DNA from: Candidatus Latescibacterota bacterium
GTDB lineage: Bacteria > Latescibacterota > UBA2968
Direction of reading: 5' to 3'
DNA length: 64,000 bases
Assembly: GCA_965222605.1 (NCBI GenBank)
Contig: OZ244960.1
Span: 736,001 to 800,000, forward strand
The notes beneath the pieces are model-generated. The model saw nothing but the letters and a program-made list of their open reading frames with translations, was not told where the DNA came from and did not search any database. The translations under genes were made by a program, and so were the position numbers. Below, one piece after another: positions 1 to 64,000 of the stretch (positions are counted from its first letter, which is position 1; each line of letters begins with the position of its first letter).

Positions 1-83
1 AAATTAAAAAATTAACGGGTTATAACCCCAAAATCAGTTTGGATACCACATTGCGGCGCATTATTGAATACTACGAATCGTGA
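1..83 (+). CDS. 3' end of a probable NAD-dependent nucleotide-sugar epimerase/dehydratase (cut by window edge)
   Basis: Frame starting at base 3 reads IKKLTGYNPKISLDTTLRRIIEYYES*, typical of the C-terminus of extended-SDR sugar epimerases; lies just upstream of a glycosyltransferase. Confidence 0.65.
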   Translation, partial: IKKLTGYNPKISLDTTLRRIIEYYES

Positions 84-153
84 TGCCCGCTTTACTTTTT
101 TTACAAACGGCGTTTGCATTGCCCATTGGGAAGTGTAAACGCCAATTTTTGTT

Positions 154-1302
154 ATGAATCGACGTCCCAAAGTACTCCATACCATGACATGGCTTGCACC
201 CGGTGGCGGCGCAGACCGAAATGTGTATCTTTCGATGAAGGGCATGCAAAAGGATTACGAGATTCACCTGGCCGTTGGACAGCAAATCGAGCGGGACGAT
301 CTGTTAAAACTACACGGAGTTGTCGCGCATATATGCCCATATTTAGACCGGGAAATCAGACCCTGGCGCGATTTTCGCGCGCTACTGTGGTTCATGCAAT
401 TGATTCGCCGCGAGCGTTTTGATCTGGTTCACACCCATGAAAGCAAAGCGAGTTTGCTCGGGCGCCTCGCCGCGCGATTGGTCGGCTGCAAGCATATCAT
501 CTATGGGCTTCACGGTGTGGTTTTTAACGATCCAGTCAACCACATCAAACGGCGGTTCTACATCGCACTCGAAAAAATGACGATATGGGCTTGCGATTTG
601 ATCATAGCCGTTGGTCGAGACACAATTCGGCACTATCATCGGGAAAATATCGGTCGCAGCATTCCCCATCAGATCGTTTATAGCGGCATTGATGTTGTAG
701 AGTTTGAACAGCGTCTGAACAACGTAAAAAAAGCCGCATTTCGACGCGAGATAGGCATACCTGACGACGCGCCCGTACTGGTCAATATTGGCCGTTTTTC
801 ACCCGCCAAAGCACAACATTATACGATTGAGTCATTTGCCAGATTGCAATGTCCCGGAGCCAGATTGTTATTGGTAGGGGAAGGACCAGAGCGCGCAGCA
901 TGTGAGCGACTTTGCGCCGAGTTGGGAGTTGAAGACCGTGTCATTTTCGCGGGATTTTTCCAGGATATTACACCTGCGTATGCGATTGCCTCTGTGCATG
1001 TCCTATCCTCTTTGCGCGAGGGCTTGTCCGGCGTTGCTGTGGAAGCATCCCTCGCGCGGGTGCCCACAGTGTCGTTCGAAGTCGAAGGCATACGAGAGAT
1101 TGTAACACATGGACACTCGGGTTTTGTCGTACCACAAGGTGATATCGAGGCGATGGAGAAATATTTGGAAAAATTGATCGGAGATTCTCAGATGTGTCGC
1201 ACATTTGGAGAACGCGCATACCAGCACGCGATTGATCGATGGGATCACCGCGTTATGGTGCAAAAATTGGATACCATTTATCGGCAAAGGCTCAAAAGAT
1301 GA
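154..1302 (+). CDS. Glycosyltransferase family 4 (GT-B)
   Basis: N-terminal GGA motif, DLVHTH, GRFSPAK, EGLSGVAVEA (Ex7E) motif. Confidence 0.92.
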   Translation: MNRRPKVLHTMTWLAPGGGADRNVYLSMKGMQKDYEIHLAVGQQIERDDLLKLHGVVAHICPYLDREIRPWRDFRALLWFMQLIRRERFDLVHTHESKASLLGRLAARLVGCKHIIYGLHGVVFNDPVNHIKRRFYIALEKMTIWACDLIIAVGRDTIRHYHRENIGRSIPHQIVYSGIDVVEFEQRLNNVKKAAFRREIGIPDDAPVLVNIGRFSPAKAQHYTIESFARLQCPGARLLLVGEGPERAACERLCAELGVEDRVIFAGFFQDITPAYAIASVHVLSSLREGLSGVAVEASLARVPTVSFEVEGIREIVTHGHSGFVVPQGDIEAMEKYLEKLIGDSQMCRTFGERAYQHAIDRWDHRVMVQKLDTIYRQRLKR

Positions 1303-1994
1303 AATCGCGCAAAATGGAGTACGACTGCGCCAGCAGTTCATCGACGCGGGCTGTCGGGCAGTTTTTTGATATTTATGCAAAAAATTTTGATACGATCTAC
1401 GGGCATACAGGACATCGAAGCGCGCTCGGCAGATGCGTAGATCGCGCATTTCGGCAGGTGATGGTGCGGCGTTTTGAGGAAACGCTTCGGCAAACGGAAA
1501 AACCAGCAATTCATTCTGTCTTAGATATCGGGTGTGGCCCGGGACGGTACACGGCTGCGTTTGCACTTCAAGGAAAAGAAGCCGTAGGGGTAGATATTGC
1601 AGAGGAAATGCTAAAAATCGCACAGAACAATATCGACACGCTCAATGTGACCGCAGACCTCGTTTTAGGCGATTATCTGTCTGTTCATTTTGATCGGGTA
1701 TTTGACGCGGCGTGTCTGATGGGATTTTTTGATTATATTGAAGATCCCGTACCAATTTTGAAGAAATTGGCCGCAGAAGTAACCAGCGAGTTTTACGCGA
1801 GTTTTCCAAAATCGGGCGGTTTTTTGGCGTGGCAGCGGCAGATCCGATACCGCCTGCGAAGATGTCCGCTATGGTTATACAGCAAACGAGATGTTGAAGA
1901 CGCGCTAATTACAAGCGGCTTTGCCGGATGCTACGAAATTCGCGATTTTGGCCGCGATTGGTATGTGGTCGTCCAAATGCAGAGCACCAGGTAA
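1299..1994 (+). CDS. Class I SAM-dependent methyltransferase
   Basis: VLDIGCGPG motif I and GVDIAEEML motif II; ATG at 1299 overlaps the upstream stop (ATGA). Confidence 0.9.
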   Translation: MKSRKMEYDCASSSSTRAVGQFFDIYAKNFDTIYGHTGHRSALGRCVDRAFRQVMVRRFEETLRQTEKPAIHSVLDIGCGPGRYTAAFALQGKEAVGVDIAEEMLKIAQNNIDTLNVTADLVLGDYLSVHFDRVFDAACLMGFFDYIEDPVPILKKLAAEVTSEFYASFPKSGGFLAWQRQIRYRLRRCPLWLYSKRDVEDALITSGFAGCYEIRDFGRDWYVVVQMQSTR

Positions 1995-2044
1995 GCATCA
2001 AGACGCTTGCATCTAACTCGTGTAAAGACCAGAGCCGTTTTTTT

Positions 2045-3571
2045 ATGTCAAAAGGTCTCACATTTTTGAAACTATGCGCTGCCGCGGCCTTTGCAATACT
2101 GGCGTGGATCGCTTCGGGCATCTCATTATTAGATGATGATTGGGGCCATCTCAAGTTGGCGTCCAAAGGCGTTATCTCTGCTTTGACAACGGGATGGGAG
2201 GGCCTAATTGGGCAAGGTGGATATTATCGCCCGGCGGTTGTTTTATCCTTTTATCTGGACTATTTAATCGGCGGTTATGCGCCCGCTATTTATCACATCC
2301 ACAATATCTTGATTCACGCCGGATGCGCGTATCTCGTTTTCTTGTTTGCGCGATGCCTCTCCACAGACCGCGCGGTGGCCTGGGGCGCCGCGCTTTTGTT
2401 TTTTGTGCTCCCCATTCACACCGATTCCGTTTTCTGGATCGTCGGGCGCACAGATCTGCTATGTACGTTGTTTTATCTAAGCACGCTGATTTTATTTTTG
2501 AAATACCTGCAACGCGGTTCTACCGGCACGCTATTGGGGCTTGCCGTTTGTAGTGCGCTCGCTTTTTTGTCCAAAGAAATGGCCGTTTCCCTGCCCATCG
2601 CGCTCGCGGCACTGGTCGCGTATTGCAAAGCGTGGAAAACAGCACAGGCGCGGCGCGGATTGACGGTTGTCTGCATCGTATTGCTGGCGTATTTTGGCAT
2701 CCGATGGCTCGTGCTGGACAGCGCCTTGGGGGGGACACCTCGCGTATCAATTCTAAATTGGACACGCGATGGTGTGAAAGCAGTGGCAAAATTTGGGATG
2801 AGTGATATCTGGTGGTTGGGCATTGCGCTGGTGGTCGGAAGTGCTGGGATTTTTATTTATCAACATGGTCGCGGCATCTTGCACAAAGGTTGCCCGTTTG
2901 CCCTATTCTTGATCTTCCTCCTCGGCGCGAGTCTCGCCCCGGCATTGGGGCATTTGCACAACTGGTATTTGTATTTGCCCTCCGCCTTCTTTTGTCTGGG
3001 TATCTCTACGATCTGGCTAAATAAAAAACAGCCAATTCTCTGCTTTCTATTTGCCGTTCTAATCCTGTATTACGGAATGGTGATCGGACGCGAAGGCTTT
3101 TTCTGGCGCGATGCATCGCAAATGAGCGAAAATGCGATTGCCAATTTGATGCCCCATGCCCAGACAACCACCGGCACGTTATTCGTCTGCAACGTGCCCT
3201 CGGCGTGGACACCCCCCGGAGCGTTCAGCGGCAAACCGCTATTTGCTTATGCACTCAAAAATGCACTTGCCATGCGCTCACCCCAACCGTTGCAAGCGGA
3301 AATCGCAATGGTGAATCACGTCTGGTTGACAGATAATTTTGCGTGTCGCATTCACAGGACAAATACGGGTTTTGATCTGGCGATTAAAAAAGGCGGCTTC
3401 TTTTCGTTTCACAGCAAGGGACGGGGACAAACACCGCCTTTTTCAATTGATCAAACTTGGGGGCGTGTAACAGCCTACACAACCGATTCCCTCTCGGTCG
3501 CGCTGAATATGCAACCGGAGGATCGCGTGATAATTTACAACAAGGGTGAGTTTGAAAAATTGTGGCCGTAA
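2045..3571 (+). CDS. Polytopic membrane protein, GT-C-like (ArnT/PMT/TMTC-type) glycosyltransferase
   Basis: DD after first TM helix, YYRP motif, HTDSVFWIVGR, LSKE motif, roughly 10-12 TM segments. Confidence 0.7.
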   Translation: MSKGLTFLKLCAAAAFAILAWIASGISLLDDDWGHLKLASKGVISALTTGWEGLIGQGGYYRPAVVLSFYLDYLIGGYAPAIYHIHNILIHAGCAYLVFLFARCLSTDRAVAWGAALLFFVLPIHTDSVFWIVGRTDLLCTLFYLSTLILFLKYLQRGSTGTLLGLAVCSALAFLSKEMAVSLPIALAALVAYCKAWKTAQARRGLTVVCIVLLAYFGIRWLVLDSALGGTPRVSILNWTRDGVKAVAKFGMSDIWWLGIALVVGSAGIFIYQHGRGILHKGCPFALFLIFLLGASLAPALGHLHNWYLYLPSAFFCLGISTIWLNKKQPILCFLFAVLILYYGMVIGREGFFWRDASQMSENAIANLMPHAQTTTGTLFVCNVPSAWTPPGAFSGKPLFAYALKNALAMRSPQPLQAEIAMVNHVWLTDNFACRIHRTNTGFDLAIKKGGFFSFHSKGRGQTPPFSIDQTWGRVTAYTTDSLSVALNMQPEDRVIIYNKGEFEKLWP

Positions 3572-3584
3572 AAAAGGTACGATC

Positions 3585-6500
3585 ATGAAAACTTTCTGGC
3601 ATTGCATCCCCGCACTCACTTTGCTAATCTCAACAAGCATCGCACACGCGGGAGACGTGCGCGTGGTGGCAACGGGTGAAAACTGGGTGGAAGTTGTGGT
3701 GGATGCATCCGATATAGCTATCACCTCAGGATCGCCTTATGATCGCATAGACGTGCCGGGATGGATGTGGTTACACCAGCCGGGAGCACCTGCTGTACCT
3801 GTGCGCGGTGCAACACTGGGCATGCCTTATGGCTCTCGCGCAGTTGTTCAAGTGCTCAATGCAGACTATGAAGAAATCGAAGGTTTGGACTTGATGCCCG
3901 TGCCACAGACACAGTTGTTGGGATCTGAACAACATCCATTTTCGAGGTCGGTTTATCTGAGGGATGAGATAATTTACAACACGCCGGGATTTTATCCCGG
4001 TGCAGAAGCCGTTGTGGCGCACACGGGCATCTTGCGCGATCAACAAATCGCGATTCTGTCTTTGCGTCCAGTGCAGTACGACCCCGTTCAGCACAGACTT
4101 CGGATTGCACGACAGTTGCGCGTGCGCGTGTTATTTATCGCCGGTACAACGCCGTCACCTATTCGGCTTTTGAGAGACAGGGACGGTTTTGATCCCCTCT
4201 ATCAAAAGGGATTGCTCAATCCCGAACAGGCACGCTTCTGGCGCGGACGGCGCATTCGCGCGACAAAACGCGTACAGGATTGGTACGATCCCACAGCCAC
4301 GTATTACAAGATCAGAATTTTTGAAGATGGCCTCTACCGATTGAATGCGCGCTGGTTTTCCGAATCCGGCATTGTGTTGGCACCGGGAGATCTGGATCGG
4401 TTGCAGGTATTTTTAGACGGAAAAGAAATCCCGCTACTCATTGAAGATGGAGGCGATGGAGTGCTGTTTTGGGGCGCATTTCGGCGTGCGCCAGATCGAG
4501 ATTTTGAAAGTGAGTACGGCACAGAACGCGTCTATTTCCTGCGTATAGGTCGAGAATCCGGCTTGCGATATACACGGGCTGAGGACGCATCTACTAACGA
4601 GGTCACGACGCATTTTTGGTCGCGCAAACACGTTGAAATCGATTCGACCTATGAAGCCCTGGGACATGCGCGAAATGCCAACCGCGACCACTGGTTCTGG
4701 CAACGCACCGCATCTCCGTCGCGCCCGGGCGATATGCCCACAGATGTCGTAATGCCCGTACCTTTGCCGGGGCTGGCGCGCGAAGCAGGTGGCAACGCAC
4801 AAATTCGTCTGGGCATGCATTCGTTGACCCTGAACCAGGACATAAACCCCGATCACTACGCTATCATACAAATTCAGGATGGTCCGATCATCACAGAAGC
4901 GCGCTGGGATGGACAGGACGCCCATATAGCGACAGGCATAGTACCTGTATCGGCATTGTCAGATACCACATATATCGCGTTGCGAACGCCTGGCGATCCC
5001 TCGTTTCCATTCGATCCGATTCCTTATATCGACCACGTATATTTCAACTGGGTGGAGATTACCTATCTGCGGCGTTTTGAGGCCATAGATGGCATGCTGC
5101 GTTTTAATCCGGGCATTGTGCTTTCGCCGCGCGCGATCTCAATTGCCAATTTTGAACACGATCGGATTAGAGTCTTGAATTTGGACAAAAACAAGATTGT
5201 CACCACGGTGCGGGGTGACGAGGGGATTAGATTTGAGATTGCCGAAAGTGGCGATTTTGTCGCGGTGGATGAAACAGCAATAAAAACACCCAAACTCGCA
5301 GAACCCGATATACCTTATGATTTGCGCGGATTCTCTGGCGCAGAGTACGTGATTATTGCAGGTACAGATTTTATGGATGCAGCCGAGCGTTTGGCCGCGC
5401 ATCGGCAAGGGCAGGGGTTATCGACACTTGCGGTCAATGTGGCCGATGTATATGACGAGTTTTCCTTTGGACAAGTCGATGCCGAGGCCATTCGCCGTTT
5501 TGTACAATACGGATTTCACACCTGGACGCAACGCCCCGTGTACGTATTGTTGCTCGGGGAATTCAGCTTTGATTATCGCAATTTGTTTGGGCAAACTCGT
5601 ATTGCGCGTCACAACCTCGTACCGGGTATGCCCTTTCAATCTCCCAACCGCGGTCTGGCATTTACCGATGAGTTTTTTGGGCGAGTGGATGATGATTTGT
5701 TTATGGATGTATTTGTGGGGCGGTTTTCCGTACGCCGCGCATCGCAGGCCAATACAGTTGTACAAAAAGTGATCGCTTATGACGAAACGCCGTCGGCGCA
5801 ATGGCGCAACCGCATCACACTAATGGCAAATTGGGATGCACAGGACCCGTCTAAATTTGCCGCTCCGAGCGATATACTGGCAACAATTACACACGCTATC
5901 GGGCTGGAGAATTTCAAGGTATATCACGACGCAGATACGCCGCCCGAACCCAATGCCTCATCCCGCGAAGTTATTCGACAGATCAATGAGGGGCGTCTAA
6001 TTGTAAATTTTATGGGACATGGCAGTGCTTCATCGATGTCCAAATTCTTCGCCGGAACATTTCAGCAAGGGGCGTTCAATTACATGAGCCAAATTCAAAA
6101 TGCTGAACGCCTGCCCCTGTTTATCGGGATGTCGTGTCTCAATGGTTTGTATTGGGATCCGCGCATCATTAGTCTCGCCGAAGAAATGACCAATAAACCC
6201 GATGGCGGCGCAATAGCATATATTTCCTCGTCTTCTCTCTCTTTTATCCGCATTAACAACCAACTCAACACCGCGCTATTTCGACATATATTTGAAAATG
6301 GTGTACTGGCTTTCGGGCAAAGTCTTGCACTGGGCAAAATGACCGAACTCGCGGTTCTCCCTTCGAGTGAACTCGGACTGGTGGGAATGAATTTGATCGG
6401 CGATCCCGCACAACAAATCGCAGTACCGCAAAGCCCGGATTTTGTACTTGGCGATGCGGCGTTGCAGTTAGACCAGCAAGGCGAACTGACCACGGGAGAT

Positions 6501-9236
6501 TCGGTTCGGGTAACGCTACGCATAGATAATTGGGGTACTTTGCCCGATCGCAGCGTGGATATCATCCTGATTGATCGCAACCTGGATTCCGCCGCGATCG
6601 ATACCCTATTCATGGCAGCCTTGCCGCCTTTTGGAACACGCGACAGTGTGACAGTACTCTGGCGTCTCAAGGATCGCGCCGGACGCCATATCTTAGAAGC
6701 GATAGCCGACCCAGCCAATGCGATTGCAGAAGGCGATGAAACAAATAATCGGACAGCGGTAGAAATCGATGTCTTAGGTGCATTGTCGGCTGTGCCGTTC
6801 TTGCCATTGCCGAGTCAGACCGTTGCAAATGCCCAGGTGATATTAGGCGTGCGGTCTGGGGAAGATCAATTCCACCTAACGGGCGAATTTGAGCTGAGTA
6901 CATCTGGCGATTTCCAAGATGCAATGCACTCGGGCAGCGTGGCCGCCGTCGAAGGCTTCATTTTATGGCGACCGACGGGTTTGCGCGGGGGGTCTTATTT
7001 TTGGCGCGCCCGACTATCCGATGGACAGACAATAGGACCCTGGTCCGATGTGCGACATTTTGTGGTGGCATCCTCTGTACCCGAGCGGCAGGTGGTGTGG
7101 CAACAAGACGGTGCTATTGCATTATCGCGCGGCACAGGCGAAGATCTCGTGCTGTCTGATGACGGTTCTGTAGGGCGCACTATGTCTCCACCGCCGATTC
7201 GATTCAATGCGGCTGAAGCTTCTTTTTTGAGCGAAGGGGTGGCGGGCACAGCCGTTTTGTGTACGGACGGAACATACCTGTATGTGAAGCGATTCTATAC
7301 ACCGCAAGGCCAGCGCCAGTATCCCGGCAGCGATCTATTCGCGCGCATTGGCACGGGGTTCAATGGCACGGTGGCGGGTCAAAATTACGGAATCGTGACC
7401 GAGACACCTGTTCCGGGCATTTCTGCGACATTTCACAGCGATGGGTTTATCTATGCCGAACACCGCACAGCGCGCTCTGTATTGCGCATTTCTCCCATCA
7501 CTGGGCGGGTCGATACCGTTGAAGTGCCCGACCGCTTGCTGGATTTGTTCCGCGGATTGCCCTTTGACGCCCATGCTTTAATTACCTCTGACGGCGAGTT
7601 TATATACAACGTATCCTCAGGTGTCAATGGCATACGGCGCAGCGGATGGACCGTGCGCGTCTTTGACCCGGCAAATGCATGGCGCGTCGTGCGGCAATTT
7701 ACCGTTCAGCCAACAGAAACGGGATTTGGATATCTAATTACAGATGGCGCGATTGCCGACGGGCGGTTTATCTACTTAATCGAATTTGGCACGGGATTGA
7801 CACATCGCGTGCGCGTGGTAGATGCACATACCGGGGCATTCGTCGAAGAATATGAAAGCGATCAGGCGCGAACAGATATTTTGGGAGGACAATTTGACTG
7901 GGTGAACAACGTGGTGTGGTTGGGGCAATTGCGCGGGGGCATGGTATATCGGTATCCGGGACAGAGCTTGCCCGAGTTTGGCACCTTAACATCTGAACCA
8001 ATTGGACCAGCGAGTGCCTGGCATACGGTAACGACAGCTTTATCGGGCACGGGCAAAGCCGAAGTAAATTTACTCGGCGAGATCGATAACAATACTTTTG
8101 CACCATTGGCACAATGGCAAAATTTGCCATCCGGAACACAAAATTTGGACGGTATAGCCGTCCCGCGACTAAAAATTCAGATCAGATTGTACGGAGAGGG
8201 ATTAAATCCATCTCCTGGCCTGCAAACCTGGACCACAACATATCAACCGATTTCGGATATTGGCCTGAGCAATTTGCGGGCAGAACCTTTTGAAATAACG
8301 GAATTGCAACCCGTGCACCTCCATCTCGACGTGCAAAACCGAGGTCCATTAGACCTTGCTCTGGGCACATCTGTCGCCTTTTATAGCGGCTCTCCCGCAT
8401 TGGGGCGTCTGATAGGACGCGTGGCTGTACCCGAAGATAGCCCGCTCGGACGGATCATACCCCTGCGCCTGACGTGGCAAACCGCGCAATGGGCCGGGCA
8501 ACACATGGTAACGGCTCGTTTGGAAAATTTTCAGAGGCAGTCGATTTTTCCCGGCCGTGAGGTAGCGCTTACAGAGCCAGTGCGGATTGCGCCCAGTTCT
8601 GACCGCGATGTGCCAACAATTGAAATCGCGGCACTGGATGCTCTCGGCGAAGTTCGACCAGAAGATTATTTGCCCTCCCAACCGACATTTCGCATTTCCA
8701 TGCGCGATACAGCCGGTATTGATTTGTCCAGCATTCGCCTATCGCTTTCGGGAACGGACGAAGGACAGGAGAATCATTATGAGTCGGAAAAAATAAAAGA
8801 CCGCGCTGTTACCCCCATGACACTGTCATTTGTCTATACCCCAAACGCGCTTGTCGATGGTCGTTATACACTCAATGCCGAAGCCTCTGACAGACTGGGA
8901 AATGGTCCTGCAAAAATTGCGATGTCGTTTCAGGTCTCTTCAATATTGGCGATAGAAAACGCACTGGTCGCGCCCAATCCCGTATCCGATACGGGTCATT
9001 TTACATTCATCTTATCGCGTCCTTCAGAAGTCACCGTGCGGATTTACACCCTTGCCGGGCGGCTCGTTGAGGTAATTGAAGAGCCATTTGCACGCGCGGG
9101 ATACAACCAGATTTTTTGGGATGGACGAGACGCCGACGGACATGTGCTGAGCAACAACACGTATCTGTACATCTTGACAGCAGACAATGGCGAATCGCAG
9201 ACGCGGGTTAAAGACAAGTTGATTGTATATCGATAA
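3585..9236 (+). CDS. Large secreted C25 (gingipain/PorU-like) cysteine peptidase with propeptide, CARDB/Ig domains and C-terminal FlgD-Ig/T9SS-like tail
   Basis: Signal peptide; C25 propeptide (PGAPAVP); YKIRI..DGLYRL; VYDEFSFG; catalytic NFMGHG and MSCLNG; LIGDP; C-terminal PNP...VRIYTLAGRLV...WDGRD...YLY. Confidence 0.85.
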   Translation: MKTFWHCIPALTLLISTSIAHAGDVRVVATGENWVEVVVDASDIAITSGSPYDRIDVPGWMWLHQPGAPAVPVRGATLGMPYGSRAVVQVLNADYEEIEGLDLMPVPQTQLLGSEQHPFSRSVYLRDEIIYNTPGFYPGAEAVVAHTGILRDQQIAILSLRPVQYDPVQHRLRIARQLRVRVLFIAGTTPSPIRLLRDRDGFDPLYQKGLLNPEQARFWRGRRIRATKRVQDWYDPTATYYKIRIFEDGLYRLNARWFSESGIVLAPGDLDRLQVFLDGKEIPLLIEDGGDGVLFWGAFRRAPDRDFESEYGTERVYFLRIGRESGLRYTRAEDASTNEVTTHFWSRKHVEIDSTYEALGHARNANRDHWFWQRTASPSRPGDMPTDVVMPVPLPGLAREAGGNAQIRLGMHSLTLNQDINPDHYAIIQIQDGPIITEARWDGQDAHIATGIVPVSALSDTTYIALRTPGDPSFPFDPIPYIDHVYFNWVEITYLRRFEAIDGMLRFNPGIVLSPRAISIANFEHDRIRVLNLDKNKIVTTVRGDEGIRFEIAESGDFVAVDETAIKTPKLAEPDIPYDLRGFSGAEYVIIAGTDFMDAAERLAAHRQGQGLSTLAVNVADVYDEFSFGQVDAEAIRRFVQYGFHTWTQRPVYVLLLGEFSFDYRNLFGQTRIARHNLVPGMPFQSPNRGLAFTDEFFGRVDDDLFMDVFVGRFSVRRASQANTVVQKVIAYDETPSAQWRNRITLMANWDAQDPSKFAAPSDILATITHAIGLENFKVYHDADTPPEPNASSREVIRQINEGRLIVNFMGHGSASSMSKFFAGTFQQGAFNYMSQIQNAERLPLFIGMSCLNGLYWDPRIISLAEEMTNKPDGGAIAYISSSSLSFIRINNQLNTALFRHIFENGVLAFGQSLALGKMTELAVLPSSELGLVGMNLIGDPAQQIAVPQSPDFVLGDAALQLDQQGELTTGDSVRVTLRIDNWGTLPDRSVDIILIDRNLDSAAIDTLFMAALPPFGTRDSVTVLWRLKDRAGRHILEAIADPANAIAEGDETNNRTAVEIDVLGALSAVPFLPLPSQTVANAQVILGVRSGEDQFHLTGEFELSTSGDFQDAMHSGSVAAVEGFILWRPTGLRGGSYFWRARLSDGQTIGPWSDVRHFVVASSVPERQVVWQQDGAIALSRGTGEDLVLSDDGSVGRTMSPPPIRFNAAEASFLSEGVAGTAVLCTDGTYLYVKRFYTPQGQRQYPGSDLFARIGTGFNGTVAGQNYGIVTETPVPGISATFHSDGFIYAEHRTARSVLRISPITGRVDTVEVPDRLLDLFRGLPFDAHALITSDGEFIYNVSSGVNGIRRSGWTVRVFDPANAWRVVRQFTVQPTETGFGYLITDGAIADGRFIYLIEFGTGLTHRVRVVDAHTGAFVEEYESDQARTDILGGQFDWVNNVVWLGQLRGGMVYRYPGQSLPEFGTLTSEPIGPASAWHTVTTALSGTGKAEVNLLGEIDNNTFAPLAQWQNLPSGTQNLDGIAVPRLKIQIRLYGEGLNPSPGLQTWTTTYQPISDIGLSNLRAEPFEITELQPVHLHLDVQNRGPLDLALGTSVAFYSGSPALGRLIGRVAVPEDSPLGRIIPLRLTWQTAQWAGQHMVTARLENFQRQSIFPGREVALTEPVRIAPSSDRDVPTIEIAALDALGEVRPEDYLPSQPTFRISMRDTAGIDLSSIRLSLSGTDEGQENHYESEKIKDRAVTPMTLSFVYTPNALVDGRYTLNAEASDRLGNGPAKIAMSFQVSSILAIENALVAPNPVSDTGHFTFILSRPSEVTVRIYTLAGRLVEVIEEPFARAGYNQIFWDGRDADGHVLSNNTYLYILTADNGESQTRVKDKLIVYR

Positions 9237-9249
9237 AGTGAAAAGAATT

Positions 9250-10734
9250 ATGAAAATACTCGTCATAGGTCTGGATTGCGCGTCGCCCGATTTGATCTTT
9301 CAGCGATTTCGAGATGACATGCCCACCATCAGCAACCTGATCCAGACCGGAGTTTACGGCAACCTCAAAAGCACCATTCCGCCCATCACCATTCCCGCCT
9401 GGATGAGTATGGTAACGGGCAAAGACCCCGGCACACTGGGATTTTACGGGCTTCGCAACCGCGCCGATTATTCCTACAACCGTCTGTCTATCGCCAACTC
9501 AACTCTCGTACATGACGATACCGTTTGGGACATCATTTCTGCTGCGGGCAAAAAAGTAATCCTCGTTGGCGTGCCCCAAACCTATCCCCCCCAGCCAGTC
9601 AACGGCTGTCTGATCGCCTCTTTTCTCACACCGAGCAACAACAGTTCTTATACCTATCCCGACAGTCTAAAAGCCGAAATTGAGCGCGTATCCGATGGCT
9701 ACATTATCGATGTACGCGATTTTCGCACAGATGACAAAGCGCGCTTGCTCCGCGAAATTTACGCCATGACCGAAAAGCGATTTCGCGTGACCCGGCATCT
9801 CATGCAAACCCGTGAATGGGATTTTTGCATGCATGTGGAAATGGGCACAGATCGCATCCACCACGGATTCTGGCGATTTCTGGATCAAATCCACCGAAAA
9901 CACGACCCCAATTCCGAATTTGTGAACGCCATCCGCGACTATTACCGGTATCTCGATGGTGAAATCGCATCCCTAATTGCTCTAACTGGTAAAGACACAG
10001 CCATCCTTCTCGTCTCAGACCACGGTGCCAAGCGCATTGATGGCGGTATCTGCATCAACGAATGGTTGATCCGCGAAGGGTATTTGGTACTAAAAAAATA
10101 TCCCCACAAGCCCATGGCTTATGAGGATCTCGAAATCGACTGGGCAAAAACCACAGCCTGGGGTGCGGGTGGCTATTACGCGCGCATCTTTCTCAATATT
10201 GCCGGGCGAGAACCGAAAGGCATTGTACCACCCGAACAATACCATGTCTTACGCGATGAACTCTCGAAAAAAATCATGGACATTCCCGATGACAAAGGCA
10301 ATCCCCTGCCGACTCAGGTCTTCAAACCGGAGGATATTTACAGCACCATCAACAATATTCCCCCCGATCTGATCGTCTATTTTGGCGATCTGCACTGGCG
10401 CTCTGTTGGCACGATAGGCCATCGCGCCATCCACACCCTTGAAAACGACACCGGACCAGACGATGCCAACCACGCCCAACAAGGTATCTTTATCCTCAAA
10501 GACGGCACGCACACAGGCGAAAGATACAATCTGGAAATACGCGACATCGCACCGACCATACTCGGCCTCCTGGATATACCCATCCCCACCGACATGCAAG
10601 GCCAGGCAATAGTCAACGCGCCCTCAACGCATGCACCATCAGATGCACAGCCTGCACACACGGACAACGAGGTATATACAGAAGACGAAAAAAAGGCCCT
10701 TGAAGATCGACTCAGAGCGTTGGGATATTTGTGA
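9250..10734 (+). CDS. Alkaline phosphatase superfamily protein (type I phosphodiesterase / nucleotide pyrophosphatase)
   Basis: VIGLD, STIPPITIPAW..TGKDPG, VSDHG, NHAQQG, DIAPT motifs and C-terminal RLRALGY. Confidence 0.88.
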   Translation: MKILVIGLDCASPDLIFQRFRDDMPTISNLIQTGVYGNLKSTIPPITIPAWMSMVTGKDPGTLGFYGLRNRADYSYNRLSIANSTLVHDDTVWDIISAAGKKVILVGVPQTYPPQPVNGCLIASFLTPSNNSSYTYPDSLKAEIERVSDGYIIDVRDFRTDDKARLLREIYAMTEKRFRVTRHLMQTREWDFCMHVEMGTDRIHHGFWRFLDQIHRKHDPNSEFVNAIRDYYRYLDGEIASLIALTGKDTAILLVSDHGAKRIDGGICINEWLIREGYLVLKKYPHKPMAYEDLEIDWAKTTAWGAGGYYARIFLNIAGREPKGIVPPEQYHVLRDELSKKIMDIPDDKGNPLPTQVFKPEDIYSTINNIPPDLIVYFGDLHWRSVGTIGHRAIHTLENDTGPDDANHAQQGIFILKDGTHTGERYNLEIRDIAPTILGLLDIPIPTDMQGQAIVNAPSTHAPSDAQPAHTDNEVYTEDEKKALEDRLRALGYL

Positions 10735-11565
10735 TTAAACATCTCTATCATCCCGGGCAATCACATCCTCTTTGCGAAGCGGTTCCTCTGTGCATATCGA
10801 ATCCAGGAATGGATACGATATATGACTGCGCTTTGCTTCACGTCTTAAACGAAGTTGATAGAGTTCCCGCACACAACGTGCTTTTGTAGTTTCATCGAGT
10901 ACAGCGGGGCAGTGGCGTTGAATATAGTACAGCGCGTAACCCTTCTCCACTTTGATGGGGCCAATCACCCCACCTACCTCAGCGGCAAATAATAGGGGTG
11001 CAACGTCATTGGGAAAGTCTCGTCGCCCAAGACGGCCGAGATACCCACTAACAGGACGCGTTTGTTTATCGAGCGAATATTGACGCGCCAGAGTGTGAAA
11101 ATCTCGCCCTCCGTCCCTGATTTGCATGGCAATCTCTTCGGCAATATCCCGTTCATTAACCAGAATCCAGCATATTTCCCGACGTTCAGACGCCAGTTTC
11201 TGGCTTGCAAAATGAGCTTGAATCTGTTCAGTGGTGATTTGCGCTTTTAACCGCTCCTGGAGCATCTGATATTCAATTTCCCGTGCCATATCGGCAAAAG
11301 AGATATTGCGTTGCGATAAATAGTTCTCCGTATCCTCAACACTTTCCAATCTGTTTTTGTACCGCCATTGATCCATCCTCTTTTGCAGTTCATCACGAGA
11401 AATTTCAATTTTTTCTCGTTGGGCAATTTGAAAAACCAGACCGCGTTGCGTGAAGAAATCGTGCAATGTATCCTTGCCGGTCGCCCGCATGGATTTCACG
11501 ATATGGGATAAACGAATTTGCGTCTCGTCAATTTGAATGATGACGGGATCAATTAAATCAGCCAT
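10735..11565 (-). CDS. PpiC/parvulin-type peptidyl-prolyl isomerase (foldase)
   Basis: FHTLARQYSLD...GYLG...VIGPIK rotamase motif after a helical SurA-like region. Confidence 0.82.
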   Translation of the reverse strand: MADLIDPVIIQIDETQIRLSHIVKSMRATGKDTLHDFFTQRGLVFQIAQREKIEISRDELQKRMDQWRYKNRLESVEDTENYLSQRNISFADMAREIEYQMLQERLKAQITTEQIQAHFASQKLASERREICWILVNERDIAEEIAMQIRDGGRDFHTLARQYSLDKQTRPVSGYLGRLGRRDFPNDVAPLLFAAEVGGVIGPIKVEKGYALYYIQRHCPAVLDETTKARCVRELYQLRLRREAKRSHISYPFLDSICTEEPLRKEDVIARDDRDV

Positions 11566-12909
11566 CTACTCCTCTGGCGAAAGCGCGGCCATTTCGCGCA
11601 ATTGCCGCAGTGGATTGAGTGCGAGCATCAAAATGGACTGGCGATCTGTTATGATTTCCGCCGTGCCCTTCATGCCGAGCATGAATGCTTTTTCCTCACC
11701 GTGTACAAAAATGGTGGTGTTCTCCAGATCAATGATGCCTCTAAACACGGTTCCCGTACCCTCATCGCCCATTGCATCAGGTGAAATCTGTCTCAAATAG
11801 CCGTGCTGGATGCCGTAGTCCTGAAAGGGAAACGCTTCAAATTTGAGCTTTACCTTTTGTCCAGATGACAGCAGACCCACATCTTTGTTCAAGATCAGGG
11901 CTTCGGCTACAATCGGTGTCGAGGCCGGTGCGATGGTTACCAGTGTCTGGCCTTTATTAACCACTTGACCGGGTGTATTGACCAGAACTTGTGTGACGAT
12001 TCCCGATCCGGGTGCAAGAATCAAATCGATGTCCGCATCAACGGATCGGTTAACCGCTTGTTTCGCCCGTTTGAGTCTGATTGCTGCAATGTCATAAGCA
12101 TTTTGGAAATTTGCCCCGGTGCGTTCGATTTCGAGTCGTTCTTCGAGAATTTGGCGTTTTAAGTCCTTTAGGGAAACCTCATAGCGATTGATCTCTGCCA
12201 TCCGCGCGGGCAGTTCTGCCAATGCGCTCAGATAGCGAACTTTGGCTTCATTGAGGGCCGCAAGGCTGATGAGTTTTTTTTCGTACAATTTTTGGTTTTG
12301 CTCATATCGCTGTTTCAAATGTTCTACTTCTGCGGAGCGGAATTGTATTTCGATCTCAATGTCTGGGGGCTGGGAAGTTGTGTTCTGCGTTTCTGTGTGA
12401 TTTTCAAGTGCTTCCCTATAGGTCTCCATCGCGGTTTGCATGACGCGAACGCGATGTTCAAGCGCAGAAATGGTCTCCTTTGCCAAAATTCTTTTTTGCG
12501 GTAGGGTTTGTTGTAAATCAAATTCAGCTTGTTTGAAAGCGATCTCTGCTTGTTCCAATTCGTAGAACTCTTTGAGGGTTTCTTGCGAGCGAAGTCTGAA
12601 TAATATCTGTCCTTCGGCAATATGATCTCCCGAATGAATAGCGATTTCCTGGATTTCACCAGAACGCGGTGCCTGGATGTTCTGAACTTTTCCCAATGGG
12701 ACCAGACGGAATGGGGCCGTTGCGACAATATCGACCTGACCGTACCAGGCCCATGCTATGGAGATGGCAATAAAAAGCAGTAAGACATAAATAAGTGCGC
12801 GGCTGAAAAAGGGGTGCAATGACCCTAAAAACTCGATGGTGCTTTCGGCCAGGTCAGTTTCGTGTTCAAGCGGTTCTTCCCGTGGTTTTTCAACTTGAGC
12901 TTCAGCCAT
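11566..12909 (-). CDS. HlyD-family type I secretion membrane fusion protein
   Basis: N-terminal TM helix, lipoyl-like halves, long coiled coil, EAFPFQDYG and GMKGTAEI motifs. Confidence 0.92.
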   Translation of the reverse strand: MAEAQVEKPREEPLEHETDLAESTIEFLGSLHPFFSRALIYVLLLFIAISIAWAWYGQVDIVATAPFRLVPLGKVQNIQAPRSGEIQEIAIHSGDHIAEGQILFRLRSQETLKEFYELEQAEIAFKQAEFDLQQTLPQKRILAKETISALEHRVRVMQTAMETYREALENHTETQNTTSQPPDIEIEIQFRSAEVEHLKQRYEQNQKLYEKKLISLAALNEAKVRYLSALAELPARMAEINRYEVSLKDLKRQILEERLEIERTGANFQNAYDIAAIRLKRAKQAVNRSVDADIDLILAPGSGIVTQVLVNTPGQVVNKGQTLVTIAPASTPIVAEALILNKDVGLLSSGQKVKLKFEAFPFQDYGIQHGYLRQISPDAMGDEGTGTVFRGIIDLENTTIFVHGEEKAFMLGMKGTAEIITDRQSILMLALNPLRQLREMAALSPEE

Positions 12910-13014
12910 TGAAACTCCATAACTGATATTAAATGAGGAGTGTGCATAATTCTTGTGTTGTGGTACAACGACGTATAGAGTTTTTTTAATATTTTTCTTT
13001 TATGCCTTCGGCGA

Positions 13015-13046
13015 CTTCATTTTTTTGCGCGCCCAAAAAAATGAAG
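13015..13046. repeat. Perfect 13-bp-stem hairpin between the transporter and HlyD genes
   Basis: CTTCATTTTTTTG-cgcgcc-CAAAAAAATGAAG. Confidence 0.7.
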
Positions 13047-13180
13047 AAAAAAAAGGGCGCCCCTGCGGGGGGCTTGCACAGCGCGAATCGTTTGTGGGGA
13101 TTGCACGAAAGAAGGTGGCCTTCATAGTTTGGATGTATAATGGATGTCTGCTGCGATACGGACTTACGCGCTGTGCGAGT

Positions 13181-16156
13181 TTATACGACCTGTAATTGTT
13201 GTCCCGATAGATTATAATAAAGCCCGCGTTCTGCGATGAGCGTATCGTGCGTTCCCTGTTCGACGATATTCCCGTCATCCAGTACAAGGATTAAATCCGC
13301 ATCTTTGACTGTGCTCACCCGGTGGGCGATGATAAATGCGGTCTTACCTTCCAGCATGGTGTCCAATCCCTCCTGAATCGCCCGCTCGGACTCTGTATCC
13401 AGGGCATTTGTGGCTTCGTCAAAGATGAGGATTTTGGGGTCGCCATATAGTGCCCGGGCAATGGACAGGCGTTGCCGCTGACCGCCGGAAAGTCCCACGC
13501 CCTGTTCCCGAATTTTGGTTTCATATCCCATTGGCAGGTCTTTGATAAAGTCGTGGGCATAAGCGAGTTTGGAGACTTCCATCAAACGGTCCATATCGAC
13601 GTCTTTGACCCCGATGGCGATATTTTCGGCGATGGTGGCATTGAACATGACGGGTTCTTGCAAAACCATCCCCACCTGACGCCGCAGCCATCCGGGATCA
13701 AATTCGCGCAGGTCTGTATCATCGAGGGTGACGGATCCCTCTGTGGGATCAAATAGCCGGGGTATGAGTTTTACCAGCGTTGTTTTGCCAGCACCGCTGC
13801 GGCCAACTATGGCTACTTTCTGACCGGGCCTTATGTCCAAATTTATATCGCTTAAGACATAAGGCTCTGTCGATCCCGATCCATACCGAAAGAACACCTT
13901 GTCAAATGCGATATGTCCCTCTACGTCTGTGAGTTGAACCGAATAGTTGCGATTGCGCGATGACTCGGTTCGCATATCGTAGATATCGTTTAAGCGGTCC
14001 AGCCCCAATTTTGCCAGTTGAATCTGCGGCCACAGGTTGATCAATCCCATAATCGGTCCCAACACACTGCCGCTGAGCATATTGAAAGCGATAAGCTGAC
14101 CGACCGATAAGTCGCCCTGAATGACCAGATTCGCGCCATACCAGAGCACGACCGTGCTGCCCACAACACTGTTCAACTGTCCCAAAGACCCAAATAGCAT
14201 ATTTGTCTTAATCGCGGTAAAACCGATTTTTATCTCCTGAGTCAAGCGTTCTTCCCACAACCATCGCGTGGATTTTTCGACTGCGAGGGTTTTTATGACC
14301 TCAATCCCGCGCAGGGAATCGATGAGCACAGATGACCATTCCGAGCGGGCGAGAAAAGAGCGCTGGTTGATGGACTTGAGGATTGGGGTGTAGATTAAGG
14401 TCAGGACAATGCTAAATGGTATGAATGCCAGAACCCAAAGTGTCAAAGTGGTGTGGTAATAGAACATCAGGCCCAGATAGACAAAGATCATGACCGCATC
14501 TAAGACGGCTGAAATAGCCGTTTCTGTCAACAAGCTCCTCAAGTACTGGCTCTCTCGAAATCGCGTCATGATGTCACCGGTTCTGCGCAGGGCGAAAAAC
14601 CGCATGGGCAAACGGAGAAGATGATGGTAGATATGCGATAACATCGAGATGCTGATGCGCGCACCCACATATCCAATCAGGTAGTTGCGCAGTGATGATG
14701 TGGCTATCCGAAATAAGGCGATGATGATCATGCCCATGAGCAGGAGATTGAGCAGACCGGTATCCTGGTGAACGAGGACTTGATCGAGGATCATCTGGGT
14801 GAACAGGGGTGAGGCAAGGCCAAAGATATTCAGCACAAGGGAGGCCATCGTAATTTCGGTGAGAATACCGAGATATGGGCGGGCGAGCGGGAAAAACCGC
14901 CTGAACGATGATTTTCTCCCCCTATATCTCGAGACCTTGTCGGTATATTCGAGTATTAAGGCGAGTTTGGACCACTTGTCTTCAAATTCTTTGCGGGAAA
15001 TTTTTCTGCGCCCGAGCGCGGGGTCTGCTATCCAGGCGTATTTTGAATTGATCCGATACAGGACGACAAAGTGATAGCCTTCCCAGTGCGCAATGAGGGG
15101 CAGGTCTCTTTCTCCGATTTCACTGTATCCTATCCGCACGCCGCGCGTTAGAAAGCCCAGGTTTTCAGCGGCTTCGGCAAGTGCGGATAAGGATGTGCCT
15201 TCCCGCGAGACATTGGCCATGTCTCGCAGGCGATTTAATCCAATGGATCGCCCGTAATATTGACAGATCATGCCGAGACAGGCCGCGCCGCAATCGGTCT
15301 CATCGTGTTGCTTGATATAGGGAAATGTGATGTAGTTGCGCAGTTTTCGAGGACTTTGATCCGAGATGCTATTTTCAGGCTCGATCTCTATCGTTTTAAT
15401 TCGACCATTTTGCGGCAATGTTTCGAGCGGCTCTTCTTGTTCATCCTGGGCAGTTTTCTCGAAAACCCGAATGAGTTGGGGTGCTCTTTCAAGCACGCTA
15501 ACAAGGTCGATGTGCGAAAGGATGTAAAGCACCACTTCTGTTTCAGTTTCAATAATGAGCTGATCATCTGTGCCGCCAAAAAACTCACCCGGCTTTAATC
15601 TTTTGGCGGGTTGGTCCGCCTCTTTCAATCGCAAGGTTCCGCGCCCAATGAGATAGAGCCTTTTTGCTTCTTCATCCCTCCATACTGCTTTTTCCCCTGC
15701 TGCAATAACCTTTCGCTCCAGACATTGAAAGAAAAGCTGCATGGCTTCATGGAGGTTTACAGTGTCCAGTTCTATGAATTTTGTGAAGTCCCGATAGGCG
15801 ATGTCTCGCACCTGATCAAGCAGGTAATATTTCAGTTCTCGATACTCTGATACGAGGGCACGAAAGTTGCTCTGAGAAATTTTCAGCACGGTTGAGGGTT
15901 CAACCGCCCGAACCGTTGCCCTGCGCGGTTTGCCCGTGAGCAACGCGCCTTCTCCGCAATGGTCGCCGGGAAAGAGATAGCTTAGGGTTTGCATCTGGTC
16001 ATTGCTGTCTCTCGTTAAGACCCTGAGTTGCCCAGATACGACATAATAAAAGCAATCGCCCCTATCGCCTTCATAAAACAAGACCTCTCCGAGATTGGCC
16101 TGCATTTCCTCTGCATGAGGTCTCAGAGAGGCATATAGATCGGTTGGTTTCATCAT
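13181..16156 (-). CDS. Peptidase-containing ABC transporter (PCAT) with N-terminal cNMP-binding domains, C39 peptidase, TMD and ATPase
   Basis: cNMP domain (GDHCGE..RRATVRA) plus a second degenerate one; C39 QHDETDCGAACL, HWEGYHFVV, IADP; Walker A GRSGAGKT; LSGGQRQR; ILIFDE. Confidence 0.95.
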   Translation of the reverse strand: MMKPTDLYASLRPHAEEMQANLGEVLFYEGDRGDCFYYVVSGQLRVLTRDSNDQMQTLSYLFPGDHCGEGALLTGKPRRATVRAVEPSTVLKISQSNFRALVSEYRELKYYLLDQVRDIAYRDFTKFIELDTVNLHEAMQLFFQCLERKVIAAGEKAVWRDEEAKRLYLIGRGTLRLKEADQPAKRLKPGEFFGGTDDQLIIETETEVVLYILSHIDLVSVLERAPQLIRVFEKTAQDEQEEPLETLPQNGRIKTIEIEPENSISDQSPRKLRNYITFPYIKQHDETDCGAACLGMICQYYGRSIGLNRLRDMANVSREGTSLSALAEAAENLGFLTRGVRIGYSEIGERDLPLIAHWEGYHFVVLYRINSKYAWIADPALGRRKISRKEFEDKWSKLALILEYTDKVSRYRGRKSSFRRFFPLARPYLGILTEITMASLVLNIFGLASPLFTQMILDQVLVHQDTGLLNLLLMGMIIIALFRIATSSLRNYLIGYVGARISISMLSHIYHHLLRLPMRFFALRRTGDIMTRFRESQYLRSLLTETAISAVLDAVMIFVYLGLMFYYHTTLTLWVLAFIPFSIVLTLIYTPILKSINQRSFLARSEWSSVLIDSLRGIEVIKTLAVEKSTRWLWEERLTQEIKIGFTAIKTNMLFGSLGQLNSVVGSTVVLWYGANLVIQGDLSVGQLIAFNMLSGSVLGPIMGLINLWPQIQLAKLGLDRLNDIYDMRTESSRNRNYSVQLTDVEGHIAFDKVFFRYGSGSTEPYVLSDINLDIRPGQKVAIVGRSGAGKTTLVKLIPRLFDPTEGSVTLDDTDLREFDPGWLRRQVGMVLQEPVMFNATIAENIAIGVKDVDMDRLMEVSKLAYAHDFIKDLPMGYETKIREQGVGLSGGQRQRLSIARALYGDPKILIFDEATNALDTESERAIQEGLDTMLEGKTAFIIAHRVSTVKDADLILVLDDGNIVEQGTHDTLIAERGLYYNLSGQQLQVV

Positions 16157-16211
16157 ATTCTCAAATGCAACAAATGCCTGGGGTTATGTATGAAAGGAAT
16201 ATATGCGATAC

Positions 16212-16266
16212 GTAGAGGCGGTGCCCCCGTATAAAAGCACTACGGGGCAGGCTCCTGTGCCCGCCC
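16212..16266. repeat. REP-like GTAG-type palindromic element
   Basis: GTAGAGGCGG...CCCGCCC enclosing the inverted repeat TGCCCC(C)GTA...TACGGGGCA. Confidence 0.45.
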
Positions 16267-16308
16267 GTTCTGATCCTTTTTGTTTCGACCCGTTTTGCAT
16301 ATAATCGT

Positions 16309-16909
16309 TTACTCAGCTTCAAATACACCCCACTTTGAGTCGGGTGAGTCCTTGATTATTTCATTGTCCGAAAGCAGGACATGAAATCTGTATCGACTTC
16401 TGCTAAAAGGCATCCAGGTATAAATGGAATAGCAACGGCGGCAAGCCGTTATCTTGAACTCTGTGTCGCATGGAATACAGTCCCAAAACCCTGCCGGTTT
16501 TCTTTGGCATCGCAGGCACTCAACTTGTTCAATCAGGTTTTTATTTCGTTCCTGGAATTTCGCCAATTCATTAGGAGACACTACGGAGCCTATATACCAT
16601 ACACCTGAAGAGTTGCACACCTTGCAAAGATCTTTCGTCACCATCCATCGTTCGTTTTTCGCCCGAAAAATCATCGTACACAATCAGGCAATTGTTACAA
16701 GCGAAAATGCCCTCCACGCCTGGCTCGCGGTCCTCAAACCGCCTGAAGTATTCCAGAATATCGGCCTTATCATCATCGGGCAATTTTTCATAAGGCTGTA
16801 TTTTGGATCCACACTCCTCACAGGAGTAGCCAAAGAAATTCTTTGCCAATCTACCACCAATTCCCAGGAATACGATAATGAGAATGGTCAAAATAATAAA
16901 CGCTTCCAC
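16309..16909 (-). pseudogene. Frameshifted membrane-anchored multi-CxxC (zinc ribbon) protein
   Basis: ORFs 16571..16909 (TM, CEEC, CNNC) and 16309..16683 (CKVC, CLRC, CIPC, CRRC) overlap in different frames and join near 16630; AGGA RBS before the GTG at 16909. Confidence 0.6.
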
Positions 16910-17201
16910 GGTCGGTTCCTCATGTTAGTGGTTATTGCTACGTCCTCTGCCCTACGGTTTTGCATCCTGCTCATACTCACTGCGCTGCATTGTAGAGCTT
17001 GCACTGGAGCAATGTCACGCGCAGCACAACGCCAGTAATCCAGTGCCGCGCCTGCGCTGTAGTTGACCTTGCCTTTTCTCTACTCCATTATCCTATCTGC
17101 CTCTGGCACATGGAGATGCTACGTTCTCTGATCTACGGGTTTTCATCCCTGTTCATCGGTGGTTATCGGTGGTTGCTTTTTTGGGGTTGCTTTTATCTTA
17201 T

Positions 17202-18560
17202 CTATTCAATCAATTCTTTGACGCCGTGAACGCGAATATCAACTTCAGGCAAGTGTTTATTCAGAATGTCTGTGATGTGATCCTGTGGTCCGACAAAGAT
17301 CATGATCATATTTTCTGGCACAAAGAACTTTTCGAGAAAAGCTCGCACCTCAGCATCAGTGACTGCATCATAACCGCCTTTTCGGTGTGGTCTGTTGTAA
17401 ATGGCTTTATTTACCTCACGGTCAAGACTTCGTTGGGGTGTCAGGTTATGGACATAAGAAACTTTGAGAATCTCACGTCTTTCTTTTAGTGCCTCCCAAA
17501 AACGAGGGTTATCGGAAAGTCCTCGGATGAAATCGGACATTTTTAAGATCAATTCTTCGCTGTTATGAAGCTGGGGATCAGCATAAATATTAAGATATCT
17601 GATGCCTTCTGACCATCGTATCTGACAAGAAGGGCCATAGACCAATCCCAATTTTTGTCTGAAATACCGATGAATCAGACCTTGGGCATCATCCAGAAGT
17701 GCATCTGATACGAGTGTGGTAATATAGGTTTCTTCACCAACACTACCACAGGGGATTAACCAAGAGCAGAACACACTCTTTACATTTGAATTAAAGACAA
17801 AAGCCGAAGAACCAATGTTATAATCCGTTGTTGGAAATTTCAGTGAATGCACAAACCCGCTTGCCTGCCTACCTGAGGCAGACGCAAGCAGGCCCGCCTG
17901 CCGTGTCTCTATAATTGGACTAAGCAACTTAGTAACCTCAGTGGAATCGAGATCTGAAATCACCTTAAAAAACACCACGTCTGTTTTCAGTAGTCGATCA
18001 TAATATTGCGTGATGTCCTTAAGCGAGAGATTCATCAGCGTTTTTAAGGACTTGAGTTTCTTGATGCCTTTTGTTTGTGCAACTGCAAAATTTCTCATAA
18101 GCGGAAGGGGGGTTCTCCTGAGATAATTCTGGTAATCAGTAACCATCAGTTTTTTCACGTATCGCAAGTCAGACTCAGAAAATTCGAGATTATATATGAG
18201 ATTGCGAACTATTTCTATGGACTCAGCGCAGTTCTCAGATAGACCATAAATAGATATTGTATGGTAAAGGGTCTGGGTAGAGACATTTAGACGGGTACCT
18301 AATGCTTCCAGTTGATCCATGTGCCCATGCTTTTTGGCAGCTTCCTGAATCAATTTTGAGACTGTTACTGCAAGCCCAATCTGAGAAGGTGGTTCCTGTT
18401 TGCTTCCCGCACCGAGGAAGACAGTCTCAATTTTTGTCAACGGGGCGCGTTTGTCGTTGGAATAAAAAATATGATGGTTGGAAATTTCTGCATAAGCGGG
18501 CAAGACGCCAACCACGTAACACAGGGCAGCGTTAAGCATCACTTTCAGAAACATATTCAT
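17202..18560 (-). CDS. M16B peptidase-like subunit, non-catalytic, secreted
   Basis: GAGSKQEP..QIGLA region without HxxEH; RQKLGLVYG (R/Y pair); signal peptide; overlaps the upstream M16 gene. Confidence 0.8.
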   Translation of the reverse strand: MNMFLKVMLNAALCYVVGVLPAYAEISNHHIFYSNDKRAPLTKIETVFLGAGSKQEPPSQIGLAVTVSKLIQEAAKKHGHMDQLEALGTRLNVSTQTLYHTISIYGLSENCAESIEIVRNLIYNLEFSESDLRYVKKLMVTDYQNYLRRTPLPLMRNFAVAQTKGIKKLKSLKTLMNLSLKDITQYYDRLLKTDVVFFKVISDLDSTEVTKLLSPIIETRQAGLLASASGRQASGFVHSLKFPTTDYNIGSSAFVFNSNVKSVFCSWLIPCGSVGEETYITTLVSDALLDDAQGLIHRYFRQKLGLVYGPSCQIRWSEGIRYLNIYADPQLHNSEELILKMSDFIRGLSDNPRFWEALKERREILKVSYVHNLTPQRSLDREVNKAIYNRPHRKGGYDAVTDAEVRAFLEKFFVPENMIMIFVGPQDHITDILNKHLPEVDIRVHGVKELIE

Positions 18561-20034
18561 TAGCCTTTCGAGAGAACTTCCGATGCATTTTTTTTCCACC
18601 CCATACCAACAATGCAACAAGACATCCCAACAGTGTTAGAAGACCTACGCATGCCAATACTATAATTCCATAGGCTAAGGGGGTTCGCGGAGGGGATTTT
18701 TTCGTTTCGGGCATGGTTAAGGAATGGGTTATCGAATTGTCATCTCTCAAGTATTGATCAATGATGCGCGGGATATCTTCTCTACGAATGGATTTGAGGT
18801 TTTTTATCAATTTGGGATATAAGAGGGGATTGTTGGCGTGAGCGAATGCCTGCCCAAATGAAGAAGCCATACTTGAGCGATTGTAAAATGTGGAATACAG
18901 TGTGGTCAACTGCTGGTTTCGAGCCGCATTGAGTTCTGTTTCGGAGATTGATTTCAGTTTTTCTAATTCTGATTGGATCATGGCATGAAGCGTATTTCTG
19001 GACGTATCATGGGGCAGTTCTGCATAGCAACTCATCAAGCCAAATCCTTTATAGCTGTTAAGCGACACGCTGAAAGATTTTGCAAGCCCTGAATCAACTA
19101 AAGAAGACCTCAATGAATTTGAGGGTTTCTCCAAAACGCGCTCCAAAATGAGCAGGCCAGCATAGTCGCGATGTCCTAAATTGGGTATGTACCAGCCCTT
19201 TCTGAATATGGTAAGACTGAAACTTTTCGAAGTGAGTTTTAATCTTTTTCCGAGCACTTCATAGTTAGGGTAGTAAGGCGCGGGCAATTCACTCGATAAC
19301 TTGTCTGGTATTTGCTCATTGCCATAAGCTTCATCCAGTTTTGTCAGGACATGCTCGACATCCACATCGCCGATCACAACAATCAATCTCTTTTGCAAGC
19401 GCAGAAAATTCTCATAGTAATCTTTCAAATTATCAGGTTTGAGTTGTTTAAGAAAATCCTCCCCACCAAGGCCATTAAAATTTTTCTTTTCATAGATTAA
19501 GCTAAAAAAATAATTCGCAGATCTGCGTGTTGGACTTGCCAGTCTGCGGCTTCTTTCTGTCAGGATGATTTTCTTGTCCTTTTCTACGACTTCCTCATTG
19601 ATTACTGTGTTGTAATATCTATCCGAGTCTATCTCAACTGCGAGGTCAAATTTATCCTTCGGAAAACTGAGTATGAAGCGCGTATAATGATAAGAAGTAG
19701 AGGCGTTTTTCCACCCCCCATTCTTGCTAACGATTTGGTTGAGTTTCCCATACTCATGACTTCCTGTACCTGACATGATATGCTCTAAGAAGTGTAGCCG
19801 TCCTTGTTTCCCTTCCGCTTCATCTGCTGAGCCAGCACCGTAGTAGGTCTGGTATTCAAATGTGGGAGATGTTCTATCTACCACGATAACAGCGTCGAGA
19901 TTGGGATTGATGGTATAATGTTGAGCGACGAGTTCTTTAGATAATGCTTCTGTTCCAATAAGCTGGTAGGCCGTGCAAGTACCTGTCGGTAAGACGCATA
20001 TAAGGAATGAGATGATCGCGCAGGTTTTTATCAT
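18532..20034 (-). CDS. M16B (pitrilysin family) zinc peptidase, catalytic subunit, with signal peptide and C-terminal TM anchor
   Basis: GSADE..G.LHFLEH inverted zinc motif, NASTS, VVIGDVD; hydrophobic C-terminal helix followed by basic residues. Confidence 0.9.
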   Translation of the reverse strand: MIKTCAIISFLICVLPTGTCTAYQLIGTEALSKELVAQHYTINPNLDAVIVVDRTSPTFEYQTYYGAGSADEAEGKQGRLHFLEHIMSGTGSHEYGKLNQIVSKNGGWKNASTSYHYTRFILSFPKDKFDLAVEIDSDRYYNTVINEEVVEKDKKIILTERSRRLASPTRRSANYFFSLIYEKKNFNGLGGEDFLKQLKPDNLKDYYENFLRLQKRLIVVIGDVDVEHVLTKLDEAYGNEQIPDKLSSELPAPYYPNYEVLGKRLKLTSKSFSLTIFRKGWYIPNLGHRDYAGLLILERVLEKPSNSLRSSLVDSGLAKSFSVSLNSYKGFGLMSCYAELPHDTSRNTLHAMIQSELEKLKSISETELNAARNQQLTTLYSTFYNRSSMASSFGQAFAHANNPLLYPKLIKNLKSIRREDIPRIIDQYLRDDNSITHSLTMPETKKSPPRTPLAYGIIVLACVGLLTLLGCLVALLVWGGKKMHRKFSRKANEYVSESDA

Positions 20035-20103
20035 GTTTGATACTCAGCAAAGTTGGAAGTGGCTGCTTCGTCTATATGTCTGGATACATTTTTACACTAC
20101 ACA

Positions 20104-21476
20104 CATTAGTTTCTGGTTAGCAAATTGCTGTTGATCAAAGTCAAAGGTCTTTATGCTGATAGCAAAGGCTCAGGAGGCACCATACGACATAAATGTGGAT
20201 ATGGATAGGGGGGTTGGCGTGGGCTTCCTGTCGTATATCCCACCTGAGTTGTCTCAGATAGGTCACACAAGGTTTGTCATCATAGCGTTGATGGAAGTAG
20301 ATAACCAGCAAGAGATAGGTGATCAACCCAGCAAGGAGTTGTATCAAGACCCCGTGTGGACTACGCGAGATGAGATGATAGACCTTGAGGTATTTTTTCC
20401 ACCATGCAAAGAAGATTTCGATTTTCCACCTCAAAGAATAGATGAAGGCAATTTCCTCGGCAGACAAGTCGTCACGGTCTGTGACAACCCAGTAGGTTTT
20501 GCCACAGGCAGAAAAACCGACTAAAAAGACCGGATGAGTCATTTGATGGTTCTCATCTCCCAATAAGACCTTGGCAAAGAAGGAGATCGTGGCCTCGCCT
20601 CGTGGTTGATAGGCTCTTGGTTGAAAAGCCAATCGCTCAAGGATGTGATATTGGATGTTTTTCTTGACGCGTACGACGAAGTGCTTTTCGTCATTGATCC
20701 ACGCATCGAAGCGGGCATGTTCTTGATAGCCGCGATCCATCACGCCGGTCTGTCCTTTCTCCAAGAGCAAGGACACAAAGGGTCTTTCGGCGGCCTTGCC
20801 ATCGGATAGAAAAATCTTGCGTGGGATGGCTCCGTTTAAGTCGAATCCGAAGTGCAACTTGGCCTTGCGTTTGTGGCGGCTATAATCTGCCCAGGTCATG
20901 GACAAACACGCATCAACGAAACTCCCATCAATGGCGATGAGTCCCCGATGGCGTGGCAGGGCAAGACCGACCTTTTTGGCGGCTGTCTTGGACAGTCTGG
21001 AGAATAACTCGAACATCTGCTTTTTGCCCCGCGTGGTATTGGCCTCATAAAAGGTACTTTGTCCCAACCCTGAAGGCGGCACCAAAAGCTGGTTGGCAAG
21101 TCCGTCACATCCGGCGGCCTGCAACAGGTCTTGGGCAGAACTGCATGCTTCGATATGATAATACACCAACCCGCGCACTTGATGAGAAAACGTATAAGTC
21201 ATCGGCTTATTACATCTTGAAGTCAACGGTGTCAGATAGGGCAAGTGCGCTTCAAGAGGGGACAGCAGCAAAGAAAAGGTTGGCGATGCTTTTCCATATT
21301 CATTTTCTTCACCCGTAGGAAATAGGGGGGACTGAGACTGGATGGACATGGCATTACTCCTTGCAAAAGGTAGAATTTTTCTTTCTCAACTCTAACCTTT
21401 CATGGAAATGCCTTTTGTTCAATCCTTTTCTTTCCTCGCTATCTCCTCCATGCAAATCCCTAACCAGAAACTAATG
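20104..21476 (-). mobile_element. IS4-family insertion sequence, 1373 bp
   Basis: Perfect 17-bp terminal inverted repeats CATTAGTTTCTGGTTAG (20104-20120) and CTAACCAGAAACTAATG (21460-21476); 8-bp target duplication ACTACACA (20096-20103, 21477-21484). Confidence 0.95.
20141..21349 (-). CDS. IS4-family DDE transposase
   Basis: IAIDGS, VMDRGY and YSLRWKIEIFF (YREK signature); AGGAG RBS. Confidence 0.93.
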   Translation of the reverse strand: MSIQSQSPLFPTGEENEYGKASPTFSLLLSPLEAHLPYLTPLTSRCNKPMTYTFSHQVRGLVYYHIEACSSAQDLLQAAGCDGLANQLLVPPSGLGQSTFYEANTTRGKKQMFELFSRLSKTAAKKVGLALPRHRGLIAIDGSFVDACLSMTWADYSRHKRKAKLHFGFDLNGAIPRKIFLSDGKAAERPFVSLLLEKGQTGVMDRGYQEHARFDAWINDEKHFVVRVKKNIQYHILERLAFQPRAYQPRGEATISFFAKVLLGDENHQMTHPVFLVGFSACGKTYWVVTDRDDLSAEEIAFIYSLRWKIEIFFAWWKKYLKVYHLISRSPHGVLIQLLAGLITYLLLVIYFHQRYDDKPCVTYLRQLRWDIRQEAHANPPIHIHIYVVWCLLSLCYQHKDL

Positions 21477-21619
21477 ACTACACAGTATAAAATTTGGAGG
21501 TTCTTCCAGCAAGCGTAAAAGAACCTCCCTCGAAAATCCCAGGTTGACGAAATAGACTGCTTGCCTCAATCACCTTTACTATCTTCTATACCGTCATCTT
21601 CAAGAATATCGCCACAAAT

Positions 21620-22249
21620 TTAGACTAATACCTGGCTGCTGTCGTCCAAATCAAAGTCCCCCTCCATACCATCCAAATCCTCATTACCACTACCGTCATC
21701 TTCCTCATCCAGACGTTGTCTTTCCTCCTCTTCACGTTGTCTTTCCTCCTCCTCCATTGCCTCTATCTCTGCCTGTATCTCTGCCTCAATTTCAGCATCT
21801 TCCGTCAGATATATGTCATAGTTCTCTGCTACAAAGTCAACTACAGAGTCAACTGCGTTATTCCATTCATCAGCTATCTCATTCACAATTTCAGATGGAC
21901 CTGGGATATTAGGGTCCCATTCAACGATATCACTCACTATATCAGCAGCCGCTTCGATGAGATCAGGGGACCCTATAACTGTCCCATCTCCACTCGAACG
22001 GGATAACGACACCACTTTTCCACCTTTCGGGACTGGGTCCACGATGATTACCTCCACAGGTTCGCAGCAAGGATCTATGCAATAAGGACCGCATCCTGTC
22101 CCTTCCTCAAGCCCTCCTGGGTCGCCATCACCATTTCCCCCCCGAGCCATGCTCATTTCTTCTGGCGAAATGGCCTCAGAGAGAATGGCGAGCGGTTTGC
22201 AGGTAAGCCCCGCGATGGATAGGGTGTGTTCAAGAATATTTTCTGGCAT
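21620..22249 (-). CDS. Putative PCAT substrate/precursor with a double-glycine leader, Cys-rich N-terminal core and highly acidic tail
   Basis: Residues 27-38 ISPEEMSMARGG fit LSxxELxxIxGG; AGGAGG RBS; co-oriented upstream of the C39 transporter. Confidence 0.75.
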   Translation of the reverse strand: MPENILEHTLSIAGLTCKPLAILSEAISPEEMSMARGGNGDGDPGGLEEGTGCGPYCIDPCCEPVEVIIVDPVPKGGKVVSLSRSSGDGTVIGSPDLIEAAADIVSDIVEWDPNIPGPSEIVNEIADEWNNAVDSVVDFVAENYDIYLTEDAEIEAEIQAEIEAMEEEERQREEEERQRLDEEDDGSGNEDLDGMEGDFDLDDSSQVLV

Positions 22250-22876
22250 GATACAACCTCCTGTTAAGGTTTATACTGCTTTTACGAGCAACAACGAATG
22301 GTGTACAGCCGGCTGTTCTCCAATACACACATAATAGCCATACACCCACACATAGCAAATCCATTGGGCAATCGTCGTGGAAAGTTGAAATTCCAGCACT
22401 GACGCTGTGCTGCTTGTGCGTGTTCGCACGCAAACAGGCGCGTGGGGCAGGTGGCCCCGCAGCGGAAAACAGCAAAGGGGGGTGACGCGCCCTGATAAGG
22501 ATTGGCGTTGGCTGTGCGTTGGAAAGTACTGAGGAAAGATCGTGCGAAGAAGAGGAGAGATTGTGCGAATGCGGGAAATGCGGAATGGGAAAAAGGTCGG
22601 TAGAAAGAGGGTTTAAATCTACCCCCCCCCCCCGATCTTCGTAACTTCATAAAAAACAACTACTTGTGTAAATTTTAGGGAGATCGTGACATACTTCAGC
22701 CACGTTGTGGAAACGATGAATGGCTCCGCAATGGTGCGAAGGTTTGAAACAAACTGATACAAGGTCTTCTCCTTTGGATTACGAGACAAACTCTAAAACT
22801 TAGATACAAAATAAGCCCGTCTATTCGGGCTGTCAAGTATTTTTTATAAAGGCATGCAAAGCGGCAACGTATCGGA

Positions 22877-23029
22877 TTAAAAGGTGACTGGTGAGTCGGA
22901 TGGTGTTCTGCCTCTGGAGATTGGGCCGGGCTGACCGCTGACTGCTTGGGAAGGGGGTCCTATGTGTATTTCGATGGCCGCTAATTCGCTGCGGATGCGC
23001 TCGGCACTGACAATGTGGCGGGCGATCAC
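22877..23029 (-). pseudogene. Truncated HEPN/HepT-like toxin remnant
   Basis: GTG start overlaps the MNT stop (GTGA); VIARHIVSAERIRSELAAIE resembles the N-terminus of the usual partner, then degenerates. Confidence 0.5.
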
Positions 23030-23397
23030 AGCTCGATCCCTTCGCGTTTGATAATCGCTCTTAGAGAAGGCCGGCAACAGGCTATATCGACCAAATTCAC
23101 TTCAATATCCGGGTCGAGGTCCATGACCGCGCCCAGGGCACGCCAGGTGTCTTCTGGTCGCAGTCCCCAGGCGGCAATATCCACATCGGACCAGCGGTTG
23201 AACCCATCCTCGTGCGCCAAAGAGCCAAAGAGCACGACCTTATCGACATTGAAGCACGCCTCAAGCAAACGGGCAGCCCGTCGCGCCAGCACCCAAGCAC
23301 GCTGACGACGTACGCGTAAACGCTCCTTTTCGGCGTGGTGACGCTCGCGGGCACCTTCTCGGTAGGTAGCCATTTCAGTGGGTGTTATCATTTTCAT
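23026..23397 (-). CDS. Minimal nucleotidyltransferase (MNT) antitoxin-like protein
   Basis: VVLFGSL...SDVDIA motif. Confidence 0.88.
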   Translation of the reverse strand: MKMITPTEMATYREGARERHHAEKERLRVRRQRAWVLARRAARLLEACFNVDKVVLFGSLAHEDGFNRWSDVDIAAWGLRPEDTWRALGAVMDLDPDIEVNLVDIACCRPSLRAIIKREGIEL

Positions 23398-23560
23398 TAC
23401 TCTTGAAACCCCTCATGATGCGCAGGGTCAAAGCCTCTTTGTGAAAAGGAATAGCAGTGTATTTGCGAAAATTAAAGTTACGGCCGGGTATCAAGACAAA
23501 TCCAAAACTGACTATAACGGATCGCAGCGGTTTCATTAGACCGGGATTAGATACTGACCA

Positions 23561-24436
23561 CTAAAAAACCCGAAAATGCACGGGCAACGACGGCATCCCA
23601 CTGTCCTGAGTAGTGACAAAACCACCAACGGCATTGGCTTGTTCGGCGCATATCTGCATCGGTGCGCCAGCGAGTAAATGCATGACAAATGCCGCCGTAA
23701 AAGCATCGCCAGCACCCACCGTATTCACGACCTGTTGTCTTTTCTCCACCGCCTGACAAATCCCCCCCTCACTCACAACCCGACACCCGTGTTCTCCCAG
23801 CGTCAAAATCACACATTGCAGGTCAAACCGCGCGCGAATCTCTGTCAAAAAAGCATCCACATCTTCTTCCCCACCCACATAATCGCGCAGCAGAACCACT
23901 TCCTCGTCATTTAATTTCAGCACATCAGCGCGTGTTAGAGATTCTCGTACAATCTCATAATTGTGATAGTGCTGGCGAAAATTGATATCGAACACGCGCA
24001 GACAATCCGGCGACGTAGCGTCTAAAAAATTTGTAATTGCCCGACGGCTCTGCGCCTCGCGTTGATCTATCGTACCAAAACACAAGGCGTGAGCAGATCG
24101 CGCTATCGGTGCCAATTCTGAACACCATGTAATCGCATCCCACGCCACGCCTTCGACAATTTCATAAGTGGGCTGCCCATCTACAAGAGTCACATTCACG
24201 CTACCCGTTGGTCGATGGGCATGCACTTGCACAGTATCTGTTGCTACGCCATGTCCGCTCAAAATCTCAAGTGCTGCCTTGCCCTGCGCATCGTCTCCCA
24301 CACAACTCACCATAGCAGAACGCGCCCCTAAAGCAGCCGCATGCACGGCAAAATTTGCCGGTGCGCCCCCCAATCGCTCGCCATCGGGAAACACATCCCA
24401 CAACACGGCGCCGATAGCGACCACATTTCGGCGCAT
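23561..24436 (-). CDS. PfkB-family carbohydrate kinase (fructokinase-like)
   Basis: GGAPAN, FDINFR, LKLNDEE, NTVGAGDAF. Confidence 0.92.
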   Translation of the reverse strand: MRRNVVAIGAVLWDVFPDGERLGGAPANFAVHAAALGARSAMVSCVGDDAQGKAALEILSGHGVATDTVQVHAHRPTGSVNVTLVDGQPTYEIVEGVAWDAITWCSELAPIARSAHALCFGTIDQREAQSRRAITNFLDATSPDCLRVFDINFRQHYHNYEIVRESLTRADVLKLNDEEVVLLRDYVGGEEDVDAFLTEIRARFDLQCVILTLGEHGCRVVSEGGICQAVEKRQQVVNTVGAGDAFTAAFVMHLLAGAPMQICAEQANAVGGFVTTQDSGMPSLPVHFRVF

Positions 24437-25419
24437 TACCGCGATACTTTCACGGCCTTCTTTGCAGAAGCCGAACGATAAGCGGCCTCGGATAAGCGGG
24501 CGACCTGTAAAGCGAAATCAGGCGGTGAATACCCCTGCCCATTGTTGCGGATCAGATCAAAAAATGCCTGATCGGGAGTCGTCTCCTGAATATGCGGTGG
24601 AATTTCGAGTGGTTTGTCATTCAGCAAAACCGACTGCACCTGCCACTGGTGCAAATGGAATACCAGACAGCCCTTGCTTCCGTGAATGGCGATTCGCTCA
24701 TCGTGATGCGCTGCATTGCCAAAGGTATTCAGCGTACCCGCTCCACCGCCTTTGAAACGCACATTGACCACCATATTGGTATCCACGACTTTTCCCGCAT
24801 TCTCTGCAAAAGCCGAGACCTCCACAGGCTCCAATCCCGTAATCCACAACACAGAAGCGAGGAGATGGCTACCCGTATCCATGAACATGCCGCCCCCCGA
24901 TAGCGCGGGATCCAAACGCCAGCCGCGGATACTTCCCCAATTTTGTGTCACATAAGCCACCACGCCGCGCAGATCTCCGAGTTCACCTTGCCGTATCAAT
25001 TCACGCGCATAAACGTGGGGAGCCATATAATTGCGCTGGTAGGCCACCACCAGATACAATTTCAATTTATCCGATAAATTGATCAGCGACTTGGTCTGCC
25101 GAGACGCAATTGTGAGGGGCTTCTCAACCAGAACGTGTAATCCCTTTTGCAAAGACAAGCGGGCGTGTTCATAATGCAGCGCATGGGGCGAACTAATCAG
25201 CATGGCATCGAGCGCCTCATTCCGCACGAGTTGGCGATAATCTTCATAAAAAGATGCCTCACTCCCCCACTCTGCCATCAATGCTTCGGCCTGGCTCTCG
25301 TCTGGATCGACCACACCGATAATCTCCACGCCCCCATCTGCTTTCAAACGAGGCAAATGCGCCCGCTGCATATTGCCGCCACATCCGATCAAACCGAGCC
25401 GAATTTTCTCTTTTGACAT
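24436..25419 (-). CDS. Gfo/Idh/MocA-family oxidoreductase
   Basis: GLIGCG, HVLVEKP, GGGMFMDTGSH. Confidence 0.92.
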   Translation of the reverse strand: MSKEKIRLGLIGCGGNMQRAHLPRLKADGGVEIIGVVDPDESQAEALMAEWGSEASFYEDYRQLVRNEALDAMLISSPHALHYEHARLSLQKGLHVLVEKPLTIASRQTKSLINLSDKLKLYLVVAYQRNYMAPHVYARELIRQGELGDLRGVVAYVTQNWGSIRGWRLDPALSGGGMFMDTGSHLLASVLWITGLEPVEVSAFAENAGKVVDTNMVVNVRFKGGGAGTLNTFGNAAHHDERIAIHGSKGCLVFHLHQWQVQSVLLNDKPLEIPPHIQETTPDQAFFDLIRNNGQGYSPPDFALQVARLSEAAYRSASAKKAVKVSR

Positions 25420-25459
25420 CGCGCAGAACCTCCCGGTTATTGTGAATGATACTTCTTTT

Positions 25460-26266
25460 TTACGCCGCCGGTTCGGCGACCATCGTCTCTTCTTTCCTGC
25501 CTTCTAACCCGGCAATCACCGGAAACGTGCGCGATGAATCCGTTCCCCGCGCAATATAACGCACAGTAGGTGGAAAATAGGCGTAGAGTGCCGTGTGCCT
25601 CGAGCGAGATGAATGATTGGGACCAGAACCATGTACACACAAACTGTGAAACAGAAGGGCTGTCCCCGCCTTGAGCGGCACCTCAATCGCCTGTGAAATA
25701 TCTAAATTTTTTCGATCTGTCAACTTTGCATCTTGAGGCCGCGCAATATTGCCCCATTTCTGCATGCCCCACTCGTGACTCCTGGGAATCACCCGAATGC
25801 ACCCATTCTCCGAATTAGCCTCTGTCAGCGCAATGCTCACCGTGACAAGTGCGGGCGGCTCCATCGGCCAATACGCCGAATCTTGATGAAAACCATGCGA
25901 GGACCCGTGAAACGCGGGCTTGAGCATAAGCGTGCTGCGAAACAACAACAAATCGGAGCCAATCAGATTCTGAACCACGGGCACGAGTTTGGGATGTGCA
26001 GCCAAATTTTTGAACACATTGGAAAAATCGCGCGTCTGTTCGATCTTCCGCAACACGGGCAAGCCATCTTGCTCTTTGTCTCTTGCATAAGGCTCGCGCT
26101 GAAAACTGCCCGAACGCTTATCGCCATTGGCTGCCAACTCCGCTGCCAGTATGTGTAATTTGTGTATCTCTTCTTCACACTCGACCAGTTCCTCTGGCGA
26201 CACCACATCTTCAACTATAAGATAGCCCTCATCGTAGAAAAATGCTTTCTGTTCTTCAAGTGTCAT
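25460..26266 (-). CDS. Phytanoyl-CoA dioxygenase (PhyH) family 2OG-Fe(II) oxygenase
   Basis: HQD, NGCIRVIPRSH, HGSGPN..R motifs. Confidence 0.92.
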   Translation of the reverse strand: MTLEEQKAFFYDEGYLIVEDVVSPEELVECEEEIHKLHILAAELAANGDKRSGSFQREPYARDKEQDGLPVLRKIEQTRDFSNVFKNLAAHPKLVPVVQNLIGSDLLLFRSTLMLKPAFHGSSHGFHQDSAYWPMEPPALVTVSIALTEANSENGCIRVIPRSHEWGMQKWGNIARPQDAKLTDRKNLDISQAIEVPLKAGTALLFHSLCVHGSGPNHSSRSRHTALYAYFPPTVRYIARGTDSSRTFPVIAGLEGRKEETMVAEPAA

Positions 26267-26388
26267 TTTTCTTTTCCTTAAAAATTGGTAGTAGAGTACA
26301 GAAATCATAACACAAATGCCCACGTCAAGCAAAGAAAAAGGGCGTCGGTCTATAACCGATGCCCTGGGGTATATTTGTACAATAATCT

Positions 26389-27333
26389 TTATTGCGAGGG
26401 ACGAGGTAGCACCACAAAACCCACCGAATCCACAGACGCCGATCCAAAAATTCCTATGCCCCCATCAACGTGAAACAGCGGACGCTCAAAATTGTCACCC
26501 GCCAGGCCGCCAGGCTGAAACGCATTACCATCATCATCTTGAAAAAACTCGGGCACAGAGCGAATCAAATCAAACCAGTTTTTATCAACCGCATAAATGC
26601 GAATGACATGAGGCCCGGCAAATGCCACGGCAAACCAGGGCAAACGCAAATTGCCGTCTGGTGCTGCCAATGCCGGCGAACTGCCATATCGTTCATAATC
26701 CAGTCTATCACCCTCGCCAACCAAATCGGAATCAATCACAAAATCCGATCCCAGATCGAGACTTTCAATGGCAAGATGGTAGCCGCTGACGGGCAATGGA
26801 TCAAATCGAGCCTCTAAAAACCCCGTTTGATAGGAAACTCGATTTTCAGGCACACTGAACACCGTGCTATCTTCATATCTTTTTAACACGCGGACCACCT
26901 CAAGCGTTGTCTCGTCTAATAACACCGCCTCCCGAATATCCAATCTGCCGGGCGTAACCGTCTGTGCTGTGGCTTCTCTACCCTGTGATCGCACGCGCAG
27001 ATTATAAGTTGTATTTGGCAAAACGAGCGGCGCATTGGGAGGGGGCAGATAATAACCTGCGGCGAAATCTGGACTGTACAAAAACGTCTGTTCACCCTGA
27101 GTGATCACGACCTCGGCATCGCCTACACCTTCCCAACGCCCAAAATACCCCGCGTTTAATCTTACGGTCTCACTAATCAACACCCGAGGCAGGGGTTTAT
27201 CGACAATCAACAGCGCATCCACAACCAGAACACCCGACGCATCTGGTCCAAAAAGACTCGACGGATCGCGCTCGACCTTACACCCCACCAGCGCGACCAG
27301 GCATCCCACCAGCAAAATGAAATATTTCATCAT
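26389..27333 (-). CDS. DUF4249-like lipoprotein partner of the TonB-dependent receptor
   Basis: Lipobox LVGC; C-terminal HVDGGIGIFGS; directly downstream of the TBDR. Confidence 0.78.
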   Translation of the reverse strand: MMKYFILLVGCLVALVGCKVERDPSSLFGPDASGVLVVDALLIVDKPLPRVLISETVRLNAGYFGRWEGVGDAEVVITQGEQTFLYSPDFAAGYYLPPPNAPLVLPNTTYNLRVRSQGREATAQTVTPGRLDIREAVLLDETTLEVVRVLKRYEDSTVFSVPENRVSYQTGFLEARFDPLPVSGYHLAIESLDLGSDFVIDSDLVGEGDRLDYERYGSSPALAAPDGNLRLPWFAVAFAGPHVIRIYAVDKNWFDLIRSVPEFFQDDDGNAFQPGGLAGDNFERPLFHVDGGIGIFGSASVDSVGFVVLPRPSQ

Positions 27334-27340
27334 ACTCCTC

Positions 27341-29563
27341 TTAAAAATTAAAATTGATCCCCAGCGTTGGTACAATAGGCAACATCTTGATCACATCTGG
27401 ATCGAACTCATTAAAAATGACAAACCACTCATTGCGTCTGTTGAATGCGTTAAACACCTGGACGTAAAATTCCCCATTCACTTCAAACGCGCGAAACCGC
27501 ATCTTCACACTTAAATCCAATCTCTGATAGGGCAACAAGCGAGCGCTGTTGCGGTCTGAGGGAAGTACCAGGCTTTCAGTTTGCCGGTGGGGCACCGCGG
27601 GTGAGCGCAATGAATAACGCGCAGATGCAGGTGTAAATGCCTGCCCCGTGCCATAGACATAATTTGCGCCCAACGACCATCTGCCCAAGCGGTATTGCGC
27701 GACAAAAGACACATCGTGGCGTCGGTCGTATTTGGGGGGAAATGTCTTCCCCTGATTGAGTTCGGCAAATTTGCGCCGCGTCCATCCCAGCGTATAACCT
27801 ATCCATCCCGTCAATCGTCCCGTGCGACGCTGCAAAAAGACTTCAACGCCAGTTGCATACCCGGTTCCGCCACTCACAAACGCTTCTTCGGATGTCGTCG
27901 CATCGCTGCCAGCCGCAACGCGATTATCGATCGTGACCAGATTTGCCAGATCCGTATAATAGGCTTCCACAGTCGCCTGATACTGCTCAGAGGGTTCCCA
28001 CTCCACACCTGCCACGCTCTGCCAGGACCGCCCTGGAGCTACTGTTTCATCCAATGGCACCCAGAAATCTCCTCCGCTAAATCCCTCGGTTGTCACCAAT
28101 TGCAAATACTGGTGAAATGAGCCGCCAGCCGCCTTCCAGCGCCAGTTGCCCATGCGGTAGCTCATTGACAAACGCGGCTCGACATGAAAGCGTTTACCTG
28201 CGCTAAAATAACTGCCCCGCATGCCCAAACGCACATCGGTTGCCCTTCCCGGCTGCCAGTGGTCTTGCACATAAAGCGATAGCAAATTGGGCTCTATAGC
28301 GAGTTTAAATGGATCATCCCGATTAAATTCCCGAATAAATTCAAAATCGTAATGGGTAGCCAAAAACCCACCACTTAAGGCGTGATCGTGCGCGGCAAAC
28401 CAATCGAGGTCTCCCTTGACCGTAAAATCGCGAATGCTATTGGCAAATAGAATGCGAGTATCGAGGATATTCAGATCTATCCTGCTAAAATAACTGCTGC
28501 CCGCCACCACAAAATTGCCAAATAGCGCGGGCGAAAACACATGCGTCCACTTGCCCAAAAAAGCGGTATTACCCCATCGAATCGAAAAAAGAGCATCTGT
28601 ATCGATATCAAAATTCAGATTATCTCGACCAAAATACCCACTCACCTGCATTTTGTCATTATCTGAAAAATCCTGATTGAGCTTGGCATTTAAGTCATAA
28701 AAATAATAAGTAGGCACATCTGTGTCTTCATTTCGTATCAAAGACAAAAGTGGATCGATATAGGTGCGCCGTCCCGACACCATCCACGAACCTTTTGGGG
28801 TTGGGCCTTCGAGTGTCAAACGCGCGGCAATAAGGCTGATCCCCCCGCTGGCATCAAATCCCTTGCGATTGCCATCCTTGTTGTGTACGTCGAGCACCGC
28901 CCCCAAACGACCGCCGTATTTCGCGGGATAAGCCCCTTTGTGCAAACTCATATCCCGAATGGCATCGGGATTAAACGTAGAAAAAAAGCCAAATGCGTGC
29001 GATGGATTGTAAAGCGGCATTTGATCCAATAAAATCAAAGTCTGATCCGGGCCACCACCCCGGATATAAAGCCCCGAACTGATATCCGACGCGGCCTGAA
29101 TACCAGGCAAAAGGTGTAATGAGCGCAAAATATCTGTCTCGCCAATGGCTGGCATCTCGCGGATTTTCGCCGTTTCTATTTCCACAAACCCCGGCTGAAT
29201 GCGCTGCTCTTCCTCCTCCCGCTCGGCCTGCACCACGATCTCTTGCACGGCTATTGGTTCGGATTTGAGTTGCACATCGAGCCGCCTTGTTTCCCCCGCT
29301 CGAAAAGTCAGCGTATCCTGAAAACTGATATACCCAACATAGGAGATGGTCAACACATAAGGAATATCTACAGACACCCCTTGAATGGCGTAATACCCAT
29401 CCACATTGCTCAGCGCACCAATGGGCGTACCTTGTCCTCTTAACACCACCGTCGCATAGGGTAGCGACTCGCCATTGCTCTGATCCGAAATAAACCCACT
29501 CAACGTTGCCGCTCGAACAGACAACGGCAACAACATCAACAACAGCACCCCCAAAGACTTCAT
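27341..29563 (-). CDS. TonB-dependent receptor with N-terminal carboxypeptidase-regulatory-like domain
   Basis: GESLPYATV, plug GETDILRSL..LPG, IRGG..DQ, YDRRH, C-terminal GINFNF. Confidence 0.93.
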   Translation of the reverse strand: MKSLGVLLLMLLPLSVRAATLSGFISDQSNGESLPYATVVLRGQGTPIGALSNVDGYYAIQGVSVDIPYVLTISYVGYISFQDTLTFRAGETRRLDVQLKSEPIAVQEIVVQAEREEEEQRIQPGFVEIETAKIREMPAIGETDILRSLHLLPGIQAASDISSGLYIRGGGPDQTLILLDQMPLYNPSHAFGFFSTFNPDAIRDMSLHKGAYPAKYGGRLGAVLDVHNKDGNRKGFDASGGISLIAARLTLEGPTPKGSWMVSGRRTYIDPLLSLIRNEDTDVPTYYFYDLNAKLNQDFSDNDKMQVSGYFGRDNLNFDIDTDALFSIRWGNTAFLGKWTHVFSPALFGNFVVAGSSYFSRIDLNILDTRILFANSIRDFTVKGDLDWFAAHDHALSGGFLATHYDFEFIREFNRDDPFKLAIEPNLLSLYVQDHWQPGRATDVRLGMRGSYFSAGKRFHVEPRLSMSYRMGNWRWKAAGGSFHQYLQLVTTEGFSGGDFWVPLDETVAPGRSWQSVAGVEWEPSEQYQATVEAYYTDLANLVTIDNRVAAGSDATTSEEAFVSGGTGYATGVEVFLQRRTGRLTGWIGYTLGWTRRKFAELNQGKTFPPKYDRRHDVSFVAQYRLGRWSLGANYVYGTGQAFTPASARYSLRSPAVPHRQTESLVLPSDRNSARLLPYQRLDLSVKMRFRAFEVNGEFYVQVFNAFNRRNEWFVIFNEFDPDVIKMLPIVPTLGINFNF

Positions 29564-29635
29564 TATTGCTCCTTCTAATGACTTGTGAATACACCAACCG
29601 TCCATAGTGTACAACACCTCTCGACGGTCATAGTG

Positions 29636-30097
29636 TCACCAGATGCTCCATTTTGTAGCAACAGCACCAGCCTCGCGCTGGGCAATTAACCGGATGCGCT
29701 CTTGAATACGCGCGAGAAGTAACCGCAACCGATCTCTATCGGCATCTGATAGCCCGTTATTGCGCCAGGGATCATCACCACTTCTTTTTTGCTTGGTCAT
29801 CTGCACATTGACCTCATGAGTATAAAAATCCATCACAACCGAAATGCGCGTACGCCGAGAAACATCCAAAAAAGTCTGACTCGCATAACTCGACTCATGG
29901 CGCCAACCCGTCGTGACCACACCAGCTACGGGATCAACCGTTTCTACCGTATAGCCTTCTTCGTGCAAAATAGTCACAGTGGCATTGGCAAATGCCACGG
30001 GCGAAATTTCTTCAACCGACCCTGAGATCGACACGGGATCGACCACATTGCAACCCATCGCGAAACTCACCAAAAAGAAAAACACCACGTATTTCAT
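29636..30097 (-). CDS. Hypothetical lipoprotein
   Basis: Lipobox FAMGC; GVVTTGW motif; GGAG RBS. Confidence 0.65.
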   Translation of the reverse strand: MKYVVFFFLVSFAMGCNVVDPVSISGSVEEISPVAFANATVTILHEEGYTVETVDPVAGVVTTGWRHESSYASQTFLDVSRRTRISVVMDFYTHEVNVQMTKQKRSGDDPWRNNGLSDADRDRLRLLLARIQERIRLIAQREAGAVATKWSIW

Positions 30098-30354
30098 AAT
30101 ATCCCTCCGGCTAAAAGTTCCAGGTTTTTCGGGAAAATATCTGCTCGTACTAAAAGCAGACGCCGCACTACCTTCTAACTGCAACTCCTGTGCCAGATGG
30201 ATTCAAATTGAAACAAAAAACTATAAAGATATTACTTTCAACATGTTACAACAATTTTCTTATCTGATAGTTCCAAAAAATAAATGTAGCAAAAATTCAC
30301 ACTGTGCGTCAATACCTCACAGTCACGAAATACAACATCGCATTTTAAGCCACC

Positions 30355-30393
30355 AAAAAGGGCTTGTATCTGAGCGACACAAGCCCTTTCTTT
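30355..30393 (-). terminator. Intrinsic terminator downstream of tRNA-Thr
   Basis: AAAGGGCTTGT...ACAAGCCCTTT stem flanked by A/T runs. Confidence 0.75.
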
Positions 30394-30394
30394 A

Positions 30395-30470
30395 TGGAGC
30401 CATCCAGCGGATTCGAACCGCCGACCGCCTGATTACGAATCAGGTGCTCTACCAGCTGAGCTAAGATGGC
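30395..30470 (-). tRNA. tRNA-Thr (anticodon CGT)
   Basis: 76 nt GCCATCT...GGATGGCTCCA; anticodon arm CCTGA-TTCGTAA-TCAGG; GGTTCGAATCC T-arm; encoded CCA. Confidence 0.97.
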
Positions 30471-30507
30471 TTTAAGGTATTGAAAAATACTGTTTCATCT
30501 TGCAAAA

Positions 30508-30536
30508 AAAATACACAAAGCATTAAAAGCTGTCAA
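30508..30536 (-). promoter_or_regulatory. Probable sigma70 promoter of the tRNA
   Basis: Minus strand TTGACA-17 nt-TATTTT. Confidence 0.5.
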
Positions 30537-30562
30537 GCGGGAATCAAAAAGAGGAGGTACCA

Positions 30563-31345
30563 ATGAAATTTGTCGTCGCTGTCGATTGTGAAGGCGTAGC
30601 CTGTGGCGTGGGATCACCTGGCGCGTCACTGAACTCTTCTCGGAATTTAGAGTTCGCCAAATTACAGGCCACGCGAGAAGCAGATGCAGCTGTTCGAGGA
30701 TTATTTGCAGCCGGCGCAGAACAGGTAATTGTATGGGATAATCACAACGGGAGCCTGAATCTGAATTACGACCTCCTGGACGAGCGATGCGATATCGCGC
30801 TCGGCGTGGGATTTGAACACCGATTTCCCGGTATGGATGAATCTTATGATGGCGTGGCGCTTGTCGGTTATCACGCCATGGACAATACGGTTGATGGCGT
30901 GATGTGTCATACCTTCAGTTCCGCGACGTATCAATGGATCAAGATCAACGGACGAGAAGTGGGAGAAATGGCCATAGATGCGGCCGTTGCGGGAGAGCGA
31001 GGGGTACCAGTCATTTTTGCCTCAAGTGACGATAAGGGAACCGCGGAAGCCGAGTGTTTTTTCCCAGGCGTTGTCACAGTCACCACCAAGCAAGGGATGG
31101 GATGGAATTGTGCGGTGAGCAAACACCCCAAACGGGTGGTAAATGAGATCTATGAAGCGATCCAGAACGCCATCACAAAACGCAACGCCATAAAACCCTT
31201 TGCATTTTCATCGCCCTTGGCAATGGAAGTGCGCTACAAACGGCTCGAAGCCGCGCAGTCGGCCAGCCGCGGATTTCCCGGCGCAGAGCGCATCGACGCC
31301 TATACTGTGAGACGAACACTGCAATCCATCCAGGATTATTATTGA
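30563..31345 (+). CDS. M55-family D-aminopeptidase (DppA-like)
   Basis: VDCEG, DNH, VGYHA, HT, VGE motifs. Confidence 0.9.
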   Translation: MKFVVAVDCEGVACGVGSPGASLNSSRNLEFAKLQATREADAAVRGLFAAGAEQVIVWDNHNGSLNLNYDLLDERCDIALGVGFEHRFPGMDESYDGVALVGYHAMDNTVDGVMCHTFSSATYQWIKINGREVGEMAIDAAVAGERGVPVIFASSDDKGTAEAECFFPGVVTVTTKQGMGWNCAVSKHPKRVVNEIYEAIQNAITKRNAIKPFAFSSPLAMEVRYKRLEAAQSASRGFPGAERIDAYTVRRTLQSIQDYY

Positions 31346-31371
31346 GAATATGCAAAAGTACAGGAGAAAAA

Positions 31372-32838
31372 ATGGAAATTCTGCTCGCAGCCTTCAAACA
31401 AGAAACATCCAGCTTTAATCCGGCGCGCATGCCCTATGATATGTTCAACGTATTATTTGGCGACGAACTGCTCGCGCTGCGGGGCAGCAATACCGAAATC
31501 GCCGGTGCGCTCGACATCTTTGCCAAACGAAAGGACATCGACCTGGTACCCATCTATTCAGCCTCATCCGTATCCGGCGGACCAGTTGCCGACGCAGACC
31601 TCAACAGACTCATGGACGAACTGCTCACAGGCATTCGCAACAACGCACCCGCAGATGGGATGCTCATGGTCTTTCACGGCGCAATGGCTGGCGAAACCGA
31701 GATCGACCCCGAAGGACATGTTCTCACCGAAATCCGCAACATCCTTGGCGATGTGCCCATTGTCACCACCTTTGACCTGCACGGCATCATCACCGACCGC
31801 CTCATCGAGCAATCCGACATTATGGTTCCCTTCCACACGTACCCGCACATCGACATGTACGAAACCGGACAACGGGGTGCGCGCAACCTCCTCGCCCTTC
31901 TCGATGGCAATGTCAAACCCACCGTCGCGCACATTCCATTGCCCATGCTCGTGCGAGGCGACGAACTCATCACCAAAACCGGACGATTTGGTCAGGCCAT
32001 TCGCTGGTGTCAGGAAATAGAAAATTCCGAAGGGGGCCTGGGTAGCGGTGTCTATATCGGCAATCCCTTCACCGATGTACCCGACCTGCGCTCTAACGTC
32101 ATTGTCTTTACCGACAACGATCCCGAACGCGCACACCGCGAAGCAAAACGCATCGCCCAATACATGTGGGACAATCGCGACCATTTCACAGCACCACTCA
32201 CCGCGATTCCAGACGCCATACGCCTGGCCGAAGAAACCCAGGGCCTCACCGTCTTTTCAGACGCAGCCGATGCCACATCTTCCGGCGCGTCTGGCGATAG
32301 CAACGCCATTCTCAAGGGCCTGTTTGAACACAATTACCAGGGCCGCGCACTCCTGCCCATTGTCGATCCCCCAGCCGTTGAAGCGGCCTTTAATGCAGGT
32401 GTAGGTACCTCCATAACCATTCCCATTGGCGGCGCGGTTGACAAAGCGCGTTTTTCCCCCCTCGAATGCGAAGTCTATGTCCAACTGCTCACCGATGGTA
32501 CCTATACCACGGGCACGGGCACATCGGGACATGCGGGCAATACGGCAGTTCTTACAACTGGGACCTACAGCATCATGGCGACCACGCGCCCGGTAAGCAT
32601 CATGGATCGCAAAGTCTTTGAAGCGCGCGGCCTCGACCCGCGAGACTTTGATCTGGTCGTGTGCAAATCGCCCAATGGCTTTCGGGTTCACTTCGAAGAA
32701 ATTGCCGCCCGAATCGTACCTGTTGACGCGCCCGGCTCCACCAGTGCCAATTTAAAAACCCTGCCCTATACCGAATGCCAACGCCCCATATTCCCACTGG
32801 ATGATAACGTACAACCTCCAGTAGAAATAGACGGATAG
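31372..32838 (+). CDS. M81-family metallopeptidase (MlrC-like)
   Basis: QETSSF, HGAM, DPEG, DLHG, TYPHID motifs. Confidence 0.9.
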   Translation: MEILLAAFKQETSSFNPARMPYDMFNVLFGDELLALRGSNTEIAGALDIFAKRKDIDLVPIYSASSVSGGPVADADLNRLMDELLTGIRNNAPADGMLMVFHGAMAGETEIDPEGHVLTEIRNILGDVPIVTTFDLHGIITDRLIEQSDIMVPFHTYPHIDMYETGQRGARNLLALLDGNVKPTVAHIPLPMLVRGDELITKTGRFGQAIRWCQEIENSEGGLGSGVYIGNPFTDVPDLRSNVIVFTDNDPERAHREAKRIAQYMWDNRDHFTAPLTAIPDAIRLAEETQGLTVFSDAADATSSGASGDSNAILKGLFEHNYQGRALLPIVDPPAVEAAFNAGVGTSITIPIGGAVDKARFSPLECEVYVQLLTDGTYTTGTGTSGHAGNTAVLTTGTYSIMATTRPVSIMDRKVFEARGLDPRDFDLVVCKSPNGFRVHFEEIAARIVPVDAPGSTSANLKTLPYTECQRPIFPLDDNVQPPVEIDG

Positions 32839-32839
32839 T

Positions 32840-33910
32840 ATGATCCACCTGCTATGCCAAATCTGTGGAAAGACCTGTAGCGCCAACACCTTGCAGTGGC
32901 GCTGCACCTGCGGTGGCCCCTTTGACCTCCACTTTGAAGCCGAATTAATTGTTGACGCACTTCCGCACCGACCGCCTACCCTGTGGCGCTACCGCGAAGC
33001 CATACCCCTCGCAGACAACGCCCATATCGTCACCCTTGATGAAGGATTCACGCCGCTGACACCCGTAACCATCGCCGGCAAATCCCTCCTCGTCAAACAA
33101 GACCACTTGTTCCCATCCGGCTCGTACAAAGACCGCGGCGCAACCGTTTTGATCAGCCATGCAAAAGCATTGGGCGTTCAGAACATGGTCGAAGATTCGT
33201 CGGGCAATGCCGGTGCGGCTGTCGCGGCTTACGCAGCGCGTGCGGGAATTGCTTGCGACATCTACGTTCCCGACAGCACATCAGCGGCAAAACTCGCACA
33301 AATCCAGAGCTATGGCGCAACCCTTTACAAAATCCCAGGATCGCGGGAAGATACGGCGCGCGCAGTTCAAGACGCGGCGCAAAAACACTTTTATGCAAGC
33401 CATGTCTGGAACCCATTTTTCTTTCAAGGCACCAAAACTTATGCCTATGAAATCTGGGAACAAAACAATTTCAACGCGCCAGATACACTCATCATACCAA
33501 CCGGAAATGGAACGCTACTAATCGGTGCCTATATCGGATTCACAGACCTTCTCAAACAAAATTTGATCACCCACATACCCAAACTCATCGCCGTCCAATC
33601 CGCCCATTGCGCCCCGCTTAAGCCCAACTGGACGTACAAACCCTCCGCGACCATCGCCGAAGGCATCGCCATTGCAGAACCCGCCCGCGCAGCGCAGATT
33701 GTCCAGTGCATTGACAAAACAGGGGGCACCATTCTCACCGTTGACGACGACGAAACGCGCAACGCCCAAAAACTAATGGCCGAAATGGGCTTTTACATCG
33801 AACCCACTTCGGCCACAGCCATTGCAGCTTATGTGAAATACCCCGCTCAAAGAGACGAAATCGTCGTCACTCCCCTCACGGGACACGGTCTAAAAGCTAC
33901 GGGAAAATAA
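32840..33910 (+). CDS. Threonine synthase-like PLP-dependent enzyme (fold type II)
   Basis: PSGSYKDRG, DSSGNAG, PTGNG, EPTSA, LTGHGLK; N-terminal Zn ribbon. Confidence 0.88.
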   Translation: MIHLLCQICGKTCSANTLQWRCTCGGPFDLHFEAELIVDALPHRPPTLWRYREAIPLADNAHIVTLDEGFTPLTPVTIAGKSLLVKQDHLFPSGSYKDRGATVLISHAKALGVQNMVEDSSGNAGAAVAAYAARAGIACDIYVPDSTSAAKLAQIQSYGATLYKIPGSREDTARAVQDAAQKHFYASHVWNPFFFQGTKTYAYEIWEQNNFNAPDTLIIPTGNGTLLIGAYIGFTDLLKQNLITHIPKLIAVQSAHCAPLKPNWTYKPSATIAEGIAIAEPARAAQIVQCIDKTGGTILTVDDDETRNAQKLMAEMGFYIEPTSATAIAAYVKYPAQRDEIVVTPLTGHGLKATGK

Positions 33911-33913
33911 CGA

Positions 33914-35305
33914 TCACACCCGCCAGGAAATTTTTTCCCAATCCTCATCCTCGCACTGCTGCACGTATTCTCGCACAATCCGCATCACATCATCGGAACT
34001 CCCCGAACGATCCATATCCACCCAATTTATCGCATCGCGTTTTGCGACCATCCAGCTTTTCAAAATTTCAAAAAGAGCACCCGTCTCAAGATCTGGTTCC
34101 GACTCTGTAGAAAAGTAGAGCCTTTGCAGCGCGTGTTCTGCCGCATCCCAATCGCACAGATCTTTGCGCGCTCGCACCTGGGCAAAAGACGTGCTATCCA
34201 CAACACAAAACAACTCAACGCATTCCAACTCAGCCGATGGCAGAATCAGCACCACATTTTTGAGAGTGCCCAATTCCACATCGCGCTTGTGTACGTCAAC
34301 CTGCGTATTAAACTCGGGCTGGCACAACGCGATCAGTTTCGATTCGAGCAGGAGCGCTTCAAGCTCAGACCCCACCGTCTCAACCTCCATGGACCATATC
34401 CGATCCAAAATCTGCTGCGTCTTTTGCGGTCGTTCCGATCTTTTGGCAAAATAACTGCCCACGCGCTTTCGCAAATCCACCGCCTTGCCCACATAAATCA
34501 CGTCACCCTCGCGATCCCGCATAATATAAACCCCGGGCAACTCGGGCAACGCGCCCAAAAACGCCTCGTCAAAAGCATACGCATCAAAATGTATTGGAAT
34601 GGGATCCGGGTACAGCGCGGCGATCAACTCTCCAATCGTATCAAGCCCCTGCTCTTCACATCGTTCCAAAAGGTGCAACAAAACATCGGCCTGCAAACTG
34701 GCTTCTCCCTCGGCACCGCGATCCGACATAAAAGACAGCCCCATAGCAGAGGCCAAATCCTCAACAGAATGCAATTGGACATCGGGATAAAAACGTCGCC
34801 CCAACCGAAACAGGCAAATCCCAGAATCCACAATCGCTCTGCCCATCGTCAGACGACTCAGCCTATTCAAACTGCGCTGAATTTTTGTCCACTGAAATCC
34901 CGAGGGAATCGCATCTTTCACCTCTTCGGCATAAGAAGCCAATATCTCCTCCCGATCATCCATACGAACCTGAACAGAGGGAAACAGCGTCTCACGCCCG
35001 CGCATCTGCACCTTGCGCCCCGCGAGTGCATAAACCTCAGCATCCGCAGACGGGATCAGTCCAAAACAAAAAAAGGAAACCTCCCACAGAGTCTTGCCCT
35101 GTCCCGGAGGTCTTAAATACCACATGCCACCACCGCCGCATACAAAACGAGGATCGTCATCAATAGCCGCACGCACCACCTTATCCGCTATGGGACCGCG
35201 TGCGCCGTGTAAACCCAGAGCCTCATAAGCCAGCACCTCTGCATGCACGCCCGTACCGCGCTGCTCCAAAAAAGCGTAGATGCGATCCTTAACAGTTGTG
35301 TTCAC
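33914..35305 (-). CDS. UvrC-like GIY-YIG nuclease fused to a degenerate DnaQ-like domain
   Basis: LPELPGVY..VIYVGKAVDLRKRVGSYF, SELEALLLE, PEFN. Confidence 0.78.
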   Translation of the reverse strand: MNTTVKDRIYAFLEQRGTGVHAEVLAYEALGLHGARGPIADKVVRAAIDDDPRFVCGGGGMWYLRPPGQGKTLWEVSFFCFGLIPSADAEVYALAGRKVQMRGRETLFPSVQVRMDDREEILASYAEEVKDAIPSGFQWTKIQRSLNRLSRLTMGRAIVDSGICLFRLGRRFYPDVQLHSVEDLASAMGLSFMSDRGAEGEASLQADVLLHLLERCEEQGLDTIGELIAALYPDPIPIHFDAYAFDEAFLGALPELPGVYIMRDREGDVIYVGKAVDLRKRVGSYFAKRSERPQKTQQILDRIWSMEVETVGSELEALLLESKLIALCQPEFNTQVDVHKRDVELGTLKNVVLILPSAELECVELFCVVDSTSFAQVRARKDLCDWDAAEHALQRLYFSTESEPDLETGALFEILKSWMVAKRDAINWVDMDRSGSSDDVMRIVREYVQQCEDEDWEKISWRV

Positions 35306-35322
35306 AATTTGTCCTATATATT

Positions 35323-36159
35323 TTATCGAGTTTTGCGCGCAATCGCACACAACCATTCGCTATCTTCCAGCATCTCATCAAGCACCAGATTTGCCCTGTG
35401 CAGCGCCGTGCAAAGAGCCTGGCGCTCGCGGTGCAAAATCCCCCCCAAAATCGCACATCCTTCGGGTTCCAGTCGCTTTGCCAATTCTGGAACCATAGGC
35501 AATAAAATACTGCTGATAATATTGGCAACCACCACATCAAAAACCCCGGACACCCTATCAACAGAATGCTGCTCTAAAACCACCTTTGCATCCACACCAT
35601 TTAAAATACAGTTGGCTCGGGCATTCTCAATCGCAGCCGCCTCAACATCCACAGCCATGACCTCAACCGCGCCCAACTTCACAGCCGCAATACTCAAAAT
35701 CCCCGATCCCGTCCCAACATCCAGCACCCGATCTCCTGTGATTATCTTCTTCTCTAAACCCAAAAGTGCCAGACGCGTTGTCTCATGATGCCCGGTGCCA
35801 AATGCCATTTGAGGATCAATCGCGATTGTAAAACCGTCGGAAGGATCGGGCACTCTGTCCCATGGGGGACAAATTGCCATGCGAGGGGTTGGATAAACAG
35901 GCTCAAAAAAGGAACGCCATGCCAGTGTCCAATCCGTATCGGGCACCGGATCAAAGCAGCATTCATTGGGCATCAGAGCCTGTCGTATCTGCGCTTCAAA
36001 GGCGCGACTCTGCACCGCCTTAAAATACGCCGTCAGCCGAACTCCGTCGCTTATGTCCTCTTCCACCACACCACAACAGCCCAGCTCAAACAATTGGGCA
36101 GAAACAATTTCAACCTTTGCCCGAGGCAATACTAAAGATACTTGAAAATAGGTATTCAC
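35323..36159 (-). CDS. prmA: Ribosomal protein L11 methyltransferase
   Basis: IDPQMAFGTGHHETT, VLDVGTGSGILSI, VVANI. Confidence 0.93.
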   Translation of the reverse strand: MNTYFQVSLVLPRAKVEIVSAQLFELGCCGVVEEDISDGVRLTAYFKAVQSRAFEAQIRQALMPNECCFDPVPDTDWTLAWRSFFEPVYPTPRMAICPPWDRVPDPSDGFTIAIDPQMAFGTGHHETTRLALLGLEKKIITGDRVLDVGTGSGILSIAAVKLGAVEVMAVDVEAAAIENARANCILNGVDAKVVLEQHSVDRVSGVFDVVVANIISSILLPMVPELAKRLEPEGCAILGGILHRERQALCTALHRANLVLDEMLEDSEWLCAIARKTR

Positions 36160-36163
36160 TTTC

Positions 36164-38116
36164 TCACCACGAATGCGTGCGATGGCCTTGTCCCGGAAAC
36201 CAAATCTGATCGACAAAAAACGACAGGAGCACGCCTAATGCATGGCCTACGAGCAGACCCAAAAAGAAGGGACGCAAACGCCGATAGAGATCCACGCCGC
36301 CTATGCGTAAAATGATCGATTTGATGCCCCAGGCCATAAAAACAGAAAAAACCGAATGCACGGCGTGCGTCAGCGGCACAACCATGCCGATAGGCGCGAG
36401 GGGCCACCACGCAAAACGGTAGCGCATCAGACTCACCACGGCAAAAATGCCAATGCCTAACAGCAAAAACAGGGGACGCTCATTCTCCCATTTTTCTTCG
36501 CCTTTGAGTGCCGTGACCAGCGCATCGTAGGTCCGCGGAGGATAGCGCGTAAATGGAAAATCGTTGAAATTATAAGCCCCGTGCAAATAGCCCAGATAGA
36601 GCGAATAGGCAATTGCTGCGCCAATGCCAATCACGAGCGTCAGTCCAATGCCCAAAATGAGCCGCTTCTTATTTCTTCCCGCCATATCTGCAATGCGCGC
36701 CGCATGCACGAGCGGGGGCATAAACATCGCTTTGCTCTGTGAGCGAACCGAGTCAACCAGGCGCAATGCCGTCAGTGTTGACCCGTCAAATGATTTGGGT
36801 CCAAAAATAAAAGGCAAGAGGCCGCTGGGCGACATTGGCATGCTAAAATAAATCACGCCGGTCTCGGCAATCACCCGTGCCGTGCCCAGATAAGTAACAA
36901 AAATACCCAGCGTAAGAGCAATCGCAACAGCCCAGCTAATGCCCACAGCCTGGAACCAGAAGATCAAGAAAATCAGACTAAACAACAGACCAAACGCACA
37001 CGCGCGGTACGAAAGCATCTCGTCTGAATCATCGATCTGCCGATCTCCGCGAAACGCTTTGACAAACACATCGCGAATGTGGAACCGCGCCATCCACAAC
37101 CCGAATAAAACCATCGCCACAAACGCGCCTCCGGCTTGTAGCGAGGTCGTCGCATCGCCAGCCTCCCCTTTATTACTCAGGTTAATCCCCACGCGCCTGT
37201 AAAACATAACTTGCACGCAGTAAAACAAATAAAATACCCAGATGGAAAACAGCACATCCAGGTTGGCAAAATAGGCAAAACCCACAGTATAAAAATTAAA
37301 CCGCACGTGGATGCGCGGAAAATACACGCCCATGTGCATCCACCCCGGTCCCAGGCTGATACTCGGAAATCCGGGCGAAAAATAACTGATGATATTCCAG
37401 GACAGGATGAGAAAAGGAATGGCAGCGCCAAATAGAAAAAATTTATTCTTCAAAAGGGGTACTTTGTACTCTGCTTCGGCCAGATCACCTGCCGGATGCA
37501 AAATGGGATATGCCAATCGCTCATGGTCTGCCCATTGCTTGCGCAACATAACCGCCAGACAAATGCACCCCACCACAATGGCGGCAATAAACGTCATCCA
37601 TCCAAACAAAGGCACAAACCACACGCCCCAGGGAATGGGCATATCCGGGCTGGGCATCCCTTCAAACAACCACTGCATAGCCCCGCCTTCATTGGAGGGA
37701 ATCAACCAGTTGGGCAAGTACTGATGAAAATAACTTCCCCACTGATTCTCGGGCGTGGCGAGATAATACGGAATAGAGATCATGCCCAAAAAATAACTCG
37801 TCAATCCATAGGCCGGAACAGCAGCCCCCACCAATCCCATCGCCAGAATCGTCCACACTTCGGTACTCGTCAATGCCCATGGGGCATGCCATCGGCGGGC
37901 GAGTGCATTGCCCAATGTCAACACCACATAAGGCGCAAACAGGGCAATTGGAAAATGTGTGATATTCATACGCGCGGTATGGGCGATATATTCGACATAA
38001 GTATTCCACCCAATAACGACCAGCGCGAGTGCCAATCCCAAGATGATCGACCGCGCAGTCACACCTTCCTGCGCGGCGAGTGCATCGCGATCAACGAGTC
38101 CCTCCCCAAGTGCCAT
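36164..38116 (-). CDS. DUF6785/DUF6784-like polytopic membrane protein (putative transporter)
   Basis: RKQW.DHERLAYP, R..AETG, WWPL.PIG, RPFFLGL motifs; many TM helices. Confidence 0.72.
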   Translation of the reverse strand: MALGEGLVDRDALAAQEGVTARSIILGLALALVVIGWNTYVEYIAHTARMNITHFPIALFAPYVVLTLGNALARRWHAPWALTSTEVWTILAMGLVGAAVPAYGLTSYFLGMISIPYYLATPENQWGSYFHQYLPNWLIPSNEGGAMQWLFEGMPSPDMPIPWGVWFVPLFGWMTFIAAIVVGCICLAVMLRKQWADHERLAYPILHPAGDLAEAEYKVPLLKNKFFLFGAAIPFLILSWNIISYFSPGFPSISLGPGWMHMGVYFPRIHVRFNFYTVGFAYFANLDVLFSIWVFYLFYCVQVMFYRRVGINLSNKGEAGDATTSLQAGGAFVAMVLFGLWMARFHIRDVFVKAFRGDRQIDDSDEMLSYRACAFGLLFSLIFLIFWFQAVGISWAVAIALTLGIFVTYLGTARVIAETGVIYFSMPMSPSGLLPFIFGPKSFDGSTLTALRLVDSVRSQSKAMFMPPLVHAARIADMAGRNKKRLILGIGLTLVIGIGAAIAYSLYLGYLHGAYNFNDFPFTRYPPRTYDALVTALKGEEKWENERPLFLLLGIGIFAVVSLMRYRFAWWPLAPIGMVVPLTHAVHSVFSVFMAWGIKSIILRIGGVDLYRRLRPFFLGLLVGHALGVLLSFFVDQIWFPGQGHRTHSW

Positions 38117-38167
38117 CGTATAATATCTTCTCCCATTTTGTATGCCTGTTACATACAGGCGAATTTA

Positions 38168-38629
38168 TCATGGCTTCAATTTTTCAAAAAACTGTTGGCG
38201 ATCCCGTTGAAAAACAACCCGCACTTTTTCTGCAATCTCCACGAGATGCGCGAGTTTTTCAAAATCCAATTCTGAAAGATATGCATGCCTGAAAAAATGC
38301 CGAAATCGGCGCAATTCATCTAAAAGGGTAAACGCCTCCTCAGATATACATGCAGGACGAATACCCTCAATCGTCAAACGCATTCGACGCAGCAAATCTG
38401 TGTGATAACGCTCGCCCGCGATATTATTTTCAAAAAATTGGGCAATTATTTCAAACACCTGTTCAAAAGCGCAATAGAGGTTGTGAAGCTGATATCCCAT
38501 GCTATCGAGACTTTCTGTGCGATTGCCAAATTCGGAATGTCGTTCCTCAATGCGCGCGTAGATCTGATCAATCTGCCCATAGAGATCTTCTACTTCCGCC
38601 TTTAACAGGGCGTATCTTGCTTCATCCAT
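38168..38629 (-). CDS. HEPN-domain (HepT-like) ribonuclease toxin
   Basis: LHNLYCAFE and RRFRHFFRHAY (Rx4H). Confidence 0.85.
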   Translation of the reverse strand: MDEARYALLKAEVEDLYGQIDQIYARIEERHSEFGNRTESLDSMGYQLHNLYCAFEQVFEIIAQFFENNIAGERYHTDLLRRMRLTIEGIRPACISEEAFTLLDELRRFRHFFRHAYLSELDFEKLAHLVEIAEKVRVVFQRDRQQFFEKLKP

Positions 38630-38960
38630 AAATTTTCATTCCTTTTTGCCGAAAACGATCCGCAGACATGTGTAAATCCAGATCAATCACATCCACATCC
38701 CGATCAACAGCATCTTCGACGACCTTCATCACATCCAGAACGCGACCAGGAGCACCACCGATTGCCACATCGACATCGGACTTGTGATCCCATCGGTGAA
38801 AAAAAAGAAGCGATCCAACGATAAATGCCTCGCGCACGCCATACTTCTCTCGACAAACGCGCAACGCACTCGCCACTCGATCTATAAGCACGACCCGCTC
38901 CCAATTTCTCTGCCTGCGCCGTGTCTTCAACGTTCTATCGAGAACATCCGTCTCAAACAT
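38622..38960 (-). CDS. MNT nucleotidyltransferase antitoxin
   Basis: IVGSL...SDVDVA...VDVIDL; overlaps the HEPN gene start. Confidence 0.85.
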   Translation of the reverse strand: MFETDVLDRTLKTRRRQRNWERVVLIDRVASALRVCREKYGVREAFIVGSLLFFHRWDHKSDVDVAIGGAPGRVLDVMKVVEDAVDRDVDVIDLDLHMSADRFRQKGMKIYG

Positions 38961-39108
38961 ATCGCCCACCTCACGAGAAAATTCAGGTGTCCAATATATA
39001 CAAATATCCAGCGGGGAACAATGAGCAAGCAATGGGCGAGAAGCGATGAACAAAAAACTCCCGATCTCTTTCAAGACCGGGAGCAGTATTTTTCAGTGAC
39101 GTCCGATA

Positions 39109-39747
39109 TTATCTAAAGAACACCGACACGCCACCTCTTACAAAATGACGTTTGATGCGGTCTTCTCCAGCAAATAAGACCGAGTACCCATACATTATGT
39201 TCAGAGCCGTGTGTTTTGATAGCACCTGGCGCGTGCCTGCGCCACCGCCCAATTCACTAACATTGCCCCATCCCCAAAAATCGCGTGCGGCAAAGGCCTC
39301 TAAAAACGGAAAGGTGCGATTTTTAATTTTCATGGGAATATTCAACCGATAAAAACCCGACACCGAAGACCCAAACCCGTCATCCACCGTCAAATAACGC
39401 CCTCGGGCATCTATTGTTGCATTGTCCAGCACTGGCGTTAGATCGTCCCGGTCAGAAAAATCGAGACCTGCGCGCCGGTCGTATTGTCTATTGCCCGCAA
39501 TAAAAGAACCGCCAATTTGATGCCATCGGCTAATCGAATAAGCCACTTGAACCCCGGCGCGATAGAACACGCTGCTACCTGAAAACCGAACAGACATAAT
39601 CGGCGTCACTTCCAATTGTCCCGCGCGAATAGGACCTATATTGACCCCACCTTCACCCGTTTTTTCTTTTTCACCGACCACATCGGCCTGAGCAGGTGTG
39701 CCCAAAGCCAACAGCCCGGCAACCAAACACATCAGCCAGTGTTTCAT
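39109..39747 (-). CDS. Small outer-membrane beta-barrel-like protein
   Basis: Signal peptide, alternating amphipathic strands, C-terminal GVSVFFR. Confidence 0.65.
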   Translation of the reverse strand: MKHWLMCLVAGLLALGTPAQADVVGEKEKTGEGGVNIGPIRAGQLEVTPIMSVRFSGSSVFYRAGVQVAYSISRWHQIGGSFIAGNRQYDRRAGLDFSDRDDLTPVLDNATIDARGRYLTVDDGFGSSVSGFYRLNIPMKIKNRTFPFLEAFAARDFWGWGNVSELGGGAGTRQVLSKHTALNIMYGYSVLFAGEDRIKRHFVRGGVSVFFR

Positions 39748-39961
39748 AGTATCTCCTCCTGAAAGGTTCTACCCCGGCGTTTAGACTAAAATATCCAAAA
39801 AAAACACCGCTGTCAATGGCTCTTATTCGCAGCCAGTGCCGAGACACTATGAACTTTTTGAGAACACACATGTATTGACATAAAAACGCAACTTGACGTA
39901 CCTTCGTGTTCCCCGTTAATTGTTGCGCTGGCACGAGTGCTACATTTTAGAAAGGACTCTC

Positions 39962-40942
39962 ATGGCAAAAAAGGCATTGATCACCGGCATCACGGGACAA
40001 GATGGCTCTTATCTGGCAGAACTCCTGCTCGATAAGGGTTACGAAGTACACGGCATTGTCAGGCGTGTAGCCCTCGAAGACCCCGCACATCGCCTCGGAC
40101 GCATCACCCACTTGCAGCACAAAGTAGAACTCCATCCCGCATCGCTCGAAAGCTTTCCCAGCATCTACAATGTCGTGCGTATCATCCGCCCCGACGAGTG
40201 TTACCACCTCGCAGCGCAAAGCTTTGTCGATACCTCCTTCAAAGACGCATTTTCAACACTCAATATCAACATCAATGGCACGCACTATGTCCTCGAAGCC
40301 CTCAATGAACTCGTGCCCGAATGTCGGTTCTATTTTGCCGGATCGAGCGAAATGTTTGGCAAAGCCGAAGAAGTACCCCAAACGGAAATTACGCGCTTTC
40401 ATCCGCGCTCGCCCTATGGCATCTCCAAAGTCGCGGGATTTGACCTGACCCGCAACTATCGAGAAGCTTATGGCCTGTACGCCGCCAGCGGCATCTTGTT
40501 CAACCACGAATCCCCTCGCCGGGGATTTGAATTTGTCACCCGCAAAATTACCTCCCACGTCGCGCGCATCAAACTCGGGCAAATCGGCCACCTCTCGCTC
40601 GGCAACCTCGATGCCAAACGCGACTGGGGGCACGCGCGCGAATACGTCAAAGCCATGTGGATGATGCTCCAACAAGACGCACCCGACGACTATGTCATCG
40701 CAACCGGCAAAACCCATTCGGTGCGCGAATTTTGCGAAATCGCCTTCTCACACGTCGGCCTCGACTATCGCGAATACGTGCAAATTGATCCGCGATTCTT
40801 GCGCCCCGCCGAAGTCGATCTGCTCATAGGCGATTGCACCAAAGCCAAAGACAAACTCAACTGGACTTACGACATCGGCTTTGAAGACCTCGTAAAAGAA
40901 ATGGTTGACTCAGACCTCAGCCTGTTCTCAAAAAATTCATAA
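39962..40942 (+). CDS. gmd: GDP-mannose 4,6-dehydratase
   Basis: ALITGITGQDGSYL, PRSPYGISK, LFNHESPRRG, RDWGHA. Confidence 0.96.
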   Translation: MAKKALITGITGQDGSYLAELLLDKGYEVHGIVRRVALEDPAHRLGRITHLQHKVELHPASLESFPSIYNVVRIIRPDECYHLAAQSFVDTSFKDAFSTLNININGTHYVLEALNELVPECRFYFAGSSEMFGKAEEVPQTEITRFHPRSPYGISKVAGFDLTRNYREAYGLYAASGILFNHESPRRGFEFVTRKITSHVARIKLGQIGHLSLGNLDAKRDWGHAREYVKAMWMMLQQDAPDDYVIATGKTHSVREFCEIAFSHVGLDYREYVQIDPRFLRPAEVDLLIGDCTKAKDKLNWTYDIGFEDLVKEMVDSDLSLFSKNS

Positions 40943-40959
40943 CCCAAAAGGAGCTTGAT

Positions 40960-42015
40960 ATGTCTCGCATCGGACGCGCCGCAGTGATGAGCGGCGAAAA
41001 ATTTGAAATACGCGAATATCCCGTTCCCGATCCAGAACCGGGATCGATTTTGCTCAAACAAGAACTCGCCGGCATCTGTGGCACAGACCTGCACAACTGG
41101 GAATATCAGCGGTTGCAGGGCGAGATCATTCTCGGCCACGAAAATGTCGGCATCATCGACAGCCTGGGATCGGGTGTAGAAACCGATTCCCTGGGCAATC
41201 CCATCGCGCCCGGAGATCGGGTTCTCTTCGCGCCCGGCACAAATCGCGGTGCGTACGGTTTTTTGCAAGCCGAAGAAGCTCCTTATTTGCGGGGTGGTTT
41301 TGGTGAATACATCTACCTGTGGAACCCCGATACTCTGGTGCTCAAAACCGATATGCCCGCCGAAGTTGCGGTCATCACCGAGCCTTTTACCATTGGCGTA
41401 CACGGCGCGATGCGTTCGGGCCTGCAATTTGGCGACACCGTTGTCGTACAGGGATCGGGAGCTATTGGCCTGCTCACGCTCGTCGCCGCCAAAGTCAGCG
41501 GCGCAGGGCGGCTCATCATGGTCGGCGGCCCCAAAGGGCGTTTGGAACTGGCCGAACGACTCGGCGCAGATCTCACCATCGACATTGCCGACATATCCGA
41601 TCCCGAAGAACGCACCCAAATCGTGCGCGAAAATACGCCCCGCGGCGAAGGCGCCGACGTCGTCTTTGAATGCGCGGGATTTTTGCCCGCCATTCCCGAA
41701 GGCGTCACATTCCTGCGGCGCAGCGGCACCTATGTCGCCATGGGCCATTTTGTCGATGTGGGATCTTTTGATTGCAATCCCAACCAGATGTTTATGCGCC
41801 GCAACATGCGCCTCGAAGCCGTGTGGGCAAGCGCGCCCGAACACTTTGTGCGCGCGCTCCCCATCCTCGAGCGAAACGAATATCCCTTTGCCGACCTCGT
41901 CAGCCACACCATACCCATTGACCGCGTAGCCGAAGGGTTCAACGCCCTGCACAGCGGGTATCATCTCGACGACAAAGACACGATCAAAATTGCAATAAAA
42001 GGCGGGCTTGTCTAA
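40960..42015 (+). CDS. Zinc-binding medium-chain alcohol dehydrogenase
   Basis: GICGTD, GHE, GSGAIG; lacks the four-Cys structural Zn lobe. Confidence 0.9.
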   Translation: MSRIGRAAVMSGEKFEIREYPVPDPEPGSILLKQELAGICGTDLHNWEYQRLQGEIILGHENVGIIDSLGSGVETDSLGNPIAPGDRVLFAPGTNRGAYGFLQAEEAPYLRGGFGEYIYLWNPDTLVLKTDMPAEVAVITEPFTIGVHGAMRSGLQFGDTVVVQGSGAIGLLTLVAAKVSGAGRLIMVGGPKGRLELAERLGADLTIDIADISDPEERTQIVRENTPRGEGADVVFECAGFLPAIPEGVTFLRRSGTYVAMGHFVDVGSFDCNPNQMFMRRNMRLEAVWASAPEHFVRALPILERNEYPFADLVSHTIPIDRVAEGFNALHSGYHLDDKDTIKIAIKGGLV

Positions 42016-42050
42016 ATTTTCAAAGAAGGCTTTAATGCGGTAATATTGTA

Positions 42051-42080
42051 AGGGGATCGGGCAACCGATCCTCTTTTTTT
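42051..42080 (+). terminator. Intrinsic terminator
   Basis: AGGGGATCGG-gcaa-CCGATCCTCT followed by a T run. Confidence 0.85.
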
Positions 42081-42212
42081 AGCAAATTACTGAGTAAAAG
42101 TCTCCTGTAATTTAGCACCTGAATAGGTTTTTACCCGAGCGATGAGCCTTCTTCGACATCAAGTTCAACACATGCTTTGATTGCCAATGGGGTTGAAATA
42201 GACGTTGAACAG

Positions 42213-42336
42213 GTGTATCCCGGCGTTTACAGTAGTGTATCCCACTGTTTACACTTTATTTATTTTTATATAAATCAATCAGTTATTTGTATTTTTACTT
42301 GAATTAGCAATTACAAGTGTATCCTGTCGTTTACAC
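42213..42336 (+). promoter_or_regulatory. Three TGT-N12-ACA upstream activator boxes plus an IHF consensus site
   Basis: GTGTATCC-N4-GTTTACA at 42213, 42235 and 42317; AATCAATCAGTTA (WATCAANNNNTTR) at 42273-42285. Confidence 0.72.
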
Positions 42337-42446
42337 TTATAACTGATTGTCGCATTTGCAACACAAATAATTATTAAAATTTATCCCTTTGTTTTTCAAG
42401 CACTTGAAGATGGTTCAAGTGCTTTTTTTTTGTACCGAATGATTTT

Positions 42447-42462
42447 TGGCACACATCTTGCA
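42447..42462 (+). promoter_or_regulatory. Sigma54 (-24/-12) promoter
   Basis: TGGCAC-ACATC-TTGCA, exact consensus, about 60 bp upstream of the ATG at 42521. Confidence 0.82.
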
Positions 42463-42520
42463 ATAATAAAGGCTTAAGACAGTGACCGTATTAAAATTTT
42501 CACATTGTAAGGAGAGTAAT

Positions 42521-45500
42521 ATGACGAACATGCAATCCGTATTGTATGCCATAGCCATAAGTGTTATCCTGATCTCTGGACGTGTTGCTGCCCAAACCTC
42601 GCCACCGTCTGCTCCTGCTGCGGTGACAAACCTCGCTGCTGAGGCGGGGGATCAATACGTAACACTGAGTTGGGATAACCCGAACAACGCGAGCATCACG
42701 ACCTATCAGTATCGTCAAAGCGAAGATAGCGGCAGCACCTATTCGCCGGACTGGACAGATATTACCGGCAGTGATGAGAACACAACCAGTCACAGAGTAG
42801 AGAATCTGACAAATGACACTGAATACACCTTCGAGATACGTGCGGTGAATGCGACTGGTAATGGCGCGTCTGTTAGCGTGAGTGCCACGCCGGTCTTGCC
42901 ACCATTGACAGTGACCTGGCCTGAAGATATAAAGGGCACGGAAGACAGTTCCATCTGGACCTCATCAACATCTACTCCCCCTCAGATAACCGTATCCGGA
43001 GGACGACCATCCTATACGTATGAAATAGCCGCAGAGGGAGCACCCACAGGTCTTTCTATTGATCCATTGGGAACCCTCACAGGCACACCTACACAGAATG
43101 GGACTTTCACAACAGTAACAGTAGTTGTGCGGGATGACGCAGGTCAGAGTGTGAGTAATGACCTGAGCGTAACAATTTCTCCACCGCTGAGCATCTCACC
43201 GATAGCGTATAAAACAGTCGAACAGGGCAGCCAGATTACCCCGATCCATTTATCAGCAACCGGCGGTTGGGACCCCTATACATATTCCCTATCCGGCGCA
43301 CCTTCAGGTATCTCTTTATCAAGTGATAATCGCATCACAGGCAGACCTTCACAGGATGGGACTTTCCCAATTACCGTAACCGTGACCGATGATCACGGCA
43401 ATACTGCGGATCACAGTTTCGATATGAGTGTTTATTCGATGGAACTTGCCAAACTATTTTCTCCGATTTTGATTTTGACAGAACATCCAACGCGCAAGGA
43501 CCGCAAAGTGATCTTCCCCGAACCCGTGGAAATAATGGGTGTAACATCTGTTGACAGTCTTTGGTTTCATTTTACTGATGAGGAATCACATATATTACCT
43601 GATCTTGATCTTTCTTATCAAAACTTAAGCACATCTGAGCGTAATGATCTCATTGCTTTTTACCAGAGGCAATATCCTGATATTAATTTTTCCCAAAATA
43701 AGTTCGCCTCTATACCTGAAGTCTTAACTTTCGATACAGAACAGTCAATAAGGGGCACTTCTGTAGGAGGTGTTAGGGCACATTTTGAATATCCTGGCGT
43801 ACGTGAAGACAACGACGAAGGCACCTCTAAAAACTGGTATCACTATTATTTTTCAACTACCCATCCTAAACGTGGGGATCATCCAAATTTTCCCCATACA
43901 GCATACGTGCATATTTTTGATGAAGGAGGTCAAGTCGTAATACGGTATTATTACTTTTATCCCTTTAATGATTGGCAAAATAACCATGAGGGAGATTGGC
44001 CGCACATTAATGTTATCGTAACATCTCATGACCCAAATGTGGCAGAACTCGTTGGAATTGACTACACATTTCATGGGAATGGCCTAACCTATAACAGCAT
44101 TGGTGAAAGGGTTTTTGACCCTCAAAAAGATTTTGCACCGGCTGAAGGCGGAACTCATCCGGTTGTCTATGTAGGAGCAGGTTCCCATGGTGGCTATCCT
44201 ACGGGAGGTAATTATAAGGATCCCGGTGGTCATGCTATTGATTTGGGGCCAATAGAAGCGGGAGGTTGGGATGAAGGTATGACAAAGAGTGGCGTTGTCC
44301 TGAGCACCAGGGTTGAGGACACAAATCCTGATGTCGCACAATCTTATGATTTAATACTTCTGCCCAATCCAGATCCAGGTCAACCCAATAAGGGTTTGAC
44401 ATCAGAGATGAGTTGGTTAGGTAGCGAAGCAAGATGGGGGACACTGGAAGTTCATTCACCGGGAAGTGGGCTCCCATTTGAGAGGGCACAACAACTAAAT
44501 GATTCTCCTGTAGGGCCGTTTCATAAAGATAGCTGGGGCACTTCGGGAGCGAGTGGTTATTCCAAAAGAGAAGTTCCTTATGGAAAATTTCCCAGTCCAG
44601 ATCCCAGATCATCACCAAGAGATGATGAACACAGTAAACGATGGTTTCAACAATTCCCAATTGTGCAAAACGTTACCTGGCGTGATACAATAAAGCTGAT
44701 TGGTGATATTGTGGTCTATCCTGGCGCGACCTTGACGATTGATGCTGGCACAACGATTAAGGCTTACCCCAATCGAGATATTCATAGCATGAAGGATTCA
44801 AATCGCGTCGATATTATCAACCATGGAACGATAATCGCCAATGGAACAAGCTCTCAGCCCATTGTATTTCGTTCCGACAGTTCAACTCCTGCGTCAGGAC
44901 ACTGGTATGGCATCAGGAATCACGGCGATTTGACCATGAGCCATTTTACGATTCAACATTCAGTAGTTGGCCTGGATTTGCAAGGTACGCAGACATTGAC
45001 AGATATGACATTGTCGAACAATACCAGGAATAATACCACCCCCCTGGCGATTGCATCAATAGCAGATGTAACAGCGACTCAAAATGGGGCAATTACAGAT
45101 ATATCGGTAAGTGCATCAGGTGGTTGGGGATCTTATACGTATTCCACATCTGACTTACCTTCAGGTATCGTCTTTGATCAAGAAAGTGCTCTCATCACTG
45201 GCACACCCAAAGCAACTGGCGAATCTGACATTACAGTGACGGTACGAGATGCTGTAAATGACGAGGCATCCACAACGTTTAACTTGTCTGTTTCTGCGGC
45301 TACTCGTCCCCTGAGCATCGCGACAATAGCGGATGTGATAGCCACTCAGGATGAGGCAATTACCCCCATAAAGGTAAAAGCGTCAGGTGGTGGCGGAGCC
45401 TATACGTATTCGATAGCGAGCAACCCTGCCACAGGCTCTGGTCTTTCTATTGATTCGAATGGCCGCATTACTGGCACACCCACAGTGAGTGACGATTTCA

Positions 45501-46045
45501 AGATCACAGTAACCGTGCGAGATGCACCCGGCCGTGCTTTACCCATACAGACAAGTCGTTCTTGTTCCATGCACGTGAGACCGCGCGTGACAGTCTCGAC
45601 AATAAGCAATATAACCGTCAAGATCAGTGGCGTGCAGACGAACAGCCCGATTACCCCTATTCAGGTCTCAGCATCAGGGGGACAAACGTCTTATGCGTAT
45701 TCCCTATCCAGCAACCCTGCCACAGGTTCCGGTCTGTCCATCAATGCAACCAGTGGACAAATCACAGGCACACCAACACAGACAGGTACTTTCTCACTTA
45801 CTGTGACTGTAACCGATGATCACGGCAGGACAGGAACAGGCAGTTTCTCTATGACTGTTCGTCTGATAGCTGACTTTAATGATGATGGTGTGGTCAATGT
45901 AGCAGATCATTTACTTTTTGTGGCCGTGTTTGGTCTATCCGAAGGTGATGATGGTTTTAATGCTGATATGGATCTGGATGGTGATGGAACCATTGGCACG
46001 CCCGATTTTCTAATCTTTGTAAGTCACTTTGGCTCCTCTGCATAG
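42521..46045 (+). CDS. Large secreted protein: FN3, 2 putative Ig (He_PIG), NPP1/Vps62-like core, short beta-helix, 3 Ig, dockerin/EF-hand tail
   Basis: Signal peptide; LSW..P/LTNDTEYTFEIRAVN; repeated SGG..Y.YS..GLSI..G.ITGTPT; YYYFYPFND..NNHEGDW and HPVVYVGAGSH; DFNDDGVV..D and DLDGDGTI..DF; AAGGAG RBS. Confidence 0.85.
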   Translation: MTNMQSVLYAIAISVILISGRVAAQTSPPSAPAAVTNLAAEAGDQYVTLSWDNPNNASITTYQYRQSEDSGSTYSPDWTDITGSDENTTSHRVENLTNDTEYTFEIRAVNATGNGASVSVSATPVLPPLTVTWPEDIKGTEDSSIWTSSTSTPPQITVSGGRPSYTYEIAAEGAPTGLSIDPLGTLTGTPTQNGTFTTVTVVVRDDAGQSVSNDLSVTISPPLSISPIAYKTVEQGSQITPIHLSATGGWDPYTYSLSGAPSGISLSSDNRITGRPSQDGTFPITVTVTDDHGNTADHSFDMSVYSMELAKLFSPILILTEHPTRKDRKVIFPEPVEIMGVTSVDSLWFHFTDEESHILPDLDLSYQNLSTSERNDLIAFYQRQYPDINFSQNKFASIPEVLTFDTEQSIRGTSVGGVRAHFEYPGVREDNDEGTSKNWYHYYFSTTHPKRGDHPNFPHTAYVHIFDEGGQVVIRYYYFYPFNDWQNNHEGDWPHINVIVTSHDPNVAELVGIDYTFHGNGLTYNSIGERVFDPQKDFAPAEGGTHPVVYVGAGSHGGYPTGGNYKDPGGHAIDLGPIEAGGWDEGMTKSGVVLSTRVEDTNPDVAQSYDLILLPNPDPGQPNKGLTSEMSWLGSEARWGTLEVHSPGSGLPFERAQQLNDSPVGPFHKDSWGTSGASGYSKREVPYGKFPSPDPRSSPRDDEHSKRWFQQFPIVQNVTWRDTIKLIGDIVVYPGATLTIDAGTTIKAYPNRDIHSMKDSNRVDIINHGTIIANGTSSQPIVFRSDSSTPASGHWYGIRNHGDLTMSHFTIQHSVVGLDLQGTQTLTDMTLSNNTRNNTTPLAIASIADVTATQNGAITDISVSASGGWGSYTYSTSDLPSGIVFDQESALITGTPKATGESDITVTVRDAVNDEASTTFNLSVSAATRPLSIATIADVIATQDEAITPIKVKASGGGGAYTYSIASNPATGSGLSIDSNGRITGTPTVSDDFKITVTVRDAPGRALPIQTSRSCSMHVRPRVTVSTISNITVKISGVQTNSPITPIQVSASGGQTSYAYSLSSNPATGSGLSINATSGQITGTPTQTGTFSLTVTVTDDHGRTGTGSFSMTVRLIADFNDDGVVNVADHLLFVAVFGLSEGDDGFNADMDLDGDGTIGTPDFLIFVSHFGSSA

Positions 46046-46087
46046 TTTTTTAGTGCAAGAGACAGCTTTTTATCCGGAGGAATCATC

Positions 46088-46849
46088 ATGACACATATAG
46101 CAGCAATTGTTCTAATTTTGGGACTCTGTCTGCCTCAGACTCTGTTGGCAGGCGTGGTCCTTCAAGCTGGTGAGATTGACAGCAGCAAGGTGAAAGTCGG
46201 GGCCTATGCCGAAGTCATCTATGGAACCGGTGAGAAACTATCTACGGCACGCGGCTACATTCAGGCTGTTGATGCTGAGAGTTTGACCATTAGCCAAGGT
46301 TTGGGGAAGCGGATAGCCTTTGAGCGCATACAACAACTGATTCTTGCAGAATCATCTTTCGAAATGGACAGGCTTAAAAAGACAACAGATATACTTTTTG
46401 TGAGAAAAGAGAACAAACCCAGGCGGATTGTTGGCAAGTTGGCAGGTGGTGTCCTGGGAGGGACCCTTATTGGCCTTGCGGTAGGCTCGGCCGCTGAGAA
46501 GGCTGGTGACTGTACGGGAACATTTTGTGGCGTGGGAAATTTTGTAATTGTTGGATGGATTGGCTATCTCGTCGGCGTGCCCGTCGGCATGAGCTTCTTT
46601 GATCCGTACGATCAATTTAAGTATTCATTGGCAGGCAGCCTGATAGGGGGTGCAGCAAGTCTTGTGATATTCACAGATGTAGAGTTAGCAGAAGAAAAAC
46701 TCTGGCCAGCCCTTTTTATCGGCCCCCTTGTCGGGGCTACAATTATGTCCGAGTTTTTTCGAAAACCGCCAGAGAATCGTCGTGTCTCCATCGGTCTGCT
46801 ACCCGGTCCCAAAGTCAGAGTATCCGCTGTTGCCACACTTCGATTTTGA
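46088..46849 (+). CDS. Array family A protein, copy A1 (signal peptide, small beta domain, Gly-rich helices, C-terminal beta hairpin ending in Phe)
   Basis: GGAGG RBS; paralog of 47793, 50876 and 56619; ends VSAVATLRF. Confidence 0.85.
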   Translation: MTHIAAIVLILGLCLPQTLLAGVVLQAGEIDSSKVKVGAYAEVIYGTGEKLSTARGYIQAVDAESLTISQGLGKRIAFERIQQLILAESSFEMDRLKKTTDILFVRKENKPRRIVGKLAGGVLGGTLIGLAVGSAAEKAGDCTGTFCGVGNFVIVGWIGYLVGVPVGMSFFDPYDQFKYSLAGSLIGGAASLVIFTDVELAEEKLWPALFIGPLVGATIMSEFFRKPPENRRVSIGLLPGPKVRVSAVATLRF

Positions 46850-46955
46850 GTAGGTGACAAAAAACCTTCTGGATCGCGGCTTAAAGCATGCCGCGATGAC
46901 ACACGGGACGGCACGGGAACCGTCCCGTGCAACAACGGGCACGCGCAGTCCAACA
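46850..46955. repeat. Composite REP-like palindromic element, copy 1
   Basis: CTGGATCGCGGC..GCCGCGATGAC plus CACGGGACGG..CCGTCCCGTG; repeated at 57420-57530. Confidence 0.8.
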
Positions 46956-47012
46956 AGTCCTCAACCCCTCTTTTTTGTCTGCGTTCACCTGCGTCATCTG
47001 CACCTGCTCAAG

Positions 47013-47749
47013 CCCTGAGTATCGCGACAATAGCGGATGTGATAGCCACTCAGGATGAGGCAATTACCCCCATAAAGGTAAAAGCGTCAGGTGGTGGCGG
47101 AGCCTATACGTATTCGATAGCGAGCAACCCTGCCACAGGCTCTGGTCTTTCTATTGATTCGAATGGCCGCATTACTGGCACACCCACAGTGAGTGACGAT
47201 TTCAAGATCACAGTAACCGTGCGAGATGCACCCGGCCGTGCTTTACCCATACAGACAAGTCGTTCTTGTTCCATGCACGTGAGACCGCGCGTGACAGTCT
47301 CGACAATAAGCAATATAACCGTCAAGATCAGTGGCGTGCAGACGAACAGCCCGATTACCCCTATTCAGGTCTCAGCATCAGGGGGACAAACGTCTTATGC
47401 GTATTCCCTATCCAGCAACCCTGCCACAGGTTCCGGTCTGTCCATCAATGCAACCAGTGGACAAATCACAGGCACACCAACACAGACAGGTACTTTCTCA
47501 CTTACTGTGACTGTAACCGATGATCACGGCAGGACAGGAACAGGCAGTTTCTCTATGACTGTTCGTCTGATAGCTGACTTTAATGATGATGGCGTGGTCG
47601 ATACATCAGATCATTTACTTTTTGTGGCCGCGTTTGGTCTATCCGAAGGTGATGATGGTTTTAATGCTGATATGGATCTGGATGGCGATGGAACCATTGG
47701 TACGCCCGATTTTCTAATCTTTGTAAGTCACTTTGAATCCACTGCATAG
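47013..47749 (+). pseudogene. Start-less cassette 1: near-identical copy of 45309-46045 (2 Ig + dockerin)
   Basis: Offset 1704 bp; differences concentrated in the dockerin part; no RBS or signal peptide. Confidence 0.88.
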
Positions 47750-47792
47750 TTTTTTTGGTGCAGAAGATAGATCTCTATCAGGAGGAATCATC

Positions 47793-48605
47793 ATGACACA
47801 TATAGCAGCAATCGTAATGATTTTGGGATTCTGTCTGCCCCAGGCTCTGATAGCAGGCGTAGTCCTTGAAGCCGGTGAGATTGACAGCAGCAAGGTGAAA
47901 GTCGGTGCCTATGCCGAAGTCATCTATGGAACGGGTGAGCGGGATCAAGTCGCAGGGAAGTGGGAGAAACTGGAGGAGGCACAAGGATATATTAAAGCTG
48001 TTGATCAAGGAAGTTTGACCATTAGCCAGGGTTTGGGGAAGCGGATAGCCTTTGAGCACATACGACAACTGATCCTTGCAGAATCATCTTTCGAAATGGA
48101 CAGACTAAAAAAGACAATAGATACGCTTTTTGTGATAGAGACGACAGAGACGCCTTCTATGAGAATGGAGTACATGCCTGGGCGAATTGTTAGCAAGTTG
48201 GTCGGTGGCGTTCTTTGCGGAGGCCTTTTCGGATTTGTGGGGAGCCTGGTCACCGGGAAGGTGTATTGCAAAAAATCCGACTCTGGAGAGATATGCGGCC
48301 TCCTAGCTTTCGTGGTTGGTGGGACAATTGGCTATACAGTCGGCGTGCCCTTCGGCGTAAGCGTGCTTGATCCGCATGATCAATTCAGGTATTCATTTGC
48401 AGGCAGCCTGATAGGAGGCGCAGCAGGCATTGCCCTGACCCGCGCCGAAGAAGAGCTCTGGCCCTCCCTTCTTATCTGCCCACTTGTCGGAGCTACCATT
48501 CTGTCTGAGCTTACACGCAAACCGCCAGAGAATCGTCGTGTCTCTATTGGTCTGTTTCCCGGTCCCAAAGGCAGATTATCCGCTGTTGCCACACTTCGAT
48601 TTTGA
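47793..48605 (+). CDS. Array family A protein, copy A2
   Basis: AGGAGG RBS; MTHIAAIV start; ends LSAVATLRF. Confidence 0.85.
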   Translation: MTHIAAIVMILGFCLPQALIAGVVLEAGEIDSSKVKVGAYAEVIYGTGERDQVAGKWEKLEEAQGYIKAVDQGSLTISQGLGKRIAFEHIRQLILAESSFEMDRLKKTIDTLFVIETTETPSMRMEYMPGRIVSKLVGGVLCGGLFGFVGSLVTGKVYCKKSDSGEICGLLAFVVGGTIGYTVGVPFGVSVLDPHDQFRYSFAGSLIGGAAGIALTRAEEELWPSLLICPLVGATILSELTRKPPENRRVSIGLFPGPKGRLSAVATLRF

Positions 48606-48618
48606 GGAAGCTGCCAAT

Positions 48619-49685
48619 ACCTGTCTGTTTCTGCGGCTGCCACGGTCATGAGGATCGCATCAATACCGAATGTGATAGCGACTCAAAACGTGGCAATTAC
48701 GTCCATAAAGGTAAAAGCTTCAGGCGGTAGTGGGTCCTACACGTATTGGATAGGGCGCAACCGTCCCCCAGCGAACAACCCTCCTCAAGGTTCTGGCCTT
48801 TCTATCGATTCAAGCAGTGGCCGCATCACTGGCACACCCACAGCGAGTGAAGATTTCACGATCACAGTGGCTGTACGAGATGGGACTGGTAGCCGTTATT
48901 TACCTACACAGGTCAGTCGCTCCTTCATCATGCACGTGAGACCGCGTGTGACTGTCTCGGCAATCGGCAATATCACCGTCACGCAGAGCACCGCTATTAC
49001 TCCTATTCAGGTCTCAGCATCAGGAGGACAAACGTCTTATGCGTATTCTCTGTCCAGCAACCCTGCCGGTTCTGGTCTTTCTATCAATTCGAGCAGTGGC
49101 CAAATCACGGGCACACCAACACAGACAGGTACTTTCACACTGACTGTGACTGTTACCGATGCACACGGCAGGACAGGAACAGGCAGTTTCTCCATGACAG
49201 TAAATGCGCCCACACCCGTTTCGTCACTGACAATCGCAGAGATAAGTGATATAACGATCAAAATAAGTGGTGTGCAGACGAACAGCCCCATTACCCCTAT
49301 TCAGGTTTCAGCATCAGGAGGACAGACGCCATACACGTATTCTATGTCCAGCAATCCCGCTACAGGTTCTGGCCTGTCCATCAATGCGAGCAGTGGAGAG
49401 ATCACAGGTACACCAACACAGAGAGGCTCTTTCACACTGACTGTGACTGTCACCGATAATGCAAGTACGACCGTAACTGATAGCTTCTCAATGGCTGTCA
49501 GTCTGATAGGCGATTTTAATGATGATGGTGTGGTCGATACGTCAGATCATTTACTTCTTGTGGCCGTGTTTGGTCTAACCGAAGGTGCCGATGGTTTTAA
49601 TGCTGAGATGGATCTGAATGGCGATGGAACCATTGATGTTGCCGATTTTCTGATCTTTGTAAGTCACTTTGGTTCCTCTGCATAG
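48619..49685 (+). pseudogene. Start-less cassette 2: divergent 3' end of the large gene (3 Ig + dockerin)
   Basis: Begins abruptly at homology to 45282 (TGTCTGTTTCTGCGGCT); open frame; no signal peptide. Confidence 0.8.
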
Positions 49686-49762
49686 TTTTTTTGGTGTAAG
49701 AAATAACTCATTGACTTTTGAGCGGAATCAATGAGATATATTTGTCTCAAAAGGAGAAACGC

Positions 49763-50695
49763 ATGAAAAAATTAGCTGCTGTCTTTGTAACCGCGACCCT
49801 CTTGCTTAACGCGATGGTTCCCACACTCGCGTATGCAGCCACATACCTGCAAGGCGCAGAGGTCAATGCCGGCATACTCATTCAAGATGCTTATGTTGCT
49901 GTCACCTATTACGATAGCAAGAATAAACAGACGTTAAAAAAAGGCTGGATTGATGCTATTGACGAGACTTCGTTTACCATTCGGAATGGTTTTTGGGGAA
50001 AGAAGACGATTGCTTACGATAAAGTCTTGTCACTAATTCTGAGCGAAGAAGAAACTACGCTAAGGCAAATGAATGAGGTAGATCGGTTTATTGGAAATAT
50101 GGCAGAAAGAGGAATAGAGACAGAGCAAGCCGCTATCCAACTGCTCAATCAAAAGACCATCACAACCATGCCACTTCGAGTGCGTGTATATGCCCCGTCC
50201 ATACAGAAGGGACAGATGGTTGGCAAGCTCATTAAAATGACGCAAGACACGCTGGTTATACAGGCAACACGAACTTCTCAGCAAGTACGCGCAATTTCGC
50301 CCCGCCGAATTCGTGCCCCAAAGGATATCCAACAAGGAGATATAACATTTTATCAAGTACCTATTACTTCAATCTCTCATCTCGAAGTGAGCATGGGACA
50401 GTATAGAAATACAAGCAAAGGCTTGAAAATCGGTCTTGCTACCGGACTTGCCATCTTTGCAGTTTCATACGCTTATGTAAAAAACCTCGAATCTCGTAAT
50501 CCTGATAATATCGACGGTCTAGCCATATTCATATTTGGGACTATAGCCGCTCCATCGGCCTTAGTTATCTCCACTCTGATTGGCGCAATAACAAAATCCG
50601 ACAAATGGGTTGAAGTGTCGCCCCAACGCCTCAACTTGAGCCTTGCCCCCACATCTGGCAAAGGACTTCGCGCTGCACTCACATTCAACTTTTAG
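49763..50695 (+). CDS. Array family B protein, copy B1 (lacks one internal domain)
   Basis: AAGGAG RBS; signal peptide MKKLAAVF..AYA; ends LRAALTFNF. Confidence 0.85.
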   Translation: MKKLAAVFVTATLLLNAMVPTLAYAATYLQGAEVNAGILIQDAYVAVTYYDSKNKQTLKKGWIDAIDETSFTIRNGFWGKKTIAYDKVLSLILSEEETTLRQMNEVDRFIGNMAERGIETEQAAIQLLNQKTITTMPLRVRVYAPSIQKGQMVGKLIKMTQDTLVIQATRTSQQVRAISPRRIRAPKDIQQGDITFYQVPITSISHLEVSMGQYRNTSKGLKIGLATGLAIFAVSYAYVKNLESRNPDNIDGLAIFIFGTIAAPSALVISTLIGAITKSDKWVEVSPQRLNLSLAPTSGKGLRAALTFNF

Positions 50696-50851
50696 TGATG
50701 TAAATGATTCAAATATAGAGTCGAAGTGCGTCAAAACATCTCATACCTTTTCATCCTATTCCTCAGAGCCATCCTCGAGATATCCAGAAGCGCGGATGCT
50801 TACACTTGATTCCCCTCTGTTCGTCGCAATGTCCCTTGTATTCAAGTCTCA
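50696..50851. repeat. Conserved ~155-bp element downstream of family B genes, copy 1
   Basis: TGATG.AAATGATTCAA...CTTGTATTCAAGT(C/G)TCA, also at 53853 and 56047. Confidence 0.85.
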
Positions 50852-50875
50852 GGCTCAACATCAGGAGGAATCATC

Positions 50876-51562
50876 ATGACACATATAGCAGCAATCGTAC
50901 TGCTTTTGGGTCTCTGTCTGCCCCAGGCTCTGTTGGCAGGGGAGGTCCTTCAAGTCGGTGAGATTGACAGTAGCAAGGTAAAAGTCGGTGCCTATGCTGA
51001 AGTCATCTATGGGACGGGTGAGAAACTCTCTACGGCACGCGGCTACATTCAGGCTGTTGATGCTGAGAGTTTGACTATTAGCCAGGATTTTGGGAAGCAG
51101 ATAGCTTTCGAGCGCATACAACAACTGATCCTTGCAGAATCATCTTTCGAAATAGACAGGCTTAAAGAGACAACGGATACGCTTTCTATAAAAAAAGAGA
51201 ACAAACCCAGGAGAATTGTTGGCAAGTTATTCGTCGGTGTTCTTGGAGGGGGTCTTTTCGCCCTTGCGGGGGCCTCAGTTGGAATAAATGTCGATAACTG
51301 CCCTGAGAACGAAACATACTGTCCATTAGGAAATTTTTTAATTGGTGGATGGGTTGGCTATCTCGTCGGCGTGCCCGCAGGCATGAGCTTATTTGATCCA
51401 TACGATCGATTTAAGGATTCATTGGCAGGTAGCCTGATCGGAGGTGCAACAAGTCTTGTGATATTCGCAGATGAAGAGATAGCGGAATATCTCTGGCCAG
51501 TCCTTTTTATTAGCCCCCTTGTCGGCGCAGCAATCAAGTTGGTGAATCTGACATTACAGTGA
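50876..51562 (+). pseudogene. Array family A copy A3, 3'-truncated by fusion to cassette 3
   Basis: Homology to A1 ends at PLVGAAI; the conserved C-terminal ...ATLRF is replaced by sequence matching 45217 onward. Confidence 0.78.
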
Positions 51563-52689
51563 CGGTACGAGATGCTGTAAATGACGAGGCATCCACAACG
51601 TTTAACCTGTCTGTTTCTGCGGCTACTCAAGCCATGGAGATCGCGGCAATAGCGAATGTGATAGCCACTCAGAATGTGACAATTACCCCCATAAAGGTAA
51701 AAGCGTCAGGCGGTAGCGGGTCCTATACGTATTGGATAGGGAGCAACCCTCCCCCAGCGGATGCCCCTCTCCCAGAGAGCAACCCTCCCCCAGGTTCTGG
51801 TCTTTCTATCGATTCCAGCAGTGGTCGCATTACTGGCACACCCACTGCGAGTGGAGATTTCACGATCACAGTCGCAGTGCGAAATGCTGTCGTTAGTCGT
51901 GCTCCCCACACACAGGAAAGTCGCTATTTCACTATGCGCGTGAGACCGCGCGTGACAGTCTCGGCAATAGACGATATAACGGTCACACAGAACACCGCTA
52001 TTACCCCTATACAGGTCTCAGCATTGGGAGGACAAACATCTTACTCCTATTCCATGTCCAGCAACCCTGCCGGTTCTGGTCTTTCTATCAACTCAACCAG
52101 TGGACAAATCACTGGCACGCCAGCACAGGCAGGTACTTTCACACTGACCGTGACTGTGACCGATGCACACGGCAGGACAGGAACAGGCAGTTTCTCCATG
52201 ACGGTAAATGCGCCCACACCCGTTTCGTCACTGACAATCGCAGAGATAAGTGATATAACGGTCAAAATAAGTGGTGTGCAGACGAACAGCCCCATTACCC
52301 CTATTCAGGTTTCAGCATCAGGAGGACAGACGCCATACACGTATTCTATGTCCAGCAATCCCGCTACAGGTTCTGGTCTGTCCATCAATTCGAGCAGTGG
52401 ACAGATCACAGGCACGCCAACACAGAGAGGCTCTTTTACACTGACCGTGACTGTAACTGATAATGCAAGTGCGACTACAACTGATAGCTTCTCGATGGCT
52501 GTCAGTCTGATAGGGGATTTTAATGATGATGGTGTGGTCGATACGTCAGATCATTTACTTTTTGTGGCCGTGTTTGGCCTATCCGAAGGTGATGATGGTT
52601 TTAATGCCGATATGGACCTAAATGGCGATGGAACCATTGGCACGCCCGACTTTCTAATCTTTGTAAGTCACTTTGGCTCCTCTGCATAG
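51540..52689 (+). pseudogene. Start-less cassette 3 (partial Ig + 3 Ig + dockerin)
   Basis: Starts at GAATCTGACATTACAGTGACGGTACGAGATG, matching 45221 onward. Confidence 0.8.
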
Positions 52690-52766
52690 TTTTTTTACTC
52701 CAGAAGATAGCTCATTGACTTTTGAGCGGAATCAATGAGGTGCATTTGTCTCAAAAGGAGAAACAC

Positions 52767-53852
52767 ATGAAAAAATTAGCTGCTGTCTTTGTAACCGCGA
52801 CCCTCTTGCTCAATGCGATGGCTCCCATACTCGCGTATGCAGCTACATACCTGCAAGGCGCAGAGGTCAATGCCGACACACTCATTCAAGATGCTTATGT
52901 GGCAGTCACCTATTACGATAGCAAGAATAAACAGACGTTGGAAAAAGGCTGGATTGATGCTATTGACGAGACCTCGTTTACCATTCGGAGCGGCTTGTGG
53001 GGAAAGAAGACGATTGCTTATACCAAAATCTTGTCACTGGTTATGAGCGAAGAAGCAACCACGCTAAGGCAAATGAATGAGGTAAATCGGTGGTTTATTG
53101 GAAATATGGCAGAAAGAGGACCAGAGACAGAGTTGGCTGCTATCCAACTGCTCAATCAAAAGACCGTCATAATCATGCCACGCGGACAGATTGACCCGTC
53201 AGAGATCTCAAAGGGATGGTATGCCCACATCGTCTATTCATCTCAAGGTGCTACAGGAAAAACCATTAGTCGAATTGCCGATAAGGACTCAAGCCGTATC
53301 GCCCTCAAACATGGGTTTGATACCCATAACATAGCATACAGCGATATTGATACTCTCATTGTTGCCAAACACCTGCGAGAGATCGAGAGTTATCGAGAAA
53401 CCGGTGCCAAATACAATGCTCGAGTGCGTGTGTATGCCCCGTCCATTCAGAAAAGACAGATGGTTGGCAGGCTCATTAAAATGATGCAAGACACGCTCGT
53501 TATCCAAAAAGGGCGTCGCTTTTATCAAGTGCCTATTTCTTCAATCTCTACATTCGACGTCAGCCTCAAACAGTATAGAAACACAGGCAAAGGCTTGATA
53601 ATTGGGCTTGCTGCCGGGGCTAGTATGGCTATCCTGATAAATTTTCCCACGGATGAGGGACCCGATTTGCAAGGATTAGTTCAAGTATACGCCACTATGA
53701 TAATCGTACCCTCAATTGTAGTTATCTCCACTCTGATCGGTGCAATGAAGAAATCCGATAAATGGATTGAGGTGTCGCCTCAACGCCTCAACCTGAGCCT
53801 TGCACCCACATCCAGTAAAGGGCTTCGCGCCGCACTCACATTCAACTTTTAG
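52767..53852 (+). CDS. Array family B protein, copy B2
   Basis: AAGGAG RBS; paralog of B1 and B3; ends LRAALTFNF. Confidence 0.85.
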   Translation: MKKLAAVFVTATLLLNAMAPILAYAATYLQGAEVNADTLIQDAYVAVTYYDSKNKQTLEKGWIDAIDETSFTIRSGLWGKKTIAYTKILSLVMSEEATTLRQMNEVNRWFIGNMAERGPETELAAIQLLNQKTVIIMPRGQIDPSEISKGWYAHIVYSSQGATGKTISRIADKDSSRIALKHGFDTHNIAYSDIDTLIVAKHLREIESYRETGAKYNARVRVYAPSIQKRQMVGRLIKMMQDTLVIQKGRRFYQVPISSISTFDVSLKQYRNTGKGLIIGLAAGASMAILINFPTDEGPDLQGLVQVYATMIIVPSIVVISTLIGAMKKSDKWIEVSPQRLNLSLAPTSSKGLRAALTFNF

Positions 53853-54010
53853 TGATGCAAATGATTCAAAGGCATAGAGTCGAAGTGCGTCAAAACATCT
53901 CACACCTTTTCATCCTATTTCTCAGAACCATCCTCGATATACCCAGAAGCTCGGATGCCTGCACTTGATTCCCCTCTGTTCGTCGCAATACCTCTTGTAT
54001 TCAAGTGTCA
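53853..54010. repeat. Conserved ~155-bp element downstream of family B genes, copy 2
   Basis: Aligns with 50696-50851. Confidence 0.85.
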
Positions 54011-54011
54011 A

Positions 54012-54873
54012 CATCACTGGCACACCCACAGCGAGTAGAGATTTCACGATCACAGTGGCTGTGCGAGAGGGGGCTGGTAGCCGTGATTTACCCACACAGG
54101 TCAGTCGTTCTTTCACCATGCGCGTGAGACCGCGTGTGACTGTCTCGGCAATCGGCAATATCACCGTCACACAGAACACTGCTATTACCCCTATTCAGGT
54201 TTCAGCATCGGGAGGACAAACATCTTATTCCTATTCCCTGTCCAGCAATCCTGCCAGTTCTGGTCTTTCTATCAATCAGAGCAGTGGACAGATCACTGGC
54301 ACGCCAACACAGACAGGCACTTTCACACTGACCGTGACGGTGACCGATGATCACGGCAGGACAGGAACAGGCAGTTTCTCCATGACGGTAAATGCACCTA
54401 CATCCGTTTCGCCCCTGACAATCGCAGAGATCAATGATATAGCGGTCAAGATCAGTGGTGTGCAGACCAACAGCCCGATTACGCCTATTCAGGTCTCAGC
54501 ATCAGGAGGACAAACGCCTTATGCGTATTCTATGTCCAGCAATCCCGCTACAGGTTCTGGTCTGTCCATCAATTCGAGCAGTGGACAGATTACAGGCACG
54601 CCAACACAGAGAGGCTCTTTCACACTGACCGTGACTGTAACTGATAATGCAAGTGCGACTACAACTGATAGCTTCTCGATGGCTGTCAGTCTGATAGGGG
54701 ATTTTAATGATGATGGTGTGGTCGATACGTCAGATCATTTACTTTTTGTGGCAGCGTTTGGTCTATCCGAAGGTGATGATGGTTTTAATGCTGATATGGA
54801 CCTAAATGGCGATGGAACCATTGGCACGTCCGATTTTCTGATCTTTGTAAGTCACTTTGGCTCCTCTGCATAG
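54012..54873 (+). pseudogene. Start-less cassette 4 (half Ig + 2 Ig + dockerin)
   Basis: Begins mid-domain at ITGTPT (CATCACTGGCACACCC). Confidence 0.82.
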
Positions 54874-54948
54874 TTTTTTTGTTCAGGGACAACTCATTGG
54901 CTTTTGAGCGGAACCAATGAATTAGATTTGTCCCAAAAGGAGAATCTC

Positions 54949-56046
54949 ATGAAAAAAACAGCCGCTGTCTTTGTAACTGCGACCCTCTTGCTCAACGCGA
55001 TGGCTCCCATCCTCGCGTATGCAGCCATATACCTGCAAGGTGCAGAGGTCAATGCCGACACACTTATTCAAGATGCCTACGTTGTAGTCACTTATTACGA
55101 TAGCAAGAACAAACAGAAATTGGACAAAGGCTGGATTGGTGCTATTGACGAGACTTCGTTTACCATTCGGAGCAGAGCAATTTTCGGCAAGGAGACTATT
55201 GCTTACGACAAAGTGCTGTCAGTGATCATGAGCGAGGAAGATGCCTCAAGAGGAAAGCAAATCAATGAGGTGGATCGGTTTATTCGAGAGATGGAAAAAC
55301 AAGAGGCAAGAGCGCGAGAGACAGAGCAGGCTGCTATCCAACGGCTCAATCAAAAGACCGTCACAGTCATGCCACGCGGACAGATTGACCTATCAGAGAT
55401 CATAAAGGGATGGTATGCACACATCGTCTATACGTCTCAAGGAGCTACAGGAAAAACCATTAGTCGAATTGCCTATAAGGACACCAGCCACATCGGACTC
55501 AAATATGGAACTGATACCCTTAACATAGCATACAACGATATTGATACCCTCATTGTCGCCAAACACATGCAAGAGATTGAGCGATATAGAGAAACCGGAG
55601 CCAAATACAATGCCCGAGTGCGTGTGTATGCCCCGTCCATTCAGAAGGGACAGATGGTTGGCAAGCTCATTAACATGATGCAAGACACGCTGGTTATTCA
55701 AAAAGAGCGTCGCTTTTATCGGGTGCCTGTTTCTTCAATCTCTAAATTCGACGTCAGCCTCAAACAGTATAGAAACACAGGCAAAGGCTTAAAAATTGGG
55801 CTCGCTGCTGGGACTATTATGACTATCCTGATAAATGTTCCAAACTGGGGCGGGGGCGATTTGCAAGGATTGGCTGAACTATTAGCCACTGCGATATACG
55901 TACCTCCACTTATAGTTATTCCCACTCTGATTGGCGCAATAACAAAATCCGACAAATGGGTCGAAGTGTCCCCCCAACACCTTAACCTGAGCCTTGCACC
56001 CACATCCAGCAAAGGGCTTCGCGCCGCACTCACATTCAACTTTTAG
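54949..56046 (+). CDS. Array family B protein, copy B3
   Basis: AAGGAG RBS; ends LRAALTFNF. Confidence 0.85.
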   Translation: MKKTAAVFVTATLLLNAMAPILAYAAIYLQGAEVNADTLIQDAYVVVTYYDSKNKQKLDKGWIGAIDETSFTIRSRAIFGKETIAYDKVLSVIMSEEDASRGKQINEVDRFIREMEKQEARARETEQAAIQRLNQKTVTVMPRGQIDLSEIIKGWYAHIVYTSQGATGKTISRIAYKDTSHIGLKYGTDTLNIAYNDIDTLIVAKHMQEIERYRETGAKYNARVRVYAPSIQKGQMVGKLINMMQDTLVIQKERRFYRVPVSSISKFDVSLKQYRNTGKGLKIGLAAGTIMTILINVPNWGGGDLQGLAELLATAIYVPPLIVIPTLIGAITKSDKWVEVSPQHLNLSLAPTSSKGLRAALTFNF

Positions 56047-56202
56047 TGATGCAAATGATTCAAGTATAGAGTCGAAGTGCGTCAAAACAACCCATACCTT
56101 TTCATCCTATTCCTCAAAATCATCCTCGAGATACCCAGAAACGCGGATGCTTGCACTTGATTCCCCTCTGTTTGTCGCAATGCTCCTTGTATTCAAGTGT
56201 CA
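56047..56202. repeat. Conserved ~155-bp element downstream of family B genes, copy 3
   Basis: Aligns with the other two copies. Confidence 0.85.
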
Positions 56203-56577
56203 GCATCCGGAGGACAAACGCCTTATACCTATTCCCTGTCCAGCAATCCTACCACGGGCGCCGGTCTGTCCATCAATTCGAGCAGTGGGCAAATCACAGG
56301 CACGCCAACACAGAGAGGCACTTTCACACTTACCGTGACTGTAACTGATAATGCAAGTACGACTGCAACGAATAGTTTCTCCATGGCTGTCAGTCTGATA
56401 GGCGATTTTAATGGTGATGGTACGGTCAATGTATCAGATCATTTGCTTTTTGTGGCCGTGTTTGGTCTATCCGAAGGTGATGATGGTTTTAATGCCGATA
56501 TGGATTTGGATGGCGATGGAACCATTGGTACGCCCGATTTTCTAATCTTTGTAAGTCACTTTGGCTCCTCTGCATAG
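56190..56577 (+). pseudogene. Start-less cassette 5 (1 Ig + dockerin)
   Basis: Begins at IQVSASGGQTPY; ends SHFGSSA*. Confidence 0.82.
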
Positions 56578-56618
56578 TTTTTTTGGTGCAGGAGACTGCT
56601 TTTTGTCAGGAGGAATAC

Positions 56619-57419
56619 ATGACACATCTAACAGCAATCGTTATGATTTTGGGTCTATGTCTGCCACAGGCTCTGTTGGCAGGGGTGGTCCTTAAAGCCG
56701 GTGAGGTTGACAGTAGCAAGATTGAAGTCGGTGCCTATGCCGAGGTCATCTATGGGACGGGTGAGCGGGATTCGGTCTCAGGAAAGTGGAAAAAACTGGA
56801 CACGGCACAAGGATATATTAAAGCCGTTGATGCAGAGAGTTTGACTATTGGACGCGGTTTTTGGAAGGAGCAGATTGCCTTTGAGAGCATACAAAAGCTG
56901 CTCCTTGCAGAGTCTGACCGCGAAATGGACAGGCTTAAAGAGACGACTGATTCGCTTTCTGAAATAGATAACAGACGACAAGGACAAAATAGAGGCGGAG
57001 GACGGATTGCCAAAAAGTTGGCAGGCGGCGTTCTTGGAGGAATCCTGTTCGGTATGGCGGGGGGCTTCGCCGGTGCGGTGATCGGTGACTGCGGAGAGAA
57101 CGTTTCATTCTGCGAATTAGAAAACTTTTTTATTGGTGGATGGTATGGCTATGTCGTCGGAGTACCCGTCGGCATGAACCGAATAGATCCACAGGATCGC
57201 TTCACATATTCATTGGCAGGTAGCCTGATCGGAGGTGCGGCAAGTCTTGTACTAACGGACTCCAAAGACGAGTTCTGGACTCTTATTATCTGCCCCCTTG
57301 TCGGCGCGGCGATCATGTCCGAATTTTTTCGAAAACCGTTAGAAGTTCGCCGTGTCTCCATCGGTCTGCTACCCGGTCCCAAAGGACGAGTATCCGCTGT
57401 TGCCACGCTTCGATTTTGA
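56619..57419 (+). CDS. Array family A protein, copy A4
   Basis: AGGAGG RBS; ends VSAVATLRF. Confidence 0.85.
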   Translation: MTHLTAIVMILGLCLPQALLAGVVLKAGEVDSSKIEVGAYAEVIYGTGERDSVSGKWKKLDTAQGYIKAVDAESLTIGRGFWKEQIAFESIQKLLLAESDREMDRLKETTDSLSEIDNRRQGQNRGGGRIAKKLAGGVLGGILFGMAGGFAGAVIGDCGENVSFCELENFFIGGWYGYVVGVPVGMNRIDPQDRFTYSLAGSLIGGAASLVLTDSKDEFWTLIICPLVGAAIMSEFFRKPLEVRRVSIGLLPGPKGRVSAVATLRF

Positions 57420-57530
57420 GTAGGTGACAAAAAACCTTCTGGATCGCGGCTTAAAAACACGCCGCGATGACACACGGGACGGCACGGGGACCGTCCCCTA
57501 CAACAACGGGCGAGCACGCGCAGCCCAACC
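57420..57530. repeat. Composite REP-like palindromic element, copy 2 (includes a GTAG-type REP on the minus strand)
   Basis: Near-identical to 46850-46955; minus strand reads GTAGGGGACGGTCCCCGTGCCGTCCC. Confidence 0.8.
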
Positions 57531-57558
57531 AAAAGCGCGATTATAAAACAAACGGCTG

Positions 57559-58608
57559 CTAAGATATCATGGCCGGCAAATCCGTCCGCTCGCCCCGGAC
57601 AGCTATTGCTTCTCGTAAACTGCGGGCATGGGGGGCTTCCCCGTTCAGGACCCGACCAATATCACCAGCCATCACTTCTGCCACCCGCAAGTTGGCATCA
57701 CGGGTGCGGCCCGCAATATGTGGTGTATGGACCACATTGATTCGATTTCGTAACGGATCGTCTTCTGGTACGGGTTCTCTATCATACACATCGAAAGCAC
57801 CTGCCAGCTCATTTGCAATAATCCGTTCCCTCAACGCTTCCATATCCACTGCGTACGCACGTGTGGTAATCACCACCAGCGCACCTTTTCGCAGCCGATA
57901 AATCCGCTCGCGTGACAAGATCTTCTCGGCCGATGGCGTCGGTGGAATCGTCACAACGACAATCTCACTTTCATCCACCAGGGCATCTATCTCTACACCC
58001 TCCACACCGAGCTCAACCAGCCGATCTCTGGAGATAAACGGATCATATCCCAGTACGCGTGATCCCAATGCGCTGCACCACTGTGCCATACGGCCACCAA
58101 TCTGTCCCAGCCCCATCACGCCAACAGTCTTTGAACCCAATGTGCCATTGACAAAATCGGGATTATCACAGAACTGGGCATATTCAAAATCCCACAAACG
58201 TTCGCCTGCAGCCATGCGTTTGTGCCATTGCGGAATCATACGCAGTGCATTCAACGTAAGTGCCAGTGTTATTTCAGCCACCGAAGTTGCCCACCCACGG
58301 GTCGCATCAATAATCGCAATATCGCGCTCAAACATCGGATCTACCGCCAGGCTGCGAAAGCCTCCTCCAAAAACACCACCTACAACCTTTAGCGCTGGCG
58401 CCCTTACCAAACAAGCTTCAGTCAATTGACCGCCAAACATCGCAATGGCAGAGACCCTGGAAAGGTCAGCTACTTCACCAATCGGCTGATCGCGTTCGAC
58501 GTTAACGACCTGGACTTCATCAATATCATTTAGCTGTTTCAGCAAAGCCTCTGGCACAAACGGCCACGACTTCTCCAGATTTTTGCTGCGTGCAAATAAA
58601 ATCGCCAT
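57559..58608 (-). CDS. D-isomer-specific 2-hydroxyacid dehydrogenase family protein
   Basis: SVAE, GVMGLGQIG, YDP, FDVYDREP, TPHIAG. Confidence 0.9.
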   Translation of the reverse strand: MAILFARSKNLEKSWPFVPEALLKQLNDIDEVQVVNVERDQPIGEVADLSRVSAIAMFGGQLTEACLVRAPALKVVGGVFGGGFRSLAVDPMFERDIAIIDATRGWATSVAEITLALTLNALRMIPQWHKRMAAGERLWDFEYAQFCDNPDFVNGTLGSKTVGVMGLGQIGGRMAQWCSALGSRVLGYDPFISRDRLVELGVEGVEIDALVDESEIVVVTIPPTPSAEKILSRERIYRLRKGALVVITTRAYAVDMEALRERIIANELAGAFDVYDREPVPEDDPLRNRINVVHTPHIAGRTRDANLRVAEVMAGDIGRVLNGEAPHARSLREAIAVRGERTDLPAMIS

Positions 58609-58657
58609 AACCAATCCTCCAGCAGACTCAATTGTTGATGCAGCCTGGTACATAGAA

Positions 58658-58699
58658 CCAAAAAACGGCGATGGACATAAATCCACCGCCGTTTTTTGG
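58658..58699. terminator. Bidirectional-type intrinsic terminator
   Basis: CCAAAAAACGGCG.TGGA...TCCA.CGCCGTTTTTTGG. Confidence 0.8.
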
Positions 58700-58711
58700 T
58701 TTAAGGGTTAA

Positions 58712-59509
58712 TCAGAAACTAATCGCAGCACTCACTATCTGCACGGGATCGGCAAAAGAAGTGTTGAAATGCTTGAACGCATAATCAATGCGAACGCCTT
58801 TCCCGGCCTCGGTTTTGTAATCAATACCGCCGCCGAACGAATAATCTTCCAGATCGTGATTGTGCTTATACCCACCGCGCAGGGCAAAACCCATCGCAGA
58901 GGTCGCGTACTTAAACCGGTATTCCAGCCCCACAAGCGTGCGCTCGTCGAAATCTATCGGACTGTCGATCTCTGTGGCGAGATTCAGATGATGCGGCGCA
59001 GGGGTTCGGCCAGCCATCGAAATTAGATCAAAGACAAAACCCAGACGGAATGACCGGGGCAACTCGAAATGCTCGCGCTGAAACTGAGACTCCCCTCCCG
59101 GACTGAAATTCCGCACACTCATAGCAATCACCAGATTCCGGAATCCCGTATTGAAATAGGTGCCGATATCCACGGCAAAAGCATTGAGATCATTTGACTG
59201 CGTTTGCCGATTGCCAGCGACAAAGACCTCACTCGATCCCAGACCCTGATGTGCATAACGCGCCATTGCCCCCACCGAGAATCGGTCGGTAATCTGAAAA
59301 CCCCAGCCTGCGGACAGGGCGTAATTCGTCGTAGTAAATGTACCCGTCTCAGTAAATCCCTGGCTGGCTGGGTCGGGATTGATCGCAGTGCCGTTGATCT
59401 CTCCCGCATTGTGCGTGATAAAGCCCACGCCAAAGGTACCCGGTGCATTTGGAATTTTGAAAGCCGCGCCAGCAACCTGGTGATTCGTTTCAAAAATCCA
59501 TTTGGCATG
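58712..59509 (-). pseudogene. 5'-truncated PorV/PorQ-family outer-membrane barrel
   Basis: Frame opens after a TAG at HAKWIFETNH with no start codon or signal peptide; AFAVDIGT, MSVRNF, LPRSFRLG, IDYAF and terminal F are PorV-like. Confidence 0.72.
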
Positions 59510-59636
59510 CTATGGACTCTAATTCCCATTGTCAAGCGGAAGTTTGCCCGTTATCTTATGGAAAAAAAGGGATTTATAAATATCGTATGCTCATTTATAA
59601 CCCCGCGAAATCCACCCTTAAATAGGTCCTCATAAA

Positions 59637-61187
59637 ATGAAACTCTCCAACATCAACACCACCGACATCACCGACGCAATCCGCCTGGGCTGTCGAATGA
59701 TGAGCAATGTCTTCAACGCAGACGACAACGACATTCCCTTTTTCGGTTCCGAAGTCAGACCGAACCCACAATTGCGGTTTAGCGGTGTCCACTCCGAGTC
59801 GCACGTGCCCGGTCGACACCTCAACGCATTGCTCAACGCCGAAGACGCGGGCGGCATATCTGTGGATCCCGATGCAATCGAAAAACACGCCAACGCCGCG
59901 TTCTTCTCTTACAGTGGCCCGGTCGCGCTACCCCTCAACCGCATGGAGATCGATGGACCGGCCAACAGTTTCACAACCCACAACGTGCGCGAGGGTTTCC
60001 ACGCCCTGTACTCGCTGGTTAAGTACAGAAATTCCGATCGTGCGAGAGAAATTGCAGAGAACAGCATCCGAGACATATTCGAACTATTCAACCCGGACTC
60101 GGGTTGGGACTTCAATCGCCTTGAGAATGAACACGGCATAGAAGTGCGCGAAAATACCTTTATCACAGGCATCGCGCGATCAATCGGTCCCCTGGTCAAA
60201 TACTACCGCGCCACGGGCTACGGGCCTGCACTCGAACTCGCCGTAATCCTGCAGGAAAAAACGACCCGCGAATTTTTCCTCGAATCGGGTGCTTATGACC
60301 GCGAGAGCTTCGGAACGCATACCCATTCGACGACATGCGTCATGTCTTCGCTCGCACAACTCGCAGACCTTCTCGATGACGCGCGATTGCTCAATCGGGT
60401 CAAGGCATTTTACGACAATGGACTATGGGAAATTCGCGATGAAATTGGATGGGTAATCGAGAATAGTGGAGATGATGCGAGTCCCGATCGCGGAGAGATC
60501 AACAACACGGGCGATATTGTCGAAACAGCCCTGATTCTGGGCAGGAAAGGATATACTGAATACTTTGAAGACGCCGAGCGCATCACGCGATGTCACATTC
60601 TGCCTTCGCAATTGCGCGACAACAGTTTCATCGAAAACCCGCCGAATCCCAATAACATAGACGGGCTTCGCCAGGTCGCAGACCGGCATCTCGGCGGCTT
60701 TGGCTTCCCCGCACCTTATGGTCACGCGCCGCTCGACTTTGAGCGGATCAGTTTCAATACGGACATCGTAGGCGGGGGTGTCGGCTCACTCTGCGAAGTC
60801 CTGCGCGAAGCCGTACGCACCGAATCTTCGATCCACCGGGTGAATCTCCATTTCGATCTCGAAACCGACCATATCAAGGTCGAGTCACCCTACACAAATG
60901 ACTGCCTGCGAATCACCGTCAAATCCCCTGGCCCTCTGTATGTCCGCATCCCAACCTGGGTCGATCCGTCCGATATCGCCATAGCCGACCGCCTCACCTG
61001 CTCCAATGGCTATCTCTTAATCTCCGAACCCCAGATCAACACCCCCATCGAAATACGCTTCCCTCTCACCGAGCGCGAAATCGTATTGAAACACCGCACG
61101 CGGGACATCAGAGTGCGCCTGAAAGGAGACTCAGTGCTCGCAATGGAAAATCACGACGCTGATCTGACTTATTTCGATCCTCTATAA
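59637..61187 (+). CDS. Hypothetical protein, probable (alpha/alpha)6 fold, GH127-like
   Basis: Long ORF with HVPGR, GTHTHST and C-terminal LYVRIPTW beta-sandwich motif typical of GH127/GH146-like proteins. Confidence 0.55.
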   Translation: MKLSNINTTDITDAIRLGCRMMSNVFNADDNDIPFFGSEVRPNPQLRFSGVHSESHVPGRHLNALLNAEDAGGISVDPDAIEKHANAAFFSYSGPVALPLNRMEIDGPANSFTTHNVREGFHALYSLVKYRNSDRAREIAENSIRDIFELFNPDSGWDFNRLENEHGIEVRENTFITGIARSIGPLVKYYRATGYGPALELAVILQEKTTREFFLESGAYDRESFGTHTHSTTCVMSSLAQLADLLDDARLLNRVKAFYDNGLWEIRDEIGWVIENSGDDASPDRGEINNTGDIVETALILGRKGYTEYFEDAERITRCHILPSQLRDNSFIENPPNPNNIDGLRQVADRHLGGFGFPAPYGHAPLDFERISFNTDIVGGGVGSLCEVLREAVRTESSIHRVNLHFDLETDHIKVESPYTNDCLRITVKSPGPLYVRIPTWVDPSDIAIADRLTCSNGYLLISEPQINTPIEIRFPLTEREIVLKHRTRDIRVRLKGDSVLAMENHDADLTYFDPL

Positions 61188-62426
61188 ACTCTGAGGTGAG
61201 CCTCGGCGCAGCGTCAACCGCAGGTAGTCCTCGGTCGCCTCGAATTCCGGGTCAACGCCGTTTTGCGCCCGCATCAGCGGAATGATCTTGTTCCGCACCC
61301 CCATGCCGCGCGCATCGGAATAGCTGTAATCCCGCAACGTCTCGGAGATGAGCAAATTTCGGGGAATGCGCTGCCCGGCCACCATTTTTTCGACCGTCAT
61401 ACCGTTTTGCAGCGCGCCGGGGCTTGTAATCTCTATGCGGTCTGCGTAACGGACCACCTCGATTTGCTCGTACCGCGTCCAGTCCCGATGCGTGAGCGCG
61501 TTGACAATGCCTTCGCGAAGCGCGTCCAGTGGATAATGCCAACGCCGTTCCCGGCGCATGGACTCATCTACCTGGCTGGCCTCCTCAGACACAAACGGCC
61601 GCATCGCATCGGCAAGGCGTTCAATGAGACCCTTTTCCACAAGTTCACGTCCCCCCGACAGTACCCGCCAGAGATCGACGAGCGGTCCTTCAATCACTTG
61701 ATCGTCAAGAGCCTCATAAGTCTTTTCCTCCCCATCGAAACACATCCAGCGGATGCCGGCATGGCGCAACAGGCGTCGCGGTCGATAACCGAACAAAATC
61801 AACCCGGCAATCGTACAGGCGGGCGGGCCATCCTCTCGCTCAACCATAAATCCCAACGCGCAAAGCCGCTCGTTCCAGGCCTCATCGGTCTGCGGTACAT
61901 CTCGATCTTCGACAATAGCCGTGAGATAATCCGCCAGTCGTTCCCTGCTCAAATCGCTAAGGCCACTGCCGGAAACCGGCAATAACTCTGTGTGAATCAA
62001 ACCCCCAGCAGCGAAAAGCCGCGCTTGTTGCTCGCGCGAAGCCAGCCGAGACGTACTGCCGATCCGTATGTAAATATCTTCCCTGCCGCGATACCGCACG
62101 ACATAGGGTTTGGTGGCACCTTGCATAACGGTAATGACCGCGACACGGCGTACATCGTCTATTGGAACTTCCTCGTAGAACGGCAATATCATTGGATGCA
62201 CCACGCGACCAAACACGGAATCCATCACCCAACGCTCGAGATGATCTCTCTGTATGCCGGTGATGGAACTGTCGTCTTCCACGCCGAGAAGGACGCGCCC
62301 CCCCTGAAAGTTAGCGAGTGCCACCACCTCCCTCGCGAGTTGCTCTGGGCGCAAATCATCCCGCTTGAACTCTACCCCAGAGTTCTCGCCTCCTGCTATC
62401 AGTTCGAGAAGTTCCGAACGTTTCAT
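61182..62426 (-). CDS. AlbA_2 (Schlafen-like) domain protein with RecG-C/HATPase-like domain
   Basis: GENSGVEFK, ALANFQGG..LLGVED, REGIVNALTHRD, ITSPG, RN. Confidence 0.85.
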   Translation of the reverse strand: MKRSELLELIAGGENSGVEFKRDDLRPEQLAREVVALANFQGGRVLLGVEDDSSITGIQRDHLERWVMDSVFGRVVHPMILPFYEEVPIDDVRRVAVITVMQGATKPYVVRYRGREDIYIRIGSTSRLASREQQARLFAAGGLIHTELLPVSGSGLSDLSRERLADYLTAIVEDRDVPQTDEAWNERLCALGFMVEREDGPPACTIAGLILFGYRPRRLLRHAGIRWMCFDGEEKTYEALDDQVIEGPLVDLWRVLSGGRELVEKGLIERLADAMRPFVSEEASQVDESMRRERRWHYPLDALREGIVNALTHRDWTRYEQIEVVRYADRIEITSPGALQNGMTVEKMVAGQRIPRNLLISETLRDYSYSDARGMGVRNKIIPLMRAQNGVDPEFEATEDYLRLTLRRGSPQSL

Positions 62427-62553
62427 TGATCTAATCCTCAGTCTTTCGTAGCCTAAAACTGGACTATCCCTGACACAACTCCGTTATCATCGCCGTATTT
62501 TCCCCGATCTGGTCATTGAATTTTTGATATATACCCACCAGAAAAATATCATT

Positions 62554-63276
62554 TTAATAACGCCAGTCTTCATGAGCGAGCGGTGCGCGGTTGAGCACGT
62601 CTCGATGCAAGTGCCACTGAGGCATGAACGTATCCATCAGATCCCGAAACCGATCGTTATGGCTCGGCTCAATCAAATGTACCATCTCGTGTACAAGGAT
62701 GTACGCCAAACACATAGTCGGCTTTTTGGCGAGTTCCAGATTTACCCAGATACGTCTATCTTCCACATTGCATGACCCCCAGCGGGTCTTCATCTTTTTG
62801 ATGCGAACCTCGGCAACCTTCACACCTATTTTTTCTTCCCATTTGGCGAGGAGTGGAGGCAGTTGATCGCGGAGATGGCGGCGATACCAGCGATGAAATA
62901 TCGCTTCCCGGGCGTCTCGATTATCCCCCGGACGAATGCGTAATACCAGTGTCGAATTGTTAAGCAGATGCACACCCGGGCGACCATCGTGTTCAATCAC
63001 GTTGAGCCGATAGCGTCGCCCCCCAAAGTAATGGCTCTCCCCAGTCACGAACTCCCGCTGGGATTGGCGATCCTGCTGCTCAAATTCCGCCTGTTTCCGC
63101 CGAATCCATCCCATGCGCGAAATCACAGCCAGCCTTATGGCATCATCATCGAGGCGCATCGGAGCAGCCACCCGCACCCGACCGCCGGGTGGGTACACGC
63201 CCACATGGAGATTCTTGATATCCTTGCGGACGACCTCTACCGGTATCCCTCCTATGTCGATGCGATGGCCTTCCAC
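62554..63276 (-). CDS. YgjP/DUF45 (M48/SprT-like) metal-dependent hydrolase associated with type I R-M
   Basis: MKTRWGSC and VHEMVH..H motifs. Confidence 0.9.
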   Translation of the reverse strand: MEGHRIDIGGIPVEVVRKDIKNLHVGVYPPGGRVRVAAPMRLDDDAIRLAVISRMGWIRRKQAEFEQQDRQSQREFVTGESHYFGGRRYRLNVIEHDGRPGVHLLNNSTLVLRIRPGDNRDAREAIFHRWYRRHLRDQLPPLLAKWEEKIGVKVAEVRIKKMKTRWGSCNVEDRRIWVNLELAKKPTMCLAYILVHEMVHLIEPSHNDRFRDLMDTFMPQWHLHRDVLNRAPLAHEDWRY

Positions 63277-63277
63277 C

Positions 63278-64000
63278 TCAGTAGTCCCGTTGATTCTTCA
63301 CAATCGCGAAGATCTGCTCCGCGAGGTTTTCGTCGTCGAGTTCTGACTTGATTGCGTTGCGAACCTCGCGTTCCTTGAATCTGTTTCCCCGCCAGTCTGC
63401 CTTCTTCACACTGCGAATGGCGCGATCTATGGCAAGTGCCTTCGCCTCTTTGAGATCCACAAGTGGCTCGGCGTCGTAAGATAGCGTTGGACCTCGCACC
63501 TGCAAGTTGTCGAAAAGTGCCCGCAATGCGGCACTGTCGATGCTGGAAGGATAGGAAGACTGCGTCTGCGGATTACTAACCTTCTCGGTCAGGGCGACGA
63601 TCCTGGACAAGTAATCCTTGTAGTCTATTGCCTCTTGCTTGCGCTGCAGGATCAGAGCATCCAGCAACTCCGACATCTTCTCGTAGTACCTGGGGTTGAC
63701 CGCCATCTCGTCGATAATGAGTCGCCGCACATTGTTCACAATCGTCTCGGCTATCGCTTCGGGATTCTTTCGGATGCCCTCGGGTAGCGCATCCACCGCT
63801 GCATCGCCGCGCTCGACAATCAGTTCCACAAGTGTTAGATCGTCAAATGTCGAAAGCTCCTCACTCTCCTCTGCGCGGATGTACGTATCGAGCAGGTGCC
63901 GCATCGCTGGTTCGTACATCTTCAGATTGATATAGTCGCCGCTGGCGAGCTTGACCTCCTCGCGTACCTTTTCGTAATGCCCCACTTCGGCCTTAATCTC
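63278..64000 (-). CDS. hsdR: C-terminal part of type I restriction enzyme subunit R (cut by window edge)
   Basis: YEPAMRHLLDTYIRA, AETI.NNVRR, NPRYYEKMS, DWRGN..K motifs; immediately upstream of a YgjP-type gene. Confidence 0.8.
   Translation of the reverse strand, partial: EIKAEVGHYEKVREEVKLASGDYINLKMYEPAMRHLLDTYIRAEESEELSTFDDLTLVELIVERGDAAVDALPEGIRKNPEAIAETIVNNVRRLIIDEMAVNPRYYEKMSELLDALILQRKQEAIDYKDYLSRIVALTEKVSNPQTQSSYPSSIDSAALRALFDNLQVRGPTLSYDAEPLVDLKEAKALAIDRAIRSVKKADWRGNRFKEREVRNAIKSELDDENLAEQIFAIVKNQRDY

Follow-up and report, generated by a model that had tools for sequence, protein, structure and literature searches.

Genetic coupling of double-glycine leader proteins and an M16 peptidase pair in a long-type PCAT export cluster of an uncultured Latescibacterota-type bacterium

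Organisation of the locus

Which protein is exported by a cluster that joins a double-glycine (GG) leader gene to a pair of M16 peptidases, and what do the peptidases do there? This question is raised by a 64-kb stretch of DNA, referred to here as the window, from an uncultured Latescibacterota-type bacterium. The cluster encodes a 209-aa GG-leader protein, an M16 pair, a cNMP-C39-ABC transporter (PCAT), an HlyD adaptor and a PpiC-like protein. A first-pass annotation, made from the sequence alone, had named these genes, placed them and noted their shared orientation, and all of this agrees with the current analysis, every gene lying on the minus strand. It had also stated that YcaO, LanM, radical SAM and TolC genes are missing from the cluster, which is confirmed: the Pfam families for YcaO, LanM, Radical_SAM and OEP/TolC were all without a hit at the score cut-off in the 12 ORFs of the cluster and its flanks and in 37 other ORFs of at least 150 aa in the window. 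The models of anti-phage defence in PADLOC gave no system-specific match, only domain-level ones from the ABC ATPase and, with Pycsar effector models, from the cNMP domain.

Compared with its relatives, described below, the window holds a reduced single unit, with an insertion sequence, a missing regulator and one frameshifted accessory gene. The response-regulator/AraC gene and the TerB-like gene of the relatives are both absent from it.

Two features of the locus had been overlooked in the first-pass annotation. One is an intact IS4-family insertion sequence of 1373 bp (20104..21476, minus strand) between the precursor and the M16 genes. Its transposase gene (20141-21349, 402 aa) matches NF033592 with 176.7 bits (cutoff 115) and DDE_Tnp_1. 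The element is bounded by 17-nt terminal inverted repeats and by an 8-bp direct duplication, ACTACACA, at 20096-20103 and 21477-21484. When joined, its flanks match the uninterrupted intergenic sequence of the relatives, and the element is foreign to the ancestral system. The other is the gene of a Cys-rich membrane protein of about 200 aa (16312..16909, minus strand), with six CxxC pairs and an N-terminal membrane helix, which lies within a 1-kb gap and has lost its reading frame through a deletion of 2 nt between 16626 and 16627. Intact homologs of 190-200 aa are found between M16B and PCAT in L001, L003, L004, L007 and L008, five of the related loci, and a family search with the Cys-rich protein found no family.

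A 13-bp hairpin followed by a U-run, similar to a terminator or attenuator (21496..21528, minus strand), lies directly 3' of the precursor gene and is the best terminator-like match of the region. It recurs after 9 of 14 leader genes; across these nine sequences compensatory changes are seen in three of the 13 pairs and no pair is broken. Its search against Rfam gave no match. A conserved hairpin between cargo and M16 genes is what an attenuator would be expected to look like. The arrangement is compatible with maturation of the cargo and with self-protection against it alike.

The exporter trio

The transporter gene (13181..16156, minus strand) encodes a PCAT of 991 residues comprised of two cNMP-binding domains, a C39 peptidase domain, a six-helix ABC membrane domain and an ATPase. 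Peptidase_C39 (138.6 bits), ABC_membrane and ABC_tran have been assigned to it from Pfam, and cNMP_binding (2.1e-29) covers two stretches within residues 1-260, the arrangement of the long (cNMP/CAP_ED) type. The catalytic residues of the C39 domain had been reported as retained, and its Gln, Cys, His and Asp indeed align with those of LahT150 (6mpz) and PCAT1 (4ry2). The full-length protein matches PCAT1 and ComA. Given a C39 domain with its catalytic residues, an ABC exporter and an ATPase, it is assigned to the PCAT/AMS group, and it reaches no NCBIfam equivalog cutoff, the nearest being TIGR01193 (511 against 524). The PCATs of L003, L004, L005, L007 and L008 are 92-93% identical to it.

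The HlyD-family type I secretion adaptor (11566..12909, minus strand) has been identified through Pfam and TIGR01843 (214.9 bits, cutoff 208.65); it has a membrane helix at residues 30-48 and is 91-93% identical to its relatives. The type I parts in the window are this adaptor and the ABC transporter, no OEP family being found at the cut-off among 49 ORFs of the window; a lone OEP trace of 20.0 bits in HlyD falls under the cut-off of 22. A TolC-like gene may sit elsewhere in the genome.

The third member is a PpiC/parvulin-like protein (10735..11565, minus strand; Rotamase 1.3e-12), 85-87% identical to its relatives. It is predicted to be cytoplasmic because it has no signal peptide, and its strongest 19-aa hydropathy is 1.57. 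Its match to TIGR04500, 'putative peptide maturation system protein', covers positions 92-326 of 340 and at 68.2 bits stays below the cutoff of 180.

The cargo precursor

The cluster is headed, as had been described, by a GG-leader gene (21620..22249, minus strand), with GGAGG situated 8 nt upstream of its ATG. The 209-aa product is made up of a 38-aa leader ending in G37-G38 and an acidic core of 171 aa; no Pfam or NCBIfam family and no curated leader model matched it. GG leaders have the consensus LSxxELxxIxGG and are recognised by a GG (or GA/GS) end, hydrophobic residues at -4, -7 and -12 and Glu at -8. The window leader ends in I27-S-P-E-E31-M32-S-M-A35-R-G37-G38 and at the level of this motif is a GG leader.

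A sequence search has revealed 69 relatives of the precursor. G37 and G38 are invariant in all 27 aligned relatives, as are L20, I22, L23, S24, I27, E31 and M32 in the 27 sequences. The hallmarks of a GG export signal are therefore present as had been proposed, with a near-invariant N-terminus of 38 residues, the pattern ISPxEMxxAxGG and a hypervariable core: in 300 pairs drawn from 68 proteins the median pairwise identity is 84% for the leader and 23% for the core. The family is narrow, comprising 33 clusters among 1.84 billion representatives. All but two of the clusters (31/33) match from residue 1; the two weakest are matches to the core region only and are leaderless.

The cores are mosaic, with shuffled modules. 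Their median length is 139 aa, the cleaved cargo having about 140-170 aa, and their median net charge is -37, that of the window core being -44. The number of Cys residues, often placed within Asp/Glu-rich motifs, is even (zero included) in 71 of 84 cores, ten of which are Cys-free; the window core carries four in the motif C-x3-C-x3-CC. An AF2 model of the precursor (pLDDT 46) covers the C-terminal helices only. Models from Pfam, NCBIfam and PADLOC found no recognisable toxin domain in any core. In size, charge and mosaic modules the cargo departs from the usual bacteriocin and RiPP pictures. The first-pass annotation had left a choice between a RiPP-like system and protein export; with about 170 aa left after removal of the leader, a protein cargo stands and a small peptide does not.

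The M16 pair

M16A (18532..20034, minus strand; Peptidase_M16 and M16_C) is the catalytic, M16B-type subunit of 500 aa, with HFLEH at residues 81-85 and E160. The motif is kept in 119 of the 120 M16A homologs listed. The protein has a signal-like N-terminal segment and, by hydropathy, a C-terminal membrane anchor at residues 450-468; the anchor is absent by the same measure in 38 of the 120 homologs listed, which counts against the explanation preferred below. Its best PDB relatives are 5euf, 3amj (active subunit) and MPP-beta, so that the closest solved structures are M16B heterodimers and MPP-beta, and the NCBIfam PqqF model matches M16 weakly (E 4e-4, 19 bits, cutoff 320).

M16B (17202..18620, minus strand; M16 and M16_C), the non-catalytic partner, is without HxxEH. 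Its likely start is the ATG at 18560 (MNMFLKV...), which yields a signal peptide. All 12 copies of M16B lack HxxEH and have a conserved signal-like N-terminus ending in A followed by EI. With HxxEH and a Glu about 80 residues further on in one subunit, and a motif-free M16-fold partner adjoining, the two proteins are a putative M16B-type heterodimeric metallopeptidase. Because of the signal peptides and the C-terminal anchor on the active subunit, the pair is predicted to be periplasmic. The subunits have a pI of 8.5-8.7, as against the strongly negative charge of the cargo.

Conservation of the linkage in related loci

Eight related loci (L001-L008), seven of them titled Latescibacterota, have been compared. 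Counting the next gene with other leader genes and transposases skipped, an M16 gene comes next after 13 of 13 leader genes in the eight loci. The first-pass annotation had made the system depend on a conserved linkage in other genomes, and the linkage holds. Cargo and M16 pair are genetically coupled, and in relatives the unit is repeated in tandem ahead of one shared exporter. L001 and L002 have three leader-plus-M16-pair units each and L004 has two. The full unit in relatives runs response-regulator/AraC gene, leader gene, hairpin, M16A, M16B, TerB-like gene and Cys-rich membrane-protein gene. One PCAT/HlyD/PpiC trio, 85-93% identical to that of the window, ends the array in five of the eight loci.

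Identity to the window proteins is 63-84% for M16A and 55-79% for M16B. M16A paralogs of one genome are 63-81% identical to each other, and M16A clades span genomes. The three C-x3-C-x3-CC cores (window, L001b, L002b) occur with one M16A clade and both 'GLGPLGGT' cores with another; the 'DPIDWN' class breaks the match, its M16A proteins in L005 and L008 not being sisters. Linked genes that are simply inherited together would also give such a match between core class and clade. A directly preceding leader gene is lacking for four of 14 M16A genes (L001a, L002a, L003a and, after PpiC in L007, a partial one), and in L004 a single M16 pair is shared by three leader genes; both points count against the preferred explanation.

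In L004 and L008 the array is headed by a PqqD-radical-SAM-SPASM enzyme, the two copies being 90% identical. Its best NCBIfam models, all under cutoff, are SCIFF thioether maturase, nif11-peptide maturase and QhpD. The first-pass annotation had proposed maturation that is purely proteolytic, with no tailoring enzyme; this is true of the window only and fails for these two of the eight related loci.

Proposed role of the M16 pair and its alternatives

On balance we favour the view, with modest confidence, that the window holds one copy of a lineage-specific (Latescibacterota-type) GG cargo export system in which the M16 pair acts on the neighbouring cargo. The 209-aa protein would be made with its 38-aa leader. 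From what is known of the family, the cytoplasmic C39 domain would cut after G38 while the ABC part and HlyD export the acidic core; the motifs needed for this step are present. Export would probably be gated by a nucleotide ligand on the two N-terminal cNMP-type domains, and the PpiC-like protein may serve as a cytoplasmic chaperone or isomerase for the Pro-rich precursor. On the periplasmic side, M16A and M16B would pair as the active and the inactive subunit of a heterodimer that acts specifically on the adjacent cargo, most likely by a second endoproteolytic maturation cut. Read from sequence, the action of the pair could be processing or neutralisation of the cargo. Maturation had been called extracytoplasmic in the first-pass annotation. 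Only the M16 step fits this description; PCAT topology places the C39 domain in the cytoplasm, and no signal or membrane segment is seen in the PpiC-like protein. The window has no gene for an outer-membrane factor, and if the cargo passed in one step a periplasmic protease would not meet it.

A more specific proposal is offered tentatively. Each unit of leader gene and M16 pair may be a cognate module of a polymorphic secreted-protein system, in which a single nucleotide-gated PCAT would export many hypervariable, strongly acidic and Cys-paired cores, each one needing, or being neutralised by, a periplasmic M16B heterodimer of its own. If true, this would be a protease-based layer of specificity (private convertase or protease immunity) without a described PCAT or type I counterpart. 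As the M16 genes are duplicated with each cargo gene, 'one cargo, one protease pair' is directly testable.

Whether the copy in the window is itself active is a separate matter. It may not work as a unit, because the IS4 element has come to lie between the M16 genes and the hairpin with the sequence upstream, and because of the frameshift in an accessory gene. That it is a decaying, nonfunctional remnant of a family functional elsewhere appears doubtful, though with a real chance of being right. The insertion lies 8 bp into the conserved sequence just past the hairpin, upstream of M16A; the deletion in the Cys-rich gene and the loss of the response-regulator/AraC and TerB-like genes point the same way, and relatives are also damaged, L003 having a transposase in place of M16A, L007 a PCAT-HlyD fusion and L002 only a PCAT fragment. 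Against this, the six ORFs for precursor, M16A, M16B, PCAT, HlyD and PpiC are full length and the exporter trio stays close to that of the relatives. The target duplication is perfect, which argues that the IS4 insertion is recent, and the frameshift could stem from an assembly error.

The hypervariable and shuffled cores would also suit a polymorphic competition or effector protein, with the M16 pair of each unit as a cognate self-protection or clearance protease that destroys cargo which leaks or returns into the periplasm of the producer. We consider this unlikely. The layout is bacteriocin-like, variable cargo-plus-partner units standing before one conserved exporter; the M16A genes that have no adjoining cargo gene resemble orphan immunity genes, and insertion sequences and ParE-like toxin-antitoxin genes occur in and around the arrays. 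The available part of a review of M16 proteases tabulates one that degrades Cys-rich peptides of a host (PMC12731061). However, no core has a recognisable toxin domain, and immunity conferred by two proteins, each of about 450 aa, would be costly and lacks a described precedent. Membrane-active bacteriocins are not known to carry a charge near -37, and the cargo is unlike them in this respect.

A true RiPP-like pathway, in which the cores would be cross-linked through Cys thioethers by a radical-SAM/SPASM enzyme encoded elsewhere in the genome and the modified product trimmed by the M16 pair, is distinctly unlikely; on this reading it would be by chance that the locus in the window lacks a tailoring enzyme. 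The enzyme at the head of two arrays and the predominantly even Cys counts argue for it. The leader's N-terminal half, which precedes the usual GG-leader helix, shows the same invariance as the GG part, as might be expected if a further partner, for example a PqqD-type domain, recognised it. Yet the enzyme lies within 10 kb in just two of the eight loci and is not found in the 64-kb window, the protein clusters with at least 84% identity to it number only five as against more than 120 of the M16A family, none of the 120 radical-SAM matches listed lies on a contig as long as that of the window, and ten of the 84 cores have no Cys. A RiPP biosynthetic cluster has both a precursor peptide and an enzyme that modifies its core; no such enzyme was found in the window, which by this definition does not hold one.

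That the adjacency is incidental, the M16 pair being a housekeeping peptidase of the periplasm with no relation to the GG-leader protein, is highly improbable: M16B pairs are common in bacteria and mostly without known substrate, according to the available part of the review (PMC12731061), but this reading is contradicted by the linkage seen at every leader gene and by the joint duplication of pair and leader gene, as many as three times in one locus.

Comparison with known systems

The first-pass annotation had considered the system possibly undescribed. This does not hold, as the gene set was catalogued in silico earlier as the 'group II' bacteriocin clusters of cyanobacteria, with 23 clusters in 15 genomes in the available part of Wang et al. 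2011 (PMC3140520). Group II is given there and in the accessible text of Micallef et al. 2015 (PMC4558948) as a long CAP_ED-C39-ABC transporter, HlyD, a rotamase/SurA protein, an M16 peptidase and several GG precursors. A second site of cleavage was proposed by these authors, and among the cyanobacterial cluster groups M16 is an entry of group II alone (PMC3140520). All five components are present in the window, the match being one of gene content; group II itself is known, as far as these accounts go, from genome mining alone.

The tandem cargo-plus-M16-pair units and the lineage-specific leader appear to set the present system apart. The tandem units and the response-regulator/AraC, TerB-like and Cys-rich genes do not figure in the available parts of the group II accounts (PMC3140520, PMC4558948), which describe precursors of 39-152 aa (NHLP, N11P, HetP-like), whereas here a single 38-aa leader precedes the acidic cores. 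The APH_ChoK-like kinase described for group II is absent here, and the phylum differs. M16 genes of the cyanobacterial clusters have been noted since 2011 and never given a role. With cargo of about 140-170 aa, a net charge near -37 and a mosaic build, the present system could be a sign of a new secreted-protein class in a phylum without cultured members.

Long-type cNMP-PCATs are widespread. In a report on PteB and EbfG1-4 of Synechococcus elongatus, the efficient secretion of non-antibiotic GG-motif proteins depends on the conserved Cys in the C39 domain of PteB, and HetC of Nostoc is said to have a similar domain organization (PMC4997328). The cNMP-type domain of HetC is required in vivo and in vitro binds ppGpp rather than cAMP, in the available part of that work (PMC10986499). 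Cargo has been shown for PteB and, in these sources, not for HetC, whereas here linkage leaves no doubt about the cargo family. The terms 'HlyD' and 'isomerase' do not occur in the accessible text on PteB (PMC4997328), nor 'M16' in that on HetC (PMC10986499).

The M16B heterodimers of peptide maturation, AlbE/AlbF (subtilosin) and PttP1/PttP2 (class III lanthipeptides), act inside the cell, and the mitochondrial processing peptidase (MPP) inside the organelle. Each has one HxxEH subunit and one inactive subunit, as here, and the best solved relatives of M16A include MPP-beta and the active subunit from Sphingomonas. Here both M16 subunits have signal-like N-termini and the active one is membrane-anchored, from which action in the periplasm after export is predicted. 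MPP removes targeting sequences from whole proteins (PMC12731061). In the sources consulted, no coupling of the three pairs to a PCAT is reported.

Class II microcins such as colicin V (CvaAB-TolC), and type I secretion, share with the present system the GG leader, the C39-ABC transporter and the HlyD-family adaptor. Type I substrates are typically acidic and Cys-poor, like the cargo here. Microcin leaders are of 15-19 aa as against 38 aa here; the present transporter has the extra cNMP domains, the window has neither a TolC-type gene nor a small immunity gene, and its cargo greatly exceeds the microcins in size and acidity. Frequent transposases are a feature that the present system shares with group II, as described in the available accounts of the latter.

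Gene content and conserved linkage of the cluster

The window encodes a double-glycine export cluster in which all the genes lie on the minus strand, with the gene set, positions and common orientation reported in the first-pass annotation. The cluster is headed by a gene for a precursor of 209 residues (21620-22249), which has GGAGG 8 nt 5' of its ATG. An M16 peptidase of 500 residues (M16A, 18532-20034) has been assigned by Pfam and NCBIfam scans and is followed by a second M16 protein (M16B, 17202-18620), which probably begins at the ATG at 18560. The peptidase-containing ABC transporter (PCAT, 13181-16156) combines in 991 residues two cNMP-binding stretches and a C39 peptidase domain with the membrane domain and the ATPase of an ABC protein. 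Together with a HlyD adaptor (11566-12909; TIGR01843 score above cutoff) and a PpiC/parvulin-like protein identified by family scan (10735-11565), it makes up the exporter trio.

The Gln, Cys, His and Asp residues of the C39 domain align with those of the solved LahT150 and PCAT1 domains, in agreement with the retention of Cys, His and Asp noted on first reading. The absence of YcaO, LanM, radical-SAM and TolC genes from the cluster is also borne out, as none of these families, OEP included, reached the Pfam cut-off in 49 window ORFs (12 in or beside the cluster and 37 others of at least 150 residues). No outer-membrane factor gene has been identified in these ORFs, and the sole OEP trace among them is a sub-threshold one in the HlyD protein. 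PADLOC matched the cluster at domain level only.

When species-representative genomes were scanned once with the family alignment as query, eight related loci (L001-L008) were returned; the titles name Candidatus Latescibacterota MAGs for seven of them and an 'uncultured bacterium' for the other. Linkage in other genomes had been set beforehand as a test that could refute the reading. With the window proteins mapped and the ORFs listed, an M16 gene is the next gene after all 13 leader genes in the eight loci, other leader genes and transposases being skipped in the count. The interpretation of the first-pass annotation thus stands as regards the conserved linkage of precursor, M16 pair and exporter; its suggestion of an undescribed system does not, as the gene set has already been catalogued.

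A narrow leader family on hypervariable acidic cores

A protein search has revealed 69 relatives of the precursor. When 27 of these are aligned, residues 1-38 prove near-invariant and all later positions hypervariable; G37-G38 is invariant, which upholds the assignment of a GG-leader gene to the head of the cluster. Pairwise identity has a median of 84% in the leader and 23% in the core (300 pairs drawn from 68 proteins). The final 12 residues of the leader, ISPxEMxxAxGG, fit the classical double-glycine leader pattern, and no curated leader model in Pfam or NCBIfam is matched by the precursor. The leader family is narrow, since a profile search of 1.84 billion representatives returned just 33 clusters. 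Of these, 31 match from residue 1, and the two weakest are leaderless matches to core regions only.

The 84 cores considered have a median length of 139 residues and are extremely acidic, with 28% Asp+Glu, 3% Lys+Arg and a median net charge of -37 (-44 for the window core). The number of cysteines, zero counted, is even in 71 of them. The cores are mosaics of recurring modules, among them SSGTQDxNGG, ECTVPxDCG, WDWLT, GMEGDF and C-x3-C-x3-CC. An AF2 model of the precursor, built from an alignment of 8 rows, is of low confidence (pLDDT 46) and has C-terminal helices only.

Tandem cargo-protease units

The related loci carry tandem units of leader gene, M16A and M16B, with three units each in L001 and L002 and two in L004; in L004 one M16 pair is also common to three leader genes. 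The arrays of five loci (L003, L004, L005, L007 and L008) end in the same PCAT-HlyD-PpiC trio. The PCAT remnant of L002 is a fragment of 59 residues, and the fetched stretches of L001 and L006 stop inside the arrays. Identity to the window proteins is 85-93% for the trio, 63-84% for M16A and 55-79% for M16B, and M16A paralogs within one genome are 63-81% identical.

In the M16A tree the copies cluster by unit type across genomes and not by genome; the comparison shows that the cargo-protease units are old and co-inherited. All three C-x3-C-x3-CC cores go with one M16A clade and both 'GLGPLGGT' cores with another, a pattern broken by the 'DPIDWN' cores. This match of core class and M16A clade is by itself no proof of co-adaptation. 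Judging by another leader protein (P0032) and another M16A (P0086, 76% identical), we infer at least one further unit in the window's genome outside the window.

In L007 the PCAT and HlyD are encoded as a single ORF of 1146 residues (14541-17981), in which PCAT residues 1-820 are joined to HlyD residues 114-446. The junction suggests fusion by deletion, with both proteins probably inactivated.

The M16 pair and the proposed route of maturation

M16A has the motif HFLEH at residues 81-85 and a Glu at 160, a spacing given as typical of M16B-class enzymes in the review table of PMC12731061. HFLEH is kept in 119 of 120 M16A homologs among the matches listed, and the motif occurs in 0 of 12 copies of the partner protein M16B. 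The nearest solved relatives of M16A are MPP-beta and bacterial M16B-class enzymes, including the active subunit of a Sphingomonas heterodimer. Simple hydropathy reveals a signal-like N-terminus in M16A and, at its C-terminal end, a membrane helix with basic residues behind it, the helix being present in 82 of 120 homologs among the matches listed. In the partner M16B the N-terminus is signal-like and conserved and ends A|EI, and in the PpiC-like protein hydropathy detects neither a signal-like N-terminus nor a membrane helix. On account of these N-termini and of the C-terminal helix of M16A, a periplasmic orientation is predicted for the M16 pair, and a cytoplasmic site of action for the C39 domain and the PpiC-like protein. 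Of the extracytoplasmic maturation proposed in the first-pass annotation, the part assigned to the M16 pair is therefore retained, whereas the C39 and PpiC-like steps would be placed inside the cell.

Every element of the proposed mechanism is present, and we infer the reactions from knowledge of the families. The C39 domain would recognise the leader, with cleavage predicted after G38, and the PCAT and HlyD would export the acidic core from the cytoplasm. The N-terminal cNMP-type domains of the PCAT would probably gate this export; the equivalent domain of HetC is reported to be essential and to bind ppGpp in vitro (PMC10986499, in part). In the periplasm the M16 heterodimer encoded beside each cargo would act on that cargo.

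A second, specific maturation cut by the M16 pair is favoured, because duplication and divergence affect the pair together with the cargo but leave the exporter constant, and because heteromeric M16 proteases of lanthipeptide pathways are reported not to cleave the leader of an uncorrelated lanthipeptide (PMC10885120). The main rival, in which the pair serves as a protective or clearance protease, would account for the four M16A genes that lack an adjacent cargo gene. Prediction of a complex of M16A (41-440), M16B (45-472) and the core (39-209) scored 0.00 in both runs and yielded no verdict. A tblastn search of plasmids with M16A matched 144 records; the 25 matches listed are 22-25% identical, and 24 of them are annotated as pitrilysins.

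The second rival is a true RiPP pathway. A PqqD-radical-SAM-SPASM enzyme is encoded at the head of the arrays of L004 (318-1748) and L008 (6616-8067), the two copies being 90% identical; the enzyme matches SCIFF, nif11 and QhpD-type maturases best, in each case below cutoff, and it may cross-link Cys in some of the cores. The earlier statement that tailoring enzymes are lacking hence applies to the window and not to these two arrays. However, the enzyme is found near only two of the eight loci and is absent from the window, and it is represented by only 5 protein clusters at least 84% identical, against more than 120 for the M16A family. Re-import of the peptide by an ABC importer adjoining the arrays of L001, L003 and L007 was considered and rejected, as the ATPase is of the MalK/TOBE (sugar) type.

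Regulators, accessory genes and a conserved hairpin

Response regulators with an AraC-type DNA-binding output domain have been identified upstream of leader genes in L001 (8921-9775 and 14767-15621), L002 (8932-9714 and 14085-14693) and L003 (9034-9825), and a fragment of such a gene in L007 (9459-9809). No histidine kinase was seen near these genes in the related loci. A cytoplasmic protein of 130-140 residues is encoded 3' of M16B in L001 (7338-7739), L002 (18524-18916), L003 (12990-13412), L004 (10770-11171) and L005 (14615-15037). It has no Pfam or NCBIfam match; its Atlas neighbours are TerB/DjlA-N-like clusters (score 0.93, 187 of 256 features), which serve as a lead only. The window has neither the regulator gene nor this TerB-like gene. 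The 776 bp upstream of its precursor (22250-23025), the position of the regulator gene in the relatives, hold no convincing gene; near 22625-22636 they include a tract of about 12 G. Next to M16 pairs or the exporter, L001 (3549-4179) and L003 (18933-19533) have small gene pairs that weakly match a ParE toxin.

A 13-bp hairpin with a U-run follows the precursor gene on the minus strand (21496-21528), and the same hairpin is found in L001, L002, L004, L006, L007 and L008. It lies 3' of the leader gene in 9 of 14 cases, the window's among them. Three of its 13 pairs have compensatory changes and none is broken, and the sequence TTTTATACTGTGTAGTG after the hairpin is conserved too. Rfam matched nothing at positions 10000-23500 of the window, the hairpin included. 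The hairpin would fit an attenuator that keeps the cargo-to-enzyme ratio high. Totals of predicted promoters (21 vs 19.1) and terminators (14 vs 12.8) are at chance level and were discarded as evidence.

Insertion element and frameshift in the window copy

The ORF of 402 residues between the precursor and M16A genes encodes an IS4 transposase (NF033592, 176.7 bits, cutoff 115). It belongs to an intact IS4-family element on the minus strand (20104-21476) with terminal inverted repeats of 17 nt and a perfect 8-bp target duplication (20096-20103 and 21477-21484), inserted in the conserved sequence directly past the post-precursor hairpin. When the flanks are joined, the intergenic sequence is the same as that between leader gene and M16A in the relatives, which marks the insertion as simple and recent and puts the original position of the precursor about 210 bp upstream of M16A. 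Transposases also interrupt L001, L003, L005, L007 and L008, so the arrays seem to be insertion-prone.

The 1-kb gap between M16B and the PCAT contains a gene on the minus strand (16312-16909) for a Cys-rich protein of about 200 residues that has a membrane helix at its N-terminus and contains six CxxC pairs. Five related loci keep the gene whole at this place; the window copy is frameshifted, with 2 nt missing between 16626 and 16627 through either real decay or an assembly error. The protein has no family assignment, its best ESM Atlas score (0.84) gives no lead, and its AF2 model (6-row alignment, pLDDT 41.8) has no confident fold. In the window the system is reduced to one unit, whose function the IS4 insertion and the frameshift may have impaired.

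Comparison with known systems

The gene set as such is already described, matching the published description of the 'group II' bacteriocin clusters of cyanobacteria, of which genome mining found 23 in 15 genomes (PMC3140520, PMC4558948, both in part). The features shared are a long CAP_ED-C39-ABC transporter, HlyD, a rotamase, an M16 peptidase, several GG precursors and frequent transposases. In Table S2 of PMC3140520 the M16 peptidase is entered for group II alone, and a second cleavage site was already proposed by the authors of these papers. Compared with group II as described there, the present clusters differ in phylum (Latescibacterota), in the single invariant leader of 38 residues on long, extremely acidic mosaic cores, in the tandem units of cargo and M16 pair, and in the extra regulator and accessory genes. 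Our literature search found nothing on this export system in Latescibacterota.

A tblastn search of plasmids with the N-terminal region of the PCAT revealed the cNMP-PCAT, HlyD and PpiC trio without M16 on a Nostoc plasmid. Among C39 ABC exporters of this type, experiments are reported for PteB with EbfG1-4 (PMC4997328) and for HetC (PMC10986499); unlike here, no M16 partner is described for either in the portions of these papers available.

Neighbouring genes in the window

A protein of 1896 residues encoded on the plus strand (3546-9236) contains a C25 (gingipain-type) peptidase with its propeptide, CARDB and FlgD-Ig domains. Next comes a gene of the Phosphodiest family (type I phosphodiesterase/nucleotide pyrophosphatase, 9223-10734), which converges on the cluster. 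A nucleotidyltransferase gene of the Polbeta type is located at 23026-23397 and a HepT-like gene at 38168-38629. Further along the plus strand (42482-56046), genes for repeat proteins of the He_PIG, PKD and SprB types, of which two have dockerin domains, alternate with family-less ORFs.

Follow-up and report, generated by a model that had tools for sequence, protein, structure and literature searches.

An array of displaced gene tails and polymorphic partner genes in a Latescibacterota genome, probably shaped by homologous recombination

The locus that we describe is best read as an array in which displaced, or orphan, 3' gene tails alternate with polymorphic partner genes, and it was probably built, and is probably kept in flux, by homologous recombination that uses a conserved Ig+dockerin tail as its handle. 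It lies in a genome of Candidatus Latescibacterota bacterium (GCA_965222605.1, contig OZ244960.1, forward-strand positions 736,001-800,000; G000 in our comparisons). The window is the whole 64,000-nt stretch that was analysed, and positions are counted within it. Behind a single full gene (42521-46045) lie five Ig+dockerin tails, f1 to f5, which are truncated at the 5' end and remain in frame. The six 3' ends stop at 46045, 47749, 49685, 52689, 54873 and 56577, and the genes that follow them are, in order, A1, A2, B1, B2, B3 and A4, with an additional cut gene, A3', between B1 and f3. The features are as follows.

42521-46045, + strand: main gene, with the Shine-Dalgarno sequence taaggagagtaat before ATG 42521; domains from Pfam
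46088-46849, + strand: A1, partner gene; no Pfam match
46862-46935, no strand assigned: two REP-like palindromes 3' of A1; the same pair lies 3' of A4 (57432-57505)
46997-47749, + strand: f1, start-less tail with two Ig domains and a dockerin
47793-48605, + strand: A2, partner gene of a different A type, also found in the second array of this genome
48619-49685, + strand: f2, start-less tail with three Ig domains and a dockerin
49763-50695, + strand: B1, partner gene of the B family without the middle barrel
50876-51562, + strand: A3', C-terminally truncated A gene; the f3 junction (~51533-51536) removes its last 34 or so codons
51540-52689, + strand: f3, start-less tail beginning within an Ig domain
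52767-53852, + strand: B2, partner gene
53999-54873, + strand: f4, start-less tail; its junction is common to G031 and G017b
54949-56046, + strand: B3, partner gene
56190-56577, + strand: f5, start-less tail with part of the last Ig domain and the dockerin
56619-57419, + strand: A4, partner gene

An earlier sequence-only reading had proposed six such 3' ends, and open reading frames, a repeat search and Pfam all recover them. The repeat search places the six copies at 45588, 47292, 49228, 52232, 54416 and 56120 with 68-100% identity, and He_PIG is matched in every tail copy (E 6e-49 to 7e-11). Dockerin_1 scores range from 17.8 to 30.9 bits against a cut-off of 22.9, with four of the six copies above it and the main gene (17.8) and f1 (21.3) below. 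Expressed as positions in the main gene, homology begins at 45293 for f1 (from 46997), 45282 for f2 (from 48619), 45217 for f3 (from 51540), 45453 for f4 (from 53999) and 45658 for f5 (from 56190). The five internal entry points of that reading are thus borne out, though those of f1 and f2 are only 11 nt apart.

The tails and the complete genes differ in their equipment for translation. A GGAGG or AGGAG motif lies 6-9 nt before the starts of the main gene, of A1-A4 and of B1-B3 (ATGs 49763, 52767 and 54949), so that the good ribosome binding site ascribed earlier to the A or B gene after each copy is indeed present. None of the five tails has a Shine-Dalgarno-like sequence, a signal-peptide-like N-terminus or an ATG in context, and all five frames (126-376 codons) are open, again as had been noticed from the sequence. 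These features support the conclusion that f1-f5 serve the full-length gene as homology arms, or are its orphans, rather than being stand-alone genes, and suggest that they probably go untranslated. For the partner genes co-expression is probable, since a Shine-Dalgarno site precedes each of them and no terminator was detected within the array. Promoter-like and terminator-like sites did not exceed shuffled sequence (22 found against 24.2 expected, and 11 against 13.3), and no Rfam family was found in 41500-58500. By Pfam, the 11 flanking ORFs (36164-42015 and 57559-62426) include no recombinase, as the sequence-only reading had held, and no T6SS genes were noticed among those scanned. The only PF11751 (PorP/SprF) match in the genome, at 23.5 bits, is an unrelated neighbour gene on the minus strand (58712-59428).

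The clearest evidence on the origin of the array comes from a congener, G031, whose locus is syntenic with ours. L049 1-2497 of that genome corresponds to window 41093-43573, L049 4090-8716 to window 51540-56163 at 96% identity, and L049 8732-9109 to window 57549-57926. In G031 the full gene runs straight into f3-B2, with f3 as its in-frame 3' end, and the locus lacks both A1-A3' and f5+A4 (56164-57548). The segment that separates the main gene from f3 in our genome (~45283-51540) comprises a new tail, A1, f1, A2, f2, B1 and the cut A3'. Its right edge is an illegitimate junction that truncates A3, and a 65-nt stretch identical in main and f3 flanks the segment. A deletion in the G031 lineage, by crossover within that 65-nt stretch, would give the same picture as an insertion here.

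Differences between the two genomes (182 over 4624 nt) are distributed as a mosaic. The tail parts carry 111 differences in 800 nt (51540-52339) and 66 in 750 nt (54190-54939), while the B2 block carries two in 1850 nt (52340-54189) and the B3 block three in 1224 nt (54940-56163); at gene level B2 differs at one of 1083 nt and B3 at one of 1095 nt. Flanking genes give a baseline dS of 0.149 and 0.232, and tails and flanks together fall at 0.15-0.25. That the B2 and B3 blocks are about 99.9% identical while tails and flanking genes have diverged places the breakpoints inside the tails. The near-identity of these blocks is unlikely to reflect cross-assembly, as the same pattern in contigs from another run, X6, argues against it.

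Similar arrangements recur in other relatives. Arrays of like grammar are present in G014, G003, G031 and G017. Full genes end in an f3-type tail in G031, G017b and G014, and three species have the B2>f4 junction in common. A second array in our own genome has eight start-less tails. Cassette number and order were compared across 12 loci of relatives, which hold from none to about five tails and differ in content and order; among congeners, tail number ranges from 0 to 8. Material from other samples (runs X1, X3 and X6) was compared as assembled contigs, not reads. In an X3 contig a joint at 45213>51537 skips 6323 nt, with no differences to f3 over 173 nt, and the full gene continues straight into f3-B2, as in G031. 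A second X3 joint, 46814>48577, skips 1762 nt, and an X6 joint, 56163>57549, skips 1385 nt, so that f5+A4 are missing. We discarded joints 46907>57481 (X1) and 46902>57474 (X3), whose sides are under 30 nt and lie in the REP-like repeat common to the A1 and A4 flanks, as well as 51977>54445 (X3; one side 29) and the ambiguous 46267>56826 (X1). These comparisons support the view, drawn from sequence alone, that recombination in tails changes which partner follows the expressed gene. The partner switching proposed earlier therefore stands insofar as G031 and X3 join the full gene to f3-B2; a programmed or high-frequency form of it is not supported, as lineage differences only are seen and each partner has its own ribosome binding site.

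How might such an array arise? A module consisting of a tail and its partner gene or genes would enter by crossover in the tail, either through single-crossover integration of a circular intermediate or through homology-facilitated illegitimate recombination, and would displace the previous tail, together with its partner, in the downstream direction. Units could then be duplicated or deleted by unequal crossing-over among the tails. Because a tail lies on either side of each partner, a single cassette could also be replaced by double crossovers in those tails, including across species, and gene conversion with the expressed tail would keep the silent tails open. The outcome would be a repertoire of partner-protein types that grows and can be exchanged.

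The tail copies are 77-100% identical with mostly synonymous differences, and the number of Ig repeats (3 or 4) is the only larger difference. Among fragment pairs dN is 0.05-0.14; for 14 of the 15 pairs dN/dS lies at 0.13-0.34, and for the other, main against f1, at 0.69 with a dS of 0.03. Allowing for substitutions only, at 6-10% divergence, the probability of staying stop-free is 0.08-0.31 per long fragment, which makes the open frames unlikely under neutral drift. A 500-nt tract is 100% identical in f1 (47097-47597) and the main gene (45393-45893), with A1 and A2 only 50-90% identical, and points to recent gene conversion. For the divergent tail tracts no perfect intragenomic donor was found, the best being 93.6% identical, which counts against the recombination model. 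When 26 tails are placed on a tree, 6 changes of partner label are required, where shuffled labels require 8.6 (27 of 500 shuffles are as low). Tails group by genome, not by partner type, and co-variation of tail and partner type is weak and not supported. G011b, which is split, was left out of two trees.

Loci of this general design are familiar from polymorphic toxins. Koskiniemi and colleagues reportedly described, in 2014, Rhs 'C-terminal displacement' arrays and CDI/MafB orphan modules. The mechanism of Rhs C-terminal displacement (Jackson et al. 2009, PMC2935791) matches our array. Both have a full-length gene, then 5'-truncated copies homologous to its 3' region with a gene after each; the copies begin at varied points, arrays differ between relatives, and they form by homologous recombination without a dedicated recombinase. 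In contrast to the variable toxin tips of Rhs, CDI and MafB, the displaced tips here are conserved Ig repeats and a dockerin. Pfam and NCBIfam reveal no Rhs/YD or haemagglutinin repeat core, demarcation motif, VENN or toxin domain, and the variable element is a separate downstream gene, which occupies the slot of an Rhs/CDI immunity gene and encodes a signal-peptide-bearing membrane protein. The setting also differs, with a Sec-secreted protein in the phylum Latescibacterota and no T6SS or two-partner-secretion context seen. The analogy with a reversed layout, a constant tip and a variable downstream gene, holds as first proposed.

A second parallel is offered by Vibrio cholerae, whose T6SS clusters contain effector-immunity displacement arrays (Kirchberger et al. 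2017, PMC5361080). The proposal there was homology-facilitated illegitimate recombination, and such a process fits the cut A3'|f3 junction. Downstream genes pile up in both cases and are near-identical to primary pairs of other strains or species (f3-B2 is the primary pair in G031, and B2 and B3 each differ by a single nucleotide), and stubs of the 3' end of the upstream gene are shifted back. Unlike those stubs, the tails here are long and open and have been homogenised with the expressed copy; they also enclose each partner from both sides, and no effector or immunity function is recognised in our array. The suggestion that this is not a described system therefore needs qualification: the mechanism matches both accounts (PMC2935791, PMC5361080), and the combination of constant tip and variable neighbour gene sets the locus apart. 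In the literature on dockerins, cohesins or cellulosomes of Latescibacteria, or on promoterless truncated copies, we found no description of such a locus type.

Silent-cassette systems such as pilE/pilS, vlsE and msp2 combine one expressed copy with start-less partial copies. Our array resembles them in its evidence of gene conversion between expressed and silent copies, but its cassettes carry hardly any protein diversity, its tails are interleaved with complete, probably expressed genes, and no high-frequency switching is in evidence. In integron arrays, new cassettes enter beside an 'anchor' gene and older ones are pushed back, giving access to an exchangeable gene pool. Here no integrase is found among the 11 flanking ORFs by Pfam, and what repeats is a coding tail, which serves homologous recombination. 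The comparison with integrons also draws on PMC5361080.

The proteins themselves offer few direct clues to function. The main protein has a signal peptide, an fn3 domain, two He_PIG Ig domains, a central domain of about 480 aa, three further He_PIG Ig domains and a dockerin; fn3, He_PIG/Ig-like and dockerin are the only families listed by Pfam and NCBIfam for this gene and all fragments. Relaxing Pfam to E 10 yields no match for the central domain, and among PDB sequences nothing matches it below E 0.65. A1 has 253 aa, with a signal peptide, a small N-terminal domain, about four predicted membrane helices and a C-terminal ...ATLRF; its predicted fold is poor (mean pLDDT 52.6), and a protein atlas search returned unnamed clusters only, at 0.87. 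B3 is modelled as three Sm/SH3-like barrels, a long helix, two membrane helices and a disordered ...ALTFNF tail. Searches of the B3 model with Foldseek and VIA-align gave generic Tudor/Sm/SH3/RimP-like barrels only (TM <=0.14, Z <=8.2) and no functional lead. The partners are predicted, from models, to be signal-peptide-bearing membrane proteins with up to three Sm/SH3-like barrels. Database relatives of A number 175 and cluster representatives of B 400, and no longer, fused forms of B were found, which is weak evidence. Dockerin matches are abundant in this genome (60), and its four cohesin matches all lie away from the locus. Compared with a cohesin-dockerin pair, the dockerin is present on the cargo, but cohesin is absent from A and B by Pfam, and the B3 model consists of Sm/SH3-like barrels. 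A T9SS cargo would be expected to carry a T9SS C-terminal domain and to have a PorP/SprF-family gene beside it; A and B give no match to PF11751.

It is possible, though in our judgement unlikely, that the main gene encodes a secreted polymorphic effector and that A and B are membrane immunity proteins gathered by displacement, a poly-immunity or poly-antidote array like those of the Vibrio cholerae T6SS. The recombination mechanism would be the same as for displaced tails, and the function alone would differ. Partner proteins do form discrete types, and the membrane helices are where these diverge most (A alignment columns 126-200: pN 0.31-0.46, pN/pS 0.55-0.79), matching types occur in both arrays of the genome (A2 with Ab2, A4 with Ab8, A1 with Ab5, B2 with Bb2, B3 with Bb1), and partner cassettes are swapped between species. 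The main gene also has a hypervariable block at 43496-43940, inside the central domain (pN 0.26-0.42 against G031). A short-loop variant of this block is found in three of four B-first and none of seven A-first full genes, a count made weak by the kinship of the 11 genes compared. No toxin, Rhs, VENN or other effector domain is found by Pfam, NCBIfam or PDB sequence search, however, and signal peptides with up to three Sm/SH3-like barrels would be unusual for immunity proteins; the poly-immunity proposal of the sequence-only reading is not supported on these two points. The block moreover lies 1.3 kb from the partner gene and in no fragment, so that effector type and 'immunity' would not travel together. 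The window and G017b main genes share part of the block, and their first partners differ. Co-variation of block and first partner type, also proposed earlier, is thus suggestive only: the short-loop counts speak for it and the G017b comparison against it.

Programmed variation is a doubtful alternative, in which the tails would be silent cassettes often copied into, or recombined with, the expression site, so as to vary the Ig stalk (3 or 4 repeats) or the first co-expressed partner. The single expression site with start-less copies, the perfect tract shared by main and f1, the differing Ig number and the alternative joints in other samples would all fit. Tail diversity is nevertheless small, switching by deletion would be irreversible, and no recombinase is found among the flanking ORFs scanned. 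Position may not even matter for expression, given a Shine-Dalgarno site for each partner gene and no enrichment of promoter-like or terminator-like sites, and every variant seen can be explained as a lineage difference.

It seems very improbable that each fragment encodes a small Ig-dockerin protein translated in its own right, perhaps through read-through or re-initiation behind the upstream partner. The frames are open at a dN/dS of 0.1-0.34, f1 continues the frame of A1, and f2 that of A2, with one stop codon between, and f4, start-less both here and in G031, has a dN/dS of 0.10 at baseline dS, which real translation of f4 would fit too. Domains that act extracellularly would, however, be made from frames with no Shine-Dalgarno sequence, ATG in context or signal peptide; by alignment f3, f4 and f5 start within an Ig domain, f3 belongs to a full gene elsewhere, and one of the eight tails of the second array is frameshifted. 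Although the source is a metagenome-assembled genome and its repeats include the 500-nt perfect tract, a concatenation of strain variants of one locus is scarcely credible, as the units are otherwise 77-90% identical and easily resolved by long reads, X1 contigs cover all 30 bins (316 of 454 pieces at >=99%), the same grammar recurs in the second array and in four relatives, and the partner genes differ in type.

Displaced-tip arrays have so far been a hallmark of polymorphic toxin loci, and here the same grammar, with reversed polarity and two unannotated protein families, surrounds a secreted Ig/dockerin protein that is not toxin-like, in an uncultured phylum. With cassettes 99.9% identical against tails and flanking genes at normal species divergence, the sister-species comparison is unusually clean evidence for conserved coding repeats as cassette-exchange handles. 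It is tempting to speculate further, and we do so tentatively, thinking it unlikely, that this is a cassette-exchange system of a new kind in Latescibacterota. The tail would be kept even when silent as a universal handle on both sides of each partner, polymorphic membrane-partner genes would be captured, stacked, deleted and swapped across species without a recombinase, and the secreted protein would owe its specificity, be it in immunity, anchoring or recognition, to the partner types, with which its hypervariable block would evolve in concert. Should partner types indeed determine specificity, the locus would represent a new system of self/non-self discrimination or surface display, and a function would be assigned to the two unannotated families A and B.

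The array lies on the plus strand at 42.4-57.5 kb and contains a single complete gene, main, running from an ATG at 42521 to a stop at 46045, with an alternative GTG start possible at 42482. Pfam assigns its product fn3 domains, He_PIG Ig domains and a C-terminal dockerin; for the middle region, neither Pfam, even at E 10, nor a PDB sequence search gives a match. The Ig+dockerin 3' end had been reported to occur six times, and both the gene calls and a repeat search that recovers it as a six-copy family bear this out. The five further copies (f1-f5) stop at 47749, 49685, 52689, 54873 and 56577, and each was said to be followed directly by a family A or B gene with a good ribosome binding site. 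This description stands, with the amendment that a cut A gene (A3') lies between B1 and f3:

42.4-57.5 kb, + strand, array order: main, A1, f1, A2, f2, B1, A3' (truncated), f3, B2, f4, B3, f5, A4

By self-BLAST, homology to main begins at main-equivalent positions 45293 (f1), 45282 (f2), 45217 (f3), 45453 (f4) and 45658 (f5), so that the five internal entry points claimed for the tails are recovered, although those of f1 and f2 are only 11 nt apart. The five tails all lack a Shine-Dalgarno-like sequence, and none opens with a signal-peptide-like stretch, again as first described; main, A1-A4 and B1-B3 all have GGAGG or AGGAG a few bases 5' of the ATG, followed by a hydrophobic N-terminus.

Several other features lie in or near the array. 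A strong terminator-like hairpin (42398-42424; 11 pairs and a T-run; no Rfam family match) sits in the presumed leader, about 95 nt 5' of the main ATG. A REP-like palindrome pair (ATCGCGGC...GCCGCGAT and GGGACGG...CCGTCCC) is found 3' of A1 (46862-46935) and A4 (57432-57505). Contigs from metagenomes accumulate and fray at precisely these sites, with loose ends at 46860/46900 and 57461/57505 and depth up to 509, indicating a widespread element, and its core has only 5-9 exact copies in this genome (G000). Upstream, a HepT-like toxin gene (PF20797, E 4e-29; 38168-39074, minus strand) overlaps an upstream 150-aa ORF with no Pfam match, and the two may form a HepT/MNT toxin-antitoxin pair. The only PorP/SprF-family match in the whole genome (23.5 bits against a cut-off of 22.3) is found 1.3 kb past the array's downstream end (58712-59428, minus strand).

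The array is real and recurrent, neither a one-off nor an artefact, and its mechanism can be interpreted. The genome is a single 6.34-Mb contig, and in a contig-level comparison contigs from metagenome run X1 cover 30 of 30 array bins, with 316 of 454 aligned pieces at 99% identity or above. A second array (G000 3455952-3474900; L055) has a 1964-aa main paralogue, about 60% identical, then eight start-less tails, all preceding an A, A-short or B gene; one tail is frameshifted (L055 11361-11684), the last is partial, and some dockerins end in ...SHYPGTAARFF, not ...SHFGSSA. At a third locus (G000 4582000-4609600; L056, L057), WD40+dockerin proteins are paired with A-like genes: such a gene adjoins each of the two secreted WD40-repeat+dockerin proteins (1614 aa and 1016 aa), and likewise an LRR+dockerin ORF. 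Further on, A/B-like genes alternate with 303-338-aa proteins that have aromatic C-terminal residues and no Pfam match. An ORF beside this locus (G000 4580832-4581956) is, we presume from its appearance, IS200/IS605 TnpB-like.

Cassette number and order, which the sequence-only reading proposed comparing at related loci, do vary, from no tail to about five across twelve loci in ten congeners.

Architecture of the related loci (suffixes mark separate loci of one genome)
No tail (main-A, main-B or main-A-B): G007, G017a, G011a, G011b, G011c, G006
One start-less tail: G031, G017b, G003
About five start-less tails: G014
First partner A: G000 (both arrays), G007, G014, G017a, G011a, G011c
First partner B: G031, G017b, G006, G003, G011b

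The window and the G031 locus (L049) are syntenic: the L049 upstream flank and most of its main gene align to 41093-45858. From L049 4090, the full-length G031 gene continues in frame into what is f3 in the window, with B2, f4 and B3 after it (L049 4090-8716 against 51540-56163; 96% match), and L049 then picks up the flank that lies downstream of the window's array, starting at 57549. Missing from G031 are thus about 45283-51540 (the window's present tail, A1, f1, A2, f2, B1 and A3') as well as f5 and A4. Further along, about 6 kb of G031 sequence (L049 10136-16230) separates two genes that are direct neighbors in the window (59509-59632). The same joints recur in contigs from other samples. 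One from run X3 joins 45213 to 51537, with 0 differences to the window over 173 nt on the f3 side and 12 in 104 nt upstream, making it a third haplotype; X3 contigs also include an A1/A2 hybrid that skips 1762 nt. A contig from run X6 joins 56163 to 57549.

Because an f3-type tail also ends the full genes of G017b and G014, and because the B2-f4 junction is common to G000, G031 and G017b, we favor the reading that f3 is the original tail, since displaced, and the window's present three-Ig tail a newcomer. A less favored but viable account of the same difference is deletion in the other lineages instead of insertion in G000. In the central-domain tree the window's main nests among B-first genes (99% SH-aLRT), which agrees with a B-first ancestor that gained an A-first module. 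Where the extra segment ends on the right, A3 lacks its last ~34 codons and abuts f3 within a few bases (~51533-51536), and f3 opens with 65 nt that match main 45217-45283 exactly. This edge is what a crossover in the 65-nt stretch, combined with a pre-existing or illegitimate joint between A3' and a tail, would leave.

The 182 differences between G000 and G031 in 4624 aligned bases are sharply partitioned:

51540-52339, f3: 111 differences in 800 nt
52340-54189, end of f3, B2, spacers and start of f4: 2 differences in 1850 nt
54190-54939, f4: 66 differences in 750 nt
54940-56163, B3: 3 differences in 1224 nt

Flanking genes have dS of 0.149 and 0.232, so the tails (dS 0.22-0.25) show the divergence usual between species and it is the B blocks (dS 0) that stand out. 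Judged from these alignments, a recent exchange of the B blocks between the two lineages must have taken place, with breakpoints within tails. The pattern recurs in X6 contigs, which have 0-1 differences in their B2 and B3 pieces and 10 over 380 nt in f4. A stretch of 500 nt is perfectly identical between the main tail and f1, whereas A1 and A2 match at 50-90% per 100 nt; the identity appears to mark a recent conversion between the expressed copy and a silent one. In a tree built from 26 tails, they group by genome and array rather than by following partner type (6 changes of partner label against 8.6 in shuffles; 27 of 500 shuffles as low), a pattern of concerted evolution, not of tail-partner co-variation.

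The tails retain open frames. Fragment pairs have dN/dS of 0.13-0.34, two start-less f4 orthologues 0.10, and a long fragment would stay stop-free after neutral substitution to 6-10% only 8-31% of the time. The tails might be translated, but we favor continual homogenization with expressed tails because f3, f4 and f5 start within an Ig domain and lack translation and export signals, because f3 is demonstrably a piece of a full gene elsewhere, and because one tail of the second array has decayed. f1 and f2 continue the reading frames of A1 and A2, with nothing but the A stop codon (46847-46849, 48603-48605) in between, and the second array's first tail does likewise; this shared frame may be chance, the units being copies of one another.

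Nothing in the main protein marks a toxin. A hypervariable block (43496-43940, aa ~325-475) within the otherwise conserved central domain has pN of 0.26-0.42 against G031, and the rest of the gene has pS of 0.16-0.35. As to the co-variation of core and partner that had been proposed for checking, a short-loop variant of the block, 'DKVSWNNTY', occurs in three of four B-first and none of seven A-first full genes. The block is a mosaic, and the window's version resembles both one A-first and one B-first gene (59-60%). That block variant tracks first-partner class is a lead from sequence comparison, not a finding.

Neither partner has a Pfam or NCBIfam family. For A there are 175 database relatives, none named, and for B 400 cluster representatives with an E of 0.001 or lower. 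The B3 model is confident (mean pLDDT 87.8) and comprises, from the N-terminus, a helix, three small Sm/SH3/Tudor-like barrels, the first and second separated by a long helix, two membrane helices and a disordered tail ending ...ALTFNF. Structure searches with it return generic small-barrel folds only, and 8 of the 41 B-family members have some match to the RimP SH3 model. For A1 the structure model is of low quality (52.6), with about four predicted helices in the glycine-rich C-terminal half. A and B weakly share the N-terminal barrel and have a similar C-terminal motif. The G000 partners fall into discrete types, the same in both arrays, that differ most in the membrane helices. With 60 dockerin and 4 cohesin matches elsewhere in the genome, A and B need not be dockerin receptors. 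'A-short' genes, which lack residues ~35-91 (the N-terminal barrel) of the A family, recur in several genomes:

L055 10497-11075
L013 15252-15821 and 16685-17257
L024 11584-12138
also in L022, L051 and L052

The sequence-only reading did not recognize a described system, and we found no published account of this locus type in the literature searched. Its grammar and inferred mechanism nevertheless match Rhs C-terminal displacement, described as producing arrays of dissociated tips, circular intermediates and laterally acquired alternatives (PMC2935791), and effector-immunity displacement in Vibrio cholerae by homology-facilitated illegitimate recombination (PMC5361080). Compared with those systems, the present array involves another protein family in another phylum, and its putative partners have no assigned role. 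Here the tip is conserved rather than variable, and each partner is bracketed by tails and singly replaceable. The locus is best read as a displaced-tip array in a new form, in which the tail serves as a recombination handle through which partner genes are exchanged at the array.
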